64,000 nucleotides of DNA from Anaeroplasma sp. (GTDB taxonomy: Bacteria; Bacillota_I; Bacilli_A; Acholeplasmatales; Anaeroplasmataceae). The DNA lies in contig JBGVLG010000205.1 in the NCBI GenBank assembly GCA_045124155.1, forward strand, positions 4,103 to 68,102. Reading direction: 5' to 3'. A model generated the notes under the pieces. That model saw only the letters and a list, made by a program, of their open reading frames with translations, had not been told where the DNA came from and made no database searches. Of the stretch, positions 1 to 64,000 are shown piece after piece (the first letter of the stretch is position 1; every line of letters starts with the position of its first letter). The position numbers were made by a program, and so were the translations under genes.

Positions 1-114
1 AATTACAGTCAAGTGAGGAGCTCTACCATATTTATTAATGTATTCAGAAACCTTAATTTTTAAGGCTTCCTTTTTTTCTTTAGCAATATCCTTGCCACTA
101 ATAATAATTCCCAC
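1..114 (-). CDS. folD: Methylenetetrahydrofolate dehydrogenase/cyclohydrolase FolD, N-terminal 38 codons only (gene runs off the left edge)
   Basis: Not in the ORF track. Reverse-complement translation (M)GIIISGKDIAKEKKEALKIKVSEYINKYGRAPHLTVI fits the FolD N-terminus pattern (I-x-G-K..A....L...V......P.L.VI). GTG at 114-112 has AGGTGA 5 nt upstream and lies directly after the purD stop (124-126). Confidence 0.6.
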   Translation of the reverse strand, partial: MGIIISGKDIAKEKKEALKIKVSEYINKYGRAPHLTVI

Positions 115-123
115 TAATATCAC

Positions 124-1371
124 CTATTTCCTATAAGCCTTAGCACCAATATCAGTTCTATGGAATAAATTCTCACATTCTATTTCATTAACAATAGAAA
201 TAGCATTCTTATTTGCTTCTTCTAAAGTATCACCCTTACCTACAGCAAATAATACTCTACCACCATTAGTTACAAGATTTCCATTTTCATCAATCTTTGT
301 ACCCATATGATAAATATTTTCATTATCAGCATTATTTATTACATATCCCTTTTGATAGCTTCCAGGATATCCCTTAGAAGCAAGTACTATGCCTATAGTA
401 TAACATTTTTCCCAAGAAAGTACAGGCTTATTTCCATCTACTATGGCCATAAAAGCATCATAAATATCACTAGTTAGTCTTGGAAGTACAACTTCAGTTT
501 CAGGATCACCAAAACGGCAATTAAATTCAATAACCTTAATTCCCTTTTTAGTTTTCATTAAGCCACCATAAAGAACACCCTTAAATGGTACTCCCTCATT
601 AACCATAGCCTTAGCAGTTGGAATCATTATTTTTTCCATTGCATATTTGCTATCCTCTTCAGTGATAAATGGTAATGGAGAATAAGCACCCATACCACCT
701 GTATTAGGTCCTAAATCATTATCATAGGCTCTTTTATGATCTTGAGCCATTTCAAGTGGATAAACATTAACTCCATCAACAAAGCACATTAATGAAAATT
801 CGGGTCCCTCTAAATATTCTTCAATAACAACCTTACCATGACCAAATTTATCATCAAGTAGCATATCCTTAAGAGTCTCATCAGCCTCTTTAAGATTATT
901 AGCTATTACAACACCCTTACCTTGAGCAAGACCATCATACTTAATAACAGTAGGAAATGGTGAAATTTTAACATATTCTAATGCTTCCTTATAATCATTA
1001 AATACTTCAAATCTCGCAGTAGGAATATCATATTTAAGCATAAGCTCCTTAGCAAAATTCTTTGAAGCTTCAATCATAGCTGCAGATTTTGTAGGTCCAA
1101 AAGCCTTAATTCCTGCTTTTGTAAGCTCATCAATAATTCCTAAAGCTAAAGTTGCCTCAGGTCCAACAACAACTAAATCAACTGCCTCTGCCTTAGCAAA
1201 ATCTACAATTCCCTCTACGTCATTATCCTTAATATTTACACACATTGCAAGCTTTGCAATACCAGCATTACCAGGAATTGCATATATTTCATCTACCTTA
1301 GCTGATTTAGATAAGGCATGAACAATTGCATGTTCTCTACCGCCACCACCAACTACTAATACCTTAGCCAT
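124..1371 (-). CDS. purD: Phosphoribosylamine-glycine ligase (GAR synthetase)
   Basis: 415 aa. N-terminus MAKVLVVGGGGREHAI; ATP-grasp motifs GPNTGGMGAYSP and CRFGDPETE. Confidence 0.95.
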   Translation of the reverse strand: MAKVLVVGGGGREHAIVHALSKSAKVDEIYAIPGNAGIAKLAMCVNIKDNDVEGIVDFAKAEAVDLVVVGPEATLALGIIDELTKAGIKAFGPTKSAAMIEASKNFAKELMLKYDIPTARFEVFNDYKEALEYVKISPFPTVIKYDGLAQGKGVVIANNLKEADETLKDMLLDDKFGHGKVVIEEYLEGPEFSLMCFVDGVNVYPLEMAQDHKRAYDNDLGPNTGGMGAYSPLPFITEEDSKYAMEKIMIPTAKAMVNEGVPFKGVLYGGLMKTKKGIKVIEFNCRFGDPETEVVLPRLTSDIYDAFMAIVDGNKPVLSWEKCYTIGIVLASKGYPGSYQKGYVINNADNENIYHMGTKIDENGNLVTNGGRVLFAVGKGDTLEEANKNAISIVNEIECENLFHRTDIGAKAYRK

Positions 1372-1389
1372 AAATAATCTCTCCTTTAA

Positions 1390-2943
1390 TTAATGCTTGA
1401 AATGACGCATTCCTGTGAATGTCATAGGAATACCCTTTTCATTTGCTAAATCAATTGAATCCTGATCATGCTTAGAACCACCAGGCTGAACTACTGCAAC
1501 AACACCATTTAAAGATGCATACTCTAATGTGTCACTGAATGGGAAGAAAGCATCAGATGCAAGAGTCATTCCCTCAAATACACCACGACTATGTGCCTCT
1601 TCAATCGCTATCTTTGCAGCACCAACACGATTCATTTGACCAGCACCAACACCACAAGTTACTCCATCCTTAACTACAACAATAGCGTTAGATTTAACAT
1701 GCTTAACAATTTTCCAACCAAAATTCATATCAGATAATTGAGCCTCTGTTGGCTTACAATTAGTAATAGTCATTTCTTCTGTTACTGTAACACAGCTTGT
1801 ATCCTGCTCCTGTACAAGTAAACCACCATTAACAGAAACATATTGTTTTTGATTAGAATATTCACCCATTTCAAATTGAATTACTCTTAAATTAGGACGC
1901 TTACTAAATGCCTTTAGAGCTTCCTCAGTAAATCCTGGAGCTAAAATTAATTCAAGGAAAATAGACTTATCCTTTTGACCGTGGTCAAATTTAATTAAAT
2001 CCGCTGCTTCCTTATCAATAATTTGATTTGTAGCGACAATACCACCATAAATTGATACTGGATCAGATTCATAAGCCTTTAACCAAGCTTCCTTTAAATC
2101 CTTACCAATTGCAGCACCACATGGATTCATATGCTTTAATCCTACCGCAAAAGGTACATCGCCAAATTCACGAACAATATTTAATGCTGCATTAGCATCT
2201 TGAATATTATTATATGATAATTCCTTACCCTGTAATTGTTTAGCTGAAGCTAAGGAATAAGGAACATTTTCACTAAATTTATAAAATTTTGCAGATTGAT
2301 GAGGATTTTCACCATATCTAAGATTTTGCTTTAAATCAGCCTCAATAAATAACTTTTCAGGAAGTTCTGCTTTTTCTCTCATATATGTAGCAATCATAGT
2401 ATCATATTCTGCAGTTAAAGTATAAACCTTTGCAGCAAGCTTCAATCTCGTTTCATAGGTTGTATCTCCATTTTCTTTAATTTCATTTAATACAGTTTCA
2501 TAATCATTTATATCAGATACTACAGTAACATATTTATGATTCTTTGCAGCACTTCTAAGCATAGAAGGTCCACCAATATCAATATTTTCTATTGCTTCAC
2601 TAAAGCTACAGCCCTTTTCAATTGTCTTTTTAAAAGCATATAAATTAACACATACTAAATCGATATATTCAATATGATTATCATTTAATTCCTTTTGATG
2701 TGACTCACTTTCTCTTACTGCAAGTAAACCTCCATGAACATTTGGATGTAAAGTTTTTACTCTACCATCTAATATCTCAGGAAATCCTGTAGCCTCACTA
2801 ATACCTATAGTTTTAACACCATTATCATCTAAAACCTTCTTAGTACCACCAGTAGAAATAATTTCAAATCCACATTCAATTAGACCCTTACAAAATTCTA
2901 CTACACCAGTTTTATCTGTAACACTGACTAAAGCTCTTCTCAT
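1390..2943 (-). CDS. purH: Bifunctional AICAR transformylase / IMP cyclohydrolase
   Basis: 517 aa. MGS-like N-terminus RALVSVTDKTG...ISTGGT; C-terminal QPGGSKHDQD and ...MRHFKH end typical of PurH. Confidence 0.95.
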   Translation of the reverse strand: MRRALVSVTDKTGVVEFCKGLIECGFEIISTGGTKKVLDDNGVKTIGISEATGFPEILDGRVKTLHPNVHGGLLAVRESESHQKELNDNHIEYIDLVCVNLYAFKKTIEKGCSFSEAIENIDIGGPSMLRSAAKNHKYVTVVSDINDYETVLNEIKENGDTTYETRLKLAAKVYTLTAEYDTMIATYMREKAELPEKLFIEADLKQNLRYGENPHQSAKFYKFSENVPYSLASAKQLQGKELSYNNIQDANAALNIVREFGDVPFAVGLKHMNPCGAAIGKDLKEAWLKAYESDPVSIYGGIVATNQIIDKEAADLIKFDHGQKDKSIFLELILAPGFTEEALKAFSKRPNLRVIQFEMGEYSNQKQYVSVNGGLLVQEQDTSCVTVTEEMTITNCKPTEAQLSDMNFGWKIVKHVKSNAIVVVKDGVTCGVGAGQMNRVGAAKIAIEEAHSRGVFEGMTLASDAFFPFSDTLEYASLNGVVAVVQPGGSKHDQDSIDLANEKGIPMTFTGMRHFKH

Positions 2944-2945
2944 TT

Positions 2946-3515
2946 TTACTTCTCCTCACACAATTTTTTTACTACCTCAGGGTATAAGACATGTTCAATT
3001 TGATGAATACGTCTCTCAACCTCATCTAAAGTTTCACCCTCTACATAATCAAAGCTTCTTTGAGCAATGATTTTACCACTATCCATTCCACTATCAACAT
3101 AATGAATAGTAACTCCAAAAACCTTTACACCATAATTATAAGCATCTAATATACCATGCGCTCCCTTAAAGGATGGTAATAAAGCTGGATGAATATTTAT
3201 TATTTTTCCTAAATAGCTATCAAGTAGAACCTCTCCACAAATACGCATATATCCTGCAAGACAGATTAAATCAACATTAAGCTCCTTTAATCTTTTTACA
3301 ATCATAGCCTCATAATCATTTTTAGAAGCATAGTCCTTAGGATTAAACACTAATGCCTCAACATTATGATTCTTAGCACGCTCTACTACATAAGCTTTTT
3401 TCTTATCACATACCATTAATACTACTTTAGCATTAATATTACCATTCTCACAATTTTCAATTAATGCCTCAAAATTAGTACCACTTCCACTGGCAAAAAT
3501 AGCTATATTTTTCAT
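2946..3515 (-). CDS. purN: Phosphoribosylglycinamide formyltransferase
   Basis: 189 aa. IAIFASGSGTNFEAL and NIHPALLPSFKGAH motifs. Start overlaps the purM stop (TAATG). Confidence 0.93.
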   Translation of the reverse strand: MKNIAIFASGSGTNFEALIENCENGNINAKVVLMVCDKKKAYVVERAKNHNVEALVFNPKDYASKNDYEAMIVKRLKELNVDLICLAGYMRICGEVLLDSYLGKIINIHPALLPSFKGAHGILDAYNYGVKVFGVTIHYVDSGMDSGKIIAQRSFDYVEGETLDEVERRIHQIEHVLYPEVVKKLCEEK

Positions 3516-4546
3516 TAGAAATGAATATCTACCTTTCCAGAATCAGTAATTTTACCAATAACATATGCTTTATCGCCATGACTTGCTAAAATATCAATAG
3601 CCTTTTTAGCATCCTCTTCATTATCTAAGGCTAAAACCATACCAATACCCATATTATAAATATTAAACATTTCTCTATGATTAACCTTACCATATTTTTC
3701 TAAGAACTTAAATACAGGTAAAATTGGCCAAGAACCCTCAATAATATCAAGACCCATTCCATCACGCAAAATTCTTGGAATATTTTCATCAAAGCCACCA
3801 CCAGTAATATGAGCAACTCCATGAACATCTATATTATGAATTACATCTAATACTTGCTTACAATAAATGCGAGTAGGAGTTAATAAAACCTCTCCAACTA
3901 CACCATTCAATTCCTCACTATAGGAATGTAAATCAATATTATTATCATTAATAATCTTACGAACTAAGCTAAATCCATTAGAATGAACACCACTTGATTG
4001 AATACCAACAAGGATATCGCCAACTTTTACCTTAGATCCATCAATAACCTTAGATTTTTCAACAACACCAGTAGTATATCCTGCAATATCATATTCTCCA
4101 TCAGTATACATACCAGGCATTTCAGCTGTTTCACCACCAATTAAGGCACAGCCAGCTTGAATACAGCCCTCTGCAACACCCTTAACGATTTGTTCAAGCT
4201 TAACTGGTTCAGCATGACCAGTAGCTACATAATCTAAGAAAAATAATGGCTCTGCACCTTGTGCTAATACATCATTAACACACATAGCTACAGCATCAAT
4301 ACCAATAGTATCATGCTTATCCATTTCAAATGCTAATTTTAATTTAGTACCAACACCATCAGTACCAGAAACAAGCATTGGTTCTTTATAATTTAAAATT
4401 GATAAATCAAACATTCCTCCGAATGAACCGATGTTAGATACACATCCAACACGATTTGTAGAAGCAACATGCTTCTTATATCTTCTTACTGCTTCATAGC
4501 CTGCCTCAAGATCAACACCTGAAGCTCCATATGCCTTAGATCCCAT
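3515..4546 (-). CDS. purM: Phosphoribosylformylglycinamidine cyclo-ligase (AIR synthetase)
   Basis: 343 aa. [21 protein letters not shown] and LFFLDYVA motifs. Confidence 0.95.
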
Positions 4547-4555
4547 AATTTCCTC

Positions 4556-5968
4556 CTAGAATTTTCCATCTTTATTTGCATCTTTAATTGATTGATATAA
4601 TGCAGTTGGGTAATTTCCTGTAAAGCAAGCTAAGCATAAATCATTTCTCTTAGCTGCTTCAAATAATGCTTCCTTAGAAAGGAAGTATAATGATTCAGAA
4701 CCAATATATTCTCTAACCTCATCAACATTTTTATGAGCTGATATTAATTCATCATAGGTTGAAATATCAACTCCATAAAAACAAGGATTAGTAATTTGAG
4801 GGGAAGCAATTCTTACATGAACCTCTAAGGCTCCTACTTCCTTTAATAACGCAACGATTCTTCTACAGGTTGTACCACGAACTAAAGAATCATCAATCAA
4901 AACAACTCTTTTTCCCTTTACTATAGAAGATACAGCAGAAAGCTTCATTCTAACACCCTTTTCTCTCATACCTTGAGATGGCTGAATAAAGGTTCTACCT
5001 ACATACTTATTCTTAATTAATCCCATTTCATAAGGAATACCAGATTCCTCAGAATAACCAATTGCAGCACTTAAAGATGAATCAGGTACCCCAATTACAA
5101 TATCTGCCTCAACTGGATTTTCTCTATATAAAAGTCTACCACTTTCTTTACGGAAAGCATGAACATTTCTTCCTTCAATATCACTATCAGGGCGAGAAAA
5201 ATAAATATATTCCATAGCACACATATGATATCTTTTATATTTTGAATAATCTCTACTTATTATTCCATCTGGTCCGATTTCAACAACCTCACCAGGCAAT
5301 ATATCTCTTACAAATTGAGCATTAATTACCTCAAAGGCACAGGTTTCACTAGAAACAACATAACCACCATTAATTTTACCAATAGATAATGGTCTCAATC
5401 CATATTTATCACGACATGCAAAGATTCTATCATCAAGCATAATTAAGAATGCAAAAGCACCCTCAATCATTTGTAATGCCTCCATTACATTATAAACAAA
5501 TTTAGATTTATCAGTATCCTTACGAATTAAATGAGCTAATACCTCACTATCAGATGTAGATTGGAAAATACTACCCTTTCCCTCTAAATATCTCTTTAAT
5601 TCATTAGAATTTACTAAATTTCCATTATGAGCTAATGCAAAATTACCAGTATGGTGATTAAATAGGAATGGTTGCACATTTTCAATTCCACCACCACCTG
5701 CAGTAGAATATCTAACATGTCCAATAGCCATATTTCCCGTAAGATTCTTTAAATTAGAATCATTAAATACCTCTGATACTAAGCCTATTCCCTTATGACG
5801 TTTAAGCTTACCCTCATTTGAAACAACAATTCCACAGCCCTCTTGACCTCTATGCTGTAAGGAATGAAGTCCAAAATAAGAAACCTCAGCAGCATTCTCA
5901 ACTCCATATACACCAAAGACACCACATTCCTCATGTAATCCCTTATCTATAACTTCATCAAAAATCAT
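4556..5968 (-). CDS. purF: Amidophosphoribosyltransferase (Fe-S type with N-terminal propeptide)
   Basis: 470 aa. Ntn Cys in HEECGVFGVYG; PRTase loop VVLIDDSLVRGTT; C-terminal Cys pattern NPCFYGVD ... CLACFTGNYP. Confidence 0.95.
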   Translation of the reverse strand: MIFDEVIDKGLHEECGVFGVYGVENAAEVSYFGLHSLQHRGQEGCGIVVSNEGKLKRHKGIGLVSEVFNDSNLKNLTGNMAIGHVRYSTAGGGGIENVQPFLFNHHTGNFALAHNGNLVNSNELKRYLEGKGSIFQSTSDSEVLAHLIRKDTDKSKFVYNVMEALQMIEGAFAFLIMLDDRIFACRDKYGLRPLSIGKINGGYVVSSETCAFEVINAQFVRDILPGEVVEIGPDGIISRDYSKYKRYHMCAMEYIYFSRPDSDIEGRNVHAFRKESGRLLYRENPVEADIVIGVPDSSLSAAIGYSEESGIPYEMGLIKNKYVGRTFIQPSQGMREKGVRMKLSAVSSIVKGKRVVLIDDSLVRGTTCRRIVALLKEVGALEVHVRIASPQITNPCFYGVDISTYDELISAHKNVDEVREYIGSESLYFLSKEALFEAAKRNDLCLACFTGNYPTALYQSIKDANKDGKF

Positions 5969-5984
5969 ACTATTCTTTCCTTTT

Positions 5985-6698
5985 TTATTTTAATGTTTGT
6001 AAACGATTATAAATATCTAAATAAGCATCGATAACATCACCTAAATCACGTCTAAATCTATCCTTATCTAGCTTTCTATTAGTGTTAACATCCCATAATC
6101 TTGCAGTATCAGGAGATATTTCATCAGCAAGAACTATTTCTCCATCACTAGTTTTACCAAATTCAATCTTAAAATCAACTAATAAAACTCCAACCTCAAG
6201 GAAAATATCCTTTAAAGCATTATTAATTCTATCAGTTAATTCATAAATAACCTTAAGCTCATCATAAGTCGCTGCCCCTACAGCAACAGCGTGATGATCA
6301 TTAATAAGAGGGTCACCTAAATTATCATTTTTATAACATAATTCATAAATTGTATTAATTGGCTTAGTACCCTCAGGAATATCTAATCTTCTTGACATTG
6401 AACCTGCAATAATATTACGAACAACTACCTCAAGAGGGAATATTGTAACCCTCTTGCATAATTGATCACGCTCATTTAAGGTATCAACATAATGAGTAGG
6501 AATACCTAAAGCCATAAGTCTTTTATAAATAATAGTTGAAATCTTATTATTAATAATACCTTTATTAGCTATTTGAGCTTTTTTTATTCCATTATAAGCA
6601 GTTGTATCATCCTTATAATGCATAACAACTAAATTAGGATCCTCTGTCCTATATAATTGTTTTGCTTTTCCTTCATAAAATTTATCTAATATTTTCAT
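5985..6698 (-). CDS. purC: SAICAR synthetase
   Basis: 237 aa. YEGKAKQLY N-terminus and LADEISPDTARLWD motif. Confidence 0.95.
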   Translation of the reverse strand: MKILDKFYEGKAKQLYRTEDPNLVVMHYKDDTTAYNGIKKAQIANKGIINNKISTIIYKRLMALGIPTHYVDTLNERDQLCKRVTIFPLEVVVRNIIAGSMSRRLDIPEGTKPINTIYELCYKNDNLGDPLINDHHAVAVGAATYDELKVIYELTDRINNALKDIFLEVGVLLVDFKIEFGKTSDGEIVLADEISPDTARLWDVNTNRKLDKDRFRRDLGDVIDAYLDIYNRLQTLK

Positions 6699-6707
6699 TT
6701 TTAATCT

Positions 6708-9700
6708 CTACTTCTTAAAATATTTTACAGCATTTCTAAAGATATTTTGGTCCTTATCACCATAAATATTTTTAAAATTATTTTCTTCATATCTTTCTGA
6801 ATGTCCCATCTTACCTAAGATTAATCCATCCTCTGAAATAATACCCTCAATCGCATAGCTAGAGCCATTTGGATTATATGGTGCCTCACAAGTAGGATTA
6901 CCCTCTGGGTCACAATATAAGAAGGCAATTTGTCCATTATCTCTAAGCTTCTTAGCCATTTCCTCACTAACAACAAATTTACCTTCACCATGACTTACCG
7001 CAATACTATGTAGTTCTCCTGTTTCAAATGATGAAAGCCAAGGAGATGCGTTAGTCATAACCTTAGTTGTAACTATTTGAGAGATATGACGATTTATATC
7101 ATTTCTAAATAATGTAGGAGATGCTTCATTAACCATTCCTAATCTTCCATATGGTAATAATCCAGATTTTACTAATGCCTGGAAGCCATTACAAATACCT
7201 AAAATCAAGCCCTTACGATCAATTAATCTATGAATTGCTTCCTTAACACTTTCTTGATTTAAAACATTCGCAATAAATTTACCACTTCCATCTGGTTCAT
7301 CACCAGCACTGAAGCCTCCTGATAATACTAAAATATCACATTCATCAATATTTTTAGCCATTTCTTTAATTGAATCAAAAATATCCTTGCTTGTTAAGTT
7401 TTTAAATACAGTACTTCTAATTGTAGCACCATTACGCTTAAATTGCTTTTCAGTATCATAATCACAGTTAGTACCTGGGAATACTGGGAAATAAGCAATT
7501 ACCTCAGTCTTATTCTTTAATGGAATAATTTCCTTCTTAAATGGTTTAATATCCATTAATGTACAAGTATTATTACCCTTATCCTTATAAATTTCATTAA
7601 AATGCTCAGTATTAGCCTTATATAATTCATCTAAGCTAAATTCTATTCCATTAATTTTTGCAACTGAAGAATTAATAGTTTCACCTAAATAAATAGCATT
7701 TTCATAATCTAAAGTAGTATTTGATTCTACTAAAATAGAACCATAATTATAAGCATCAAGTAGCTTTTCTTCATAATTAATATCAAAGCTAATCTTATTA
7801 CCAAATGCCATCTTAGCTAAAGCCTCAATAACACCACCAAAGCTTAAAGCATAAGCACTAATAATATTTTTATTTTCAATATTTGTTGAAACAAAATCAA
7901 AGTTTTTCTTTAGTTCTTCAGTATTTGGTGTATAATTAGCATTTTCATGATGCTTAACTAAATAAAGCTTAGATGAAGCATTTTTAAAATCAGTTGAAAT
8001 AACATTATTTACATTAACAGTAGTAATACCAAATGCCATAAGCATTGGAGGTACTGAAATATCTTGGAAGGTTCCACTCATAGAATCCTTACCACCAATT
8101 GATGGTAAACCTAATTCTACTTGCATCTTTAAAGCACCAAGTAATGCTGCTAAAGGCTTGCCCCAAGATTTTTCACTATTCATACGCTCAAAATATTCCT
8201 GGTAGCTAAATCTCATTTTATCATATCTAGCTCCTGCAGCAACAACCTTACTACAAGCCTCAATTACTGCATATTCAGCACCATGGAATGGGCTCCAGCT
8301 TGCGATAAATGGATTATAACCATAAGCCATAATACTTGCAGTATTAGTATAACCATTTAATACTGGAAGCTTTTGTACAGAAACTTGAGTTTCACTTCTT
8401 TGATATTTACCACCAAATGGCATTAATACAGTAGATAGACCAATTGTTGAGTCAAACATCTCAATTAAACCCTTTTGACTAACAACATTATTATCACTTA
8501 ATGTAGATAGCACTCTATCATGTAATTCTCTATCAGGCTTAATAAATGGATTTTTATTTTCCACTTCACCAATTTTAGCCTTTGCAAAATGTAGAGCACC
8601 AGCAGAATCAATAAAGCTTCTATGAATATTAACAATAGTTCTTCCCTTATAATGCATTACAAGTCTAGGCTCTTTTGTTACAACTGCAACCTTAGTAACC
8701 TCAATATTTTCTTCATGACAATATTTAATAAATTCATCTACATCATTAGGATCAATAACAACTGCCATTCTTTCTTGAGATTCACTAATTGCAAGCTCAG
8801 TAGCATTTAATCCTGAATATTTAGTAGGTACATTATCAAGATTAATATCAAGTCCATCTGCAAGCTCACCAATAGCAACACTAACACCACCAGCACCAAA
8901 GTCATTAGACTTTTTAATTAGCTTAGTAACCTCAGGTCTACGGAATAAATGAGAAATCTTTCTTTCTTCTGGTGCATTTCCCTTTTGAACCTCACTTGAA
9001 CAAACCTCAATAGATTTAGTAGTATGTTCTTTAGAAGAACCAGTAGCACCTCCAATTCCATCTCTTCCGGTTCTACCACCTAATAATAGAATTACATCAT
9101 TAGGAGTTGGATCTTCTCTTCTAATAACATTAGCGGCAACAGCACCAACAACAGCACCAACCTCTAAACGTTTAGCAACATAATTATCATGATATATTTC
9201 TCTTACATGAGTAGTAGCTAGTCCAATTTGATTACCATAAGAAGAATATCCATGAGCAGCCTTAGTAGAAATAATTCTTTGAGGTAATTTTCCAACTAAA
9301 GTATCCTTAACATCTAAATAAATATTTCCAGCACCAGTAACACGCATTGCTTGATAAACATAAGCACGGCCTGAAAGTGGATCTCTAATAGCTCCACCTA
9401 AGCAGGTTGAAGCTCCACCGAATGGTTCAATTTCTGTTGGATGGTTATGTGTTTCATTTTTAAATTGTAATAACCATTTTTCAGGTTTACCATCTACATC
9501 AATAGTAACAAATATTGAACAAGCATTATTTTCACTAGATTCCTCTAAATCATCAAGCTTACCAATTTTACGTAAATATCTAGCTCCGATACAAGCTAAA
9601 TCCATTAAACATAGCTTCTTATTTTCTCTATTTAAATCCTTACGAATCTTTTTATATAAATCCAAAGAATCCTCTAATTCATCTTTAATAAATGATTCAT

Positions 9701-10403
9701 CAATAGTAATATCTGTTAAAACAGTATTAAATGTAGTATGTCTACAATGGTCTGACCAATAGGTATCAAGAATTCTTAATTCTGTTTCCCAAGGATCTCT
9801 TCCTTCATTTTTAAAGTATTCTACTACACACTTTAAATCATCCTTGTTCATCGCAAGACCCATAGTCTTACAATAATCTAATAATTCTTCATCCTTCATA
9901 TTAATAAAGCCCTTTAATACTTCAACAGGCTTAATTTCAGCCTTTTCCATATCAGTAAGCATTGATAAATCCTTTTCTCTTGCTTCTACTTTATTAATAC
10001 AATACTTTTTAACACGCTCTAAATCACTAAGAGTAGTATCGTCATCTAGAATATATATTTTACCTGAACGAATATTAATATCAGCATTAGGATCAATTAA
10101 TTTAACACAATCAATAGCTGATGAAGCTCTTTGATCAAATTGACCAGGTAAATATTCAATAGCTAAATATTTTTTACCATCTAATTCTAAAGAATCATAA
10201 ACATTATCAGTAACAATTTCTCCAAATACCTGATATCTACTTTTTTCTAATAATTCCTTATCAAAATTAAATAAATCATAAACATTAATAAATCTAACAC
10301 TTTTTAAGTTTAAGCCTAAATTTAAATTTAATTCTGCTTGTAATGATTTTGCTTCAACCTGAAATTTTGGCTTCTTTTCTACATAAATACGATAATTACT
10401 CAT
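6708..10403 (-). CDS. purL: Single-chain (large-type) phosphoribosylformylglycinamidine synthase
   Basis: 1231 aa. YWSDHCRHTTF and KNETHNHPTEIEPFGGA FGAM-synthetase motifs. C-terminal triad amidotransferase with GICNGFQAL and GKMGHSER. GAGGAG RBS upstream. Confidence 0.95.
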   Translation of the reverse strand: MSNYRIYVEKKPKFQVEAKSLQAELNLNLGLNLKSVRFINVYDLFNFDKELLEKSRYQVFGEIVTDNVYDSLELDGKKYLAIEYLPGQFDQRASSAIDCVKLIDPNADINIRSGKIYILDDDTTLSDLERVKKYCINKVEAREKDLSMLTDMEKAEIKPVEVLKGFINMKDEELLDYCKTMGLAMNKDDLKCVVEYFKNEGRDPWETELRILDTYWSDHCRHTTFNTVLTDITIDESFIKDELEDSLDLYKKIRKDLNRENKKLCLMDLACIGARYLRKIGKLDDLEESSENNACSIFVTIDVDGKPEKWLLQFKNETHNHPTEIEPFGGASTCLGGAIRDPLSGRAYVYQAMRVTGAGNIYLDVKDTLVGKLPQRIISTKAAHGYSSYGNQIGLATTHVREIYHDNYVAKRLEVGAVVGAVAANVIRREDPTPNDVILLLGGRTGRDGIGGATGSSKEHTTKSIEVCSSEVQKGNAPEERKISHLFRRPEVTKLIKKSNDFGAGGVSVAIGELADGLDINLDNVPTKYSGLNATELAISESQERMAVVIDPNDVDEFIKYCHEENIEVTKVAVVTKEPRLVMHYKGRTIVNIHRSFIDSAGALHFAKAKIGEVENKNPFIKPDRELHDRVLSTLSDNNVVSQKGLIEMFDSTIGLSTVLMPFGGKYQRSETQVSVQKLPVLNGYTNTASIMAYGYNPFIASWSPFHGAEYAVIEACSKVVAAGARYDKMRFSYQEYFERMNSEKSWGKPLAALLGALKMQVELGLPSIGGKDSMSGTFQDISVPPMLMAFGITTVNVNNVISTDFKNASSKLYLVKHHENANYTPNTEELKKNFDFVSTNIENKNIISAYALSFGGVIEALAKMAFGNKISFDINYEEKLLDAYNYGSILVESNTTLDYENAIYLGETINSSVAKINGIEFSLDELYKANTEHFNEIYKDKGNNTCTLMDIKPFKKEIIPLKNKTEVIAYFPVFPGTNCDYDTEKQFKRNGATIRSTVFKNLTSKDIFDSIKEMAKNIDECDILVLSGGFSAGDEPDGSGKFIANVLNQESVKEAIHRLIDRKGLILGICNGFQALVKSGLLPYGRLGMVNEASPTLFRNDINRHISQIVTTKVMTNASPWLSSFETGELHSIAVSHGEGKFVVSEEMAKKLRDNGQIAFLYCDPEGNPTCEAPYNPNGSSYAIEGIISEDGLILGKMGHSERYEENNFKNIYGDKDQNIFRNAVKYFKK

Positions 10404-10450
10404 TTTTACTCCTCACTTATTATTTTTTATCTATATTTTAGATATATCTT

Positions 10451-10522
10451 AAAAAAACAAAAAACAACACAAAATAAGCGTGTTGTTACACAATAAAACA
10501 ACCATTATGGCGTAGTAATGGC
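10451..10522 (-). terminator. Expression platform of the purine riboswitch: two consecutive U-tailed hairpins
   Basis: Minus strand: CCAUUA(8-nt loop)UAAUGG + UUGUUUUAUU (10488-10521), then AACAACAC(9-nt loop)GUGUUGUU + UUUUUGUUUUUUU (10451-10487). Located between the aptamer and the purL RBS. Confidence 0.6.
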
Positions 10523-10594
10523 ATAATTAAATTATTAACTTGCATCATAATAAATTTCATAGAAATCTCCGATCCAAGTAAGTCTCCCAAAATA

Positions 10595-10667
10595 TTTTTG
10601 ATAGTCCTGTAATTTGCGGTTTCAGGGTAGAGACTTGCTTACCATATTTAAGCTGATATATCAAAAA
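10595..10667 (-). promoter_or_regulatory. Purine riboswitch aptamer, guanine/hypoxanthine class
   Basis: Minus strand UUUUUGAUA UAUCAGCUUAAAUAUGGUAAGCAAGUCUCUACCCUGAAACCGCAAAUUACAGGAC UAUCAAAAA. It has a 9-bp P1, P2 GCUUA/UAAGC with an AUAUGG loop, the GUCUCUACC junction and P3 with an ACCGCAAAU loop. C precedes the 3' P1 strand. Near base-for-base match to the B. subtilis xpt aptamer as I remember it. Confidence 0.85.
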
Positions 10668-10679
10668 TATTACTATATA

Positions 10680-10708
10680 ATTTTATCATATTAATTTAGA
10701 TTCGTAAA
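10680..10708 (-). promoter_or_regulatory. Candidate sigma-A promoter of the pur operon
   Basis: Minus strand TTTACG - 17 nt - TAAAAT, about 12 nt upstream of the 5' P1 strand of the riboswitch. Confidence 0.45.
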
Positions 10709-10850
10709 CTAAAAAATCTATATGAAAACGGAATTATAACTAAAAATAACAATTTTTAACAAAAAATAAAAATATTTATTAAATTATTATGAAAAAAAAA
10801 GTATATTTATAAATCATAAAGCTTGAATTAAGAAACTAAGCTTTATATTC

Positions 10851-10879
10851 TTGACTATAAATACTAAAAATAATACAAT
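10851..10879 (+). promoter_or_regulatory. Candidate sigma-A promoter of purE
   Basis: TTGACT (10851-10856) - 17 nt - TACAAT (10874-10879), 37 nt upstream of the purE ATG. AGGAG RBS at 10903-10907. Confidence 0.55.
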
Positions 10880-10915
10880 AATCAATGTAAATTATATATA
10901 AAGGAGATATTTAAT

Positions 10916-11428
10916 ATGGCTAAAGTAGGCATAGTAATGGGTAGCGATTCTGATTTAGAAATCATGAGTAAAGCCGCTCAAATATTAGAACAATTTGGTA
11001 TTGATTATGACATGACTGTAATTTCAGCTCATAGAATGCCAGATATTTTCTTTGATTACGCAAATAGCGCATTAGACAAGGGCTACAAGGTAATTATTGC
11101 AGGTGCTGGAGGAGCCGCTCATCTTCCAGGAATGGCTGCAGCAATTTTCCCTCTTCCTGTAATTGGAGTACCAATTCAAACAAAGGCATTAGGAGGAGTT
11201 GATTCATTATATTCAATTGTTCAAATGCCTAGTGGAATTCCTGTTGCGACTGTAGCGATTAATGGTGGTGCTAATGCAGGTATTTTAGCAGCTAAAATTC
11301 TTGCGACCTCAGATCCTGAGCTATTAAAGAAAATTAATGAATATAAGGATAATTTAAAACAACAGGTAGTAACTAAAAAGGAAAAGCTAGAAACAATTGG
11401 CTATAAAGAATATTTAGCAAATAAATAA
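10916..11428 (+). CDS. purE: PurE (N5-CAIR mutase / AIR carboxylase family)
   Basis: 170 aa. VGIVMGSDSD, ISAHRMPD and GAGGAAHLPGM motifs. Confidence 0.93.
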   Translation: MAKVGIVMGSDSDLEIMSKAAQILEQFGIDYDMTVISAHRMPDIFFDYANSALDKGYKVIIAGAGGAAHLPGMAAAIFPLPVIGVPIQTKALGGVDSLYSIVQMPSGIPVATVAINGGANAGILAAKILATSDPELLKKINEYKDNLKQQVVTKKEKLETIGYKEYLANK

Positions 11429-11443
11429 ATATAAAATAAAATA

Positions 11444-11497
11444 AAAGACTCTATGTGATAGAATATACCATTCTACCATTTAGAGTCTTTTTGTTTT
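11444..11497 (+). terminator. Rho-independent terminator after purE
   Basis: AAAGACTCTA (11444-11453) pairs with TAGAGTCTTT (11481-11490), followed by TTGTTTT. Confidence 0.7.
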
Positions 11498-11565
11498 ATA
11501 AGAAATAATTGATATAATATTTCGCTCAAAACTACCAGAATTTTGTTTTTTAATTATTTATAATA

Positions 11566-11988
11566 TTAGTCAATAAATACATATAAAGCAAGTAATATTT
11601 CAGGATAAGTCATTAATGTTTTCTCATAATAAACTTTAAAAATATCACCATCATTAAAGTCATTAAAATTATCAATATATGTATTATTAGAATAATATTT
11701 TGCATTAGTAAAAGAAATTGAGACAAATTCATTCGTAGATAAATTTAAAAATTTATATGGATTATTTTTAACATACTTAAATTGAATAGAATTATCTAAA
11801 TAAAATGATATTTCTTTTTCTTGAGTTGTTGTTTCATTTCTATTTGAAGATTCTGATGCTTTTGCAAATGTATAATCAGAATTATTATCATAAATATTAT
11901 TATCTAATTTTACTTTACTATTGCTAGAACAAGAAATTAAAGTAAAAAATATAACTAAAATTGGAATCAATGTTTTTCTTATGCCCAT
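11566..11988 (-). CDS. Small lipoprotein, unknown function
   Basis: 140 aa. Signal peptide with lipobox: MGIRKTLIPILVIFFTLIS-C-SSN. No recognisable domain. Confidence 0.5.
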   Translation of the reverse strand: MGIRKTLIPILVIFFTLISCSSNSKVKLDNNIYDNNSDYTFAKASESSNRNETTTQEKEISFYLDNSIQFKYVKNNPYKFLNLSTNEFVSISFTNAKYYSNNTYIDNFNDFNDGDIFKVYYEKTLMTYPEILLALYVFID

Positions 11989-12075
11989 GATAATAACAAC
12001 TCCTCCCAGTCATTAACTAAATAATTTGATACTCTACTTGCAGTATTATAATCAAAGCAAAATATGCTTTGTTTT

Positions 12076-13797
12076 TTATTTACCTAATATTTCAAATAAT
12101 TTCTTTGCTGCTAATGCAGGTCCATTATGCTCCATTCCTGGTACTGCTAAACGAGTATGTAGAACACCAATAGGTACTCCTTCATTAAATAATTCACTAA
12201 ACATATTATCAATGATTTTTCTAGTTTCAGCTTCCTTTTGAACTGGTCCAAATGGATTTGCAAAGAAGGATTCAGTCATACCCATTTCCTGAGTTGTACC
12301 CTTAGCACGTCGAGCTCCACGAATAAATATTTTTTTTGCATCCTCTACATTATCATAGAATTCTACTTCTTCATCACATTCTTCATCATAATTATTGGCA
12401 TATAAAAGCATATCAATCTTATAGCCCTTCATAATTTGTTGATATGTCGCAACAGGAATAACTAATCTTGAATTAGTCTTATCTGGATTCATAAAAATTG
12501 CTCTATCCATTTCCTTATAAGCATAGCCTGATGTCATATCATCTAATCTTACAAAAGCACCAATTTCAGTACCATAAGCCTTAATTTGACCCTTATCTAG
12601 CTTAAAGGTACCCATATCATCAAATATTGTTAATTGTGAAGAAATATCATCTCCAGCCACACTTGCTAATGCCTCTAGGGATTCGCTCTTTCCAGCACCA
12701 CTATCTCCAATAATAACAATATTTTTTGTTGTACCATTCTTCATAGTAATATGAACACAGGCACCATGAATAGGTAGGTTACCTTCACCAATCATCTTAA
12801 CATTATATAATGTTAATAACATTTTCTTCATATATCCAAAATAATCAATAGATGAATTATGTGGAGCTACTCCTACATAAATATCATCCTCTTCATCATA
12901 ATAGAAATATGATTCATCATCATAATCAGCACCATAAATATATAATAAATCTGGCTTTTGATTCTTTACATCAGATACAGGAACAAATTCAAATAGATTA
13001 CAAATTGTAACTCCATGAGCTAAATAATCTCTATGGAAATATACATAAGCTAAGGCTGAACCTACTTTAGCTTGATAACAATAATATTCAGAAGCCTTAA
13101 AATGATCCTTAAACCAATTAATTGGATTTTCTTTAGCCTCTGGATAAGTACCTGTTCTCTTATTCTTTTCAGAATATGAAATAAATGGAGGACGGATTAG
13201 AATTTGTTCAATTGCTTCACATTTAGCTAAAAATGAATATTTAGAGCCTTTAGGCATCCATTCATTTTTTGAAATTAATAATGATGCATTTACACCAGCT
13301 GGAAGCTGACGATAAATTGGGAAGCTATGTCCATATAGTTTTTCACAAATTGTACGATAAGTCTTTAATACAACATCATTAAATTCATTTTGAGCCTCAA
13401 TAAAGCTTGATGATTCAACACCATCCTTTGAAACCTTTGAATAAATTACAGAATATCTTTCAAGCTTTCTCCAATAATCATAAAAGTTTTGTACTAAATC
13501 ATATAATACATCACTCATTTCTAAGGCTTGGTTATAAAATGGATCTATTGATGCTATTTCTTCAACAGAAAAGCTTAATAAAAGCTTAAATAAGCTAATT
13601 GTTTTTACTTCAACCTTACTTTTAGGGAATATTTTTAAAACTCTTAATAAATTTTGATTTTCTGTTTTATAAAGGTGTTTTACATATCTTCCCCAAACAT
13701 CAGAAAAACATTCTGATGATAAAACTTCATTTTCTGTTTTACAAAATTTAAGGGAAAAATTCATTACTACCTGTCTTTTTCCTAATGCATATTCCAT
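12076..13797 (-). CDS. Divergent PEP-carboxykinase(ATP)/HprK-superfamily P-loop protein, substrate unknown
   Basis: 573 aa. By-eye matches to the ATP-PEPCK core: KPDLLYIYGA, YFGYMKKM, LPIHGACVH, IIGDSGAGKSE (P-loop, codons at 12685-12708), IFDDMG, TNSRLVIP. The N-terminal ~200 aa have no match. ATG is 8 nt after GGAGG, which overlaps the fhs stop. Confidence 0.6.
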   Translation of the reverse strand: MEYALGKRQVVMNFSLKFCKTENEVLSSECFSDVWGRYVKHLYKTENQNLLRVLKIFPKSKVEVKTISLFKLLLSFSVEEIASIDPFYNQALEMSDVLYDLVQNFYDYWRKLERYSVIYSKVSKDGVESSSFIEAQNEFNDVVLKTYRTICEKLYGHSFPIYRQLPAGVNASLLISKNEWMPKGSKYSFLAKCEAIEQILIRPPFISYSEKNKRTGTYPEAKENPINWFKDHFKASEYYCYQAKVGSALAYVYFHRDYLAHGVTICNLFEFVPVSDVKNQKPDLLYIYGADYDDESYFYYDEEDDIYVGVAPHNSSIDYFGYMKKMLLTLYNVKMIGEGNLPIHGACVHITMKNGTTKNIVIIGDSGAGKSESLEALASVAGDDISSQLTIFDDMGTFKLDKGQIKAYGTEIGAFVRLDDMTSGYAYKEMDRAIFMNPDKTNSRLVIPVATYQQIMKGYKIDMLLYANNYDEECDEEVEFYDNVEDAKKIFIRGARRAKGTTQEMGMTESFFANPFGPVQKEAETRKIIDNMFSELFNEGVPIGVLHTRLAVPGMEHNGPALAAKKLFEILGK

Positions 13798-13807
13798 AAT
13801 TTTCCTC

Positions 13808-15463
13808 CTAGAATAATCCTACTATCTTATTATCAATAACATCCATACGATTAGCAGCAGGCTCTTTTGGCAAGCCAGGCATACGCATAATATCACCAGA
13901 TAATGCTACAACAAAACCAGCACCAATTGATGGTGTAACTCCTCGAATTGTTACTGTAAAATCCTCTGGTCTACCTAAAAGCTTAGGATTATCAGATAAT
14001 GAATATTGAGTCTTTGCCATACAAATTAATGATTCTTGATAGCCAAGCTTTGTTAATCTTGACATTTGATTTTTAGCCTCTTGAGTAAATTCTACATTAG
14101 AAGCACCATATATTTCTTTACAAATGGTAGTTATTTTTTTCTTTAATGTATCTTCTTTAAAATAAAGGAATTTAAAATTATTTGGCTTTGTTTCTATTTC
14201 ATTAATTACCTTATTAGCTAAATCTAAAGCTCCTTCTCCACCTTTAGCCCATACCTCTGATAGGCTAACTGGATGGTTATTAGCTTTAGCCCAAGTCTCA
14301 AGTGCTAATAATTCTTCTTCTGAATCACTTGAAAATCTGTTAATAGCTACAACATAAGGAAGACCAAATTTCTTAACATTCTCAATATGCTTTTCTAAAT
14401 TGCTGAAGCCTTTCTCTAATGCTTCGACATTAGAAATACCTAAATCTTCTTTTAATACACCACCATGCATCTTTAAAGCTCTTATAGTTGCTACAACAAC
14501 AACGCATGAAGGAGTTAAATTAGCTTCTCTACATTTAATATCAAAGAATTTTTCAGCACCCAAATCAGCACCAAATCCAGCCTCAGTAATTGTATAATCA
14601 GATAAAGATAATGCCATTTTTGTAGCAATAACTGAATTACAACCATGAGCAATATTTGCAAAAGGTCCACCATGAATTAAGCATGGAGTACCCTCTAGAG
14701 TTTGAACTAAATTAGGCTTAATTGCATCCTTTAATATCATCATTAAAGCACCTGTAATACCTAAATCCTTAATAGTTACAGGCATTCTATCATAATTATA
14801 TGCAACAACAGTTCTATCAAGTCTTAATCTTAAATCATCCATATCCTTACTTAAGCATAAAATTGCCATTATTTCAGATGCAACTACAATATCAAAATGA
14901 TCCTCTCTAGGAACACCATTTGTAGGGCCACCTAAACCAACAATTGTATTTCTTAAGGCTCTATCATTCATATCTAATACACGATGCCATACAATACGTG
15001 TAGGATCAATACGAAGTGTATTTCCTTGATAAATATGATTATCTATAATTGCAGATACTGTATTATTTGCAGCCTCAATCGCATGGAAATCACCAGTAAA
15101 ATGTAGATTAATATCTTCCATTGGTACTACTTGTGCATAGCCTCCACCTGCAGCACCACCCTTAACACCTAATACAGGTCCAAAGCTTGGTTCTCTTAAA
15201 GCAATAATACTTTTCTTACCTAGTCTAGTAAAGGCATCAGCTAAACCAATAGTTGTAGTAGATTTACCTTCTCCTGCAGGAGTTGGGTTAATTGCAGTAA
15301 CTAAAATAAGCTTTCCATTCTTATTTCCATAAGAATCAAGACTTACCTTAGCTTTATATTTTCCATAGCATTCTAAATTATCTTCATTAATATCAAATGC
15401 TTTTGCAATCTCAGTAATATTTTTCATTTTGGCATTTTGTGCAATTTCTAAATCTGTTAGCAT
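13808..15463 (-). CDS. fhs: Formate-tetrahydrofolate ligase
   Basis: Motifs [14 protein letters not shown] and [15 protein letters not shown] trimmed the track ORF (TTG at 15493) to the ATG at 15463 (MLTDLEIAQ...), the usual Fhs N-terminus, with AGGAAA upstream. Confidence 0.93.
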
Positions 15464-15525
15464 ATAATTTTCCTTTCTTTCAATAAAACTCAAAATTATT
15501 ATATCATAATAAATTTATAAAGCAA

Positions 15526-16023
15526 TTATTCAATACTAACTATTCTATTTTCAAAATCACAAATTACCTTTTCAAGCTTACTAGTTGGTACACTCTTACC
15601 AACAACATCAGCTCTAATAGGTAATTCTCTATGACCTCTATCAACAAAAACAGCTAGTTCAATTTTAGCAGGTCTTCCCATATCCATAATCGCATCCATT
15701 GCTGCTCTTACAGATCTACCTGTATATAAAACATCATCAACTAAGATGATAATTTTATCATTTATATCATTTATAAATTGAGTTTTTAATGCTTCATTCT
15801 TTTTATGGTCATCACGATGAGAAACAATATCAATTGATTCTAATAAAACATCAACACCTTCAAATTGTTTTATTAATTCTTTAATTTCTTTGGCAATAGG
15901 TACACCCTTTTTCTCAATTCCTACTAAAATAATATTATCAAGCATATCATTCTTTTCTATTATTTCATGAGTCATTCTTTTTAATGTTCTATTAAATTGT
16001 TCTCTCTCAATAATTGTTTTCAT
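15526..16023 (-). CDS. pyrR: PyrR, pyrimidine attenuation regulator / uracil phosphoribosyltransferase
   Basis: 165 aa. PRTase loop IILVDDVLYTGRSVRAAMDA and VDRGHRELPIRAD, typical of PyrR. Confidence 0.85.
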   Translation of the reverse strand: MKTIIEREQFNRTLKRMTHEIIEKNDMLDNIILVGIEKKGVPIAKEIKELIKQFEGVDVLLESIDIVSHRDDHKKNEALKTQFINDINDKIIILVDDVLYTGRSVRAAMDAIMDMGRPAKIELAVFVDRGHRELPIRADVVGKSVPTSKLEKVICDFENRIVSIE

Positions 16024-16088
16024 ATCATCACCACTATAAATTAATGAAAGGAAGCATAAAGCTTCCTTTATTATAATTATTTGAAAAA

Positions 16089-16823
16089 TTATTCTTCATC
16101 CTCTTCTTCAGGTAAATTAGCATTATGATAAACCTCAGAAACGTCATCATATTCACTTAATAAATCTAATAATCTCTTAAATTTACCTAAATGATCTTCA
16201 TCTAAATCTACATAGCTTGAAGGAATTAAATCAACACTACATGTTTCAAATTCTAAATCCTCTTTAGCTTGAAGTAAAGCTGCACGAATTGCTTCAAAAT
16301 CAGCTGGATTAGCTGTAATACGTACAAATCCATCCTCATCAGTGCTTAAATCCTCAAAATCACAACCAGCATCCATTAATGCCATCATTGTATCATCCTC
16401 AGATAAACCCTCATATTCAAAAATAGCCTTACGATTAAACATATAGCTTACAGAAGTACCAATTGTACCACCAGTCTTATTAAATGCAGTACGAACCTCT
16501 GTATAAGTACGGTTATCATTATCAGTTAAGCATTCAACAATAACTGCAACCTGTCCAGGTCCATATCCTTCATAAACCTTTTCCTTAGAAGCACCAGAGT
16601 GAACACCCTTAGCCTTATCAATTGCACGTTGAATAACATTAGCAGGACATTGATCCTTCTTTGCACGAGCAATAACATTCTTTAATCCTTGATTCATATC
16701 TGGATCAGGAACACCAGCCTTTGCAGCTTGGAAAATTTCCTTTCCCCATTTAGCATATTTAGATGATTTCATTGCAGCTGTTTTAGCCATAGATGCTGCA
16801 CGAACTTCATGGGCTCTTCCCAT
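16089..16823 (-). CDS. YebC/PmpR-family protein
   Basis: 244 aa. YAKWGKEIFQAAKAGVPDPDMNQGLKNVIARAKK...P...I.RAI.KAKG pattern of the YebC family, with an acidic C-terminus. Confidence 0.9.
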   Translation of the reverse strand: MGRAHEVRAASMAKTAAMKSSKYAKWGKEIFQAAKAGVPDPDMNQGLKNVIARAKKDQCPANVIQRAIDKAKGVHSGASKEKVYEGYGPGQVAVIVECLTDNDNRTYTEVRTAFNKTGGTIGTSVSYMFNRKAIFEYEGLSEDDTMMALMDAGCDFEDLSTDEDGFVRITANPADFEAIRAALLQAKEDLEFETCSVDLIPSSYVDLDEDHLGKFKRLLDLLSEYDDVSEVYHNANLPEEEDEE

Positions 16824-16928
16824 ATTTTACACAACCTTTCAAAATAAAATTTGCTTTTTACCGTTATATTATATTAAAAAATATAATATCTTTCAATATT
16901 TTTTTGCAAATTTTTTCAGATTGCAAAG

Positions 16929-18848
16929 CTATTCACTTTTTAAATAAATCTTTTCTTTATTATCTAATTCATCCTTATGAATTAAATATTTACCCTTTTC
17001 TTTATTTTTAATGAATTTATATAAATAATCATTTACTTTGTTCTTATTAGAATCATTAATATCAAAATCAAAGGATATTTCATAAGAATATCTTCTTAAT
17101 GCATCAGTATAATAATTATTTAGATTATTTTTCTTTTCAATACCTTTAATACATTCATCAAATATATCTATACTATTTTTAGTATTATTAAATCCTAGCT
17201 TAATCTTTTCAGAAATACCACAAGCTATAATAACTGTATGAGCTAAATCTATTTTTCTTCCTCTTTGGTCCATAAAAAAGCCTCTATCTAACAAAGAATA
17301 AATAAAACTTTCTATTGCTCCACAAGATTTTTCTATATTTTTAAAAATAACAACCGACATAGGATATTCTAATAAATGCTTAGATAAAATACCCTCATCC
17401 TCATATCCAACATATCCAGGTGGGGCTCCTATTAATGTTTGAAGCATACTTCTATCCTTATACATACTTAAGTCTATTTCTAATATTGCTTCTATACCAA
17501 TATGAAAAATCTCTAAAATATCCAAAGATAATAAATCTAATCCATCCTTATCACCATTATATTTAATTTTTAATAATGGTGAATTATCTAATAATCCAAC
17601 TGAATATAACCATTGATATTTTTCCATTTCTTTATAATATACATTACAATTATAATCTGTTTTTCCTGTAATAGCATAATCAACATCACAAAATTCTAAT
17701 TCCTTTTTATTAGAAATACTAGCATAGCTCATAGCTTCATCTAAAATATCAATACATTTATCAGGTCTATATCTATTTAATATTTTATTATTAGAAGCAG
17801 TTAATAAATAATCTAAAACATCATTATTAATTAAAACATCATGATATTTCTCATAATCTTCTTTTATACCATATAAAATTTCTTTAGTTTCTAAAATACT
17901 AGGTTCACTAATAAAAACAGGTTGGAATCTTCTTAATAAAGCTTTATCCTTTTCAATAGTTTTATGATATTCATCTAGGGTAGTAGCTCCAATTAATCTA
18001 ATATCTCCACGTGCTAAATGAGGCTTTAGCATATTCGCAACATCTAAATTCCCATCATTTGTTGCTGCACCTACAATAGTATGTATTTCATCTATAAAAA
18101 TACATACATCCTTTCTTGATGCAATTTCTTTCATAAATTTATCAAATCTCTCCTCAAAATCACCTCTATATCTAGTACCTGCAACCATAGATGTTAAATT
18201 TAAAGAAAGAATAGTAAGATTCTCATTAGAATCTAATAATCTTTTTGCATAACCCTCAACTAAAGCAGTTTTACCTACTCCAGCATTTCCAATTAGTAAG
18301 GGATTATTTTTATATCTTCTATGAATAATAATATCTAATTTCTTTAAATAATCTTCTCTACCAATAAATCTATTATAATCATTATCTTTTATTTTTTTAG
18401 TAATATTTTTAATAAATGATAATTCTTCAGTCCCATTATTATTAAAATCATATATTTCTTTTACATCTTCAATTAAATCATCTATAGATAATCCTAATGA
18501 TTCTAATATTGAACATGCAATAGTATTTCTATTTTCTAAAATACTCATAAATATATGCTCTTCACTTATTTTATCTCCATTAGCAAGCTCATCAGCATGA
18601 TTTAATATTTTTTCTAAAGAGGAATTATATTCTCCTTTATGATGTCTTAATATATAAATGTTATTTGTTTTTTCTTTTATTTCATCAAGAGTAACCTCAT
18701 ATTCATTTAATAAAAAATGACAAAGACTATCCTCTGTTTCATACATAGCTAATATTAAATATTCACTACCCATTGTTTCTATTCCATTAGCATTAGAATA
18801 TTTTTTAGCAAGCTCTAAAATTACTCTAGCCCTTTGATTAAGCTCCAT
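16929..18848 (-). CDS. ClpC/ClpB-like AAA+ protein with intact D1 and degenerate D2
   Basis: 639 aa. Clp_N-like N-terminus. D1 has Walker A GNAGVGKT (aa 186-193), Walker B CIFIDEIH and the RRF Arg finger. The D2 remnant keeps LIGAPPGYVGYEDEG, but the P-loop position reads YNGDKDGL and Walker B reads VVIFKNIEKS. Confidence 0.8.
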   Translation of the reverse strand: MELNQRARVILELAKKYSNANGIETMGSEYLILAMYETEDSLCHFLLNEYEVTLDEIKEKTNNIYILRHHKGEYNSSLEKILNHADELANGDKISEEHIFMSILENRNTIACSILESLGLSIDDLIEDVKEIYDFNNNGTEELSFIKNITKKIKDNDYNRFIGREDYLKKLDIIIHRRYKNNPLLIGNAGVGKTALVEGYAKRLLDSNENLTILSLNLTSMVAGTRYRGDFEERFDKFMKEIASRKDVCIFIDEIHTIVGAATNDGNLDVANMLKPHLARGDIRLIGATTLDEYHKTIEKDKALLRRFQPVFISEPSILETKEILYGIKEDYEKYHDVLINNDVLDYLLTASNNKILNRYRPDKCIDILDEAMSYASISNKKELEFCDVDYAITGKTDYNCNVYYKEMEKYQWLYSVGLLDNSPLLKIKYNGDKDGLDLLSLDILEIFHIGIEAILEIDLSMYKDRSMLQTLIGAPPGYVGYEDEGILSKHLLEYPMSVVIFKNIEKSCGAIESFIYSLLDRGFFMDQRGRKIDLAHTVIIACGISEKIKLGFNNTKNSIDIFDECIKGIEKKNNLNNYYTDALRRYSYEISFDFDINDSNKNKVNDYLYKFIKNKEKGKYLIHKDELDNKEKIYLKSE

Positions 18849-18966
18849 AGTATCCCCTCCTATAAGATAGTATATGTTCTTATATTTGAAAAAATACTAA
18901 AATAATTAATAACTTTTATTAATAATATTATATAATTAAGACATATTATAAATAAATGAGGTTATT

Positions 18967-20226
18967 ATGAGAGCAATACTAGTTGGAGTAACAACAATAA
19001 ATGATAGATATGATATAGAATATTCCTTAGAGGAATTAAAAGGATTATGTGAAGCAATAGATATAGAAACTATAGATACCTTCACTCAAACATTAGATAG
19101 GCCTAATACTAGATTCTATGTAGGAAGTGGTAAACTAAATGAAATTGCAATAGCGATATATGCTACTAAGGCAGACATAGTAGTATTTAATGATGAATTA
19201 ACTCCTACTCAATTAAGGAATATAGAAGATTTTTTAAAAATTGAAGTATTAGATAGAAGCTATTTAGTTTTAAAAATATTTGAAGAAAGAGCTCAAAATA
19301 AAGAAGCAAAATTAGAAATAAAATTAGCAAAGGATTTATATTTATTACCAAGAATACAATATTTAAGAGAAAAGGATGATAGAATAGGAGGAGGTGCCTC
19401 TACTAAAACTCGTGGTAGTGGTGAAACTCAAAGAGAACTTGATAAAAGACATTTAATGAATGAGATATATCATATTAAAAATGAATTAGCTCAAATTAGA
19501 AAAATGAAATTAAATCAAATAGAAAAAAGAAAGAAAAATGAAATACCTATAGTAGCATTAGTAGGCTATACTAATGCAGGTAAATCATCTACAATGAATA
19601 CTATATTAGAATATACTAATAAGGAAGATAAAAAAGTTCTAGCAAAAGATCAGCTTTTCGCAACATTATCTACATTCAATAGAAAAATAACAATTAATAA
19701 AATAGATTTTATGTTAGTAGATACAATAGGCTTTGTATCAAAACTTCCACATAATCTAGTAGAATCCTTCTATCAGACATTACAAGAAGTAAAAAATGCA
19801 GATTTAATAATACATGTTTTAGATTCATCAAGTCCTTATATTAATGAGGAATTAAATGTAGTATTAGAGGTTTTACATAATTTAGAAGCTACTAATATTC
19901 CAACAGTATTTCTATTAAATAAATGGGATAAAACTCAAAGTGAAAATCTAACTATAATGGGATATAAATCAATTCAATTTTCTAATAAAACTAAGCAAGG
20001 CTTAAATGAATTAATAAATACAATTCTTGAAGAAGTATCACCTCATACTATCCATGCAAGAATATTAATTCCATATAGTAGAGGAGATTTAGCAAATATA
20101 ATTGAAACAAAAGCTACAATAATGAAAAAAGAATATCAAAATTATGGTACTTATTTTGAATGTGAGATACCAAAGAATATATATGATAAATTTCATGAAT
20201 TTGACTTAGATACTTTGGTATCATAA
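18967..20226 (+). CDS. hflX: GTPase HflX
   Basis: 419 aa. HflX N-domain, then G1 GYTNAGKSS, G3 DTIGF and G4 NKWD. Confidence 0.9.
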   Translation: MRAILVGVTTINDRYDIEYSLEELKGLCEAIDIETIDTFTQTLDRPNTRFYVGSGKLNEIAIAIYATKADIVVFNDELTPTQLRNIEDFLKIEVLDRSYLVLKIFEERAQNKEAKLEIKLAKDLYLLPRIQYLREKDDRIGGGASTKTRGSGETQRELDKRHLMNEIYHIKNELAQIRKMKLNQIEKRKKNEIPIVALVGYTNAGKSSTMNTILEYTNKEDKKVLAKDQLFATLSTFNRKITINKIDFMLVDTIGFVSKLPHNLVESFYQTLQEVKNADLIIHVLDSSSPYINEELNVVLEVLHNLEATNIPTVFLLNKWDKTQSENLTIMGYKSIQFSNKTKQGLNELINTILEEVSPHTIHARILIPYSRGDLANIIETKATIMKKEYQNYGTYFECEIPKNIYDKFHEFDLDTLVS

Positions 20227-20284
20227 TATACTCAATAGTCATAAAAATAAGGGATTAAAGGGATAATAGATAATCCCCAAAAGT

Positions 20285-20332
20285 AAAAAAGCATTTATTT
20301 ACAAATATTTTTAAGTAAATAAATGCTTTTTT
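20285..20332. terminator. Bidirectional terminator between hflX and the convergent membrane-protein gene
   Basis: A6 - GCATTTATTTAC (20291-20302) / GTAAATAAATGC (20315-20326) - T6. Confidence 0.7.
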
Positions 20333-20356
20333 ATATTTAGTATAAAGATATGAAGC

Positions 20357-20959
20357 CTATGGCTTATATCTAACAAATCTAACTAACATTAATATTGATA
20401 TTAAAACCATTAATATACCAATTCCTAAAGGAAAATAATTGTGAAAATTATTTATTATGAAATAATCTTTGGAAATAAAATAAATTCTATATATAAAATC
20501 TTCTATTATTACTAAATCTGCAAGAGCAGATGCAAAGGTCATTTCCTTTAAACCAACAACCATTAAATCTGTTTTTTCATAGGCTTTCTTTAGATTTAAT
20601 AATGATAATATAAACATTAATATCATAAAGCCTATTAATAAATACCCAGTTAATCCAGAATATTCTTTATTATTTGAAATATCTATTCCATTTATTTTTA
20701 AAACTACAAAAGCTATGAAAATAAACGAATAGATTAGCAAAGCTAATGTCATAAAGAAATATGCTTTCTTTTTATTAGCTCTACTTTTAGTTAAATTCTT
20801 TACAAAAAGTAATTTAACTATAAATATTAATAATGTAGATATAGAAGCTATTAATAATACCATTGATAAATTTAAATAAGATAAAACTATTTTATAAATA
20901 AAGCTTATAAAGGTAATTATTGCGGATATAGCTGTAATTCTTTTTAATTTATTTTTCAT
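20357..20959 (-). CDS. Polytopic membrane protein, unknown function
   Basis: About 5-6 hydrophobic helices. Start trimmed to the ATG at 20959 (MKNKLKR...), which follows GGAG. The longer track ORF has no RBS. Confidence 0.5.
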   Translation of the reverse strand: MKNKLKRITAISAIITFISFIYKIVLSYLNLSMVLLIASISTLLIFIVKLLFVKNLTKSRANKKKAYFFMTLALLIYSFIFIAFVVLKINGIDISNNKEYSGLTGYLLIGFMILMFILSLLNLKKAYEKTDLMVVGLKEMTFASALADLVIIEDFIYRIYFISKDYFIINNFHNYFPLGIGILMVLISILMLVRFVRYKP

Positions 20960-21019
20960 ATTAATCTCCATAAACAATAGATTAATAAATAACTTCAATT
21001 AAGAATTATAATTATTAAT

Positions 21020-21802
21020 CTATTTTTCTATATATTGTCCTTCAAAATTATATTTATTTCCAAAAGAAATATCTTCTATTTTATTATCTAAATAATCATT
21101 ATATTCATTAAATCTCAATATTATTTCTTCTATTGATTTATTTATAATATTATTAATATCTAATAAATATTTATCAACTCTAAGATCATCATTATATTTT
21201 ATTTGTAAATCCTTATATTTCTTATTTTTAAAGCTAATTATTAAGAAGCTTTTAAATATAAATCTTTTTATTTTATTATAAGTCATAGAATAGGAAATAG
21301 CATTTCTCATCATAAATAAGCTATTCTTCATTTGATATGGTTTAATATCATAAATATTATTAATATATGAAAAATTTAATTTTTTATATTTAATATCCTT
21401 ATGAAATTTTATTTTTTTATCATAATATTTTAATGCTAATCTTTTATCTAGTTCTGATTCTATTAAAATATGAAGATCATTTGTAGGATTAACCTCATAT
21501 ATATATTTATGAATATTTTTATCTAATATATAATGAGTTAACAATCCAAATATAAATGAAATATAATCATTATCATTAGAATTTTTTGCTTTTGTTAATA
21601 TATTATATATTCCTTTATTATGTAATTCACAAGATTTTTTATATAAAGATAAGCCTTTAATAGATAAATAAAAATAAAGAGGATCAGGACCTAAAGCTCC
21701 ATCTAAATATAATTCTTTATTTGTTATTTTATTTTTAATCCTATTATCAATTAATTCTAATATTTTATTAGCATAAAATTGATGTGTATAACATGATGGC
21801 AA
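21020..21802 (-). CDS. Zinc-dependent phospholipase C-like family protein (putative)
   Basis: 260 aa. N-terminal SCYTHQFYA, GALGPDPLYF and THYILDKNIH (H-x3-D-x3-H) resemble the Zn ligand pattern of the PLC fold. TTG start is 8 nt after GGAG and 2 nt after the upstream stop. Confidence 0.5.
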   Translation of the reverse strand: MPSCYTHQFYANKILELIDNRIKNKITNKELYLDGALGPDPLYFYLSIKGLSLYKKSCELHNKGIYNILTKAKNSNDNDYISFIFGLLTHYILDKNIHKYIYEVNPTNDLHILIESELDKRLALKYYDKKIKFHKDIKYKKLNFSYINNIYDIKPYQMKNSLFMMRNAISYSMTYNKIKRFIFKSFLIISFKNKKYKDLQIKYNDDLRVDKYLLDINNIINKSIEEIILRFNEYNDYLDNKIEDISFGNKYNFEGQYIEK

Positions 21803-21804
21803 TT

Positions 21805-22341
21805 TTAGTACTCCTTCTTTTCTTTATTATATTTTTTTAAATATTTAAAGAATTCCTTATCATTTGAATCTCTATATAATATTAATAGTCTTTCCATTTC
21901 TTCTTTAGTTTTTTCATGCATAGGAATATAATCCTTTTCTTTATAAAAATAGTTTAAAGCACCATCTCTTTGATTATTATTTTTATTATAAATTATAGTC
22001 GCAGCTATTCTATCACATATTGATTCTACTAAATATCTTTTTGGCATTTTTACTGCTTCATAGGTATTTGATGTTGGGTTAACATCAACCCAATATTCTG
22101 TATGATGCTTATTTCTTCCCTTATGATGCATCCAAGCCTCACTATAGCCTTTAGCCTTTCTTTCATTGTAATTAGGGCTATAAGTACCTTGATAATATTT
22201 CGCTCCATTAAAGAATTCTATAAATGAATATTTTGATAAATCATGTAATAATCCTTGTTTAATTAATCCGGCTTTAAAGCAAAGCTTCATTACTAATAGC
22301 TTATGCTTAGTAATAGTATTAAAATGCTTAATTATATGCAT
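21805..22341 (-). CDS. His-rich hypothetical protein (resembles DUF5662-type proteins)
   Basis: 178 aa. LLHDLSKYS and WMHHKGRNKHHTEYW motifs suggest a metal site. The family assignment is from memory only. Confidence 0.45.
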   Translation of the reverse strand: MHIIKHFNTITKHKLLVMKLCFKAGLIKQGLLHDLSKYSFIEFFNGAKYYQGTYSPNYNERKAKGYSEAWMHHKGRNKHHTEYWVDVNPTSNTYEAVKMPKRYLVESICDRIAATIIYNKNNNQRDGALNYFYKEKDYIPMHEKTKEEMERLLILYRDSNDKEFFKYLKKYNKEKKEY

Positions 22342-22402
22342 ATATTTTATCCTTTCTTTTTAATTTTAATAATCAATTAAAATTGCTTATTATTACATAA
22401 TA

Positions 22403-22432
22403 GATAGAAATATGGAGGGATTTTCCCTCCAT
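22403..22432 (-). terminator. Hairpin terminator after the YitT-family gene
   Basis: ATGGAGGGA / TCCCTCCAT perfect 9-bp stem with a 3-nt loop. The minus-strand tail AUUUCUAUC is only moderately U-rich. Confidence 0.5.
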
Positions 22433-22441
22433 AATTTATTT

Positions 22442-23449
22442 TTATATTATTGTATGCTTAAAGAAGGCTCCAAATATCTTCTTTATAGGAGATACTGTAA
22501 TCCAAGCATCTTTATCTACTTCAAAAACAGCATTTTTAGCTTTTTCAACCTCATAAGAGGACACAACCATAATGCAATCTGTTTTTTCAGCATGAGTAAA
22601 TCCACCTTCAACCTTAGAAAGAGTAATACCACGATTAACACTATCGTATAAAGCCTTTCTAACCTCTTCAGGCTTAGTTGTGATTATATCTAATCTTTGG
22701 AAGGTATAAGCTGTATGTATTTTATCTACTACAATATTACAAATAATAATAAATATTATCGTATAAAAGGCTATATTAATCATTCCTATTTGTATACCAC
22801 CTATAAATGCTATAATAATATTTAAAATCATTGATGCAGTACCAACAGAAAATTTAGAATTTTTTAAATTTACAATTTGAGCAATAATATCTACTCCACC
22901 TGTTGAAATACCATATCTTAAGGCTAATCCTAAACCTATACCACATAAAATACCGGCAAATATTGAAAGGAATAGTTTTTCATTTGCTGGATTAATTCCA
23001 AAAATGTAATAAGAGTTTTCTCCAACTACATAAACTCCATTAACTAATTCACTAGTAGGTACCCAAGTAATGCCTCCATTAATTACAATTGGACAAGGAA
23101 TCCAACCCATTAACAACAATGACATTACAAGTACACAACAGATTGTATATAACACAAATTTTGGAGATACATATTTAAATCCTAAAATACATAAAGGTAA
23201 ATTACAAATTAAATTAAAAACACCTACTGGAATATTAACTGTACCATCAGTTAATATTAAAAACATACGATTAAATATTTGTCCTACTCCTGTAAAACCT
23301 AGTGATAACAATCCTGCTGGATCCAAAAACCAGGCTACAGATAATGAATATAAAGAAGAAGCTAATAATACAATTGATAATCTAAATAATATATCCTTTA
23401 ATTCTTCTTTAGATAATTTTATACTCTTAAGAGATAATTTCCTTTCCAT
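22442..23449 (-). CDS. YitT-family membrane protein with C-terminal DUF2179 domain
   Basis: 335 aa. YGISTGGVDIIAQIV motif and soluble C-terminal module ...RGITLSKVEGGFTHAEKTDCIMVVSSYE. Start overlaps the metG stop by 1 nt. Confidence 0.85.
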   Translation of the reverse strand: MERKLSLKSIKLSKEELKDILFRLSIVLLASSLYSLSVAWFLDPAGLLSLGFTGVGQIFNRMFLILTDGTVNIPVGVFNLICNLPLCILGFKYVSPKFVLYTICCVLVMSLLLMGWIPCPIVINGGITWVPTSELVNGVYVVGENSYYIFGINPANEKLFLSIFAGILCGIGLGLALRYGISTGGVDIIAQIVNLKNSKFSVGTASMILNIIIAFIGGIQIGMINIAFYTIIFIIICNIVVDKIHTAYTFQRLDIITTKPEEVRKALYDSVNRGITLSKVEGGFTHAEKTDCIMVVSSYEVEKAKNAVFEVDKDAWITVSPIKKIFGAFFKHTII

Positions 23450-25371
23450 TATCTTACTATATCTCCAGGATTTAAATTATTTACATTTAATAATTCTAAT
23501 GTAGTATCAGATTCATCTGATGCACATAATAGCATTCCACAAGATTCTTCTCCTCTTAGTTTAATTGGAGCTAGGTTTTTAACTACTACAACCTTTTTTC
23601 CAACAAGCTCTTCTGGAGTATAGAATTTTGCAATACCAGATACTATTTGTCTAATCTCAGTACCTATATTAACCTTAAATACTAAAAGCTTATCAGCCTT
23701 TGGATGTTTTTTAGCTTCTAATATTTGTCCTACTACTAAATCAAGCTTGTCAAAATCATCAATAGAAATTAGTGGTTTTGAGTCTTTTTTAGGTTCTACT
23801 TTTATTTCCTTTTCTGCTTCTTTTATAGCAACCTTATCCATTATTTCCTTTACATCAAGTCTTTTAAATAAAACATCAGATGAAGAAACATTATATTTAG
23901 CTGTTTTAAATTCTAAATCATCAAATGAAGTTAAGCTAGTATTTAAATAAGTGTATACCTTATTACTTGTTGATGGCATAATTGGTTCTAATAATATTGA
24001 AGAAATTCTAATTGCTTCTAATAAATTATATAGAACTGTTCTTAATACTTCTTTCTTTTCTAAATCCTTAGCTAAAACCCAAGGAGCAGTTTCATCAATA
24101 TATTTATTAGATTGACGTAATAGCTTCATTACCTCTTCAATTGCATCTGCTACCTTATATTGATCCATTAGCTTTTTATATTGAACTACTGTAGTTTTAG
24201 CTGTATCAATTAGCTTTGAATCAAATTCAGTTTCTGATGATTTATAAATATCCTCATCACCAAAATATTTTTTGACCATCGCTATGGTTCTATTAACTAA
24301 ATTACCATAGGTATTAGCTAAATCAGAATTATTCTTCTCACATACTAATTCATAGGTGATATTTCCATCTTGAGCAAATGGAATTTCATGTAATACATAA
24401 TATCTAACTGCATCTACACCAAATAATTCTACTAAATCCTCTGTATAAATAACATTTCCTTTACTCTTGCTCATTTTACCATGATTCATTAGAATCCAAG
24501 GATGTCCAAATACTGTTTTTGGTAATGGTAAATCTAATGCCATTAGCATAATTGGCCAATAAATTGTATGGAATCTTAAGATATCCTTACCAATTAAATG
24601 AATATCTGCAGGCCAAAATTTATTATATAATTCTCCATTATTTCCATTCACATCATAGCCAATACCAGTTAAATAATTTAGTAATGCATCAATCCAAACA
24701 TAAATTACATGCTTATTATCAAAATTAACTGGGATACCCCATTTATAGCTTGTTCTTGAAACACATAAATCTGGAAGAGGACTTGAAAGGAAATTATTAA
24801 TCATTTCATTCTTTCTTGATTCTGGTTGTATAAAATCTGGATTATAATTAATATAATTAATTAATTTTTCTTGATATGGAGCAAGTTTTAAGAAATAACA
24901 TTCTTCTTTTGTTAATTCCACTTTGCCACCACAATCAGGACAACATCCATCAACTAGATCTTTTTCAGTAAAATATGATTCACAGGCAACACAATAATGT
25001 CCTTCATATTCTCCCTTATAGATGTCTCCTTTTTTATATAATTTTTCAAAGGCTAAAGCTACTTGTTTTTCATGATATGTATCAGTTGTTCTAATAAAAT
25101 TATCATATTTAACATTCATTAAATCATAGGTTTTTCTTAATTCACCTGAAATATGATCTACATGTTCTTTAGGAGTAATACCTAAGCTTAAAGCTTTTTG
25201 TTCTATTTTTTGACCATGCTCATCTGTTCCAGTTTGAAAATAAGTATCATAGCCATCCTTCTTTTTATATCTAACAATCGCATCTGCTAAAATAGCTTCA
25301 TATACATTTCCAATATGAGGCTTACTTGATGTATATGCGATTGCGGTAGTTAAATAAAATTTCTTTCCCAT
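23449..25371 (-). CDS. metG: Methionyl-tRNA synthetase with C-terminal tRNA-binding (Trbp111/EMAP-like) domain
   Basis: HIGH variant KPHIGNVYE, KMSKS (GKMSKSKGN) and zinc knuckle CVACE...CPDCGG. Start trimmed to the ATG at 25371 (MGKKFYLTT), 8 nt after GGAG. Confidence 0.95.
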   Translation of the reverse strand: MGKKFYLTTAIAYTSSKPHIGNVYEAILADAIVRYKKKDGYDTYFQTGTDEHGQKIEQKALSLGITPKEHVDHISGELRKTYDLMNVKYDNFIRTTDTYHEKQVALAFEKLYKKGDIYKGEYEGHYCVACESYFTEKDLVDGCCPDCGGKVELTKEECYFLKLAPYQEKLINYINYNPDFIQPESRKNEMINNFLSSPLPDLCVSRTSYKWGIPVNFDNKHVIYVWIDALLNYLTGIGYDVNGNNGELYNKFWPADIHLIGKDILRFHTIYWPIMLMALDLPLPKTVFGHPWILMNHGKMSKSKGNVIYTEDLVELFGVDAVRYYVLHEIPFAQDGNITYELVCEKNNSDLANTYGNLVNRTIAMVKKYFGDEDIYKSSETEFDSKLIDTAKTTVVQYKKLMDQYKVADAIEEVMKLLRQSNKYIDETAPWVLAKDLEKKEVLRTVLYNLLEAIRISSILLEPIMPSTSNKVYTYLNTSLTSFDDLEFKTAKYNVSSSDVLFKRLDVKEIMDKVAIKEAEKEIKVEPKKDSKPLISIDDFDKLDLVVGQILEAKKHPKADKLLVFKVNIGTEIRQIVSGIAKFYTPEELVGKKVVVVKNLAPIKLRGEESCGMLLCASDESDTTLELLNVNNLNPGDIVR

Positions 25372-25406
25372 ATATAACACTCCTTTACCAAAAAGAATTC
25401 TTCATA

Positions 25407-25435
25407 ATTATAACAAAAAAGCCTATATTATTCAA
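25407..25435 (-). promoter_or_regulatory. Candidate metG promoter
   Basis: Minus strand TTGAAT - 17 nt - TATAAT, about 35 nt upstream of the ATG. Confidence 0.5.
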
Positions 25436-25689
25436 TATAGACATTTTTAAGAATTTTATGAGTTTTATATTTTATTTATTTGAATAAAAAAACTATTTTA
25501 TAATGTAAAAAAAATCATATACTATCAATAGATTTATATATTATTACATTTAATACATTTATATAGCTTTCTCTTTATTTTAGTTTCTTGTTTATTATTT
25601 AAATGAATCTTAGTGCTATATATGTATTCAAAAAAACAATTTTTATTTTATAATTTATAAAATCATTAATTAATCCTTGAGTTTATCAT

Positions 25690-25725
25690 AAAAAAAATCC
25701 TATTCATAATATATTATAAATAGGA
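25690..25725 (-). terminator. Terminator after the acetolactate decarboxylase gene
   Basis: Minus strand TCCTATT / AATAGGA stem followed by U8. Confidence 0.65.
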
Positions 25726-25785
25726 AATCTTTTGAAATTATATGATTAATTATACTAGGTTATCTCATATAAAATTATTAATAAA

Positions 25786-26511
25786 TTATTTTTTTGAGGA
25801 TCCTTCTACTTGCTTAGTCTTTTCTTTTAAGTCCTCAGTTAAGTCCCAAGACTCAAAGCCTTCTGTATGAGGAAGAATTACATTCCATTCATCAATATCA
25901 TTTATTTTATAATTAATATTAGTTCCTTGTAGTTTTAAGATATGTCCACCATGTCTAAAATCCTTACTTAAGAAATGCACATGCCATCCTGCCAAATTCA
26001 TACCCTGAACATAGTTAGGACAATAAACACCGATTACATATCCTTCCTCATCAAAATCATATTCTCTTTGATCACATGCGACCTTATACAATGGCTGATA
26101 AGGTTTAACTTGCTTATAGCATGAACGAATACGTACCTTAAATAAGCCTTCCATTTTAATCATATAAAAGAAGTTTTTACTAGGAAGCTTTTCTTCAAGC
26201 ATTTCCTTTAATTGCTCTATATCATCAAATGAAATCTTATATTCTATAGCATTATTATTAAATTTAGATACAGTTGCAAATGGTAATTTATCATTCTCAC
26301 TCATGACATAAGTTTTACCATCAGCACGAGAATCGTAAGCAACACCATTAAGAATAATTGCTTCACCATCAAGTCCTTCATAAGTACCTATACCAATATC
26401 ACCTTTTTTTAATAATTCACCTACTGTTATAGTAGCATTATAATCACCCATCATTAAACTATTTAATGTACCAATTTGTGTTAAAATTTTTTTCATTTTT
26501 TTATACCTCAT
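25786..26511 (-). CDS. budA: Alpha-acetolactate decarboxylase
   Basis: 241 aa. QIGTLNSLMMGDY..., GIGTYEGLDGEAIILNGVAY and GWHVHFLS motifs. ATG at 26511 overlaps the upstream TGA (ATGA). The alternative ATG at 26496 has a better GAGG RBS. Confidence 0.88.
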   Translation of the reverse strand: MRYKKMKKILTQIGTLNSLMMGDYNATITVGELLKKGDIGIGTYEGLDGEAIILNGVAYDSRADGKTYVMSENDKLPFATVSKFNNNAIEYKISFDDIEQLKEMLEEKLPSKNFFYMIKMEGLFKVRIRSCYKQVKPYQPLYKVACDQREYDFDEEGYVIGVYCPNYVQGMNLAGWHVHFLSKDFRHGGHILKLQGTNINYKINDIDEWNVILPHTEGFESWDLTEDLKEKTKQVEGSSKK

Positions 26512-27662
26512 TTCTTATTTGTTTTATAATTATAATTTTCATCAAACAGATTTGTTATTAATTCAGGATGTGATTCAGAGAATACTCTCTTAACATCACT
26601 AAATTTATTCCCTTGATGTGATTTAAAATAATAAGTCATAATACCCTTTGTAAAGAATGGTGAAAGAATATTAGTTATTAGCAAAACAAACGCTAAAATA
26701 GAAACACTATTTGTAATTAAATCACTTCCAGAAATACCATTAAATATATAAGCACTAAACATTACAGGAATTGACAATGAGACTCCAGCAAGAGATGAAC
26801 TACCAATAGAAGCATAACCAGGACGCTTCAAAGCAAATCTATCTACTATATAAGGGATTATCATTGTAATTGCCCAGAAAATAACTGTTAATAGTAATGC
26901 AGCAAATAATACAGATGGCTTAAATGCATCAATCAAATTGATTGTTGAACCAAATTCAAATCCTAAAAAAGGAAGAATAATAGTATTTCCACCCTTAAAT
27001 ATTTCTCTTATTTTAGAGTCTAAATTACCAAGAATAAATCCTAAAATAAAGGGAATAAGCAATGAAAATATCTGAACAATTTTTACAAGTGTCTGACCAT
27101 CTGAAGAACCAGCAACCTGACCAAAAGAACTAATAAATACAAATGGCAAAAGTGGCATAGATAATATTAACATAACAGGGAAAGCAGCTCTATCACTATT
27201 ATCAGCATATGGAGGAATAATTCCCATATATAAAGCTGCATTAGCAGATGTTACAACACATGTAAATGTGATAAAATCAATTCCACAAAAACCTTTTGGA
27301 CCACAAGTAAACCATACTATTGTACAAATAATATATGCAGGAAGTAATCTTGCTAACAATAGCCAAAAGCCACGTTTAAATACATCAACAAAATCATGAG
27401 GCTTAATCATTGTACCTGTACAAAATAGCATTAATCCTATTAATAGCATTTGACCAGTTTTGCCAAAAAGATCCTTCATTGGATTACCAAGAAATTCCCA
27501 TAAGGTTTTTCCCTCTCCTATTACTCCTGTACCAAGACCACATTCAACTGTTATTGTACAAATAATAGCACTAATAACTAATGGAACAAACATTGTTCCT
27601 GCAGGAATCTTATTTAAAAAAGCCCAAATTCCTACATTTAGAGGCTTATTTTTCATATTCAT
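26508..27662 (-). CDS. KdgT (2-keto-3-deoxygluconate permease) family transporter
   Basis: 384 aa. IPAGTMFVPLVISAIICT and LIPFILGFILGNLDSKIREIFKGGNTIILPFLGFEFGSTINL align by eye with B. subtilis KdgT. Confidence 0.8.
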   Translation of the reverse strand: MNMKNKPLNVGIWAFLNKIPAGTMFVPLVISAIICTITVECGLGTGVIGEGKTLWEFLGNPMKDLFGKTGQMLLIGLMLFCTGTMIKPHDFVDVFKRGFWLLLARLLPAYIICTIVWFTCGPKGFCGIDFITFTCVVTSANAALYMGIIPPYADNSDRAAFPVMLILSMPLLPFVFISSFGQVAGSSDGQTLVKIVQIFSLLIPFILGFILGNLDSKIREIFKGGNTIILPFLGFEFGSTINLIDAFKPSVLFAALLLTVIFWAITMIIPYIVDRFALKRPGYASIGSSSLAGVSLSIPVMFSAYIFNGISGSDLITNSVSILAFVLLITNILSPFFTKGIMTYYFKSHQGNKFSDVKRVFSESHPELITNLFDENYNYKTNKK

Positions 27663-27709
27663 AATATCATTCCTTTCATTTAACGCAATTATTATAAAAC
27701 TTTATTTCC

Positions 27710-27738
27710 TTGAATTAAATGTCCTAATAGTGTATAAT
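27710..27738 (+). promoter_or_regulatory. Candidate promoter of the PucR-family regulator gene
   Basis: TTGAAT (27710-27715) - 17 nt - TATAAT (27733-27738), with TG at the extended -10 position. Confidence 0.5.
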
Positions 27739-27750
27739 AATCGTAAAAAA

Positions 27751-27767
27751 TTGTGCTTATAGCACAA
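27751..27767 (+). promoter_or_regulatory. Perfect 7-3-7 inverted repeat TTGTGCT-tat-AGCACAA (candidate operator or 5' UTR hairpin)
   Basis: Lies between the predicted -10 and the GGAG RBS of the regulator gene, inside the divergent regulator/permease intergenic region. Confidence 0.35.
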
Positions 27768-27778
27768 GGAGTGATTTT

Positions 27779-28939
27779 ATGAATATAGAAATATATAAAA
27801 AAGAAGAAAATTGCTATACCTTAAAGGAACTTTTAGAATTATATTCTAACTATATTAAAAATCCTATGGTAGTAATAAATCATAATTATGAGCTTTTATA
27901 TTATACTCAAACAAATGATGTAGATAATGTATATAAAGAAGCAACTAATTCTGGTGTTTGGTCATTAGAATTAATTGCAATAGCAAATAATGCTTTTAAA
28001 AATAATAATGAATATGTAATTTTAGATTCAATAAATAAAAATAAAAGGAGACTCTTCTATAAAATAGAACATAATATTATGCTCGGATATTTAGTTTTAC
28101 TTGAAGAGGATAATTCAACTTTTAATAGCTTAGATTATGATATTTTAAGGCATCTTGCCAATTCAATTAGTAAGATCTTATATTTAGAGGATTATAAGAA
28201 AAATGATGCAAATATCCAAAGCTTTTATAAAGCCTTACTTAATGACGAATATAAAACAAAGGACATATTAAAGGCTAAAATTAAAGAATATAATGTTAAT
28301 TTAAATTCTAGTCTAATTATTATTTCACTTTCAAATGCAAGCTTTATTCAAAATAATTATTTAAAGGTTAAATTAGAAAATACTTTATCAGTTAACGCAA
28401 TAATAGCTTATAATGATAATGTCTTAGTATTCTTTAATAACGATAAATTACCTACTAGTAAAATTACTGATATATTAATTGATAATCATTTAACTGCTCT
28501 TTATGTAAAAAAAATATCAGAATACTTCTCATTTAATACTTATTATACTGCTTTAGCTAATTTATTAAATTTTTTAGAAGCTAGTAATAAAAATGTTATT
28601 TATTATGAGGAGGACTACAAAATATATTTACCTTTTTTTACAGGAAAGCATTCTCTAAATGAAATTAAAAATTATATTAATTCAAAAATAATGCAAATAT
28701 ATGAGGATGATATTAAAAACGAGACTGATAACATTGATACATTATATTACTATTTAAGCTTTGATAAAAGCTTAAGTATAGCCGCTACAAAGCTATATAT
28801 TCATAGAAATACTGTATCATATAGACTTATGAAAATTAGTGAGATATATAATATAGATTTTAATGATTTAATACAAAATAAAATATATGTTTTTTCAATT
28901 ATTTTAATCAAGTATTATCATTATAAAATAAATGAATAA
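27779..28939 (+). CDS. PucR/CdaR-family transcriptional regulator
   Basis: 386 aa. C-terminal HTH ...SLSIAATKLYIHRNTVSYRLMKISEIYNIDF, typical of PucR_C. The N-terminal sensor region is unassigned. Confidence 0.75.
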   Translation: MNIEIYKKEENCYTLKELLELYSNYIKNPMVVINHNYELLYYTQTNDVDNVYKEATNSGVWSLELIAIANNAFKNNNEYVILDSINKNKRRLFYKIEHNIMLGYLVLLEEDNSTFNSLDYDILRHLANSISKILYLEDYKKNDANIQSFYKALLNDEYKTKDILKAKIKEYNVNLNSSLIIISLSNASFIQNNYLKVKLENTLSVNAIIAYNDNVLVFFNNDKLPTSKITDILIDNHLTALYVKKISEYFSFNTYYTALANLLNFLEASNKNVIYYEEDYKIYLPFFTGKHSLNEIKNYINSKIMQIYEDDIKNETDNIDTLYYYLSFDKSLSIAATKLYIHRNTVSYRLMKISEIYNIDFNDLIQNKIYVFSIILIKYYHYKINE

Positions 28940-29042
28940 TTATAATTATATAATAGATAAATATGATAAAAAATAATCATTGCCCCGTAGTTACAAATTT
29001 CAATTTTTACATATAAACTATAAACTTCATAAGAGATTATAA

Positions 29043-29080
29043 AAGAGGATTGATAAATTAGAGTCAATTCCTCTTTTTTT
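29043..29080 (+). terminator. Terminator after the PucR-family gene
   Basis: AGAGGATTGA / TCAATTCCTCT stem followed by T7. Confidence 0.7.
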
Positions 29081-29405
29081 GACTTTATTAGGAAATAATA
29101 CTAATAAAATAGTGTAAGACTACTAACCTATATTTTTGAAGGTCATAATCCTACACTAGTAAAACCATTTTCGCTTATTAAAATTATTTTTGCTTTTCTA
29201 TTATCTTAAGTTTACATCTCCATTGTTGAATTTCATAATATAATATTAAGTGTTACTAATTTAGTTTTAAGTATACCATTTATTATAGTTATAGCTAGAT
29301 CTTAAATAATAGATTAATGTCATGCCTAACACAAAAAATAGCCCATTGAGTCTAAAAACTTATAGAGGCTATTTTATATTCATTTTAATTATAGTTAATA
29401 CTGAA

Positions 29406-30233
29406 TTAGGGCTTAATAATTTTTTTATTTTTGAAGCAATTATTTACATATTCATAAAATTCATTTACAATATTTCCATTATTCATTCCAAATTGATTTT
29501 TCTTAATTCCTATAAATCTAATTATTTTATATTCTTCAAGACTCAATAAAAATAAATCATCAAATATTTCTCCTGAAGTAAATTCAGGTATAAAACCATA
29601 ACCATTATTATCTAAAATTAAATCATGCATTAATATCAAATTATCACATTCAAATGCTATATTAGGCTTTATATTATTTTTTTTATAAAAATAATCAATA
29701 TTATCTCTTAACTCTTTAAAATGAGTAAACGTGATCACAGGCTTTTCATTTAAATCAGATATATTCTTTATCTCATTTTTATATATACTTCCACATCCAA
29801 TATATATTTCTTCTTCATATCCAATATTATCTGAAAAAATCAAAATATCCCAATCATCACATTTATTTTGTAATAATGTAAATGTTACATCACTATATTT
29901 CTTTTTAAATTGTAATAAAGCATTAGTAACAAATGTTGAAGCAGCTAAAGCACATATTTTAATATGCTTATTATTCTTCATTACTTTTATTTCATTTTTA
30001 ATATTTAAAATTGAAGCTAAGGGATCCTTTAGCTTTTCATAAAGCCATTTCCCCCATGATGTGAGTTTAATATTTCTTCCTTCACGAAAAAATAATGAAA
30101 CTTCGAGCTCCTCTTCTAGCTTATGAATAGATTTAGTCAATGCTGGCTGAGCTATATTAATCTCTCTACTAGCTCTTGTAATATGCTCCAATTCTGCAGT
30201 TTTATAAAAATAATATAGTTGTGAAAGCTCCAT
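29406..30233 (-). CDS. LysR-family transcriptional regulator
   Basis: 275 aa. N-terminal wHTH LSQLYYFYKTAELEHITRASREINIAQPALTKSIHKLEEEL. Divergent from the MATE gene. Confidence 0.88.
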   Translation of the reverse strand: MELSQLYYFYKTAELEHITRASREINIAQPALTKSIHKLEEELEVSLFFREGRNIKLTSWGKWLYEKLKDPLASILNIKNEIKVMKNNKHIKICALAASTFVTNALLQFKKKYSDVTFTLLQNKCDDWDILIFSDNIGYEEEIYIGCGSIYKNEIKNISDLNEKPVITFTHFKELRDNIDYFYKKNNIKPNIAFECDNLILMHDLILDNNGYGFIPEFTSGEIFDDLFLLSLEEYKIIRFIGIKKNQFGMNNGNIVNEFYEYVNNCFKNKKIIKP

Positions 30234-30325
30234 ATTAATATCCCTTCGTTATTAAATTTATCAATATTATATATTTTTATTTATATAAAATCAATGCTAT
30301 AATTTTAAATAGTGAGGTATATATT

Positions 30326-31669
30326 ATGGAACATGATTTAACAATAGGAAAGCCTTCAAAAGTATTATGGTTATTTTGTCTTCCGTTATTTGGAAGTATT
30401 ATTTTTCAGCAATTATATAACATAGCAGATAGCCTTGTTGCTGGAAAATTTATAGGTGAAGAGGCTTTAGCAGCTGTAGGCAATGGCTATGAAATCACAC
30501 TTATTTTTTTAGCATTTGCATTTGGCTGTAATATAGGCTGTTCTGTAGTAAGCTCAAGATTATATGGAGAAAAAAAATATAATGACGTTAAGAGTTGTAT
30601 TTCTACAGCATTTATTTCTACAATTATAATCAGTATAATTTTATCTGTATTGGGGTATTTTTTTTCAAAGCCATTATTAAAAATAATTAATACTCCAGAT
30701 AACATAATGGAAGAATCTTCATTATATCTAGATATTTATATTTATGGTTTAATATTCGTATTTATATATAATGTATCAACTGGTATATTTTCATCACTTG
30801 GGGATTCAAAAACTCCATTTATTTTTTTAGCTCTATCATCTATTTCCAATATTTTTGTAGATATACTTTTTGTTACTATATTTAATATGGGAATAGCAGG
30901 GGTTGCTTGGGCAACTTTCATTTGCCAGGCAATTAGTGCTATTCTAGCATTTATAATTGTAATAAAAAAAATAAATCAATTGCCAAAAGTGGAGGATAAA
31001 TATAAATTTTTTTCTATTCAACTTCTTAAAAAAATGGCAATCATTGCAATACCATCAACAATTCAACAAAGTTTTATTTCGGTAGGTAATATTTTAATTC
31101 AGGGAATTATTAATTCCTTTGGTTCTTCTGCAATTGCTGGATATAGTGCAGCTGTTAAACTTAATAATCTTATGATAACATCATTAACTACAGTAGGAAA
31201 CGGATTATCAAATTATACAGCTCAAAATTTAGGTAGCTCAAAAATCAATAGAATCCATGATGGTTTTAAGGCTGGCATAAAAATGGTAATAATATTATGT
31301 ATACCATTTACATTAATATATTTCTTTATAGGAAAATATTTATTATTTTTATTTATGGATTCTTCAAGTAATGATGCTTTAAATAATGGTTTAATGTTTT
31401 TGAGAATAATAAGTCCATTTTATTTTATTGTAGCTATAAAGCTTGTGGCAGATGGAATTTTAAGGGGAACATCAAATATGCTATTTTTTATGATTGCTAC
31501 ATTAACTGATTTAATTTTAAGAGTTTCATTAGCTTTTATTTTATCAAATTATTTTGGAACTAATGGTATTTGGATATCATGGCCTATAGGTTGGTTCATA
31601 TCAATGATTTTATCTGTATTATTTTATTATATAATTATGAAAAAATATAAAATGGCATCTTCAAAATAA
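30326..31669 (+). CDS. MATE-family efflux transporter
   Basis: 447 aa, about 12 TM helices. N-terminal GKPSKVLWLFCLPLFGSIIFQQLYNIADSLVAGKFIGEEALAAVG signature. Confidence 0.88.
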   Translation: MEHDLTIGKPSKVLWLFCLPLFGSIIFQQLYNIADSLVAGKFIGEEALAAVGNGYEITLIFLAFAFGCNIGCSVVSSRLYGEKKYNDVKSCISTAFISTIIISIILSVLGYFFSKPLLKIINTPDNIMEESSLYLDIYIYGLIFVFIYNVSTGIFSSLGDSKTPFIFLALSSISNIFVDILFVTIFNMGIAGVAWATFICQAISAILAFIIVIKKINQLPKVEDKYKFFSIQLLKKMAIIAIPSTIQQSFISVGNILIQGIINSFGSSAIAGYSAAVKLNNLMITSLTTVGNGLSNYTAQNLGSSKINRIHDGFKAGIKMVIILCIPFTLIYFFIGKYLLFLFMDSSSNDALNNGLMFLRIISPFYFIVAIKLVADGILRGTSNMLFFMIATLTDLILRVSLAFILSNYFGTNGIWISWPIGWFISMILSVLFYYIIMKKYKMASSK

Positions 31670-31840
31670 TATGTTATATCAATATAGGTTAAGATAAATA
31701 AAATATAGGATCAAATTTCATAATAAATAAAAATTATATTAGTAATTGCTATAATGAATAATTAGCGATATTTAATAAATATGTATGTATTTTATATTAA
31801 CTTAATAAATTGATAATATAGTTCTATTCCTATTTATCCT

Positions 31841-31884
31841 AGAAAAAAAGCATATCAAGATTTTTTGAAATTCTTAGATATGCT
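31841..31884 (-). terminator. Terminator after the HD-domain gene
   Basis: Minus strand AGCAUAUC / GAUAUGCU stem followed by UUUUUUCU. Confidence 0.6.
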
Positions 31885-31924
31885 ATAAAATAAAAGTTAA
31901 TAATAAATTTTAAGATGATATTAA

Positions 31925-32434
31925 TTATTTGATTTGATACATCTCTTCTGAAATAAATTTTCCTGTTTTAGTTTTAAATACCTTATCATATACTGATAAT
32001 ATAGAATCCTTTAACATGTTATCAGAAGTAAAATTAACTAAAAAATCAGCCTCTACTAATATTTGATAATCCATTCCATCAATATCTATATATTGGTGAT
32101 GATGAGCTACTAAATAACAAATTCTATCAATATCTTCAGTTAAAAAACCTAAATCAGTTAGCATTTTTCTTGCGAGAGGTTCCCCTTCTAACTCTTGATA
32201 GCTTCCATTTGTACTATTGTATTTTGCGATAGCTGCTTTAATTCCAATATCATGAACATAGCTTGCTGCTTCTAGAATAAAAAGTGTATGTTTATCTACT
32301 CCTTCTTCTTCGGCAATTAATTTTGCAAGAGCGTGAACACTAATAAAATGATGAATTCTTACTGGGTCATTTTCATAATACTGAACCATTTTCATACATA
32401 GTTGATTTAATAAATTCATATAATCACCATCCAT
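31925..32434 (-). CDS. HD-domain phosphohydrolase-like protein
   Basis: 169 aa. H...HD (SYVHDIG) and later VAHHHQY metal-ligand pattern. Start could be the ATG at 32419 (MNLLNQL). Confidence 0.75.
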   Translation of the reverse strand: MDGDYMNLLNQLCMKMVQYYENDPVRIHHFISVHALAKLIAEEEGVDKHTLFILEAASYVHDIGIKAAIAKYNSTNGSYQELEGEPLARKMLTDLGFLTEDIDRICYLVAHHHQYIDIDGMDYQILVEADFLVNFTSDNMLKDSILSVYDKVFKTKTGKFISEEMYQIK

Positions 32435-32513
32435 TTTTATAATTTTATATACCTTTTATATTATTATAACAAATTTATAAAGAAAAAACATCATTTTAAA
32501 ATGATGTTTTTAG

Positions 32514-33113
32514 TTATTTTATGGCTTTTAAAATATAATAGCCTCTGTCTTTAGCTACTATTTCACAATTGCCGAATATTTCCTCAATATGAGACTTTGA
32601 AGAAGGAGCACCTTGTTTCTTTTGAATTACAACCCAAAGTTCTCCTCCATCAAGTAATTGATTATAGGCTCCATCATATATTGCAAATACTATATCCTTT
32701 CCCGCTCTAATTGGGGGATTAGTAACAATTGATGAAAATTTTATATCAAAGACTTTTTCATATAGATTGGAATTATAAGCAATAGAATTAGAATTATTCA
32801 ATTTTATATTAGATAATATTAAATTGTAGGCTCTTTCATTTATTTCACACATTATTGTTTTTTTATTATATAGTTTTGAAATAACAATTCCAATAGGACC
32901 ATAGCCCGCACCCATATCTAATATTGGGGCATCAAGTTCATTTGGAATAAATTCTTTTAATAATGCAAAAGAACCATAATCTATATAATCTTTTGAGAAT
33001 ACTCCATTATCAGTATTAAACTTAAATGAATGATTTTTAAAATTAAATATATATTGTTTAGGCTCTGATTTTATATTTTCTTGAGTTTTTGAATAATAAT
33101 GTTTATTTTCCAT
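32514..33113 (-). CDS. Class I SAM-dependent methyltransferase, MTS/YbxB (RsmC-like) type
   Basis: SAM motif ILDMGAGYGPIG and VTNPPIRAGK. Sits directly after rplL, as ybxB does in B. subtilis. Start trimmed to the ATG at 33113 because the upstream TTG lies inside the rplL terminator stem. Confidence 0.8.
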   Translation of the reverse strand: MENKHYYSKTQENIKSEPKQYIFNFKNHSFKFNTDNGVFSKDYIDYGSFALLKEFIPNELDAPILDMGAGYGPIGIVISKLYNKKTIMCEINERAYNLILSNIKLNNSNSIAYNSNLYEKVFDIKFSSIVTNPPIRAGKDIVFAIYDGAYNQLLDGGELWVVIQKKQGAPSSKSHIEEIFGNCEIVAKDRGYYILKAIK

Positions 33114-33123
33114 AATAGTAATT

Positions 33124-33151
33124 AAAAAGGGCTTAAGCAATGCTTAAACCC
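33124..33151 (-). terminator. Terminator after rplL
   Basis: Minus strand GGGUUUAAGC-AUU-GCUUAAGCCC (10 bp including one G-U) followed by UUUUUAAUU. Confidence 0.75.
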
Positions 33152-33173
33152 TAAATATTAATTTAAGTTAAAA

Positions 33174-33551
33174 TTACTTAATTTCAACAGTTGCACCAGC
33201 AGCTTCTAACTTAGCCTTTAATTCTTCAGCTTCAGCCTTAGAAACCTTTTCCTTAACAGGCTTTGGAGCACCATCAACAACTTCCTTAGATTCCTTTAAT
33301 CCTAAACCAGTAACTTCCTTAACAACCTTGATAACACCAAGCTTTGCAGCACCAGCATTAGTTAAGATTACATCGAATTCAGTTTGCTCTTGAGCAGCAG
33401 CACCAGCACCAGCACCTTGAGCAGGAGCAGCAGCAACTGCAGTTGGATCAATACCGAATTCCTCCTTCATAGCGTCTACTAATTCTTTAATTTCAAGAAT
33501 AGTCATTTCCTTTAATGATGCAATAAATTCATCCTTATTTAACTTAGCCAT
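33174..33551 (-). CDS. rplL: 50S ribosomal protein L7/L12
   Basis: 125 aa. Ala-rich hinge and C-terminal [23 protein letters not shown]...EAAGATVE. Confidence 0.97.
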
Positions 33552-33592
33552 TTTATTTATCCTCCATTATATATTTTTTTTAATTTAAATTA

Positions 33593-34093
33593 TTAGGCTT
33601 CTTGTCCTTTTTCAACTAACATATTTAAGCCGATAGATAATTGACTTAATGTTCCTAACATACCAGCAGCTAGTTGAGTTAATAATGTTTCGTATGATGG
33701 TAATTGTGATAATGTCTTTACTTGATCATAGCTATAAACATCACCATCAACAACACCCTTTACTACTTCGATCATCTTACAATCTTCTTCAGCAGCAACT
33801 TGGAATAAAATCTTTGCTGGAGCAACTACATCTGTAGCAGCGAAAGCAACAGCAACTGGGCCACTGAATGCGTCTGTAACATCATCATATCCACATGCTT
33901 TAGCAGCACGTGATGCAATGTTGTTCTTTATTACAGCAACATCACAACCATTTTCACGCATTGATTTACGTAGCTTTTGGAAAGATTTAACTGTTAAACC
34001 TTGATACTTAAATACAATAAGAGCAGCTGAATTCTTCATTTTTTCAGCAACTTGTGCTACTTCATTCTCTTTGCATTTAATGATTTCCTTCAT
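33593..34093 (-). CDS. rplJ: 50S ribosomal protein L10
   Basis: Start trimmed to the ATG at 34093 (MKEIIKCKENEV...), 7 nt after GGAGG. The 15 upstream codons of the track ORF lie in the leader hairpin. Confidence 0.95.
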   Translation of the reverse strand: MKEIIKCKENEVAQVAEKMKNSAALIVFKYQGLTVKSFQKLRKSMRENGCDVAVIKNNIASRAAKACGYDDVTDAFSGPVAVAFAATDVVAPAKILFQVAAEEDCKMIEVVKGVVDGDVYSYDQVKTLSQLPSYETLLTQLAAGMLGTLSQLSIGLNMLVEKGQEA

Positions 34094-34114
34094 TCTTACA
34101 CCTCCATTTAGTTT

Positions 34115-34151
34115 AAATGAAAAATCTTCTTCTACCAAGGTAAAAGAAGAT
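34115..34151 (-). terminator. Leader attenuator hairpin upstream of rplJ
   Basis: Minus strand AUCUUCUUUUACC / GGUAGAAGAAGAU (one G-U or mismatch) followed by UUUUCAUUU, about 20 nt before the rplJ RBS. Confidence 0.55.
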
Positions 34152-34154
34152 TAA

Positions 34155-34215
34155 TACTTCAATGTTCCTCGGTAGGAGATTAAGGGCTTATGCCCGCCTA
34201 CTGTCTTCGGCAATA
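34155..34215 (-). promoter_or_regulatory. Candidate ribosomal protein L10 leader (L10-L12 binding element)
   Basis: Minus strand GCCGAAGACAGUAGGCGGGCAUAAGCCCUUAAUCUCCUACCGAGGAAC. It has a GUAGG/CCUAC outer helix enclosing a GGGC-AUAA-GCCC hairpin. It is unusually GC-rich for this genome and sits where Bacillota carry the L10 leader. Confidence 0.5.
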
Positions 34216-34219
34216 TTTT

Positions 34220-34915
34220 TTACTTTTTACTAATAGAATCAGCGTCAACCTTAACGCCAGGTCCCATTGTAGCTGCTACGCTAACATTCTTAACATAGCC
34301 ACCCTTAATAGTTGAAGGGCGTACCTTTAATAGAGCATCATAAACTACTCTTAGGTTTTCTAATAACTTTTCAGGTCCAAATGATACCTTACCGATAGTC
34401 ATTTGAATGTTACCTACCTTATCTGGACGGTATTCAACCTTACCAGCTTTAATTTCTTTTACTGCTTTTGCAACGTCCATTGTTACAGTACCAGTCTTAG
34501 GGTTTGGCATTAATCCCTTAGGACCTAAAACACGTCCTAAACGTCCTAATTGACCCATCATATCTGGTGTAGCAACGATAACGTCAAATTCGAACCAGCC
34601 TTGGCTAATCTTGTTGATCATTTCTGCTTCGCCTACATAATCAGCACCAGCCTCTAAAGCTTCTTGTTGCTTTGCACCACGGCAAAGTACTAAAACCTTA
34701 CGAGTCTTACCAGTACCATTAGGTAATACGATTGCACCACGAATATTTTGTTCAGCTTTACGTGGGTCAATATTTAAGCGGAATGCAACATCAACAGATG
34801 CATCAAACTTAGCTGTAGAAGTCTTACATGCTAATCCTAAAGCTTCTAATGCTGGATAAGCTTTTGTATTATCTACAAGCTTTGCTGCTTCAATGTACTT
34901 CTTTCCTCTCTTCAT
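34220..34915 (-). CDS. rplA: 50S ribosomal protein L1
   Basis: 231 aa. KRGKKY..., [12 protein letters not shown] and [15 protein letters not shown] motifs. Confidence 0.97.
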
Positions 34916-34931
34916 ATTTATCCTCCTAAAA

Positions 34932-34958
34932 TGTGGTCAAGCGGGATTTCCTCCCACA
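34932..34958 (-). promoter_or_regulatory. Candidate L1-binding mRNA motif, copy 2 (before rplA)
   Basis: Minus strand UGUGGGAGGAAAUCCCGCUUGACCACA. It abuts the rplA Shine-Dalgarno and shares GUGGGAGGA...UUGA(A)CCAC with the copy at 35439-35472. Confidence 0.45.
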
Positions 34959-34987
34959 AGTTTTAGGCTGTTAATAACAACCAATAA

Positions 34988-35413
34988 TTAGCCTTCTACT
35001 ACGATGCCCATGTTTCTAGCAGAGCCACAAATAATGTTTGTAGCAGCTTCAATATCATTTGCATTTAAGTCTGGCATCTTCATTTCTGCGATCTCTCTAG
35101 CTTGAGCTCTAGTGATCTTTGCAACAGTATGCTTCTTAGAATTTTCAGAACCCTTTTGAATTCCAGCAGCCTTCTTTAATAAATCAGAAGCTGGTGGAGT
35201 ATGTACAACAAATGTAAATGAACGGTCCTCATAAACTGAGATAACTACTGGCAATGTATATCCCATCTTATCTTTTGTAGCTTCATTGAATTGAGAACAA
35301 AATCCTGGAATATTTACTCCTGCTTGTCCTAGTGCTGGACCTACTGGTGGAGCTGGATTAGCTTTGCCGGCTGCAATTTGTAATTTAACTACTTTTACAA
35401 CTTTCTTTGCCAT
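34988..35413 (-). CDS. rplK: 50S ribosomal protein L11
   Basis: 141 aa. [26 protein letters not shown] signature. Confidence 0.97.
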
Positions 35414-35438
35414 ATTTATTTCCTCCTTCTTTCAATGA

Positions 35439-35472
35439 TGTGGTTCAACAGACTAGATATAGTCCTCCCACT
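35439..35472 (-). promoter_or_regulatory. Candidate L1-binding mRNA motif, copy 1 (rplK leader)
   Basis: Minus strand AGUGGGAGGACUAUAUCUAGUCUGUUGAACCACA: GUGG/CCAC closing helix and an internal GACUA-UAUC-UAGUC hairpin. About 10 nt upstream of the rplK SD. Confidence 0.45.
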
Positions 35473-35504
35473 CAATATACATGCACACATACGTATGCTT
35501 TTAT

Positions 35505-35533
35505 ATTATATCAAACCAAAATACTATAGTCAA
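35505..35533 (-). promoter_or_regulatory. Promoter of the rplKA(JL) cluster
   Basis: Minus strand TTGACT - 17 nt - TATAAT, a near-consensus sigma-A promoter about 90 nt upstream of rplK. Confidence 0.6.
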
Positions 35534-35581
35534 ATGTTTTTTTTAAAATATTTTTTGTCACTAAGACCACCTCAATAAATA

Positions 35582-35611
35582 CTGAAAAAGGCGACAAATA
35601 AATGCCACCTT
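35582..35611 (-). terminator. Terminator after the pullulanase gene
   Basis: Minus strand AAGGUGGC / GUCGCCUU (two G-U pairs) followed by UUUCAG. Short U tract. Confidence 0.55.
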
Positions 35612-35622
35612 AAATAGTTATT

Positions 35623-38283
35623 TTATAAATTTTTATAAGCTATTATTGTTTGATAGCTAGCAATATTAGTTGCAGCTGATAATACAAAGCCATCAAGATT
35701 TAAAGTATCTAAATATAAGGTATATCCAGATAAATCTACAACCTTAGATGAATTTACTCCATTACTATGTACTATCCTATAGCTAACATTATTTACAGTA
35801 TCAATAACATCATAGTATATTAAGCTTCCATCAGAATTAGTATTGATTGTGATATTTTTAATATCTTGAGAATTCTTACCAAATAAAGCACTATTTTGCT
35901 TTAATGAAATTAGCTTTTGATAATTTTTAAACATATCTAAATTATCAACCTTTAATTCATAATTTAATTCATTAATCTCATAAGATGATTGATAAGAATT
36001 TCCTTCTCCACCCTTAGTTCTTAGGAATTCCTCTCCTGCAAGCATAAAGGTTATACCTTGTGAGGTAAATACTACAGAATTTGCAAGCATAGCCATTTTT
36101 TTAGCAATAGCCTCATCCTCTATTCCTGATTTCAATATTCTATCATAAAGAGTGTAATTATCATGACAGGTTACATAATTAACTGTTTTATTAGGATCAG
36201 TTTCTGTATTATTTATTTTACCAGAAATTCCTAGCTTAATTTCACTAACATCTGATGCTGCAACCTCAACATTATTAGTTACCCAGCCTTGACTAGAAAT
36301 AGCATTTAAGCCACCCTTAATTAAAGCATCACGCATCTTGTCATTGAAGCAGCCATAGCCCTCAAATTTTGATAAAGCACTTTGATTTGCAGCAGTATAT
36401 CCAGAACCTAACGCAATTGAACCTCCTGCCCATGGCTCTCCATAAATAGTAATTGATGAATTAACATTATCATGGATATTCTTAGCTAATTGATTCATTG
36501 TTTCAACATCATGTACACCCATTAAATCAAAACGGAAGCCACCAAGCTTATATTCACTAGCCCAGAATTCAGTTGAATCTATCATAAATTTTCTATACAT
36601 AGGAAGCTCAGATGCTGTTTCATTTCCACAGCCAGAACCATTAGAAGGCTCCTCACCAACATATCTAAAGTAATATTGTGGTACTAATACATTAAAGCTT
36701 GAAGCATTTAAATCATTAACATGGTTATAGACAACATCCATAATAATATTAATACCTGCCTCATTATAAGCCTTAACAAGCTCCTTAAATTCAATAATCT
36801 TAGCATAGCCATCCTCAGGATTACTAGAATAGCAACCCTCAAGTGAATTATAATTTTGAGGATTATAGCCCCAATTAAACTTAACCTCTTCAGCTCTTTC
36901 ATCATTAGCTTGGTCGAAGAAAGGTAAAATTTGAACTGCGTTAACACCAAGCTCCTTTATATGATCAAAACCAGTTGAAACAGTTACACCATTCTTTGTA
37001 TAGGTTGTGCCAGACTCATAAAAACCCTTATAAAGCTTAGCATTTTCCTTTGTACCACCCCAGGTGCTACTACTAGTTAAATCTGCAATATGAGTTTCAT
37101 AAACTGTTAATGAAGTAGAAGGAATCTCATGAATACTGATAGAATCCCATCCCTCTGGATTAGTTTTTTCAAAATCAACAATCATTCCTCTAATACCATT
37201 TAAGCCTGTAGATTTTGCATATGGATCTACAACCTCTTTATCTGTGCTTGTTGAATTAGTTACTGCATAGGTATAATATTTACCCTCAAAATCTCCAGCA
37301 AGCTCACATTCCCAAAGTCCCTTTACTCCCTTAACCATTGAATATTCAGTATATTGATCACTACCACCAAATTCCTTTGGAGTACCAGTATCATAAATTC
37401 TAAGCTTTATATTCTTTGCCACAGGAGACCAAACCTTAAATGTCGTATTTATTTTAGAATAAATTGCACCTAACTCTCCATCATATTGATATAGCTCATT
37501 AAAGGCATCCATTTGATATACAGCTCCAACATCAGCAACCTTTGATAGAGCTTCACCACTTTCAGCAAAAACTACATTTAAAATATAATCATTAGATAGA
37601 TCAGGCAATTCATTTTTAAAGCTATATTCGATTATTTTATTAGATTTCATAATAACCTTTAAATCAGAATCCATTGTCTCATTTGATACTAAAACATTAT
37701 CACCATGTTTAATTTCAAAGCTAGAATATGGATTATTCAATCTAAATCTTAAATATAAAATATCTCCAGATTTGCTATAAATAAATTTAAAGCTCTCAAT
37801 TAAATCAGCAACCTTACCATCACCATTTAAATAAATATTAGAATCCCCAGTTTTTAAATAGATATTATAATATCCATTTGAATCTAATTCTAAGGTAGCA
37901 AAATTCATAAATCGATCTGATTCTACATCCTTAATCCAATCAGAAAGCTGTCTAACAATAAACCCAACCTTCTTGCTTTGAGTTCCAGCAGGAAAATCAC
38001 TAAATTTAAAGGAAGCAATAGCTCCATAGCTATCAGTTGAAGTAAATTCATAAAGCTTTCCTTCACTTCCATCAGCCCATACCCATAATCCCCAGGTACT
38101 ATAATCATTATCCTTACGATAATAATGAATATTGAAGCCTATTGCATCACCTTCATAAGGTGGCATTGGGGTACTACTGGTCTTATTACTTTCTGATGTA
38201 GTTAAATTTGATGTTCCATCTGTACAGCTAATTAAACTAAAAAATAAAGTAAAAATAAATAAAAAAGATAATATTTTCTTCAT
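35623..38283 (-). CDS. Type I pullulanase (GH13), surface lipoprotein
   Basis: 886 aa. Lipobox FFSLIS-C-TDG. GH13 regions MDVVYNHV, GGFRFDLMG, YGEPW and VTCHDN, plus the pullulanase FNWGYNP motif. Confidence 0.9.
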   Translation of the reverse strand: MKKILSFLFIFTLFFSLISCTDGTSNLTTSESNKTSSTPMPPYEGDAIGFNIHYYRKDNDYSTWGLWVWADGSEGKLYEFTSTDSYGAIASFKFSDFPAGTQSKKVGFIVRQLSDWIKDVESDRFMNFATLELDSNGYYNIYLKTGDSNIYLNGDGKVADLIESFKFIYSKSGDILYLRFRLNNPYSSFEIKHGDNVLVSNETMDSDLKVIMKSNKIIEYSFKNELPDLSNDYILNVVFAESGEALSKVADVGAVYQMDAFNELYQYDGELGAIYSKINTTFKVWSPVAKNIKLRIYDTGTPKEFGGSDQYTEYSMVKGVKGLWECELAGDFEGKYYTYAVTNSTSTDKEVVDPYAKSTGLNGIRGMIVDFEKTNPEGWDSISIHEIPSTSLTVYETHIADLTSSSTWGGTKENAKLYKGFYESGTTYTKNGVTVSTGFDHIKELGVNAVQILPFFDQANDERAEEVKFNWGYNPQNYNSLEGCYSSNPEDGYAKIIEFKELVKAYNEAGINIIMDVVYNHVNDLNASSFNVLVPQYYFRYVGEEPSNGSGCGNETASELPMYRKFMIDSTEFWASEYKLGGFRFDLMGVHDVETMNQLAKNIHDNVNSSITIYGEPWAGGSIALGSGYTAANQSALSKFEGYGCFNDKMRDALIKGGLNAISSQGWVTNNVEVAASDVSEIKLGISGKINNTETDPNKTVNYVTCHDNYTLYDRILKSGIEDEAIAKKMAMLANSVVFTSQGITFMLAGEEFLRTKGGEGNSYQSSYEINELNYELKVDNLDMFKNYQKLISLKQNSALFGKNSQDIKNITINTNSDGSLIYYDVIDTVNNVSYRIVHSNGVNSSKVVDLSGYTLYLDTLNLDGFVLSAATNIASYQTIIAYKNL

Positions 38284-38294
38284 ATAAAAACCTC

Positions 38295-39350
38295 CTATTC
38301 TATCTTTTTATCATTGAATTCAATTTCATCTACTGCTTTAAGTTTTTCTAAATAATCAATATCATTAATCCTTTTAAACTCCTCAGAGGAAACATATTCA
38401 TCCTCTTCAGCTTTATTTTTAAAAACTAATGATTCCTTAACTGAGCAAACCTCAATTTGTAATAAGGCTTCTTCAATAGAGGTATTATTTTTACTAAGCA
38501 TCATAATCATAACATCTAAAAATAAATATCCTATAGTAAGAATAATAATTGAATATTTATTAGCTAATAAAATTCCAATAAATGGAATAATCATCATAAT
38601 AATATTTTTTAATATATATTTATATTTAGGTATTAAATAACCATTTCTTTTATTTACACTAGTTAAGGATAGCTTCATTTCAAAGCCAACCTGGTAATAG
38701 TTATTAAATAAAGGTAATACAATATACATTGTAATAAACGCTACTAAAAAGGCTATTATTCTTGAATACATTTCATCAGCATTCTTTTCAACCTTTAATT
38801 GATAATAGGTAGTATCAAATTCCTCTAATAATGAAAATAAGCTATTATATTTATACACAAATAAATCTAATAGATTTCTTTCATAGAAATCACCATAGCC
38901 CTCTACCATAATACCAACTGCCTCAGTATTAAAGCTACCATCACTATTTTGAATATATTGATAATAATTTGTTTTGTAATTATCATGAGTAGGCTCAGAA
39001 GGTAAGCCTAAAACCGAAATATTATATATTTTTGTTATTGAGTAGCTTTTACCATAGCTTTCATAATAGTAATTACATATTTCCTCTTTAAAACGATTGA
39101 AATAAAAATCCTTTACTACCTCTTCATAATCCTGATAGGTAGCATCACTATTTAGATTTAATGAGTAGCTTGCCTCAATTTCAGATATCTTATTGTTAGT
39201 GGTATTATAATTACCACATAAGCCAAAGAAAAGATATAAAACAAGAAAATATAGAGCAATAACAGAAAGAAAAAATATAAGAAGATTTAATAAATTAGCT
39301 ATTAGTCTATGATTAATCAGAGCTCTTTGAATACGAATACTTTTATTCAT
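38295..39350 (-). CDS. Membrane protein, degenerate RDD-like paralogue with a large extracytoplasmic loop
   Basis: 351 aa. N-terminal R-x3-A-like helix start (HRLIANLLNLLIFF), a ~150-aa Tyr/Asn-rich loop, then 3 TM helices and an acidic tail. Same architecture as the upstream gene. Stop/start overlap at 39350. Confidence 0.55.
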   Translation of the reverse strand: MNKSIRIQRALINHRLIANLLNLLIFFLSVIALYFLVLYLFFGLCGNYNTTNNKISEIEASYSLNLNSDATYQDYEEVVKDFYFNRFKEEICNYYYESYGKSYSITKIYNISVLGLPSEPTHDNYKTNYYQYIQNSDGSFNTEAVGIMVEGYGDFYERNLLDLFVYKYNSLFSLLEEFDTTYYQLKVEKNADEMYSRIIAFLVAFITMYIVLPLFNNYYQVGFEMKLSLTSVNKRNGYLIPKYKYILKNIIMMIIPFIGILLANKYSIIILTIGYLFLDVMIMMLSKNNTSIEEALLQIEVCSVKESLVFKNKAEEDEYVSSEEFKRINDIDYLEKLKAVDEIEFNDKKIE

Positions 39351-40324
39351 TATAAACCCCTCTCATTCTGTCTATTTATATAAAAGCTTTCTTCCTTAGC
39401 TGAAGAAAAATATATTGAATGTTCTTTATCTATAACTACAGAACTTGCTATAAAATCATGGATACATCTTCTATTTTTTGAAAATAAAAACATAGTATAG
39501 CTTATTAAAGCAGCTGCACCAAAGCTTAAAATTCCTAATAATAGCTCTATAGAAACATAAACTAACCATCTAATTATATATTTATATTTTTTTAGCTTAT
39601 AGCCCTCATTAGAAATTACTCCTAGCTTAAAGATATATTTTCCAATACTTTCACCACTAGGAGATACCATTGGAATTAATAAATCAAAGGTAGCTGATAC
39701 TGCAAATAATACTGGAATAATCCAAACAAAGGATGACATAAAGATTTGTTGATTTTCAGTAGTAAGTGTATTTATTTCTGAATTCTTAATAATATCAACA
39801 CAAGCATCCTCATATATATTTAAAAAGAATGAAACAGTAGCATTTGATTTTTCGTTATCTATTAATTCAAGAGTATAAGTATCAATATTAAAATCCTTAA
39901 TATTAGATTCTTCACCTCCTAATTTTAATATATCTCTTTTATATACCTCTAAAGATAAATTTGTTTGACCTCCAAAATTTTTATATTGAGTTGTATAATA
40001 ATTATATAAAGTTTGAGTTAATGATATATTTTCGTATGTCTTACCACTAAAACTACATTTTATATTATATAAATCCTCTAGCTTAGTAACATTATTGAAG
40101 CCACATTTTGCACAATAATTACCATTATCATCTACTAAAAATAAATCTGTTTGAAGATATAGCTCAGATATTTTATTTCCATTTTCTTTTAATTTATTAT
40201 TATCTAGAGTATTTGGGAAAACAAATATCAAAAAAATTATAAAGGTAAGTGATATGACTATTGTTAGATCAATAAATCGAGCTATTAATCTTTTCCATTT
40301 CTTTGCTAATAAAATTTTTTTCAT
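39350..40324 (-). CDS. RDD-family membrane protein with ~170-aa insertion between TM1 and TM2
   Basis: 324 aa. RDD signature residues in KRLIARFIDLTIV ... RRCIHDFIASSVVI. Confidence 0.7.
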   Translation of the reverse strand: MKKILLAKKWKRLIARFIDLTIVISLTFIIFLIFVFPNTLDNNKLKENGNKISELYLQTDLFLVDDNGNYCAKCGFNNVTKLEDLYNIKCSFSGKTYENISLTQTLYNYYTTQYKNFGGQTNLSLEVYKRDILKLGGEESNIKDFNIDTYTLELIDNEKSNATVSFFLNIYEDACVDIIKNSEINTLTTENQQIFMSSFVWIIPVLFAVSATFDLLIPMVSPSGESIGKYIFKLGVISNEGYKLKKYKYIIRWLVYVSIELLLGILSFGAAALISYTMFLFSKNRRCIHDFIASSVVIDKEHSIYFSSAKEESFYINRQNERGL

Positions 40325-40384
40325 ATTTATTTTCCTTTCTTTAATAACTTGACTTTATTTTTATCAATATAATATAATAACTAT

Positions 40385-40861
40385 ATGAAATTAAAAGTAT
40401 ATAGAATTTCTTTACTAGGTGCTTTAATTGCCTCACTTGGTATTGATATCTTTTTTTTAGTACAGGCAATTATAAATATAATTAATTCAACAAATATAGA
40501 TCATTCTGATGAAATAATGTTTATTATTTGTTTTGTTTTGTTGATTTTATTTGTAGGATTAGAGATAGTAAATACAGTTATTTCATTTAAAAATGGTAGT
40601 GCATTTATAAAGAATTTAACATATAATCAGGATTTATCCTTAAATCGTAATTTATTATATGTATCAGGAGGTATATCAATTTTATCATTAATTGCGATTG
40701 TATATTTTTCTTTATTATTCGCATTATCAAATATGCCATTTGGAAATTTAGCATATGGAATGAAAACTGTAATATTAGGATTCTTTATAATTACATTTGT
40801 AGATTCCTTATTTATTACATTATTCCCATTAGTAGCAAAGGAAGATAAATCATTTAAATAA
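40385..40861 (+). CDS. Small 4-TM membrane protein, unknown function
   Basis: 158 aa with four long hydrophobic segments and no motif. One of only 5 plus-strand genes in the window. Confidence 0.5.
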   Translation: MKLKVYRISLLGALIASLGIDIFFLVQAIINIINSTNIDHSDEIMFIICFVLLILFVGLEIVNTVISFKNGSAFIKNLTYNQDLSLNRNLLYVSGGISILSLIAIVYFSLLFALSNMPFGNLAYGMKTVILGFFIITFVDSLFITLFPLVAKEDKSFK

Positions 40862-40865
40862 AATT

Positions 40866-40891
40866 ATAGGAGGTGTGAAAACACCTCCTAT
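40866..40891. terminator. Bidirectional terminator between convergent genes
   Basis: ATAGGAGGTGT-GAAA-ACACCTCCTAT perfect 11-bp stem, flanked by an A-rich tract on one side and a T-rich tract on the other. Confidence 0.7.
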
Positions 40892-40895
40892 TTTA

Positions 40896-42578
40896 TTATT
40901 TTGTTAATATAACAGTAGATTGTCTTCCTAATTTAAGCTTATTATTAGCTAATTCAGGTGTTAGTTTAGAAACTGAAATCTCATCAGCAATTTTTGTAAT
41001 TCCAAGTTTAGATACATCTATTTCTACATTTACACCCTTAAAATTATGAATAATAATTATTGATTCATCATTATATGATAACTCATATGCTAAAACATTA
41101 TCATAATTAGTAACAATATCCTGGGTTCTATTTGTAAATATACTTTGTTTAATGAAAGGATATTTATTTCTAATCTGAATAACCTTTTTATAATGATTCC
41201 ATACAGAATAATTAGTAGCTTGAGCGTCAGTTGCACCTAAAGTCACTTGAGTATTATTCTTATTTAAATCTGGTCTTGAGGCTTCAGGAAATTGACATTC
41301 TCCTGTTTTATCCTTACTAGACCATACCATTGGTAATCTTCTTCTAACATCACTAGCGTCATCAGGGCTAGTTTTTCTTTCGCCCTTCATACATATTTCC
41401 TCTCCATAATAAATAAATGGAGTACCAGGAAGTAGGTATGTTAAGGATGCAGCAATTTTAGCATTATTTCCCTCTAATGATTTAGCAGCTCTATCCATAT
41501 CATGATTAGAAATAAAATATGAGGAATATCCATTAGGATTATTTTCCTTCATAAGCTTTTCTTGGCGCTCTATTGCAGCTCCAAAGCTCATTGATGAGCT
41601 TAATCCTTTAGCTTGGCTAATAAGAGACTCATCTCCACGTCCCTCTATTGAAGCATTAAATTTAAAGAAAGAATCAAATGTAGATTTATAATAATTATTT
41701 ATTATTCCTATATTATCCCAGCATTCACCAACAAAATAAATACCTGGATGTTCATTTACTACTGAATCTCTAATAAATGTTAGAAATTCAGTATTATATG
41801 CTACATTCTCATATTCATAATATTTAACAGCATCAAAGCGAAATCCCTTAACACCTTTAGAAACCCAGAAGTTTAATATATTAACCATTTCGCTTCTTAC
41901 TGCTTCATTTTTAGTATTAAAATCAGGCATTGCAAAATCAAATCTAGCCTCATAAAATACTGAACTATTAGAAGCATATGGATAATATTGATTCTTTCTA
42001 GTATCACTCCAGCAATACCAATCAGCCTTTGAATCAGCTAAGGTATTATTATCAATATAATCCTGATAAGATTGTTTAAACCATGGATGAGAAGTACTAG
42101 AATGATTAAATACAATATCAATCATAATATCAATATTATATTTTTCTGCTTCAGTAGTTAATGCTTCAAAATCAGCCATAGTACCATAATCAGAATTTAT
42201 ATCATAATAGTCTGTTACATCATAGCCATGATAGGTAGGAGATGGCATTATAGGCATTAGCCATAAGGTTTTAATACCTAAATCCTTAAAATAAGGAAGC
42301 TTAGCTTTAACTCCATTTAAATCACCGATTCCATCATTGTTACTATCATAGAAGCTTCTTACAAAGACTTCATAGGAAACTGAACCATTTTCATTTGATA
42401 TTGAATTGTCGAATAAATAATTATCACTCTCATATTCATTAAGATTGATGGTGTTTATTACTGTTTGACTTGGTTCCTCAAAATCATCGAAATCATCAGG
42501 AGCCTCAGTATTACAAGCAACCATCGATAATAATGAAAAAAGAGAGAATAATATTACTATTATTTTTCTCTTTTTCAT
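40896..42578 (-). CDS. GH13 alpha-amylase-family lipoprotein
   Basis: 560 aa. Lipobox LLSMVA-C-NTE. GH13 regions DIVFNHS, GFRFDAVKY, FVGECW and FISNHD. Confidence 0.88.
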   Translation of the reverse strand: MKKRKIIVILFSLFSLLSMVACNTEAPDDFDDFEEPSQTVINTINLNEYESDNYLFDNSISNENGSVSYEVFVRSFYDSNNDGIGDLNGVKAKLPYFKDLGIKTLWLMPIMPSPTYHGYDVTDYYDINSDYGTMADFEALTTEAEKYNIDIMIDIVFNHSSTSHPWFKQSYQDYIDNNTLADSKADWYCWSDTRKNQYYPYASNSSVFYEARFDFAMPDFNTKNEAVRSEMVNILNFWVSKGVKGFRFDAVKYYEYENVAYNTEFLTFIRDSVVNEHPGIYFVGECWDNIGIINNYYKSTFDSFFKFNASIEGRGDESLISQAKGLSSSMSFGAAIERQEKLMKENNPNGYSSYFISNHDMDRAAKSLEGNNAKIAASLTYLLPGTPFIYYGEEICMKGERKTSPDDASDVRRRLPMVWSSKDKTGECQFPEASRPDLNKNNTQVTLGATDAQATNYSVWNHYKKVIQIRNKYPFIKQSIFTNRTQDIVTNYDNVLAYELSYNDESIIIIHNFKGVNVEIDVSKLGITKIADEISVSKLTPELANNKLKLGRQSTVILTK

Positions 42579-42587
42579 ATATTAATT

Positions 42588-43487
42588 TTATCCTTTCACT
42601 GCTCCACCAGTTACACCAGATACATAGTACTTTTGTAAGCAGAAGAACAATATTGTAATTGGTAATGCAACACATACTGCACCCGGTGCAAATTGAATGT
42701 AGTATGATGTTACAGTATCCTGAGAACCTGAAACAAATTGGAATAATCCTATCGCGACAGTCCAATTGTCAATGTTCTGTAAACCAACTATATAGGATGA
42801 TGTAATGTAATCACCCCAAGGTCCCATAAAGCTTGTAAGTATAGTATAAACTATAATTGGCTTTGCAAGAGGTAAAATTATTTGCCAGAAAATTTGGCTC
42901 TTTGATGCACCATCAACCATTGCAGCCTCATCAATATTTTTAGATATTGTATCAAAGAAGCCCTTTGAAATATAATATCCACCACCTGCACCAGCTGAAT
43001 AAATAATAACTAGTGCGAAATAATTACCCTGTAGGTTAAAGATTTCCTTCATAACCCAATACATAATTATCATTCCTAGGAAGCCTGGGAACATTCCTAT
43101 AACTAGGTTAAACTTCATAAATACTGTTCTAGCCTTAAATCTAAATCTAGAAAGTGCATATGCAGTACCTAATACAAAGATTGTAGAAATAATAGTTGAT
43201 AATACAGAAACTATTAATGTATTTCCAAACCAGGTAAGGAACTTTCCATCTAATGATGTATTTGAAGCAAGAGGATTAACTTTACCAGTAATATTATTAA
43301 ATAGGTATAAATAGTTATCAAATGAGAATTCCTTTGGTATTAATTGCTGCTTTAGCTCGATTCCACCCTTTCCAAAGGATTGTAGAACTAACCAAACAAC
43401 AGGAAGAAGCCAAATAATTGACATTGCAATAAGAATAATATAAATTAGTGTATTTGAAACAATACGTCTGACTTTTAAACTTTTCAT
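42588..43487 (-). CDS. CUT1 sugar ABC transporter permease (MalG-like)
   Basis: 299 aa, 6 TM. EAA loop DEAAMVDGASKSQIFWQIILPLAKP. Confidence 0.9.
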   Translation of the reverse strand: MKSLKVRRIVSNTLIYIILIAMSIIWLLPVVWLVLQSFGKGGIELKQQLIPKEFSFDNYLYLFNNITGKVNPLASNTSLDGKFLTWFGNTLIVSVLSTIISTIFVLGTAYALSRFRFKARTVFMKFNLVIGMFPGFLGMIIMYWVMKEIFNLQGNYFALVIIYSAGAGGGYYISKGFFDTISKNIDEAAMVDGASKSQIFWQIILPLAKPIIVYTILTSFMGPWGDYITSSYIVGLQNIDNWTVAIGLFQFVSGSQDTVTSYYIQFAPGAVCVALPITILFFCLQKYYVSGVTGGAVKG

Positions 43488-46339
43488 TATTGAAATTGAT
43501 CCTCCTCTTTAATTGATCCGCTCTTACTATACATAACTATAGAAATGAATGAGCATATGATAAATACAATAATACCGATAGCACTTGCAATACCATATTG
43601 AGGATTACTTGTAGATGTTACAATCTTATAAATAAATGTAATTAATAGGTCAGTTTGTCCTAAGCCTAATAATCCAGAACCTCCAATTGAAGGACCTCCA
43701 CCAGTTAAGAAGAATATAACATTAAAGTTATTAATATTACCTATAAATTGAGTAATTAAATAAGGACCTGTAACAAATAGAATATATGGCATTGTAATCT
43801 TTGTAAATTTAGTAAATGTACCAGCACCATCTATTTCAGCAGATTCATATAAATCCTTAGGAATATTTAATAATATACCTGTAGTTGATAAGATTGTGTA
43901 TGGTATACCTACCCAAATATTAACAATAATAATTACTAATTTTGCTAAGAATACTGCTGATTCACTAGAATCTGTACCAAAGCCTAATCTACTTCCAAAG
44001 GTTTGGAAATACCATTGGCCTATTGCACCAGAATCCTTTAATAGGGTACCAATTGATAATAAAGAAATGAACTGAGGAATAGCAATTGTCATAACAAATA
44101 CTGTTCTCCATAATTTCTTAAACTTAATACCATCCTTATTAATCATTAGAGCTACAATTATACCTAAGATATAATTTGTAAATGTTGCTACTATTGCCCA
44201 GGTTAATGTCCAGCCTATTGTTTTTACTAATGCTTGTGGCAATACAGCAAATTGTGAGGTTGGATCTGGGTTAAATAGGGTCTTAAAATTATCAAAGCCT
44301 ATCCAAGTAAATAATTGTGTTGGAGGCTCGTGACCCTTAGAATAATTCGTGAAGGCAACAAATATTGAGAATATTAATGGAACAATTGAGAATAATACTA
44401 TTCCTAATACTGGTAATGATAGAATAGTAATATGGAATTTATCATTAAATAAACTCTTTATTGCTTCAACAAAGGTTGTAAATTTAACAACATATTTATC
44501 AGGATGAGCCTTAATAAACTCTTCCTTTTCATTCATAGCATGATTTAAATTTTCAGCTACTTCATTAGGAGTAAGCATTCTAGTTTCTTTTGTTTGCTTA
44601 TCCTTTATATGCATTTTCTTAACAAAGCTTACAGCTAAATTATATTCCATTTTATATTCAACAACTAATTCATCTACTACTAACTCGAAGGCTAATTCCT
44701 CTGCAGTATAATTAGTTTTTAAATATTTCTTATCTCTCTTGTAAGCTCTCTTTGATTCATTAATTTCCTCTGATTCTAATGCTTTAATATTTTTATCAGT
44801 AGGTAAATCCTTAAGCTTACGCATTATAACTGTTGTTGCATCTATTAATTGAGCCTTAGCCTCTAATAATTCGTTTTCCATATTTGGAGATTTATTAGCT
44901 TTAATAGTCTTAACATCATTATTATATTTTAATTTAGCTTGATTTAATTCCTCATTAAGTGCCTGCTTCTTTTCTCTAATTAAAGTGAATCTAGCAGTTG
45001 TAGCTTCAATCTTTTTATTCATTCCATCTAATAAATCAATTCCAGCCTGAAGATTACTTGAATTCTTTTCTTGATATTTTTCTAAACCTTCATTATAAAT
45101 AGGAACAAATTTAGAGAAATTTCTATAGAATAAAATTTCACTATCTAATTTAGCAAGCTTCTTATAATAATAATTAACCTTACCATATTTAGCATTATTA
45201 TTAGCATCCTGAATATCCACTAAAGAAGAATGTCTCTTATTTATTTCATCAATTGAATGCTTTCTTGATTTGATCTTTAATTCAATACTATTTAATAAAG
45301 ATTTTGTTTTATTCTTATAGATTTCTTGGTTAATATTATTCTTTTCTAATAATATTTCTCTATCAGCTTCTGAAGAGGTGCTTAATCTTTGATTTTGAGC
45401 TTCAACTAGTTGATTAAAGCCTGTTTCTCTAAAATTAGCTACCTTTTCATATTTATTATTTATTCTAGTAAGCTTCTTATTTTCTTTGCTTAATTTCTTT
45501 AAATAATTATAGGAATGAGTAAATGATTCATTAATTAAATAATTTGTATAATTCCTTTCCTTAGGATCTTCGATCTTATTTAAATATTCCTCTATTTCAT
45601 GAGACATTTGAGCTTTAAGCTCTTTTTTAGAAATATTTAAGGCAAAAGCTTTTTTACATTCCTCATCAATTTTTCTACTAAATTCAAGATTTCTATTATA
45701 AATAGAATCAAAATATAATAAATTCTTAGCTCTATAATTATAATATCCATTTTGAATACTACGATTCCAAATATAAATAAATAGGAATATAGATAATACC
45801 CAAAGTAGACCATAAATTAGAATCATAATAGAGTTATCACCCATTATTAGCTCAGCGAACTCTTCATCTGGATCCTCATGTGGACCCTCTAAGCCTAATG
45901 ATGATAGCATCCATATACTTTTAGCACCAAATAAAATAAATAACAAAATATATCCTATTTGAAATACTAAATACATTATACCAAAGGTATATTGCTTATT
46001 AGCTAAAGCTGAAAAGCCAAATATTCCAAAGGATAATCTACCATTTCTATCATTATATTTGAATTGATGTGCCTTACGCTTGAAAAAGCCTATGAACTTC
46101 AAGAAATATTGATATATACCAACTCCAACCATTTTTCCAAATAGTGCAATTGATATAAACATTGATAAAACAAAATCAATAACCCAACGTATACCTTTCC
46201 AAATAGTACCTGCAAAAGACATACAATAATATACAAAAGGATTTATTATATGAGGCTTTTCTGTAAATACATTTGTAGGGGATTCATTATTTATAGTTGA
46301 ATTGTTACCTAAGGTATCTTTTTCTTCCATCGCAATCAA
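43487..46339 (-). CDS. CUT1 sugar ABC transporter permease (MalF-like) with ~620-aa N-terminal extension
   Basis: 950 aa. The C-terminal ~330 aa form a canonical permease core (EAA loop ESAEIDGAGTFTKFTKITMPYIL). The N-terminus has ~4 hydrophobic helices, then ~420 aa of K/E/N-rich heptad-like sequence (about nt 44480-45740). Confidence 0.85.
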   Translation of the reverse strand: MIAMEEKDTLGNNSTINNESPTNVFTEKPHIINPFVYYCMSFAGTIWKGIRWVIDFVLSMFISIALFGKMVGVGIYQYFLKFIGFFKRKAHQFKYNDRNGRLSFGIFGFSALANKQYTFGIMYLVFQIGYILLFILFGAKSIWMLSSLGLEGPHEDPDEEFAELIMGDNSIMILIYGLLWVLSIFLFIYIWNRSIQNGYYNYRAKNLLYFDSIYNRNLEFSRKIDEECKKAFALNISKKELKAQMSHEIEEYLNKIEDPKERNYTNYLINESFTHSYNYLKKLSKENKKLTRINNKYEKVANFRETGFNQLVEAQNQRLSTSSEADREILLEKNNINQEIYKNKTKSLLNSIELKIKSRKHSIDEINKRHSSLVDIQDANNNAKYGKVNYYYKKLAKLDSEILFYRNFSKFVPIYNEGLEKYQEKNSSNLQAGIDLLDGMNKKIEATTARFTLIREKKQALNEELNQAKLKYNNDVKTIKANKSPNMENELLEAKAQLIDATTVIMRKLKDLPTDKNIKALESEEINESKRAYKRDKKYLKTNYTAEELAFELVVDELVVEYKMEYNLAVSFVKKMHIKDKQTKETRMLTPNEVAENLNHAMNEKEEFIKAHPDKYVVKFTTFVEAIKSLFNDKFHITILSLPVLGIVLFSIVPLIFSIFVAFTNYSKGHEPPTQLFTWIGFDNFKTLFNPDPTSQFAVLPQALVKTIGWTLTWAIVATFTNYILGIIVALMINKDGIKFKKLWRTVFVMTIAIPQFISLLSIGTLLKDSGAIGQWYFQTFGSRLGFGTDSSESAVFLAKLVIIIVNIWVGIPYTILSTTGILLNIPKDLYESAEIDGAGTFTKFTKITMPYILFVTGPYLITQFIGNINNFNVIFFLTGGGPSIGGSGLLGLGQTDLLITFIYKIVTSTSNPQYGIASAIGIIVFIICSFISIVMYSKSGSIKEEDQFQ

Positions 46340-46397
46340 CTCCTTTTCTTAGGGACATAAGGAGGAACTAAATTCCCCCTTATATTTCATGAATTTA

Positions 46398-47675
46398 TTA
46401 AATTTGTGGGTTTCTTAAAATATTCATTTGATCTGTTAGGAATTGTTGCCAAGTCTTTGCTGCACCAGCATCAGTTGTACCTAAATTGCCATCAACATAA
46501 GCTTGACCAATTGCCTTACCGATATCCCAGTATCTAGATTCAGCAGTTTGAGCTTGAATACATGCATATAGAGATTGTTCAACTAATGCAGCACCACCAA
46601 TAGTAACCTTTGATGTATATCTTGCATCAGCGATAGCTTCTTTATTACAAGGTAAAGCATTTCTAATTTCAAATCTCTTTAATTGACCTTCCTTTGAAGT
46701 TAATAATTCAGCTAATTCAGCAGCAGTCTTTTGTTCTGCAGCAGGTCTAGTCTTATTAATACAATAAACCTTTGAACCAGAGAATGAAGCCATTTGATAA
46801 GCAGTGCCATCGATATGATATGCAGGAAGCTTTGTAGCAGCTAAATTATCACCAATTGCAGCTTGTAAATCATTTTGCATCCAAGTACCAGATACAGCAG
46901 CGATCATTGTACCATCTTTGAAACCTGCAGCAATTACATCGTTAGAACCCATTTGTAATGTACCATCAGTATATGCAGGAGTTAATAGGCTTTGAACATA
47001 CTCAGAAACCTTAACTGCAGAAGCGTTATCCCATGTAGTGTCATAAACATTACCAGTTTCGCCCTTCTTCCACTTTAATGATTCAACACCATTAGCTTGT
47101 GGAGACATAATAAATGAGTTAGCATACCAACCATTTGCTACATCCATAAGGAATGTCTTACCAGCAGCCTTAGCCTTTTGTAAAATAGTCTCTAAAGAAG
47201 TAACATCCTCAGCAGTTAAAGCTGCCTTATTATACCATAAGAAATAACCATTATCACCTGTAACTGGATAACCCCATAGCTTATCCTCAAGTGTAGCACC
47301 TAAAACTGCAGTTTCAGTTGTAGAGTTAATAACAGCCTCTTTACGAGCGTTCTTAATTTCTGCAACGATATTCTTTGACTTTAATGTATCAATGTGGTCA
47401 TCTGCACATAAGAATAATGCAGGAGCACCATTAACTGTTGGGTCATTAGCTAGAGTAGTACCAGCATCTGCCTCAGAAATAGCAGTAAATTCATATTCGA
47501 AGTCTAATTCATGATTAGCATTATACTCATCAACAACAGCCTTAATTACTTCTTCCTCAGCAGCAGTAGCCCAAATATTGATTTTTGTTTTTTCTGTTTC
47601 TGCTTCTTTTCCACAAGAACCTAAGCCTAAAACTGCAATTGCAGCTAAAGGTAAAACCATAAATTTCTTTTTCAT
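46398..47675 (-). CDS. Maltodextrin/sugar-binding lipoprotein (MalE-like, SBP family 1)
   Basis: Start trimmed to the ATG at 47675 (MKKKFMVLPLAAIAVLGLGS-C-G lipobox). Mature protein begins KINIWATAAEEEVIKAVVDEYN. Confidence 0.85.
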   Translation of the reverse strand: MKKKFMVLPLAAIAVLGLGSCGKEAETEKTKINIWATAAEEEVIKAVVDEYNANHELDFEYEFTAISEADAGTTLANDPTVNGAPALFLCADDHIDTLKSKNIVAEIKNARKEAVINSTTETAVLGATLEDKLWGYPVTGDNGYFLWYNKAALTAEDVTSLETILQKAKAAGKTFLMDVANGWYANSFIMSPQANGVESLKWKKGETGNVYDTTWDNASAVKVSEYVQSLLTPAYTDGTLQMGSNDVIAAGFKDGTMIAAVSGTWMQNDLQAAIGDNLAATKLPAYHIDGTAYQMASFSGSKVYCINKTRPAAEQKTAAELAELLTSKEGQLKRFEIRNALPCNKEAIADARYTSKVTIGGAALVEQSLYACIQAQTAESRYWDIGKAIGQAYVDGNLGTTDAGAAKTWQQFLTDQMNILRNPQI

Positions 47676-47707
47676 TTTATCTTTTCCTCTCAATCATTTA
47701 AATATTT

Positions 47708-48304
47708 TTATGCAGCTGTAAAATCTACAGAGAATTTGCAAGAATAAGGCACATCATTCTTAGTTTCAGATGTGAAATTATATGGATAATAACTAATAGT
47801 TAAAGTACCTGGTGCTGTAACTACGATATTATTTCTATTATCAGTTCCTTCATGATAAAAATACTTATCCTCAGCATCAACTTTACCATCTTCATTTTTA
47901 TCACCAACTAAAGTTGTGATGAATGCAGAATTAGACTTAGTAAAATCTACATCCTCCATACCCCATTGAGTACCCCAACCATTAGTTGAAACAAATTTAA
48001 ATCCGCACCATGCATCAACCATTTTTTGAGTTACTGTAGTAGTATAAGTGTATCTAGTATCAAGACCAGATGATGCTTCATCTAATACGAACTTACAGCT
48101 TGGGTCAGCAACGCTAATCTTGCCATAATCTGGAGTCCAGCTATTCCAATGTGAGCCTACGATAAATACCTCAATATTAGGGATGAATTTACTTCCATTT
48201 TGTTCAAATTCATCTGTTGCTTCTGCAGGTTGTCCACAAGAAGCAAGACCTACTGCTGATGCTGCAGTAATAGCAAATAAAGCAAACTTCTTAATTTTTT
48301 TCAT
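47708..48304 (-). CDS. Small lipoprotein with aromatic-rich putative glycan-binding module
   Basis: 198 aa. Lipobox AVGLAS-C-GQ. VGSHWNSWTP and GFKFVSTNGWGTQWG resemble Trp-platform starch-binding modules (by eye). Lies between the ATPase and binding-protein genes. Confidence 0.55.
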   Translation of the reverse strand: MKKIKKFALFAITAASAVGLASCGQPAEATDEFEQNGSKFIPNIEVFIVGSHWNSWTPDYGKISVADPSCKFVLDEASSGLDTRYTYTTTVTQKMVDAWCGFKFVSTNGWGTQWGMEDVDFTKSNSAFITTLVGDKNEDGKVDAEDKYFYHEGTDNRNNIVVTAPGTLTISYYPYNFTSETKNDVPYSCKFSVDFTAA

Positions 48305-48326
48305 TTTTCTTCCTCTTTCCTTTTTT

Positions 48327-49433
48327 TTATATTACCATTTCTGTTTCTGGATCAAAGAAATGGATTTTATCTACTTTCATTTCAACATTTAATACTTCTT
48401 TTGCTGAAATAATTCTTGTGACAGGTATTTTTACAATTAAATCCTTGCCACCAAAATCAGTATGAATATAATATTCATTACCTAATAATTCTGCGACATT
48501 GACTGTGATTTCATAGCTTGTTTCTGTTTTTTCTTCTGTAAGAATGAAATCCTCAGGACGAATTCCTAAAATGCATTGCTTTGGAATTTTCTTATTCTCA
48601 TATAAATGCTTAGGAACATTAATCCTTCTACCATCCTCAGTTGTTGCAACACCAGTTTCAGAATCAAATTCAATCTTTACAAAATTCATGGCAGGGGAAC
48701 CAATAAATCCTGCAACAAACATATTTACAGGGTTATTGTAAATTTCAATCGGAGTTCCGATTTGTTGAATTCTACCAAGCTTCATAACAACGATACGACT
48801 AGCCATTGTCATAGCTTCAATTTGGTCATGGGTTACATAAATTGTAGTAGCTCCTAAAGCCTCATGAAGCTTAATTATTTCACTTCTCATTTGAACACGT
48901 AGCTTTGCATCTAGGTTAGATAATGGTTCATCCATAAGGAATACTTTAGCATTTCTTACTATTGCTCTTCCTAGTGCTACTCTTTGTCTTTGTCCTCCTG
49001 ATAATGCTTTAGGCTTACGATCTAAATATTCCTCAATTTGTAAAATTCTTGCAGCCTCATGTACTCTCTTATCAATTTCATACTTAGGCATATGCTTTAG
49101 CTTTAAACCAAAAGCCATATTGTCATAAACAGACATATGTGGATATAAGGCATAGCTTTGGAATACCATTGCTATATCTCTATCCTTTGGAGTTTTATCA
49201 TTGCAAAGCTCGTGATCGATATAAAGCTCACCTTTAGTAATCTCCTCGAGACCTGCAATCATTCTTAATGTGGTTGACTTTCCACATCCAGATGGACCTA
49301 CGAAAACAATAAATTCATTCTTTTTAATGTCTAAATTGAAATCAAAAACTGCTTGAACATTGTTATCATAGATTTTATCAATATGCTGAAGTGAAACATA
49401 TGAATCATCTGTCTTCTGAATTTCTTCGCTCAT
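48327..49433 (-). CDS. Sugar ABC transporter ATP-binding protein (MsmK/MalK type)
   Basis: 368 aa. Walker A GPSGCGKST, signature LSGGQRQR, Walker B VFLMDEPLSNLD and a C-terminal regulatory (TOBE-like) domain. Confidence 0.93.
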   Translation of the reverse strand: MSEEIQKTDDSYVSLQHIDKIYDNNVQAVFDFNLDIKKNEFIVFVGPSGCGKSTTLRMIAGLEEITKGELYIDHELCNDKTPKDRDIAMVFQSYALYPHMSVYDNMAFGLKLKHMPKYEIDKRVHEAARILQIEEYLDRKPKALSGGQRQRVALGRAIVRNAKVFLMDEPLSNLDAKLRVQMRSEIIKLHEALGATTIYVTHDQIEAMTMASRIVVMKLGRIQQIGTPIEIYNNPVNMFVAGFIGSPAMNFVKIEFDSETGVATTEDGRRINVPKHLYENKKIPKQCILGIRPEDFILTEEKTETSYEITVNVAELLGNEYYIHTDFGGKDLIVKIPVTRIISAKEVLNVEMKVDKIHFFDPETEMVI

Positions 49434-49596
49434 TTTTTACCTCCTCCTATTTAATTTTTCAAAGCAAATATCTATAGCTATTTAATGTCAATTATTTAAA
49501 TTTCCCCTTTTAGCTCAAATAATTAATATTAAATATTCCCCACATATTTACTAAAACAACAAGTAGTTATATTTTTAATAGCATCCTTATATCATT

Positions 49597-49625
49597 ATTA
49601 TAGCACACCACGATAACGTTTTCAA
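49597..49625 (-). promoter_or_regulatory. Candidate promoter of the maltodextrin operon
   Basis: Minus strand TTGAAA - 17 nt - TATAAT with TGC immediately upstream of the -10. About 160-nt leader to the first ATG. Confidence 0.5.
49611..49624 (-). promoter_or_regulatory. cre-like / LacI-family operator overlapping the -35
   Basis: Minus strand TGAAAACGTTATCG matches the cre consensus TGWAANCGNTNWCA at 13 of 14 positions. Confidence 0.45.
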
Positions 49626-49805
49626 CATTATGCAAAAATAATAAAAATAAGATTTGATTAAAAATAAATAATCTGTTTAAACTTAAAAAAATAAAATAAA
49701 TATACTGCTAATTTTAACGCTCGTTGTAATCTCATTGTAATGCGTTTCATTTATTAATTCAAGACTTTTTTACGTTTTAACTAAACTTTTCAAAAATGAT
49801 GATAG

Positions 49806-49838
49806 TTTTTCGAAATATTTTCGAAATATTTTCGAAAA
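49806..49838. repeat. Three tandem TTCGAA palindromes at exact 11-bp spacing
   Basis: TTTTCGAAATA TTTTCGAAATA TTTTCGAAAAG with cores at 49809-49814, 49820-49825 and 49831-49836. Lies between the Sel1 terminator and the maltodextrin promoter. Confidence 0.8.
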
Positions 49839-49844
49839 GCGTAA

Positions 49845-49884
49845 TAAAAAAGCATACCAAATGATTTTAAACATCTAGTATGCT
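49845..49884 (-). terminator. Terminator after the Sel1-repeat gene
   Basis: Minus strand AGCAUAC / GUAUGCU stem (20-nt loop) followed by UUUUUAUU. Confidence 0.6.
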
Positions 49885-49890
49885 TATTTT

Positions 49891-51057
49891 TTATAATTTC
49901 TTTACCTTAACCTTACCTGATAATGTTTTAGTGAATCTTTTACATGCTTCTGTTGCATCCTCATTACCATTTTGACTCGAAAGACGATACCATCTAAATG
50001 CATCCTCAATATTAATAGAAGATACACCTATACCTCTTTCAAGACAATCACCTAATCTATACATAGCATATGGATCTCCACATTCTGAAGCTTTTGTCCA
50101 CCAATTTTTTGCTTGAACTAAATCTTGCTCAATATTATTATCAGTAGGATCAGTTAATATTTCTGCTAAATGAATCATAGCATTAACATTACCATCATTT
50201 GCAGATTTTGTCCACCAGGATACTGCAGTTAAATCATTCTTAACAATACCATCACCTAAATGATAACATTCAGCAAGATTATTCTGAGCTTCAGCATTTC
50301 CAGCATTTGCTGCCTTTGTCCACCAAAATATTGCTTTCTTTATATCTTGTGGAAGTCCATTACCTCTTGCATATCTGTTACCCATTTTGACTTGAGCATT
50401 AACATTATTTTGTTGACAAGCTAGTTCATAATAATGAAGAGCTAATTCTGTACATTGTAAAGTACCATAACCATCTGCATAATAATCAGCAATTTTTTCT
50501 TGACAGAATGAGTCTCCTGATTCAGCACCTGCTAAATATAATCTAGCTGCTCCTTTAATTTTTCCTAAATTTTCATAGCAAATTGCAGCATCACGCTCTG
50601 CTTCAACAATGCCAGATTTTGCAGCATGAACAAGCCATTGTGCCGCTCTAGGAATATCCTTATCAACACCCTCACCCTTCATATATGCAAGTCCTAAATA
50701 ATATTGACTTAATGGATGAGCATATTTTGCTGATTCAGTAAACCAAGATACAGCCTGAATAGAATCTTGATAAGTGCCTACTCCCTCTAAATAACATAAA
50801 CCTACCATATAACTAGCCTCTGTTACTTTATTAGTTGCCGCAACCATATAATATTGAAAAGCTCTTTTAGGATTTTTAGGCATTCCTTTTCCATAATATA
50901 ATAAGTCAGCTAAATAATAACAAGCCGTGAAATTCTCTTGGTCATTTTCAACAACTTTTTCTAATAATAATCCAGCATCCTTAAATTTTTCCTCTTCATA
51001 TAGTTCTACTGCTCTTTTATATACACCACGATATTGATTTATCTCATACTTAGCCAT
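49891..51057 (-). CDS. Sel1 (SLR/TPR-like) repeat protein, no signal peptide
   Basis: 388 aa. About 9 repeats of the pattern A..W..KAA..G...A...LA..Y..G.G...D...A..W. Confidence 0.88.
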   Translation of the reverse strand: MAKYEINQYRGVYKRAVELYEEEKFKDAGLLLEKVVENDQENFTACYYLADLLYYGKGMPKNPKRAFQYYMVAATNKVTEASYMVGLCYLEGVGTYQDSIQAVSWFTESAKYAHPLSQYYLGLAYMKGEGVDKDIPRAAQWLVHAAKSGIVEAERDAAICYENLGKIKGAARLYLAGAESGDSFCQEKIADYYADGYGTLQCTELALHYYELACQQNNVNAQVKMGNRYARGNGLPQDIKKAIFWWTKAANAGNAEAQNNLAECYHLGDGIVKNDLTAVSWWTKSANDGNVNAMIHLAEILTDPTDNNIEQDLVQAKNWWTKASECGDPYAMYRLGDCLERGIGVSSINIEDAFRWYRLSSQNGNEDATEACKRFTKTLSGKVKVKKL

Positions 51058-51126
51058 AATGTTAGCTCCTTTATCGTATATTCCATATTTATATTTTATA
51101 AGAAATGAAAAAATAATACAAGTATA

Positions 51127-51165
51127 AAGAAAAATAGGATTCTATTTTTATTAATAAAATCCTAT
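51127..51165 (-). terminator. Terminator after rqcP
   Basis: Minus strand AUAGGAUU / AAUCCUAU stem followed by UUUUCU. Confidence 0.55.
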
Positions 51166-51171
51166 TAAAAC

Positions 51172-51429
51172 CTAGTTTTTCTTCTCTTCACTTATAAATT
51201 CATATAAATTTGTAGCTAGTTCTTTTTTAGTGGTTGCTTCAAGCGAAGCTACTCTAACAGTAACTCTTTTGCTACCAAACTCTATTGTAATAATATCTCC
51301 AACCTTAAGTTCCTTTGAAGGCTTTGCAATATTATTATTAACATAAATTCTTTCTGCCTCAGCAACCTCTTTAGCTAAGGTTCTTCTTTTAATAAGCCTT
51401 GATACCTTTAAATACTTATCTAATCTCAT
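51172..51429 (-). CDS. rqcP: S4-domain RNA-binding protein RqcP/YabO (Hsp15 family)
   Basis: 85 aa. [32 protein letters not shown]... is nearly identical in pattern to B. subtilis YabO. Start overlaps the ftsH stop. Confidence 0.85.
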   Translation of the reverse strand: MRLDKYLKVSRLIKRRTLAKEVAEAERIYVNNNIAKPSKELKVGDIITIEFGSKRVTVRVASLEATTKKELATNLYEFISEEKKN

Positions 51430-53492
51430 TATTCATCCTTATTATCTACATTTGTATAATCAGTAGCCCCCATAGATAAATCTAGATCACTAGAATCATT
51501 AGAATTATCTTCAGTTAAAGATGGAGTTTCATTATTATTTTCTTGTTTCTCCTCTATTTTTGAGTCATCATTTGCTTCCTTAGCTCTTTTTTCCTCATAC
51601 CAAGAAATAATACCTGTTTCATTAATTTCATCAATTTCTGATTTAGTTAATGTCTCAATTTGAAGAAGATAATAAGCAATTCTTTTTAATAAATCAAGAT
51701 TTTCAAGAATAACACTCTTTGCTTTAGCATAACATTCCTCAATTATTCTTCTTGTTTCTCTATCAATTTCTAAAGCAACTTGATCTGAGAAGTTCTTATC
51801 TTTAAGATAATCTCTTCCTAAAAATACACTTCCATTAGGCTGTTCATATTGAACAGGTCCTAAATCAGACATACCATATTCAGTAACCATAGCTCTTGCA
51901 AGCTTTGTTGCGTTTTGGAAGTCATTTGAAGCACCTGTTGAAACTTCATTAAACATAATTTCTTCTGCAACTCTACCACCTAAGAATCCAGTAATAGAAT
52001 CAAGAATTTCTGTTCTAGTTGAGAAATAGGTTTCTTCCTTAGGCATCATTAAGTTGTAGCCACCAGCTTGACCTCTTGGAATGATAGTTACCTTTTGAAC
52101 TACTGCAGCATTTTCAAGCTTTAAGCCAATTACTGCATGACCTGCTTCATGATAAGCAACAAGATTTCTCTCTCGCTCAGTATATTTTTTACTCTTCTTA
52201 GCAGGTCCCATCATGACTCTATCAATAGCCTCATCAATATCCTGAGTATTGATAACTTTTCGGTTATTACGTGCAGCAAGTAATGCAGCCTCATTTAATA
52301 AATTCTCAATATCAGCTCCACTAAAGCCTGGAGTTCTTTGAGCAATTTCAGATAATTTTACATTAGGATCTAAATGCTTATTTCTAGCATGAACCTTTAA
52401 GATTTCTTCACGACCTACTACATTAGGATTACCAATAGTAATTTGACGGTCAAAACGACCAGGACGAAGTAATGCAGGGTCTAAAACATCAGGACGGTTA
52501 GTAGCAGCCATAATTATAATACCAGTATTGCCACTAAATCCATCCATTTCAACTAATAATTGGTTTAGGGTTTGTTCACGTTCATCATGACCTCCACCCA
52601 TACCAGCACCACGTTGACGTCCCACAGCATCAATTTCATCAATAAAAATAATACATGGGGCATTTTCCTTTGCGGTTTTAAACATATCACGAACACGAGA
52701 TGCACCAACACCTACAAACATTTCAACAAAATCAGAACCAGAAATTGAGAAGAATGGTACACCAGCTTCACCAGCTACAGCCTTGGCAAGTAATGTTTTA
52801 CCTGTACCTGGAGGACCAAATAAAATTACACCCTTAGGTACTCTTGCACCAATTTCATTATATTTACGAGGATTCTTTAAGAAATCAATAATTTCAACAA
52901 GCTCTTCTTTTTCTTCATCACATCCCGCAACATCTTTAAATGTTACAGTTTTACCTTTAGCAAGCTTAGCAGTTGATTTAGCAAAATCAAATGCATTATT
53001 GCCACCTTGAGATTTTAACATTCTCATCATAATTAATACGAATGGGATACCTATAATCAAATATGGTAGGAAAGATATCAATATTGATAACCAAATATTG
53101 TCAGAAATAATTCCTAATTCCACTACCACCAATGGATTACCCTCAGAATTAACAGAACCCATTAATATTTCAAGCTGACTAGTCATTACATTACATTGAA
53201 ATTTCTTGGTTTTATCAGAACCCTCAGGCTTATATGTACCTGTAAGATTATACATATTATAATTTTCTCCACCAATAGGTGTGGCAGTAATCTGAATTCC
53301 TTCTTTATTCTTTTCAATTTTACCTTGCTCTGCATAAAAAATTATTTCATTATAAGTTAATGTATCAGTTGTAGGCTGAGATAAATAATTAATTAAAGTT
53401 ATTACACCTATTATAGCCATTATTATGAAAAGTGTAAAAAACCAATCAAATCTTATTCTAGGCTTTTTTTCTTTATTGTCTTTATCTTGCAT
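51429..53492 (-). CDS. ftsH: ATP-dependent zinc metalloprotease FtsH
   Basis: 687 aa. Walker A GPPGTGKT, Walker [10 protein letters not shown], the second region of homology, the HEAGH zinc site and two N-terminal TM helices. Confidence 0.96.
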
Positions 53493-53505
53493 AGTTTACC
53501 TCCTT

Positions 53506-54039
53506 CTATTTTGAATATACTTCCTCTTTTAATACACCAATATAAGGAAGATTTCTATAATATTCATTATAATCAAGTCCATATCCAACCACAAATTCAT
53601 TTGGAACTAATCCTCCAACATAATCTGCCTCGATATCAACCTTTCTTCCTTCTGGTTTATCTAAAAGAACACAAATTTTAACACTTGAAGCATTATTTTC
53701 TATTAAAAGTCTCATACATTCTTTTAAGGTTCTACCAGTATCTAAAATATCATCAACTAAAATTACATCTTTGCCACTTACATCAGGAAAGCTACCTAAA
53801 ACATTAATTTTGCCAGTTGATTCCTTACCACAATAAGAACTTACCTTAATATATGAGGTAGTACAATATACATTGATATATTTTAATAGATCACACATAA
53901 ATGGTACACAACCATTTAATAATCCAATAAATAAAGGTTTTTTACCTTTATAATCATTATTAATTTCATTAGAAAGTTTTTCAAGCATCTTCTGAATATC
54001 TTCTTGTGAAATTAATATTTTTTTAATATCATTATTCAT
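53506..54039 (-). CDS. hpt: Hypoxanthine(-guanine) phosphoribosyltransferase
   Basis: 177 aa. PRTase loop VILVDDILDTGRTL and VVGYGLDYNE. Confidence 0.92.
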   Translation of the reverse strand: MNNDIKKILISQEDIQKMLEKLSNEINNDYKGKKPLFIGLLNGCVPFMCDLLKYINVYCTTSYIKVSSYCGKESTGKINVLGSFPDVSGKDVILVDDILDTGRTLKECMRLLIENNASSVKICVLLDKPEGRKVDIEADYVGGLVPNEFVVGYGLDYNEYYRNLPYIGVLKEEVYSK

Positions 54040-55336
54040 AAATAACCTCGCAAATCAAATATAAATCTCCATTATGCTTTTGATTATAAACATCCTTTGA
54101 CTTGATATAATCATAAATCCATAGGATTTTACCACTATTATCTAATATAATTGGAACATTATCTCTTTCATTTAGTGGAACCTTATTATCAATGAAGACT
54201 CTACTAATCTTTTTTGTTCCAGCTAAAGCTTCAATATAATCTCCAGCTATTCTATTTCTAATTTTTAATGGCAATTCCAGATTATTATAGCACAATTTGA
54301 TATACTTTGCATTATTTATAGGTTTATTTTTTGAAAAATAAAACTTATATTTATTACAAAAAATACCTATATCATCAATATTAATTTTTATTGAATTTTC
54401 TTGATAACATTTTCTCTTATCAATATATGCATAATCATAGGCTCTTATGAATAAATAATCACTTTCTAAACTAAATTCCTTATAACCATTATTATTATCT
54501 AATAATGATAATAGCTGTAAAATAATATTATTATTCTTTCTAATATTATTTTTTTCTAGCAATAAAGATATAATATCCTTTTTTAATGCAATATCTAATA
54601 CTTTAAAACTATTATATTCAATTTTATTATGATTATTATTTAAATAATCTATACTAATTTTTCTAATAAAATCAAAGGCTTCATGTGCTTGAATAGAATA
54701 TTCAATAATTTTTTTATTTAAATCATTACATTCTTTTTTTAATAAGGGTACAATATGATGTCTAATTCTATTTCTTAAAAAAATATCTTCATGATTTGAT
54801 GAATCCTCAAAATATTCATAATTATTTTGTTTAGCATAATTATAAATTTCTTCTTTTGATACACATAATAATGGTCTAATAGTTTTGTAATATCCATCAA
54901 AGGATTCAACTGCAATGCCACCATAACCATATAAATTACTACCTTCTAATATTTTCATCAAAACTGTTTCAATTTGATCATCAGAGTGATGTGCCGTAGC
55001 AATTATATTAGTATGATATTTTTTTGATATCATTCTAAAAAAATCATATCTAGCATTATGAGAATCATTATGGAAATTATCCACTCCATCATAATGATAA
55101 TCTAATAATTCAAAAGGAATATTTAACTTATCAGCCAATTCCTTCATTTTAATTGCTTCTATTTCAGATTCTTTTCTTTTATGATGATTAACATGAGCCA
55201 ATATAACCTCATATCCTAAATCATATAATATATGAAGTAAGCATACTGAGTCTGCACCTCCTGATACAGCACAGATAACTGGTAAATCAATATTAATATT
55301 GTTTTTTAATATAAAATCTTTAACAGTCTTAAGCAT
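54032..55336 (-). CDS. tilS: tRNA(Ile)-lysidine synthase
   Basis: 434 aa. PP-loop AVSGGADSVCL. 8-nt overlap with hpt. Conserved tilS-hpt-ftsH order. Confidence 0.9.
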   Translation of the reverse strand: MLKTVKDFILKNNINIDLPVICAVSGGADSVCLLHILYDLGYEVILAHVNHHKRKESEIEAIKMKELADKLNIPFELLDYHYDGVDNFHNDSHNARYDFFRMISKKYHTNIIATAHHSDDQIETVLMKILEGSNLYGYGGIAVESFDGYYKTIRPLLCVSKEEIYNYAKQNNYEYFEDSSNHEDIFLRNRIRHHIVPLLKKECNDLNKKIIEYSIQAHEAFDFIRKISIDYLNNNHNKIEYNSFKVLDIALKKDIISLLLEKNNIRKNNNIILQLLSLLDNNNGYKEFSLESDYLFIRAYDYAYIDKRKCYQENSIKINIDDIGIFCNKYKFYFSKNKPINNAKYIKLCYNNLELPLKIRNRIAGDYIEALAGTKKISRVFIDNKVPLNERDNVPIILDNSGKILWIYDYIKSKDVYNQKHNGDLYLICEVIYE

Positions 55337-55371
55337 ATTCTTCCCTCATTCGCTACAAATTATATAACAAA

Positions 55372-55414
55372 CAATTAAAAAAGAAAAGAAAAGCATATCA
55401 AAAAATATGCTTTT
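55372..55414 (-). terminator. Terminator downstream of the ADH remnant, upstream of tilS
   Basis: Minus strand AAAAGCAUAU / AUAUGCUUUU 10-bp stem followed by a CUUUUCUUUUUU tail. Confidence 0.65.
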
Positions 55415-55478
55415 CCATAATTTTACATTTTTTCCCACAGTTTATTATGTATTTATTTCATAATAAATCTAACTATTT

Positions 55479-55794
55479 TTTAATATAATTTACTCCCTTC
55501 ATATACGATATTTGAGGTTGGATTAGGCACTGCTTAACTATATAAAGAATAATTTAATTTATTTTTATCTAAAGAATCTGATAAATAATTTAGTAATCCT
55601 GCATTAATTATTCCTTTACCAGTAACTATTAAGAGATTATTTTTCTTATTAGATTTTAATACTTTTACAATATCTTCTATTTTAGAAATTATTTCTGAAT
55701 TTCTATAAGGTAATAATGGAATTACAAGATTAAATACTATTTGAAAACATCTTGAATATATTTTATAAAATAGATTTATAAAATTATTCCTCAT
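55479..55794 (-). pseudogene. Decayed iron-containing alcohol dehydrogenase gene (N-terminal ~100 codons only)
   Basis: The 86-aa ORF ...NNLLIVTGKGIINAGLLNYLSDSLDKNKLNYSLYS matches an Fe-ADH N-terminus. It ends in TAA (55534-55536) and continues in frame as AVPNPTSNIVY (the PNPT motif). Then come a TGA, a 1-nt shift, EGSKLY and TAA at 55479. The remaining ~300 codons are absent. Confidence 0.65.
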
Positions 55795-56257
55795 ATTTCT
55801 TTTTATACTCTTCGAGATTTTTTACAATAATATCTAAAGATTTATATAATATTTTAGCTTCATTTTCTAGAATACCATTACTACATATTCTAAATATATC
55901 ATAGCACTTTTTTGTAACTATTTTAGCAAGATCTTTACCCTCTTCAGTAAGAACGATTACTGTTTTATATCTTTTTTTATCATCATTAGATAAAAACTCT
56001 ACTAACATACGTTCTTCTAATATTTTAAGATTTCTAGAGATTGAGGCTTTATCCTCACAACATAGATTTACTAGATCTTTTGAGGTTAAATTTTCATAAT
56101 TATATAGGTAATATAAACAGGCTACTGATATACTATTTAAATCATAGTCTTTCATTTCATTTGATTTTATTTGAAATATCATTCTACTTATTTTAATTAT
56201 TGCCCCTGTAAATTCTTTAAATCTATCCATTTTCATCACCGTTAAATATATTACCAT
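55784..56257 (-). CDS. MarR-family transcriptional regulator
   Basis: 157 aa. wHTH ...LTSKDLVNLCCEDKASISRNLKILEERMLVE. The real start may be the ATG at 56230 (MDRFKEF), which follows GGTGA. The 3' end overlaps the ADH remnant by 11 nt. Confidence 0.85.
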   Translation of the reverse strand: MVIYLTVMKMDRFKEFTGAIIKISRMIFQIKSNEMKDYDLNSISVACLYYLYNYENLTSKDLVNLCCEDKASISRNLKILEERMLVEFLSNDDKKRYKTVIVLTEEGKDLAKIVTKKCYDIFRICSNGILENEAKILYKSLDIIVKNLEEYKKKYEE

Positions 56258-56263
56258 TAACTT

Positions 56264-56277
56264 GTTGAAATTTCAAC
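56264..56277. promoter_or_regulatory. Perfect 14-bp palindrome GTTGAAATTTCAAC, candidate MarR operator
   Basis: Lies 7 nt upstream of the longest MarR ORF start, between the upstream terminator and the gene. Confidence 0.45.
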
Positions 56278-56287
56278 TATTTTTTGT

Positions 56288-56319
56288 GAAAAAGAAAGGA
56301 CATGGATAATACCATGTCC
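56288..56319 (-). terminator. Terminator ending the nuclease/ABC operon
   Basis: Minus strand GGACAUGG-UAUUAU-CCAUGUCC followed by UUUCUUUUU. Confidence 0.7.
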
Positions 56320-56404
56320 AATCAAGAAGTTTGAGAAAATCAATTTAGATTTAATGATTATCTAAGATGATTTCATAAAATTTTATCAAATTATAATGAA
56401 ATAA

Positions 56405-59071
56405 TTATTCAGCATTAGCTGGAGTTAATTCATAAGTGATTGATAATTCAGTGAATCTAACTTGAGCAGTATTTGATAATTCTAAAGATGTATCATTGAT
56501 TTCATATACACCATTAGTACCAGTTACAGTAGTAGTACCAGCCTTAACAACTAAGTTTTCTAATGAATATTTTCCAGTACCTGCAGATGATTTACAAGAG
56601 ATACTCTTTATAGTACCTGAAACACCACTCTTAAATGAAATTGTTATAGTATCACCACTATAAAATTTAAATAAATCCGTTGAAAAATTTGAAATATTAC
56701 TATCTTTAGCATTAACATCAGTATAAACCAAATCAAATACATTACTATCTAAACCAAATAAACTATAATTTGATGTATTATTACCACTATCTAAATTCTT
56801 TGTACCTGATGTAGGAAATACTAAACTTGTAGTTACGACACTAGAATTTTTAGCAGTTACAGTAATTGTAGTCTCATTAGATACATAAGCTGTACCAGAA
56901 GCAACAACAATCTTAAATGTTTGACTTAATGCTGTTTCAACTTGAGGAGCAGTAACAGTGATCTTGCCATCAGCATAAGTGATGATGGCAGTTTCAGCTG
57001 TATCAACTGTAACAGTTAAAGTTAAATCATAAGGATTTTCTAATGTAACCTCAGTATTAGCAGTAAACTCATTTTCAAATTGAGCCTTAATTGCATTAAG
57101 AGTCTCATTTACTTTTTCTTCTGGAGTTAATTCCTTTTGTACTGGTTGTTCAAATACATAGAATTGTGAATTAGTATTATAAAGTGCTGAAGCACCTACA
57201 ACTGTATAAGTTTTTCCTACCTCAAGAGCTAATGTTATACCCTGTGAATATAAAGCTATTGAAGTTTCACCAACTAATATAGTCTTAGCTGCAGTAGCAA
57301 CACCTGTGAACTTAACAACTTGATTTTGTGTTTCTTTAGTAACTGTTGCATAATTTGTAATTGTAGAAGTAATATCCTTCATTTCAGGTTTTGTAATTGC
57401 ATCAGCACCTGTTACTTCTTCTACTTCATATTTTGTTATTTCATATAATGAATTATAAATAGATAATACACCATTAAGAGTATATGTCTTTCCTACTTCG
57501 AATGAAGATGCATCGCCATATGCTAAGTATCCGTTGCCTTCAGCATCAACTAAATAAGTATAGTAAAGAGTATCTGATTTCTTACCAATATATACTACAA
57601 CACCCTTAACAAATACTGAAGCTCCATTGTCAGAAGCTACATATTGTGCGAATGTCATAGGATCAAATGAATTCTTTACTTGAACCTCATCAAATGTAAT
57701 AGTAACAGGAGCTACACCTTCTTTTGTAGCTGTAGCTACTAAAGTAAACTTTTGTAAAGAATCAGTTGGAGTGATAGTTAATGCACCTTCAGAAATTGTA
57801 GCACCAGTTGAACCTTCAGCAAGTGCGTAAGTAATTGCAAAATCCTCATATCCTTCTAGTGTAGCAGGAAGAGTCACTGTTGTTTCTTCAGTATACTTTT
57901 CATTTAAAGCTACTTCTGATTTTAAAGCAGAATCAATATATTGTACTTTTTCAGAATCAGTAAATGGTACAATTGCTAAAACATTTCCTCTTAACTTACC
58001 TTTTGAGCTAGTAGAATTCATGTAGAATAATACTCTAATTACACTTCCCTCTTTACCCTTTAATAAAGACGCATAATTTTTAGTTTCACTTGAAATTGAA
58101 CCAGAGAAATATTCATTAAATGATACTTTTGAAGTTTCGTAATTTACATCCTCAATTGCATATGTACCATAATCATTTACATATACTAATACAGTCATTT
58201 CATATACATTACCTACTGCAGCAGTACCTAATGCATTAACTTCAACAATGGTCTTATCTTTTACTGCTGCAGAGAAATCTGCATCCTTTTTCTCAGATAT
58301 AACCTGTAAATCTTTTGGTGATTTAATTTGTTTAGCAGAATTATATACTGAAACCTCTCCAGTAAAATAAACTTCATTACCAACCTCTACTGTTGCGGCA
58401 GTTGTAGAACCATATACATAAATAGTACCAGTTGAATCTGTTAAATAGAAGCCAGCTCTATATTCTGCATCAGTTGTACCAGATGCATATAAGAAGCCTG
58501 TAACAACTCCATATGCTTCAACTGCTGTACCAGCAGCTAAAGCCTTAATTTCTGCAACAGTAGTAGAATGATTTTCTAATGCTTTAACAGTGACCTTAAA
58601 ATCCTTTGCTAATGAATAATCATCTAAAATAGCTGTTGCAGTAATTGTAACCTCTACATCTTGGCTACCAAATGTAGGCTGAGTTACTGTTAATACTCCT
58701 CCATTTACTGTAATTACATCAGCATTACTAGAAGTATACACTAATGACACACCACCAATACCAGTAGTAGCTAAAGTAATACTTGCAGTATTAATCTCTG
58801 ATTGAATAGATAATTGATCTAATGCTGCTTGCATTACCTCTTTTGCTTCTTCAGCAGGATCTACTGTTGAAGGAGTAGTTGTTGGAGCACTTGGAGTACT
58901 AGTAGGTGCACTAGTAGGTGTACTAGTTGGAGTGCTTGGTGTAGTAGTTGCTGTTTGAGTTTGACTTGGAGTTGATGGAGTACTTGTTGGTTCTTCTGTA
59001 GTTCCACAAGATGCTAAGCCAATAACAGCACCTAAAGAAATTAAACTAATTAATAAATTTTTCTTTTTCAT
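56405..59071 (-). CDS. Large surface lipoprotein with Thr/Pro linker, Ig-like module and at least three OB-fold-like modules (putative nucleic-acid binding)
   Basis: 888 aa. Lipobox VIGLAS-C-GTT, then a ~45-aa TP-rich linker. Repeated pattern V.(V/F).G.V......(F)Y(L/V).D..G.....(Y)......(V/E)VG..Y...G....YN...Q(I/F) occurs at about aa 168-250, 470-555 and 575-650. No catalytic motif seen. Confidence 0.7.
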   Translation of the reverse strand: MKKKNLLISLISLGAVIGLASCGTTEEPTSTPSTPSQTQTATTTPSTPTSTPTSAPTSTPSAPTTTPSTVDPAEEAKEVMQAALDQLSIQSEINTASITLATTGIGGVSLVYTSSNADVITVNGGVLTVTQPTFGSQDVEVTITATAILDDYSLAKDFKVTVKALENHSTTVAEIKALAAGTAVEAYGVVTGFLYASGTTDAEYRAGFYLTDSTGTIYVYGSTTAATVEVGNEVYFTGEVSVYNSAKQIKSPKDLQVISEKKDADFSAAVKDKTIVEVNALGTAAVGNVYEMTVLVYVNDYGTYAIEDVNYETSKVSFNEYFSGSISSETKNYASLLKGKEGSVIRVLFYMNSTSSKGKLRGNVLAIVPFTDSEKVQYIDSALKSEVALNEKYTEETTVTLPATLEGYEDFAITYALAEGSTGATISEGALTITPTDSLQKFTLVATATKEGVAPVTITFDEVQVKNSFDPMTFAQYVASDNGASVFVKGVVVYIGKKSDTLYYTYLVDAEGNGYLAYGDASSFEVGKTYTLNGVLSIYNSLYEITKYEVEEVTGADAITKPEMKDITSTITNYATVTKETQNQVVKFTGVATAAKTILVGETSIALYSQGITLALEVGKTYTVVGASALYNTNSQFYVFEQPVQKELTPEEKVNETLNAIKAQFENEFTANTEVTLENPYDLTLTVTVDTAETAIITYADGKITVTAPQVETALSQTFKIVVASGTAYVSNETTITVTAKNSSVVTTSLVFPTSGTKNLDSGNNTSNYSLFGLDSNVFDLVYTDVNAKDSNISNFSTDLFKFYSGDTITISFKSGVSGTIKSISCKSSAGTGKYSLENLVVKAGTTTVTGTNGVYEINDTSLELSNTAQVRFTELSITYELTPANAE
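58866..58995 (-). repeat. Imperfect short tandem repeats encoding the TSTP/TSAP linker
   Basis: Plus-strand units ACTAGTAGGTGC / ACTAGTAGGTGT / ACTAGTTGGAGT etc. encode PSTPTSTPTSAPTSTPSAPTTTPST. Confidence 0.6.
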
Positions 59072-59125
59072 CTTTTTTTCCTTTCTTTTTTTTATGAATA
59101 AAGCATATTATGCTTGATTCCAATA

Positions 59126-60880
59126 TTAAATTGCTTTAATTTCGTCAACAATTGTACCATTAAGGTTTCTATTGCCAACTAAAATTTGATAGCTTGGATA
59201 TGCAAATGGAACTGTATAATCTTCATTTGCAAAAATACTTAATATACCAGTAACCTTATATTTTTTACCAGTTGTAAAAGAACTCTTGTCATATGATGGA
59301 GCTAAGGCACCATTAACACGTACCTGAAGACAATCAGGACTATAACTCATTGTTACTTCTTCTAAATTAGCTTTCACATCACTTGATAAGTTTGCATATT
59401 CTGTACTTGAATAAAACTCAAGTTCTTTTGTGGTATTATTAACATATGCTAATTTGAAATCCTTCATAGCATTTGAATCAGTTAATGAATAATTGTTATT
59501 TTTATCATATGAGCCAATTGAGCCTAAATTTAAGGTATAGGTTACTAATTTACCTAAATGGCTCTTAATTTCTGTAAATGACATACCATCAATATTAATT
59601 GGGGTTGGCATAGGTACAACTTCATTTGGATCTGTTACAAGTGAGAATGTAGATGTTTTAAATACAACATCTGACATTTGATATTGGCCACCATATTCAC
59701 ATAAACGACCACGAATTCTAATTGTATCACCAACATTGTAAACATCAGAAATTGAATTACCATTAATACCCATATAAATATATAATGGAGTACCTTGTTT
59801 ATCCTCAATATAGAAATTGCTTCCTATATATCTAGTAATAACTCCTGTTAATTCTACATAAGTACCACGAGTCATTAAGGTATCAATTTGTTTAATTGCT
59901 TCAGTAATAGATAACTTAGTAGGATTCTTTGAATAATCATAATTTGGATCTGTTTCACCTTGAACACGTAAATCAGTTCCAGTTTTTGCCATACGATTTC
60001 CAGCTTCAAAGAATAATTCACTTAATAATAATGAACCATATCTTTTTGTTGTTTCACCTGATATTGAATCAGTTACAGTATCATATCTACCATATAATAA
60101 TGGTTCAGTAGATTTTTTAGCATAATATCCATATCTTGAAGTCTTAAAGAAGACACTTTCAGTATAGCATTCTTCTATCATATCTAATTGATATGAACGA
60201 TAATTACTTAAATTTTCAGGATCTTGTCCTTGTGGACAATACCAAACAAGAGCTAACCAACGAGTACCATTTGAATCTAGTCTTGTTGAATAATTTCTTT
60301 CAGCATCATTATCTGTTCTAATATCTAAGGCATCAACAATAATACCTTCAGCATTTTTTAATAAGCTCTTACAATAATTAGATGCAGCCTTACCCCATGG
60401 ATCAATTGATGAAGTAGATTCTGGTGTATCAATACCAGTAAAACGAATAGTAACATATTCATATGATTTACCCGCTACTGTATAAGTATCTCTTTCACCA
60501 TTATTTAAATAAAACACTGCTGTATCGCCATCTGTAACGGATTTTAATTCCATTTTAGCAATACCATCTGCAATAAAATTACCACTTAGTTTACCATTAC
60601 TATCCTTACCAATTGTAGGATTTAAAACTCCAAGATTTAACTTATTTGAAAAATAATGATCATATGGAGTTTCCTTATCAGCAGGAACATCATAATATGA
60701 TGCACCTGGATTAACTACAGGAGCAGTTGTTGTAGGATGAGTGTTTATACTAGTAGTAGATGTTGGAATACTAGTTCCACTAGTTGATAAATCTACTGAA
60801 GGAGCTTCATTATTACATGATGCCAGAGTAAATCCACATAATATTGCTAAAGATATAATTCCTAATTTTACTTTTTTCAT
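59126..60880 (-). CDS. Staphylococcal-nuclease (SNase/thermonuclease) lipoprotein with C-terminal OB-fold modules
   Basis: 584 aa. Lipobox GFTLAS-C-NNE. SNase catalytic pattern VTDGDTAVF...VTIRFTGIDTPES...SNGTRWLALVW (Ca ligands, Arg and Glu equivalents present). OB-like GTYVELTGVITRYIGSNFYIEDKQGTPLYIY...VGDTIRIRGRLCEYGGQYQM. Confidence 0.85.
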   Translation of the reverse strand: MKKVKLGIISLAILCGFTLASCNNEAPSVDLSTSGTSIPTSTTSINTHPTTTAPVVNPGASYYDVPADKETPYDHYFSNKLNLGVLNPTIGKDSNGKLSGNFIADGIAKMELKSVTDGDTAVFYLNNGERDTYTVAGKSYEYVTIRFTGIDTPESTSSIDPWGKAASNYCKSLLKNAEGIIVDALDIRTDNDAERNYSTRLDSNGTRWLALVWYCPQGQDPENLSNYRSYQLDMIEECYTESVFFKTSRYGYYAKKSTEPLLYGRYDTVTDSISGETTKRYGSLLLSELFFEAGNRMAKTGTDLRVQGETDPNYDYSKNPTKLSITEAIKQIDTLMTRGTYVELTGVITRYIGSNFYIEDKQGTPLYIYMGINGNSISDVYNVGDTIRIRGRLCEYGGQYQMSDVVFKTSTFSLVTDPNEVVPMPTPINIDGMSFTEIKSHLGKLVTYTLNLGSIGSYDKNNNYSLTDSNAMKDFKLAYVNNTTKELEFYSSTEYANLSSDVKANLEEVTMSYSPDCLQVRVNGALAPSYDKSSFTTGKKYKVTGILSIFANEDYTVPFAYPSYQILVGNRNLNGTIVDEIKAI

Positions 60881-60892
60881 ATAATCACAATC

Positions 60893-62497
60893 CTAGTTCA
60901 TATTCTTTTCTAACTTAATTCTTGATTTAGCTAGTTCATTATAGAATGCAGTCATTGCTTGATCAAATGTCTTATTATATAAATACATATCGTTTACACA
61001 AGTTTCTAGATTATCACGAACAACAGATGAACCATTAAATGCTGGATCTGTATAATAATAATCAATTTCTGCAATTGCGGAATTAATACCCTTTGAAACT
61101 GCTGAATTTTGTAAATAGAACATCTTATCATCAGCATTTGTTAATTTTGATAAATCCCAGCTTGCACAATCTAATAATCTCTTGAAATCAGCTGATTCTC
61201 TTGCTGAATTACGAACAGGTAAATAACCAGTTGAAGTTGAAAAGAATACTTGATTTTCAGCATTTGATAAATATTTAGTTAATAACCAAGCTGCCATCAT
61301 TTGATAATTATCTGATGCCTTACTTAATATCGCAAGATTAGTACCTTGTTGAATAACTGCTTGAGTATCTGTAGCACCATAACCCTTTTGCGGTACTGTA
61401 GTAGTTTTTAATTCATAATTCTTAGAATCATTATTCTTAACACCTGCAGTAGAACCAATTGAAATAAAGGCTTTTCTTACTGCCATATATGAAGAACCAT
61501 ATGAACCTGTACCACCTGCTTGAGGGAATTGGAATAAATTATTCTTAGCTTGATTTAAGAAATATGTTTGAGCCTCATAATTTGATTTATTATATGCAGT
61601 AACTACACCAACACCATTAGAATTAATCATAGTGTATTTACCAGTACCACCCCATTGACGAGATGTTGTAATAAAGAAATTTGATTGGCTATCTACATAT
61701 ACTGGATATTTCATATCAGAATCTACATTATATGTACCGCCATTATGAGTATAAGAAATAGTAGATTTATTGCTAACAATATATTGACTTACCTCAAATA
61801 ATTGTTCCCAAGTAGGATTATCCCATGTACCTTTTTCTGATAACCAGCCCTTTGACTCTAAAATTGGATCAACTACATTTGAATTATAATACATAATTTC
61901 AGTTGATTTATTAAAAGGGATACCAGCAACAGAAGTTTTTCCTTCAATAAGCATTTGAGTTTCTTCCCAATATGATTTAACAAAATCATTTGAAGTTGTA
62001 GTAACATCTTCTAATGCTATATCAGGGTTAGTATTATATACATATGAATCTAATGGTAATAATAAATTTTGTTTAATATAATCAGCAAAATGGTCTGGAT
62101 AACCTAATACAAGTGTAGGAATAGAACCACTATCTGCACCTAGGTTAACAGCACTACGAAGCCCATCATAGCCTCCGCCCTTATTAACGATATTGACATC
62201 AATATTGAAGCCCTTATCAGTCATTTCAGATTCAAAATTTTCAACAAGCTCAATTAGTGGGGCAGATACTGCATCACCAAATGAATGCCAAAAATCAAAT
62301 TTAACTGTTTTACCATTCTTTAATTCATTATAAACACTTGTTAAGTTTTCATCCTCTATAGGAGTAATTGTAGTTTGACTGTTTTGATTTGATGTAGCTG
62401 AAGAGTCTGAACTACCATTTGAAACCTGTCCACATGATGCAAGTGTAACACCTAAAGCCATTGTCATGGCTGTTGTGAAGAATATCTTCTTTTTCAT
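60893..62497 (-). CDS. ABC transporter substrate-binding lipoprotein (SBP family 1, CUT1-like), ligand unknown
   Basis: 534 aa. Lipobox GVTLAS-C-GQV. Mature part has VKFDFWHSFGD and a typical two-lobe SBP pattern. Roughly 100 aa longer than usual sugar SBPs. Confidence 0.8.
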   Translation of the reverse strand: MKKKIFFTTAMTMALGVTLASCGQVSNGSSDSSATSNQNSQTTITPIEDENLTSVYNELKNGKTVKFDFWHSFGDAVSAPLIELVENFESEMTDKGFNIDVNIVNKGGGYDGLRSAVNLGADSGSIPTLVLGYPDHFADYIKQNLLLPLDSYVYNTNPDIALEDVTTTSNDFVKSYWEETQMLIEGKTSVAGIPFNKSTEIMYYNSNVVDPILESKGWLSEKGTWDNPTWEQLFEVSQYIVSNKSTISYTHNGGTYNVDSDMKYPVYVDSQSNFFITTSRQWGGTGKYTMINSNGVGVVTAYNKSNYEAQTYFLNQAKNNLFQFPQAGGTGSYGSSYMAVRKAFISIGSTAGVKNNDSKNYELKTTTVPQKGYGATDTQAVIQQGTNLAILSKASDNYQMMAAWLLTKYLSNAENQVFFSTSTGYLPVRNSARESADFKRLLDCASWDLSKLTNADDKMFYLQNSAVSKGINSAIAEIDYYYTDPAFNGSSVVRDNLETCVNDMYLYNKTFDQAMTAFYNELAKSRIKLEKNMN

Positions 62498-62512
62498 TTT
62501 ATTTCTCCTTTT

Positions 62513-63400
62513 TTATCCTTTTATACCAGAACGAGATACACCGTTCATAATATACTTCCTAAATACGATAAACGCAATTAATAATGGTAATGAAACAAGT
62601 AGCATACCAGCCATTACGTAGTTTGTATTTACTAAACCTGAATCATTTCTAAACATTTCCATTATACCATTTGTAACAAGATTCATTTCCTTTCTACTTG
62701 TTACTGTACGAGGCCAAATATAAGCATTCCAGCTACCAATCATTGAAAGAATGGTAATTGTAATAATATTTGGTCTAGCAATAGGGATCATAACCTTCCA
62801 TAAATAACCAAAGTCAGTTACACCATCTACTTTAGCAGCATAATATAATTCATTAGGAATTTGTCTGAAATTTTGTCTTAAGAAGAAGGTATAAAATACA
62901 CTAGTAATAAATGGTACTATTAACGCTGTATAAGTATCTAGCCAACCAAAATTAGCTACAGTAGTAAAGTTTGTAATAATCATCATTTCACCAGGAATCA
63001 TCATTGTAGCTAGTAATATTGAGAATATTAATTCTTTACCTCTAAATTGTAATCTAGCAAAAGCAAACGCTGCAAGAACTGTAATAATTACAGTTAATAT
63101 TGTTGAAACCGTACCTACTAATAAGGTATTTCCCATATAACGCCAAATCATAGAATATTTTTCATCTGTAAAAAATATACTTAAATTAAATGTCCATTCC
63201 TTTGGAAATAGTCCTTGTGCTACTGTAGTATCTTGAATTTCAGCAGTTGATTTAAATGCTGAGAAAATCATCCACATAAATGGAATTAATGTAAATAATG
63301 CAAAGAAAGTTAATACTAAATATAGAATAATATCTTTAATTAATTTTGCTGCTTTATATCTTCTTTCTTCACTTACACTATTAAAATATCTTTCTTCCAT
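62513..63400 (-). CDS. CUT1 ABC transporter permease (UgpE/MalG-like)
   Basis: EAA loop YYAAKVDGVTDFGYLWKVMIPIARP. Start trimmed to the ATG at 63400 (MEERYF...), 6 nt after GGAGG. The upstream GTG extension overlaps the previous gene. Confidence 0.9.
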   Translation of the reverse strand: MEERYFNSVSEERRYKAAKLIKDIILYLVLTFFALFTLIPFMWMIFSAFKSTAEIQDTTVAQGLFPKEWTFNLSIFFTDEKYSMIWRYMGNTLLVGTVSTILTVIITVLAAFAFARLQFRGKELIFSILLATMMIPGEMMIITNFTTVANFGWLDTYTALIVPFITSVFYTFFLRQNFRQIPNELYYAAKVDGVTDFGYLWKVMIPIARPNIITITILSMIGSWNAYIWPRTVTSRKEMNLVTNGIMEMFRNDSGLVNTNYVMAGMLLVSLPLLIAFIVFRKYIMNGVSRSGIKG

Positions 63401-63410
63401 TGGGCACCTC

Positions 63411-64000
63411 CTAGTAATGAACACGTTTCTTATTATATAGCATTTGGAATCCAGTCACTATCATAATAAGTATGAATAATACTACTGCAGATGCAGAAGA
63501 TACAGGAAGTAATTGCCATTGAGAAGCACCAGTAACCTGATTGAAGCTATTATAAATATATCCGACAGCAGTCATGAATTGTGAATCACTACCACTACCC
63601 ATTGTATCACCATAAATAGCTACAATAGATGAATATGCTTTAAAGGCACCAATTAATGATGTAATTGTTATATATAAAACCATTGGTGATAATAATGGTA
63701 GAGTAATTTTTCTAAATACTCTCCATTTAGAAGCACCATCTAGCTGAGCAGCTTGATAATATTGCTTATCTATACCTTGAATACCACCAACAAATACCAA
63801 AATCTTAAATGCTAGTCCATTCCAAATTGTATAAGTAATAATAACAATCGCACCAGCCCACATTGCAACTGTTTTATCAGTTAAACCTTCAATAGGAATA
63901 TCTCCTATCCAGTTAATTGCTGCATTAAACATTCCATTTATTAAACCATTCCAAGAGAAAATTGAAGCAAATACCATACCAAAGGCAATACCATTAGTAA
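63411..64000 (-). CDS. CUT1 ABC transporter permease (UgpA/MalF-like), C-terminal ~195 codons (5' end beyond right edge)
   Basis: EAA loop YQAAQLDGASKWRVFRKITLPLLSP. The reading frame stays open from the track ATG (63977) to the window edge (...TNGIAFGMVF...). Confidence 0.85.
   Translation of the reverse strand, partial: TNGIAFGMVFASIFSWNGLINGMFNAAINWIGDIPIEGLTDKTVAMWAGAIVIITYTIWNGLAFKILVFVGGIQGIDKQYYQAAQLDGASKWRVFRKITLPLLSPMVLYITITSLIGAFKAYSSIVAIYGDTMGSGSDSQFMTAVGYIYNSFNQVTGASQWQLLPVSSASAVVLFILIMIVTGFQMLYNKKRVHY

What the first reader, a model, noticed from the sequence alone, without database searches (positions are those of the whole stretch)
12076..13797. Rewired PEP-carboxykinase-like P-loop enzyme translationally coupled to formate-THF ligase
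**Retained catalytic core.** The C-terminal two thirds of this 573-aa ORF can be aligned by eye to ATP-dependent PEPCK:
- KPDLLYIYGA (cf. KPDFIVMNGA)
- YFGYMKKM (cf. YGGEMKK)
- LPIHGACVH (cf. MHCSAN, the metal His)
- IIGDSGAGKSE (kinase-1a P-loop; the Ser-Glu after Lys is the HprK style)
- IFDDMG (kinase-2 Asp pair)
- TNSRLVIP (cf. ENTRVSYP)

**Altered substrate region.**
- At the position of the PEP/oxaloacetate-binding signature TGRSPKDK the protein reads TGTYPEAK. The Arg, Ser, Lys and Asp are all replaced.
- About 200 residues with no recognisable similarity precede this motif.

**Context and interpretation.**
- Its ATG sits 8 nt after a GGAGG that overlaps the fhs stop codon, so it is co-expressed with formate-THF ligase (upstream pyrR, downstream a small lipoprotein).
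- The phosphoryl-transfer machinery seems kept while the substrate pocket is changed. This argues for a kinase or carboxykinase acting on something other than oxaloacetate, possibly linked to C1/formate metabolism.
Basis: partly seen in the sequence, partly recalled or inferred. Interest (0 to 1): 0.65.

Follow-up and report, generated by a model that had tools for sequence, protein, structure and literature searches.

The report
Divergent PEP-carboxykinase-fold enzyme beside fhs
This gene encodes a very divergent, uncharacterised relative of phosphoenolpyruvate carboxykinase, common in gut anaerobes, that most likely still works on oxaloacetate and supplies aspartate for purine synthesis rather than using a new formate-linked substrate.

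Summary
The ORF is real: window 12076-13797, minus strand, 573 aa.

**Fold.** An alignment-based AlphaFold2 model (pLDDT 92) matches only ATP- and GTP-type PEPCK structures (Foldseek E about 1e-15, 420-500 aligned columns). Profile-profile comparison with PckA gives 92.6% probability.

**Active site.**
- Counterparts of E. coli Y207, K212/K213, H232, the P-loop K254/T255 and R333 are 85-97% conserved in 68 family members.
- The R65 motif TGRSPKDK is not recognisable.
- Curated Pfam and NCBIfam PEPCK cut-offs are missed by far, so this is a separate family. It has more than 6000 sequence clusters in Anaeroplasma, Clostridium, Fusobacterium and Turicibacter, and no Pfam model.

**Context.**
- The fhs-X link holds in 25 of 25 Anaeroplasmataceae loci and in none of 55 other loci.
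- In unrelated lineages X sits beside aspartate or oxaloacetate genes: an AspC-like aminotransferase, aspA, asnA, argG-argH and oadA/pycB. It also occurs as an aminotransferase-like fusion next to an asparaginase gene.

**Verdict.** This is probably a fourth, divergent PEPCK type working at the PEP/oxaloacetate node. NCBI already names many members "phosphoenolpyruvate carboxykinase", and I found no paper on the family. The idea of a non-oxaloacetate, C1-linked substrate is not supported.

The parts
12076..13797 (-). ORF X, 573 aa: divergent PEPCK-fold P-loop enzyme
   Evidence: ORF list. AF2 model pLDDT 92.1. Foldseek top 50 hits are all PEPCK, E 7.6e-16 to 1.5e-14. hhalign vs PckA profile 92.6%.
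13453..13797 (-). Residues 1-115: mostly helical N-terminal extension with no counterpart in E. coli PckA
   Evidence: DSSP of the model shows helices 22-111. Global hhalign starts PckA residue 1 at X residue 116, at low confidence.
13150..13164 (-). N212-K-R214-T-G216, conserved N-x-R-x-G loop: candidate substitute for the PckA R65 loop (inferred)
   Evidence: N212 is 85% and R214 86% conserved in 68 sequences. The assignment to R65 is not verifiable by sequence.
13132..13155 (-).
   Evidence: Position. Apart from G216 the segment is poorly conserved in the family. hhalign places it opposite PckA residues about 99-105, not 63-70.
12823..12843 (-). Y319-F-G-Y-M-K324-K325, counterpart of PckA Y207-G-G-E-M-K212-K213
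   Evidence: hhalign alignment. Conservation: Y319 95%, K324 97%, K325 85%.
12760..12777 (-). L-P-I-H344-G-A, counterpart of PckA M-H232-C-S (Mn2+ ligand His)
   Evidence: hhalign with the PckA profile aligns H344 to H232. H344 is 88% and P342 98% conserved, whereas H349 is not conserved.
12682..12708 (-). P-loop G364-D-S-G-A-G-K370-S371-E372 (kinase-1a)
   Evidence: Aligned to PckA G248..K254-T255. Residues are 85-98% conserved.
12610..12627 (-). I-F-D393-D394-M-G, probable kinase-2 Asp pair (PckA D268/D269)
   Evidence: D393 and D394 are 92% conserved. hhalign puts them opposite PckA WDDDG rather than GDDEH, so the equivalence to D268/D269 is an inference.
12538..12573 (-). G-T-E411-I-G413-A-F-V-R417-L-D-D, the most conserved family motif; possible counterpart of PckA GGCYAK288 (inferred)
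   Evidence: G409 and G413 are 100%, E411 97%, R417 91% conserved. The alignment here is ambiguous.
12454..12477 (-). T-N442-S-R444-L-V-I-P, counterpart of PckA E-N331-T-R333-V-S-Y-P
   Evidence: hhalign. N442 is 91% and R444 89% conserved.
13804..13808 (-). GGAGG ribosome-binding site of X, overlapping the last base of the fhs stop codon, 6 nt before the ATG
   Evidence: Sequence read.
13808..15493 (-). fhs, formate-tetrahydrofolate ligase, immediately upstream in the same orientation
   Evidence: Pfam FTHFS E 2e-267. fhs-X adjacency in 25 of 25 Anaeroplasmataceae loci.
15526..16023 (-). PyrR-like phosphoribosyltransferase, 32 nt upstream of fhs
   Evidence: Pfam Pribosyltran E 6e-21. Present upstream of fhs in 6 relatives.
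12053..12071 (.). 7-bp hairpin 5 nt after the X stop codon; possible weak or bidirectional terminator
   Evidence: Terminator scan. The T-run is on the + strand only.

Best explanation
X is an active member of a large, uncharacterised family that shares the two-domain PEPCK fold but lies outside the ATP-, GTP- and PPi-type families.

**Shown**
- It keeps the catalytic core of PEPCK: the Tyr and Arg of the CO2/carboxylate site (Y319, R444), the Lys-Lys and His of the Mn2+ site (K324/K325, H344), and the P-loop Lys-Ser (K370/S371).
- It also has a conserved Asp pair (D393/D394), whose match to PckA D268/D269 is inferred (see evidence against).

**Inferred**
- It interconverts phosphoenolpyruvate plus CO2 and oxaloacetate, using a nucleotide or another phosphoryl donor.
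- The substrate carboxylate is held by family-specific arginines (R114, R148, R163, R214) instead of the R65 loop.
- In this Anaeroplasma-like organism it is transcribed with fhs, next to the pur genes. It would act anaplerotically: PEP + CO2 gives oxaloacetate, then aspartate. Aspartate is the nitrogen donor for SAICAR and adenylosuccinate synthesis, while Fhs supplies the formyl groups.
- In amino-acid fermenters, and in the asparaginase-linked fusion proteins, the same chemistry would run the other way: Asn to Asp to oxaloacetate to PEP.
For: **Fold**
- AF2 model with 39 homologues: pLDDT 92.1, pTM 0.92.
- All top 50 PDB hits are PEPCKs (E. coli, Thermus, rat, chicken, M. tuberculosis), E 7.6e-16 to 1.5e-14 over 418-580 columns.
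- The best viral-library hit is the Catovirus PEPCK.

**Homology**
- hhalign 92.6% (local) and 95.7% (global).
- tblastn E 2e-6.

**Catalytic residues conserved in 68 representatives**
- Y319 95%, K324 97%, K325 85%, H344 88%, K370 95%, S371 91%, D393/D394 92%, R444 89%.

**Aspartate/oxaloacetate neighbours in independent lineages**
- AspC-like aminotransferase directly before X (L042, L069) or before fhs-X (L023, L024), and within 6 kb in four more loci.
- aspA 85 nt after X (L095/L096).
- asnA overlapping the X start by 4 nt (L101).
- argG-argH-X (L030, L079).
- Oxaloacetate decarboxylase alpha / pyruvate carboxylase B 20 nt after X (L076).
- A class-V aminotransferase closest to aspartate-glyoxylate aminotransferase, 24 nt before X (L026).
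- Proteins of 2000-2200 aa that join an aminotransferase-like segment to an X-like domain. The two whose loci were fetched (P0253, P0247) sit next to an asparaginase gene.

**In the clade of the window**
- fhs-X-purE-purK-purL-purC or fhs-X-folD-purB.

**Database names**
- NCBI and UniProt name many members phosphoenolpyruvate carboxykinase.
Against: - No member has been assayed as far as I could find.
- The R65 motif, essential for oxaloacetate/PEP binding in E. coli PckA, is not recognisable. The N-terminal domain cannot be aligned by sequence (0.3% probability).
- Curated PEPCK models are missed by far: Pfam 15.3 bits against a cut-off of 26.5, NCBIfam 19 against 369.
- The last roughly 78 residues of PckA are absent, and the adenine-contacting R449 has no conserved counterpart in the hhalign alignment. 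The phosphoryl donor is therefore unknown.
- Most clostridial copies stand alone, with uninformative neighbours.
- Several neighbours share aspartate rather than oxaloacetate as the common metabolite, so an aspartate-derived substrate is not excluded.
- The D393/D394 = D268/D269 equivalence is inferred, not aligned.
Confidence: 0.55

Rival explanations
1. X is a PEPCK-fold kinase or carboxykinase that has changed substrate: another beta-keto or alpha-keto acid, an aspartate-derived compound, or a C1/purine-pathway intermediate. It keeps only the phosphoryl-transfer machinery.
For: - The TGRSPKDK motif is absent and the N-terminal domain is unalignable.
- There is a 115-residue helical extension, plus four family-specific conserved arginines.
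- Scores against curated PEPCK models are far below threshold.
- Links to fhs, pur genes and folD are tight in one clade.
- Aspartate, rather than oxaloacetate, is the metabolite shared by most neighbours: asnA, aspA, argG and asparaginase.
- One divergent member (P0168) lies in a sugar-nucleotide cluster.
Against: - The residues that form the CO2/C4-carboxylate site in PckA (Y207, R333) are kept (Y319, R444). So are the Mn2+ ligands that hold the keto acid. These would be dispensable in a plain kinase.
- Aminotransferase adjacency and fusion, and the oadA/pycB neighbour, point to the keto acid of aspartate, which is oxaloacetate.
- purK is present next to X-purE in 6 loci, so X is not a PurK substitute.
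- The fhs link is absent outside Anaeroplasmataceae.
Confidence: 0.27
2. X is a regulatory protein kinase/phosphorylase of the HprK/P type. It phosphorylates a protein substrate using ATP or PPi.
For: The P-loop reads GDSGAGKSE, with Ser-Glu after the Lys as in HprK/P. It is preceded by a conserved H-G and followed by an h-h-h-D-D strand. This resemblance is recalled from memory of HprK/P sequences and was not tested by alignment.
Against: - No HprK chain appears in three PDB sequence searches.
- There is no Pfam HprK_C hit.
- The Foldseek alignments of the top 50 PDB matches, all PEPCKs, run over 418-580 columns for a 573-residue model, so they extend well beyond a P-loop domain alone.
- The PEPCK-specific Y-x-G-x-M-K-K and N-x-R motifs are conserved.
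- No PTS genes are among the neighbours.
Confidence: 0.06
3. X is a catalytically dead or purely structural/regulatory remnant of a PEPCK.
For: A minority of family members have degenerate P-loops: P0163, P0191-P0193, P0204 and P0213.
Against: - The window protein and about 90% of 68 representatives keep every mapped catalytic residue.
- The family is large, full-length and conserved across phyla.
- It is tightly embedded in biosynthetic operons.
Confidence: 0.03

Closest known systems
ATP-dependent phosphoenolpyruvate carboxykinase (PckA; Pfam PF01293; e.g. E. coli 1AQ2, 2PXZ)
   Same: - Overall two-domain fold (Foldseek E about 2e-15, 420-450 aligned columns).
- Conserved counterparts of Y207, K212, K213, H232, the P-loop K254 with T255 (Ser here), N331 and R333.
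- The motif KPDxxxxxGA.
   Different: - Only 19% identity over 324 aligned columns.
- Far below the Pfam and NCBIfam cut-offs.
- The R65 motif TGRSPKDK is absent.
- An extra helical segment of about 115 residues at the N-terminus.
- The last roughly 78 residues of PckA are missing.
- The P-loop reads GDSGAGKSE instead of GLSGTGKTT.
- The spacing around the Asp pair differs.
GTP-dependent PEPCK (rat cytosolic, chicken mitochondrial, M. tuberculosis)
   Same: Equally good structural matches: E 7.6e-16 for 2FAH, with up to about 500 aligned columns.
   Different: - 12-13% identity in the structural alignment.
- No Pfam hit to the GTP-PEPCK families.
- X is about 30-50 residues shorter than the aligned chains (597-624 residues).
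PPi-dependent PEPCK (Entamoeba / Propionibacterium type, about 1100-1200 aa)
   Same: It is a precedent for a PEPCK class that sequence searches could not recognise, and that uses a non-nucleotide phosphoryl donor. This rests on my own knowledge; the enzyme is only mentioned in papers found.
   Different: - X is half that size.
- No PPi-PEPCK chain appeared among the top 50 Foldseek hits or in the PDB sequence searches.
- No direct comparison was made.
HPr kinase/phosphorylase (HprK/P)
   Same: Same P-loop superfamily as PEPCK, and a P-loop with Ser-Glu after the Lys. This is a motif-level resemblance recalled from memory.
   Different: - No detectable sequence match to HprK.
- X has the full PEPCK architecture and the PEPCK-specific substrate and metal motifs.

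Membership tests
PEPCK fold superfamily (ATP-, GTP-, PPi-type PEPCKs) | Two-domain PEPCK architecture detectable by structure comparison | tested here: met
   Model pLDDT 92.1. The top 50 PDB matches are all PEPCK, E 7.6e-16 to 1.5e-14, with 418-580 aligned columns and TM 0.41-0.49.
PEPCK fold superfamily (ATP-, GTP-, PPi-type PEPCKs) | Statistically supported sequence-profile homology | tested here: met
   hhalign 92.6% probability, E 4.6e-7, 324 columns. 77.5% with a single PckA sequence.
ATP-dependent PEPCK (PF01293 / NCBIfam PRK09344) | Score at or above the curated family cut-off | tested here: not met
   Pfam PEPCK_ATP 15.3 bits against 26.5. NCBIfam NF006821 19.1 bits against 369.
ATP-dependent PEPCK (PF01293 / NCBIfam PRK09344) | P-loop (kinase-1a) with Lys and Thr/Ser | tested here: met
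   G364-D-S-G-A-G-K370-S371 aligned to G248..K254-T255. 85-98% conserved.
ATP-dependent PEPCK (PF01293 / NCBIfam PRK09344) | Mn2+ site: K213, H232, D269 | tested here: inconclusive
   K325 and H344 align to K213 and H232 and are 85% and 88% conserved. D394 is 92% conserved, but hhalign aligns it to the WDDDG segment, not to D269.
ATP-dependent PEPCK (PF01293 / NCBIfam PRK09344) | CO2/carboxylate site: Y207 and R333 | tested here: met
   Y319 (95%) and R444 (89%) align to Y207 and R333.
ATP-dependent PEPCK (PF01293 / NCBIfam PRK09344) | Oxaloacetate/PEP-binding Arg in the TGRSPKDK motif (R65) | tested here: not met
   The motif is absent. Global hhalign places it opposite a non-conserved stretch, X about 178-186. 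The N-domain alone is unalignable. A structural substitute (R214 or another Arg) could not be checked without model coordinates.
ATP-dependent PEPCK (PF01293 / NCBIfam PRK09344) | Adenine pocket in the C-terminal region (R449, I452, T455) | tested here: inconclusive
   X 546-571 aligns to PckA 440-462 at low confidence, without a conserved Arg. X ends there, whereas PckA continues for 78 residues.
ATP-dependent PEPCK (PF01293 / NCBIfam PRK09344) | Catalysis of oxaloacetate + NTP <-> PEP + CO2 + NDP | not testable with these tools
   Only genomic association with aspartate/oxaloacetate enzymes is available.
HPr kinase/phosphorylase | Match to the HprK C-terminal domain model or to HprK structures | tested here: not met
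   No HprK_C hit among Pfam hits at E up to 10. No HprK chain in PDB searches with the protein, the family profile or the P-loop segment.
HPr kinase/phosphorylase | P-loop G-x-S-G-x-G-K-S-E | tested here: met
   GDSGAGKSE at 364-372, with E372 95% conserved. The HprK consensus itself is from memory.

The most novel reading that the evidence does not exclude
X represents a fourth class of PEP carboxykinase, structurally related to the ATP, GTP and PPi classes but unrecognisable by sequence. It would be the main PEP-oxaloacetate enzyme of many Clostridium, Fusobacterium, Turicibacter and Anaeroplasma species. It would bind its C4 acid with a different set of arginines, and it may use a phosphoryl donor other than ATP, because the PckA adenine-binding tail is missing and the P-loop is of the HprK/P type.
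Probability: 0.45. Interest if true: 0.65.

Novelty: new variant of a known kind. Interest (0 to 1): 0.5.

Why it matters
- **Metabolic models.** The PEP-pyruvate-oxaloacetate node decides how anaerobes fix CO2 and make aspartate, and how amino-acid fermenters feed gluconeogenesis. For Clostridium, Fusobacterium and gut Mollicutes, models either take the automatic "PEPCK" name on trust or leave the step as a gap.
- **Enzymology.** Showing that this family is, or is not, a real PEPCK would settle that step. It would also add a class with a differently built substrate site to a textbook enzyme family, and it would show which PEPCK residues are truly indispensable.
- **This organism.** It would explain why the gene travels with fhs and the pur genes: together they provide the formyl, CO2 and aspartate inputs of purine synthesis.

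Tried and rejected
1. **Single-sequence AlphaFold2.** pLDDT 35, unusable. It was replaced by an alignment-based model.
2. **PDB sequence searches** with the protein, the family profile and the P-loop segment. These returned only generic P-loop ATPases, with no PEPCK and no HprK.
3. **Riboswitch or leader in the long upstream gaps of clostridial copies.** None was found in 10 loci.
4. **X as a non-homologous replacement of PurK,** since it sits just before purE. Rejected because purK follows purE in 6 loci that also have X.
5. **Aligning the N-terminal domain alone to PckA to locate the R65 equivalent.** 0.3% probability, uninformative. The global alignment is low-confidence.
6. **The 1200-2200-aa proteins as PPi-type PEPCKs.** Only P0259 (1206 aa) was searched against PDB sequences, and it had no match. 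The larger ones carry an aminotransferase-like segment instead.
7. **Canonical pckA in the window.** None. The rest of the genome could not be searched.
8. **Literature searches** for a characterised member. Nothing relevant.
9. **H349 as the metal His,** as in the single-sequence hhalign. Rejected because H349 is not conserved, whereas H344 is and aligns to H232 with the profile.
Full report
**1. The observation**

The window has a 573-aa ORF at 12076-13797 on the minus strand.

- Ten nucleotides upstream, the formate-tetrahydrofolate ligase gene (13808-15493; Pfam FTHFS E 2e-267) ends in a TAG.
- A GGAGG (13808-13804) overlaps the last base of that stop and lies 6 nt before the ATG.
- Further upstream is a 165-aa PyrR-like phosphoribosyltransferase.
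- Downstream is a 140-aa ORF whose N-terminus contains LISC, a lipobox-like motif.

**2. Is the PEPCK resemblance real?**

By ordinary sequence searches it is barely visible.

- Pfam PEPCK_ATP scores 15.3 bits against a cut-off of 26.5.
- NCBIfam PEPCK scores 19 bits against a cut-off of 369.
- PDB sequence searches with the protein or a family profile return only generic P-loop proteins.

By profile and structure it is clear.

- A single-sequence AlphaFold2 model was useless (pLDDT 35). With 38 homologues (alignment A1) the model has pLDDT 92.1 and pTM 0.92.
- Its 50 best PDB matches are all PEPCKs of the ATP and GTP types, at E 7.6e-16 to 1.5e-14 over 418-580 columns.
- The best match among viral proteins is a giant-virus PEPCK.
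- I assembled nine ATP-PEPCK sequences. hhalign of the family against them gives 92.6% probability and E 4.6e-7 over X 216-571 / PckA 100-462, and 95.7% in global mode.
- Plain tblastn of a Rhizorhabdus PckA also reaches clostridial members at E 2e-6.

**3. Residue mapping**

The hhalign alignment gives these equivalences. Conservation is from 68 full-length representatives.

| X residue(s) | E. coli PckA | Conservation in the family |
|---|---|---|
| Y319 | Y207 | 95% |
| K324 / K325 | K212 / K213 | 97% / 85% |
| H344 | H232 | 88% |
| G364..K370-S371 | G248..K254-T255 | 85-98% |
| N442 / R444 | N331 / R333 | 91% / 89% |

- H349, which a single-sequence comparison had paired with H232, is not conserved.
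- The Asp pair D393/D394 is 92% conserved. hhalign places it opposite WDDDG rather than GDDEH, so I infer, but have not shown, that it corresponds to D268/D269.
- The most conserved family motif, GTExGAFVRLDD (409-420), may correspond to GGCYAK288. This is also an inference.
- The TGRSPKDK loop carrying R65 has no recognisable counterpart. Global alignment puts it opposite a variable stretch, and the N-terminal part alone cannot be aligned (0.3% probability).
- The family has its own conserved arginines there: R114, R148, R163 and R214. The statement that the Arg is replaced therefore depends on an unverifiable by-eye register.
- Residues 1-115 form a mostly helical extension absent from PckA.
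- X ends where PckA still has about 78 residues, and no conserved Arg matches the adenine-contacting R449.
- The tools do not expose model coordinates, so I could not inspect the pocket directly.

**4. The family**

- More than 6000 clusters at 90% identity match the protein.
- 518 representatives at 50% identity match at E up to 1e-3.
- None carries a Pfam domain.
- A scan of one genome per species found at least 554 loci. The best 80 come from Anaeroplasma and Acholeplasmatales, Clostridium sensu stricto (including C. beijerinckii, C. butyricum, C. tyrobutyricum and C. paraputrificum), Fusobacterium, Cetobacterium, Turicibacter, Erysipelotrichales and Brevinema.
- Sources name members "phosphoenolpyruvate carboxykinase", "hypothetical protein" or, wrongly, "EcfA2".
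- I found no paper on the family.
- A few members have degenerate P-loops.

**5. Genomic context**

Within Anaeroplasmataceae (L001-L025, 54-88% identity to X):

- fhs is immediately upstream in 25 of 25 loci, usually with a gap of 6-27 nt.
- X is followed by purE, often then purK-purL-purC, or by folD-purB.
- In the window a lipoprotein gene is inserted and purE is inverted.

In the other 55 loci fhs is never within 6 kb.

- Many Clostridium copies stand alone, behind intergenic regions of roughly 150-430 nt that hold no Rfam element.
- An Lrp/AsnC-type regulator is often nearby.

Where the neighbours are informative, they converge on aspartate and oxaloacetate.

| Neighbour | Arrangement | Loci |
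|---|---|---|
| AspC-like aminotransferase | Directly before X | L042, L069 |
| AspC-like aminotransferase | Directly before fhs-X | L023, L024 |
| AspC-like aminotransferase | Within 6 kb | four more loci |
| Aspartate ammonia-lyase (aspA) | 85 nt after X | L095/L096 |
| asnA | Overlaps the X start codon | L101 |
| argG-argH | Before X | L030, L079 |
| Oxaloacetate decarboxylase alpha / pyruvate carboxylase B | 20 nt after X | L076 |
| Class-V aminotransferase, closest to aspartate-glyoxylate aminotransferase | Between purD and X | L026 |
| Sodium:dicarboxylate symporter | Convergent with X | L039, L046 |
| Asparaginase gene | Upstream of a 2100-2200-aa protein joining an aminotransferase-like segment to an X-like domain | L099, L100 |

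Some loci were uninformative. One divergent member lies in a sugar-nucleotide cluster.

**6. Interpretation**

- The conserved residues are those that, in PEPCK, hold Mn2+, the keto acid, the leaving CO2 and the gamma-phosphate.
- The recurrent partners make or consume aspartate or oxaloacetate.
- An aminotransferase fused to X argues for a keto-acid hand-over.

The simplest reading is that X still interconverts PEP plus CO2 and oxaloacetate, with a rebuilt carboxylate-binding site and an unknown phosphoryl donor. In the Anaeroplasma clade it sits with the genes that supply the other purine inputs: Fhs and FolD for formyl groups, PurE/PurK for CO2. Purine synthesis uses aspartate twice. An anaplerotic role, PEP to oxaloacetate to aspartate, therefore fits. 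This is inference, and I give it 0.55.

Rivals:

- An HprK-like protein kinase is unlikely.
- A dead enzyme is very unlikely.

**7. Known or new?**

- X is not a member of the curated ATP-PEPCK family, because it fails the score cut-offs and lacks the R65 motif. It is a member of the PEPCK fold superfamily.
- Annotation pipelines already label many members PEPCK, so the likeness itself is not new.
- What is open: whether that name is correct, which residues replace R65, and which phosphoryl donor is used.
- I rate it a new variant of a known kind, with interest 0.5.

Noticed in passing
window 10582-10683 (-): Purine riboswitch aptamer (Rfam RF00167, 74.8 bits) upstream of the purL-purC-purF-purM-purN-purH-purD-folD gene string. 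The fhs-X unit has no such element of its own.
   Followed up: partly
window 10916-11988: Relative to most Anaeroplasmataceae loci (fhs-X-purE on one strand), the window has a 140-aa lipoprotein gene inserted after X and purE inverted. L009 shares the inverted purE (89% identical). No purK lies next to purE here, although 6 relatives have purE-purK-purL.
   Followed up: partly
window 12040-12071: A 7-bp hairpin lies right after the X stop codon, with its T-run on the opposite (+) strand. On the minus strand it is followed by TATAAT, which could be the -10 box of the lipoprotein gene. The region may be a bidirectional terminator plus a promoter.
   Followed up: no
L099 6001-12600; L100 6001-12441 (proteins P0253, P0247; also P0269): Bacterial proteins of 2000-2200 aa carry an aminotransferase class I/II-like segment (about residues 720-860) and an X-like domain (about 1410-1730). 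At L099 and L100 the gene lies downstream of an asparaginase gene and an ORF of about 80 aa, next to cohesin/LTD surface-protein genes. The locus of P0269 was not fetched. Most of their length has no family match.
   Followed up: partly
proteins P0163, P0191, P0192, P0193, P0204, P0213: A subset of family members has degenerate P-loops (for example GDAESGGIK and GDTYSGKFF) and has lost the R444 equivalent. These may be inactive paralogues.
   Followed up: no
L007 (CAVFNL010000005.1) and L024 (CAVEPF010000099.1): Contigs filed under Parabacteroides distasonis and Anaerotignum sp. carry the Anaeroplasmataceae-type fhs-X synteny, with 73% and 54% identity to X. This suggests mis-binned contigs in those assemblies.
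   Followed up: no
L027-L080 (Clostridium loci), gene cluster c1: An Lrp/AsnC-family regulator lies within one to three genes of X in 31 loci. In L010 it is directly upstream of fhs-X. It is a possible amino-acid-responsive regulator of X.
   Followed up: partly
window 34110-34228 (-): Ribosomal protein L10 leader (Rfam RF00557, 79 bits), unrelated to the finding.
   Followed up: no
cluster members P0271, P0276, P0291: Some sources name members of this family [quoted passage not shown]. This looks like an annotation error driven by the P-loop.
   Followed up: no

Follow-up and report, generated by a model that had tools for sequence, protein, structure and literature searches.

The locus described here raises the question of why, in an uncultured gut Anaeroplasma, genes for a surface nuclease and a large non-catalytic lipoprotein lie directly behind those for a CUT1 ABC importer. 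A first-pass annotation of the window (the whole 64,000-nucleotide stretch of DNA analysed) read these genes as a system for the capture, digestion and uptake of extracellular nucleic acids. Computational analysis supports this functional reading well, with every in silico test that the annotation proposed coming out in its favor, and we put at about 65% the probability that the operon draws on extracellular DNA and RNA for nutrition.

Five minus-strand open reading frames fill the end of the window, and their coordinates, which give intergenic gaps of 10, 15, 12 and 54 nucleotides, are as first annotated. Permease 1 (63411-64000; BPD_transp_1, E 6e-15) is UgpA/MalF-like and is represented by its C-terminal ~196 amino acids, its start lying beyond the window end. 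The UgpE/MalG-like permease 2 (62513-63400, 295 amino acids; BPD_transp_1, E 1.5e-16; UgpE model, E 2e-30) begins with an ATG at 63400 that is preceded by an AGGAGG ribosome-binding site. Then come a substrate-binding lipoprotein (SBP; 60893-62497), an SNase-type nuclease lipoprotein (59126-60880) and an 888-amino-acid multi-OB lipoprotein (56405-59071). This order stands, but the operon runs on past the window end. On an identical contig (L001), where permease 1 is complete (3127-4113, 328 amino acids), the full order is a ComEC-type MBL lipoprotein, a UgpC-like ATPase, permease 1, permease 2, SBP, SNase-OB lipoprotein and multi-OB lipoprotein, with gaps of at most 54 nucleotides across all seven genes. 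The locus is thus most likely a conserved seven-gene operon of ~10.9 kb, of which the window holds the distal part.

Co-transcription of these genes is the arrangement that we infer. An intrinsic-terminator-like hairpin (56298-56319; 8 base pairs, five of them GC) with its T run spans 56288-56319 on the minus strand, 86 nucleotides 3′ of the OB gene stop, and likely marks the end of the operon. It is the sole such minus-strand site within 55400-64000, and no terminator was found between operon genes in this interval; all that the gap between the SNase and OB genes holds is a weak hairpin of A/T pairs (-7.6 kcal/mol), which lacks a U tract. Since a sigma-70-like site whose -10 element is extended lies ~80 nucleotides upstream of the OB gene, this gene may also be transcribed separately; promoter-like sites are no more common here than in shuffled sequence and so carry no weight for or against.

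All four exported proteins of the operon (MBL, SBP, SNase and OB) carry lipoboxes, which in the latter three is the same L-A-S-C sequence ending at Cys22. Among relatives, lipoboxes are present in 26/26 SNase, 24/24 OB, 24/26 SBP and 13/18 MBL proteins, and the MBL proteins that lack one look like cases of near-variant boxes or mis-called starts.

The nuclease (584 amino acids) consists of a linker, a conserved N-terminal stretch, the SNase catalytic domain (amino acids ~100-250; 60131-60583, minus strand), one OB module and a C-terminal domain. Its PF00565 score (19.5 bits, E 1.4e-3) falls under the Pfam gathering score of 21 bits; the NucI model matches at E 1e-6, and profile matches in the PDB are exclusively to staphylococcal nuclease. 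The catalytic pattern noted originally proved to be invariant among 28 relatives (D117/D119/T120, R146, D151-T152-P153-E154 and R207-W208). We take D119, R146, D151, T152, E154 and R207 to be the counterparts of S. aureus D21, R35, D40, T41, E43 and R87, by a pairwise mapping onto nuclease A in which R207 was matched to R87 through its motif. The OB module (amino acids 335-413; 59642-59878, minus strand) is recognized by our module HMM (E 6e-26), shows weak matches to PF01336 and to ExeM/NucH N-termini, and, taken as amino acids 330-420, aligns with modules D1 and D3 of the downstream protein at an hhalign probability of 96-97%.

What could this downstream protein contribute? Profile searches of its 888 residues returned no catalytic-family match, and the earlier description of repeated OB modules behind a Thr/Pro linker holds, although it missed three aBig_2 Ig domains (E 2e-12), domain D2 (amino acids 270-370) and a C-terminal beta-sandwich. 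The AF2 model (pLDDT 83.6) places the parts in the order lipobox, linker, [helix-Ig-OB-D2], [helix-Ig-OB-OB], helix-Ig and beta-sandwich. A disordered tether rich in Thr, Pro and Ser (amino acids 23-68; 58868-59005, minus strand; S+T+P+N fraction 0.67) follows the lipidated Cys22, and residues 1-68 have pLDDT values below 50. Module D1 (amino acids 169-261, or 168-262 as aligned by hhalign; 58289-58567; module HMM E 4e-34), with strands beta1-3, a helix and beta4-5, resembles D3 (amino acids 470-556; 57404-57664; E 6e-22) at 96% hhalign probability, and D3 resembles the more divergent D4 (amino acids 566-642; 57146-57376; E only 3e-2) at 90%; all three are on the minus strand.

PF01336 matches 13 of the 22 OB modules. 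Their top-ranking PDB profiles belong to RPA2, STN1 and an extracellular EEP nuclease, the last by its N-terminus; Foldseek returns HIN, POT1, CST and BRCA2. The possibility that the repeated modules are carbohydrate-binding modules was set aside, given that these three kinds of match are to OB folds. Whole-chain Foldseek matches of the protein are mostly Ig/CBM-rich surface proteins. Oligosaccharides or proteins are also possible ligands of OB folds, and D2 and the beta-sandwich could bind some other ligand. Across 28 loci, the module HMM finds this OB module nowhere but in the SNase, with one copy (two in L032), and in whatever protein or proteins follow it, with 1-11 copies. Bacillus subtilis YhcR and extracellular nucleases of the ExeM/NucH type are likewise surface enzymes with OB (tRNA_anti-codon-type) modules beside a catalytic domain, and LTD domains, which ExeM has, also occur in remote relatives of the OB protein. 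Unlike the Anaeroplasma proteins, these enzymes stand alone, are LPXTG- or membrane-anchored and are not known to have a co-encoded ABC importer, whereas here the OB array resides mostly on a separate, non-catalytic protein.

Since the importer subunits have UgpC, UgpA and UgpE as their best NCBIfam models, the operon might instead encode a Ugp-like importer of glycerophosphodiesters, glycerol phosphate or another non-nucleotide phosphodiester, beside which the nucleases and OB protein are merely co-located and have a role of their own, for example in remodelling eDNA or biofilms, in evading DNA traps set by the host or in releasing phosphate. The SBP (534 amino acids, minus strand; SBP_bac_8, E 4e-25; AF2 pLDDT 88.8) bears on this point. 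With its model as query, the best 25 Foldseek matches are all to the UpG-binding protein of Thermus thermophilus (7C0x; E ~1e-25, TMt 0.83), reportedly the dinucleotide-binding protein of an ABC transporter (7C0F series) described by Chandravanshi et al. in FEBS J in 2021. The next group follows at E 1e-19. PDB sequence-profile matches are to this protein, to UgpB-family proteins and, weakly, to two others. The 7C0F series is the best neighbor of the SBP in both structure and sequence, and both proteins belong to CUT1; identity is ~20%, and the SBP exceeds the Thermus protein by ~100 residues and has a lipid anchor. Shared features are the Tyr/Ser/Ser/Tyr phosphate ligands plus, in Thermus numbering, Y224, Q274 and the aromatic F79, while Y246 is replaced by Asn and N81 by Asp in the close family of the SBP.

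In 30 SNase-linked SBPs, the phosphate tetrad (Y110, S198, S349/T350 and Y425) is kept together with Y133, Y333 and Q384, and six of eight mutagenised ligand residues are conserved. This set is absent from a maltodextrin-type SBP encoded elsewhere in the window, which served as a sugar-type comparison. Sequence and model together support a predicted pocket of phosphodiester/dinucleotide type rather than sugar type, and we propose that the SBP belongs to the UgpB/dinucleotide-binding-protein subclade of CUT1 and binds short phosphodiester products. The supporting information of PMC12718374 names 7C0F as the dinucleotide-binding protein, and the literature consulted on this protein links it to no nuclease. 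Because UgpB proteins of M. tuberculosis and E. coli form the second group of relatives, the ligand could be another phosphodiester, and the tetrad is common to UgpB and the SBP. However, Foldseek favors the dinucleotide-binding protein by about six orders of magnitude, and Y133, Y333 and Q384 are extra ligand residues shared with it.

The genomic neighborhood also makes a Ugp-like importer unlikely. The core of ATPase, two permeases, SBP, SNase and OB protein is found in 24/24 species-level genome loci (two of them cut by contig ends) and in four distant loci, 28 in total, so the adjacency suspected at the outset persists even where SNase identity is only 28-31%. No locus map contains a glycerophosphodiesterase (GlpQ/UgpQ), and the neighbors are nucleotide-salvage enzymes: NrnA-like genes lie beside the cluster in five loci (L009, L016, L028, L031 and L032), a uridine kinase adjoins it in six, and further nucleases are often close by. 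Other genes at relatives' loci include a CysQ-like gene, Endonuclease_1, a second SNase and a Na/Pi cotransporter.

The same neighbors bear on the species transported. If polymers were degraded completely outside the cell, nucleosides or 3′/5′-NMPs might be imported rather than di- or oligonucleotides. SNase enzymes yield 3′-NMPs as well as dinucleotides, the adjacent uridine kinases would suit such salvage, and papers on mycoplasmas use the term "nucleotide precursors". Against this, the operon encodes no surface phosphatase or 5′-nucleotidase, known nucleoside ABC importers are of the different BmpA/NupABC family, and bare nucleosides fit the SBP less well because its phosphate-binding tetrad is conserved. 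NrnA-like nanoRNases moreover fit imported short oligonucleotides, and we regard import of nucleosides or mononucleotides as improbable. It overlaps with nutrient harvesting otherwise, differing only in what is transported.

The MBL lipoprotein introduces one further alternative, a competence-like device in which DNA would be processed by OB domains together with a ComEC-type nuclease so that long single strands are imported for recombination. Its best matches are to ComEC (TIGR00361, E 3e-11; PDB 9vc6, E 2e-5), whose C-terminal nuclease domain is the most similar to the MBL domain, and its HxHxDH motif is kept in 18/18 family members. ComEC itself joins an OB fold to a channel and an MBL nuclease domain, as PMC5031224 and PMC8579336 describe, and this extracellular OB plus MBL logic is common to the operon. 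Yet the TIGR00361 score is 42 bits against an equivalog cut-off of 190 bits, the domain search gave only Lactamase_B and no ComEC channel (competence) domain, the N-terminal ~280 amino acids are unrelated to ComEC, and the OB folds reside on other proteins. The membrane components are those of a type I ABC importer, a closed SBP pocket fits small ligands, and transforming DNA would be destroyed by the SNase. We consider DNA uptake for recombination highly unlikely.

For nutrient harvesting, we envisage that the four lipoproteins would be held on the wall-less cell surface by flexible Ser/Thr/Pro tethers, and that the 888-amino-acid protein would capture nucleic-acid polymers through its OB folds, three to four in number and set apart by Ig domains. 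The SNase, with its own OB module, and the MBL lipoprotein could then cut the polymer to mono-, di- and short oligonucleotides, phosphodiester products that would be bound by the SBP and imported through the two permeases and UgpC/MalK-like ATPase. In related genomes, cytoplasmic NrnA-like nanoRNases, CysQ-like 3′-phosphatases and uridine kinase encoded beside the cluster may complete conversion to the nucleotide pool.

The concept of capture, digestion and import is not new. Mycoplasmas possess SNase-ABC "nucleotide transporter" operons in which these genes are co-transcribed: M. agalactiae MAG_5030(P80)-MAG_5040(SNase)-MAG_5050/5060/5070, M. bovis MBOVPG45_0311(P81)-0310-0309/0307, M. hominis MHO_0720-0760, M. 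hyopneumoniae mhp379, M. pneumoniae MPN133-136 and M. gallisepticum MslA with MGA_0676 (PMC3585158, PMC4045577, PMC5533444, PMC9740415). MslA binds DNA, single-stranded as well as double-stranded, and the same model has been published for these operons, which include an SBP-like lipoprotein (P80/P81/MslA) (PMC4045577, PMC3585158). The originally claimed novelty was thus overstated: the dedicated OB partner stands, but an own binding protein is not new. Both systems, that of mycoplasmas by published description, combine a surface SNase lipoprotein, co-oriented with an ATPase, two sugar/Ugp-like permeases and an SBP-fold lipoprotein, in the order lipoprotein-SNase-ATPase-permeases in mycoplasmas versus MBL-ATPase-permeases-SBP-SNase-OB in Anaeroplasma. 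Loci induced by DNA or RNA, in organisms that grow on DNA, likewise combine a thermonuclease or extracellular nucleases with ABC transporters, NrnA and phosphate transporters (PMC8397711, PMC10470597); these are known at the level of annotation, and an OB partner, a ComEC-like lipoprotein or the SBP class is not reported there.

Anaeroplasma differs from mycoplasmas in that a multi-OB protein of its own is the proposed polymer binder, the nuclease contains an OB module and the operon has an additional MBL lipoprotein of ComEC type. The host, moreover, belongs to a gut commensal lineage and, as the first-pass annotation stated, makes purines de novo (purLCFMNHD, 124-10403), so that the nuclease-importer system is not obligatory. 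The Anaeroplasma operon is an enlarged version of the system proposed for mycoplasmas, to which it adds an OB partner, a ComEC-like nuclease and a probable dinucleotide-type pocket.

Five co-oriented open reading frames (ORFs) occupy the minus strand at the end of the window, exactly where the first-pass annotation had placed them. These encode a permease (permease 1) that ends at 63411 and runs off the window, a second permease (permease 2; 62513-63400, with an ATG start, although a GTG farther upstream, at 63424, is open as well), a 534-aa binding lipoprotein (SBP; 60893-62497), a 584-aa nuclease lipoprotein (SNase; 59126-60880), and an 888-aa lipoprotein that we call the OB protein (56405-59071). 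The gaps between them are 10, 15, 12 and 54 nt, as had been claimed. Permease 2 and SBP have ribosome-binding sites of the AGGAGG/AGGAG type, and those of SNase and the OB protein are weaker, of the GGA type. A minus-strand scan of 55400-64000 identified a sole terminator-like site, composed of a hairpin at 56298-56319 and a subsequent run of T residues, which resides 86 nt past the last stop codon. None was found between the operon genes, and the 54-nt gap between the SNase and OB protein genes has no U tract and forms nothing beyond a weak A/T hairpin (-7.6 kcal/mol). Scans for promoter-like hexamer pairs were uninformative because the counts equal the expectation from shuffled sequence (54 versus 58 expected, and 15 versus 15.5 in a second scan). 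One sigma-70-like site (TTGGCA, 16 nt, TACAAT, with a TG extended -10) at 59151-59178 on the minus strand, within the 3′ end of the SNase gene and approximately 80 nt upstream of the OB protein gene, may be an internal promoter, bearing in mind that promoter-like matches overall are at the level of chance.

The operon extends beyond the window. An identical SNase protein sequence is present on three Logan metagenome contigs, and the 14.9-kb Logan contig L001, whose proteins are 100% identical to those of the window wherever they are shared, carries the upstream cluster genes. These code for a 587-aa MBL lipoprotein (L001 254-2017) and a 364-aa ATPase (L001 2033-3127), both outside the window, and for the complete 328-aa first permease (L001 3127-4113). 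With these three upstream genes visible on L001, the unit comprises seven genes and spans about 10.9 kb. Four of the products are lipoproteins, with signal peptides ending in a lipobox of the pattern [LVI][ASTG][GAS]C (LASC in three, LTGC in one) that is kept across loci.

Several elements flank this unit. A MarR-family regulator gene (55784-56257, minus strand) directly follows the operon terminator. In the nearest genome record (locus L004, 14528-14815), an uncultured Anaeroplasma sp. MAG of 98% identity, only 95 aa of it remain, and other species lack it at this place. We excluded it from the cluster because it is not conserved with the other genes. Overlapping its end is an 86-aa ORF (55534-55794, minus strand) whose similarity to iron-containing alcohol dehydrogenase (E 1.4e-3) covers no more than the first ~57 positions of the latter; it probably is a gene remnant. 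The hpt gene, 2.4 kb downstream, was given no weight because it belongs to the usual tilS-hpt-ftsH group. On the far side of the operon, some 180 nt before its first gene, L001 carries the 3′ terminus of a group II intron (L001 4-77; RF00029, 32 bits versus a gathering score of 40). L004 lacks it at the corresponding place, which suggests an insertion that varies between strains. An exact 17-nt direct repeat, CCAACCATATATTTTAA, is present in two copies 35-36 nt apart (L001 83-99 and 118-134; L004 3323-3339 and 3359-3375), just upstream of a promoter-like site preceding the MBL gene. This repeat, which is found in this species alone among the 32 fetched loci, is a candidate operator.

The association of these genes is conserved well beyond a single genome. 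By scanning a genome collection with an alignment of the SNase family, we recovered 24 distinct species-level loci, and these were compared by ORF calling, BLASTP against the seven operon proteins, and clustering of all ORFs. Relatives other than the nearest genome are gut and rumen MAGs labelled Anaeroplasmataceae, Acholeplasmatales, ‘uncultured Bacilli’ or Mollicutes. The order ATPase-permease 1-permease 2-SBP-SNase-OB protein is kept in 24 of 24 loci, two of which are cut at a contig end. Four more distant SNase relatives (28-31% identity; L028, L030, L031, L032) reside in the same core order, ATPase-permease-permease-SBP-SNase, followed by a large aBig_2/OB/LTD protein. The MBL lipoprotein is encoded by 16 of 24 loci (17 of 26 clustered loci when L001 is counted), and its gene comes first in the Anaeroplasma clade and last in the ‘Bacilli’ clade, whose OB protein is short (320-350 aa). 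Because sampling started from SNase, what can properly be said is that members of this SNase family invariably occur in an ABC/SBP/OB context. In 12 loci (L012, L014, L015, L017, L019-L025, L028), one to three genes for RDD-family membrane proteins precede the ATPase gene. In the 11 of these loci that belong to the ‘Bacilli’ clade, which does not include L028, they are joined by a conserved ORF of 111-125 aa without any Pfam match.

The nuclease itself scores under curated thresholds, both for PF00565 (19.5 bits versus a cut-off of 21) and for the NCBIfam NucI model (E 1e-6; 28 versus 250 bits). However, we classify it as a divergent member of PF00565 rather than a non-member, because its relatives at 28-31% identity do match this family and because a 28-sequence family profile matches staphylococcal nuclease entries exclusively among PDB structures. 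The catalytic pattern noted in the first-pass annotation could be mapped residue by residue. In a pairwise alignment with S. aureus nuclease A, residues D19, D21, T22, R35, D40, T41 and E43 correspond to D117, D119, T120, R146, D151, T152 and E154, and R207 was placed at R87 by motif (RLDSNGTRW versus RTDKYGRG). The Ca2+ ligands (D21, D40, T41) and the catalytic residues (R35, E43, R87) are thereby all represented, and the mapped residues, including R207, are invariant in the 28 sequences. Given this invariance, the active site is intact in the divergent domain, and the protein is predicted to be catalytically active. Farther along the chain, aa 335-413 form an OB module, whereas aa 425-584 showed no relation to the other domains compared by profile-profile alignment (hhalign).

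This same module recurs in the OB protein, for which Pfam reports only one aBig_2 Ig domain. An AlphaFold2 model built from 29 homologues (mean pLDDT 83.6) begins with a disordered segment that includes the signal peptide and a TP linker (aa 1-68), followed by three blocks that each start with a helix and an Ig domain. The first block continues with a beta-barrel (172-260) and a second domain (275-368), the second with two beta-barrels (474-553 and 572-639), and the third with a C-terminal beta-sandwich (745-885). Self-BLAST detected no repeats, and profile comparison was needed to reveal them. By hhalign, domain D1 (168-262) is related to D3 (470-556) at 96% and D3 to D4 (566-642) at 90%, such that the module is present at least three times, as originally proposed, and both D1 and D3 are related to SNase 330-420 at 96-97%. 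The three Ig domains are likewise mutually related (50-97%), and no relation to the other domains was found for D2 or the C-terminal domain.

We conclude that the repeated module is an OB fold and not a carbohydrate-binding module. In the AlphaFold2 model, aa 172-260 and 474-553 follow the order expected of an OB fold, with three strands, a helix and two further strands making up a five-stranded beta-barrel. Among PDB structures, the module profile picks out RPA2 (E 1e-3), STN1 and an extracellular EEP nuclease at its N-terminus. PF01336 matches 13 of 22 module sequences, all under the gathering score (best E 1.7e-5). Among the 29 full-length homologues, 9 match PF01336 and a few match phage gene V or RMI2. 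The top ranks of a whole-chain Foldseek search are Ig/CBM-rich surface proteins, with a TM of about 0.1. The informative matches are local, to the OB domains of HIN, POT1, CST and BRCA2 (probability about 1). These modules are predicted to bind ss or ds nucleic acid. Also as proposed, the protein seems to be non-catalytic, in that no catalytic family was matched in searches that included Pfam and NCBIfam. For its C-terminal beta-sandwich (aa 745-885), neither the PDB nor Pfam gave a significant match, and this domain might conceivably bind a ligand other than nucleic acid.

Across loci, the OB protein ranges from 319 to 995 aa. The module HMM matches once per SNase (twice in L032), 1-11 times per downstream protein, and nowhere else in the loci. 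The highest number occurs in a Eubacteriales MAG (L027, 11147-18430), where the gene after SNase encodes a 2427-aa protein that is an extreme expansion of this ‘antenna’ protein. A profile search with the OB protein alignment returned 6360 representatives at E values up to 1e-3, but only about 15 match over the full length, and this count is no measure of the family because most matches come from aBig_2 repeats.

A second putative nuclease is encoded by the MBL gene. Its product carries an LTGC lipobox, a Ser/Thr/Asn-rich linker, and a Lactamase_B domain (E 7e-9) whose best relatives are ComEC nuclease domains (TIGR00361, E 3e-11, far under the equivalog cut-off; PDB 9vc6, E 2e-5). The HxHxDH motif is intact (HGHQDH at aa 329) and is present in 18 of 18 relatives. 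This kinship might suggest that the operon specifies a competence-like device. However, the polytopic competence (channel) domain was not found in the protein, which has Lactamase_B and a single lipoprotein signal peptide alone. It is therefore a free-standing ComEC-type MBL lipoprotein and not a true ComEC/Rec2 protein, and we judge a competence-like role to be highly improbable. The narrower claim that the surface proteins of this cluster act on nucleic acids is very probable, more so than the full reading given below.

The two BPD_transp_1 permeases, a UgpC/MalK-like ATPase (UgpC model, E 1e-104, on L001) and the SBP, all in one operon, have the composition of a CUT1 ABC importer (TC 3.A.1.1), which is defined by MalFG/UgpAE-type permeases, a MalK/UgpC-type ATPase and an SBP_bac_1/8 binding protein. 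The SBP family profile best matches the 7C0x series of PDB entries (E about 1e-18), which represent the Thermus thermophilus dinucleotide-binding protein, followed by UgpB from M. tuberculosis (2e-16) and from E. coli and a marine organism (about 1e-7). Weak matches were also observed to a cycloisomaltooligosaccharide-binding protein (9xf5, N-terminal stretch only) and to a MalE homologue (3e-4). By fold, for an AlphaFold2 model with pLDDT 88.8, the top 25 Foldseek matches are all the Thermus protein (E about 1e-25, target TM 0.83), in entries that hold bound uridylyl-3′-5′-phospho-guanosine, and UgpB, GacH and MalE-type proteins follow from about 1e-19.

The binding pocket is more telling. 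UgpB, a GPC binder and the UpG binder 7C0F have in common two Tyr and two Ser residues that hold phosphate (Y64, S143, S266 and Y342 in UgpB), a set that glucose-binding proteins lack (PMC12718374). Mapped through a HMMER alignment to 7C0F, this tetrad corresponds to Y110, S198, S349/T350 and Y425 of the SBP and is kept in 30 of 30 SNase-linked SBPs. The window provides an internal negative control in a second CUT1-type system (~35600-47700, minus strand), which includes a 950-aa BPD_transp_1 ORF (43487-46339) and a 431-aa SBP-like ORF (46398-47693) and adjoins pullulanase and alpha-amylase genes (35623-38283 and 40896-42578). We aligned this second SBP by MAFFT with the 30 SNase-linked SBPs and a partial 7C0F sequence rebuilt from the profile alignment. 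The signature is essentially invariant in the SNase-linked proteins, even at 25-33% identity, whereas in the sugar-type SBP the signature columns read gap, A, D, T, gap, S, G, N, D, S, A and the tetrad positions read -, T, S/G, A. This difference is our strongest argument that the SBP ligand carries a phosphodiester and is probably nucleotide-like, in a protein with ~20% identity to the reference, ~100 extra residues and two differing contacts.

The eight residues mutated by the depositors of the Thermus structures (Y56, F79, N81, S127, Y224, T240, Y246, Q274) align with Y110, Y133, D135, S198, Y333, S349, N355/356 and Q384. Six of the eight are identical or conservative (Y110, Y133, S198, Y333, S349, Q384). 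In the close family, N81 is replaced by Asp and Y246 by Asn, although Y246 stays Tyr in the four distant loci. These contacts are suggestive of a dinucleotide-like ligand but are no proof of it. The stretch from aa ~210 to 330, where one would look for the UgpB-specific Trp clamp that grips the glycerol moiety, lies between two aligned blocks and does not itself align to 7C0F or UgpB. A Ugp-like phosphodiester importer that merely neighbours unrelated nucleases would share the tetrad and the UgpC-like ATPase, but the 7C0x entries rank ahead of UgpB and the SNase family is invariably found beside this transporter; we regard such an importer as unlikely.

Genes adjoining the operon in relatives may indicate the fate of the products. 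NrnA-like DHH/DHHA1 proteins are encoded at L009, L016, L028, L031 and L032 (E 1e-64 to 1e-77, under the NrnA model cut-off), a CysQ-like 3′,5′-bisphosphate nucleotidase at L028, and uridine kinase, above cut-off, at six loci. Endonuclease_1, a second SNase and a Na/Pi cotransporter are further recurrent neighbours. Enzymes of the SNase type yield 3′-phosphorylated mono- and dinucleotides. We also considered import of mononucleotides or nucleosides only, which overlaps our main reading and to which the uridine kinase genes would be suited; with NrnA-like genes and the phosphate-binding tetrad also present, we consider this restricted version improbable.

Our preferred reading, to which we assign a probability of roughly 0.65, is that these parts constitute one nucleic-acid harvesting system. 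Gene order, domains, conserved residues and synteny are established directly, and the steps of the mechanism are proposed. At the membrane surface, the multi-OB lipoprotein would capture DNA or RNA from outside the cell, both the SNase-OB lipoprotein and the ComEC-type MBL lipoprotein would cut the captured polymer, the SBP would bind short phosphodiester products, the CUT1 importer would take these in, and enzymes of the NrnA, CysQ and Udk types would complete salvage. This is, in essence, the function proposed in the first-pass annotation, and every computational test available supports it. As that annotation also stated, the organism retains de novo purine synthesis, given that a complete-looking operon, purL-purC-purF-purM-purN-purH-purD (124-10403, minus strand), is defined by seven strong Pfam assignments. 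Because of these genes, the system would supply phosphorus, carbon, nitrogen or an economical source of nucleotides rather than meet an absolute requirement.

Related arrangements have been described in mycoplasmas. In M. agalactiae, the SNase MAG_5040 is transcribed with MAG_5030 (P80), an ATPase and two permeases; P80 was modelled as a type II solute-binding protein, and the nuclease was proposed to feed the transporter with P80 as its binding protein (PMC3585158). The M. bovis genes MBOVPG45_0307-0311 were termed a ‘putative nucleotide transporter operon’ in a paper which also states that MslA binds ss and dsDNA and may pass oligonucleotides to the nuclease for ABC import (PMC4045577), and M. 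hominis MHO_0720-0760 are co-regulated (PMC5533444). This capture-digest-import model is repeated in reviews (PMC9740415, PMC12115388). Furthermore, free-living wall-less bacteria grow on DNA, and their loci combine thermonuclease or extracellular RNase, NrnA and ABC transporters (PMC8397711, PMC10470597). Like the operon described here, the P80/MslA systems join an SNase and SBP-fold lipoproteins with an ATPase and two permeases in co-oriented genes with short gaps, but by their published descriptions the gene order differs (PMC3585158, PMC5533444). A match of the SBP to NCBIfam NF045826 (‘P68 family lipoprotein’) is not evidence of mycoplasma orthology, because its score is far under the cut-off (46 versus 200 bits) and P68 is mhp390, which is not the mhp379 neighbour.

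Since the mycoplasma model was already published, the dedicated binding protein and non-catalytic polymer-binding partner are not new as concepts, contrary to the first-pass annotation. As far as the literature we examined shows, four aspects are new: a separate family of multi-OB lipoproteins with a module in common with the nuclease, a free-standing ComEC-type MBL lipoprotein within the same operon, an SBP that classifies beside the one dinucleotide-binding SBP known so far and keeps its phosphate- and base-contact residues, and the broad retention of the module among commensal gut lineages. A search on ABC uptake of oligonucleotides or dinucleotides found nothing bacterial among the papers listed.

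What the SNase-linked ABC transporters of Mollicutes carry has been a matter of debate since about 2007, with no settled answer. Given the match of the SBP to the one dinucleotide-binding SBP whose structure is known, and because nanoRNase genes adjoin the operon in relatives, the cluster gives a testable candidate answer, namely short phosphodiester fragments such as dinucleotides, and turns an old question into a direct ligand-binding experiment. More tentatively, the transporter might be a dedicated importer of intact dinucleotides and short oligonucleotides, and the cluster a ‘nucleic-acid utilisation locus’ that follows the logic of polysaccharide utilisation loci, with OB-based capture, two tethered nucleases, the SBP and cytoplasmic NrnA, that is widespread in gut wall-less and RF39-like Bacilli. 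If true, this would by extension name the substrate of the mycoplasma transporters. The module is not peculiar to pathogenic mycoplasmas. With two parts beyond the systems described there, the multi-OB ‘antenna’ lipoprotein of 1 to 11 modules and the free-standing ComEC-type nuclease lipoprotein, it is conserved in commensal gut Anaeroplasmataceae and related uncultured Bacilli, whose habitat holds abundant dietary and microbial DNA and RNA.
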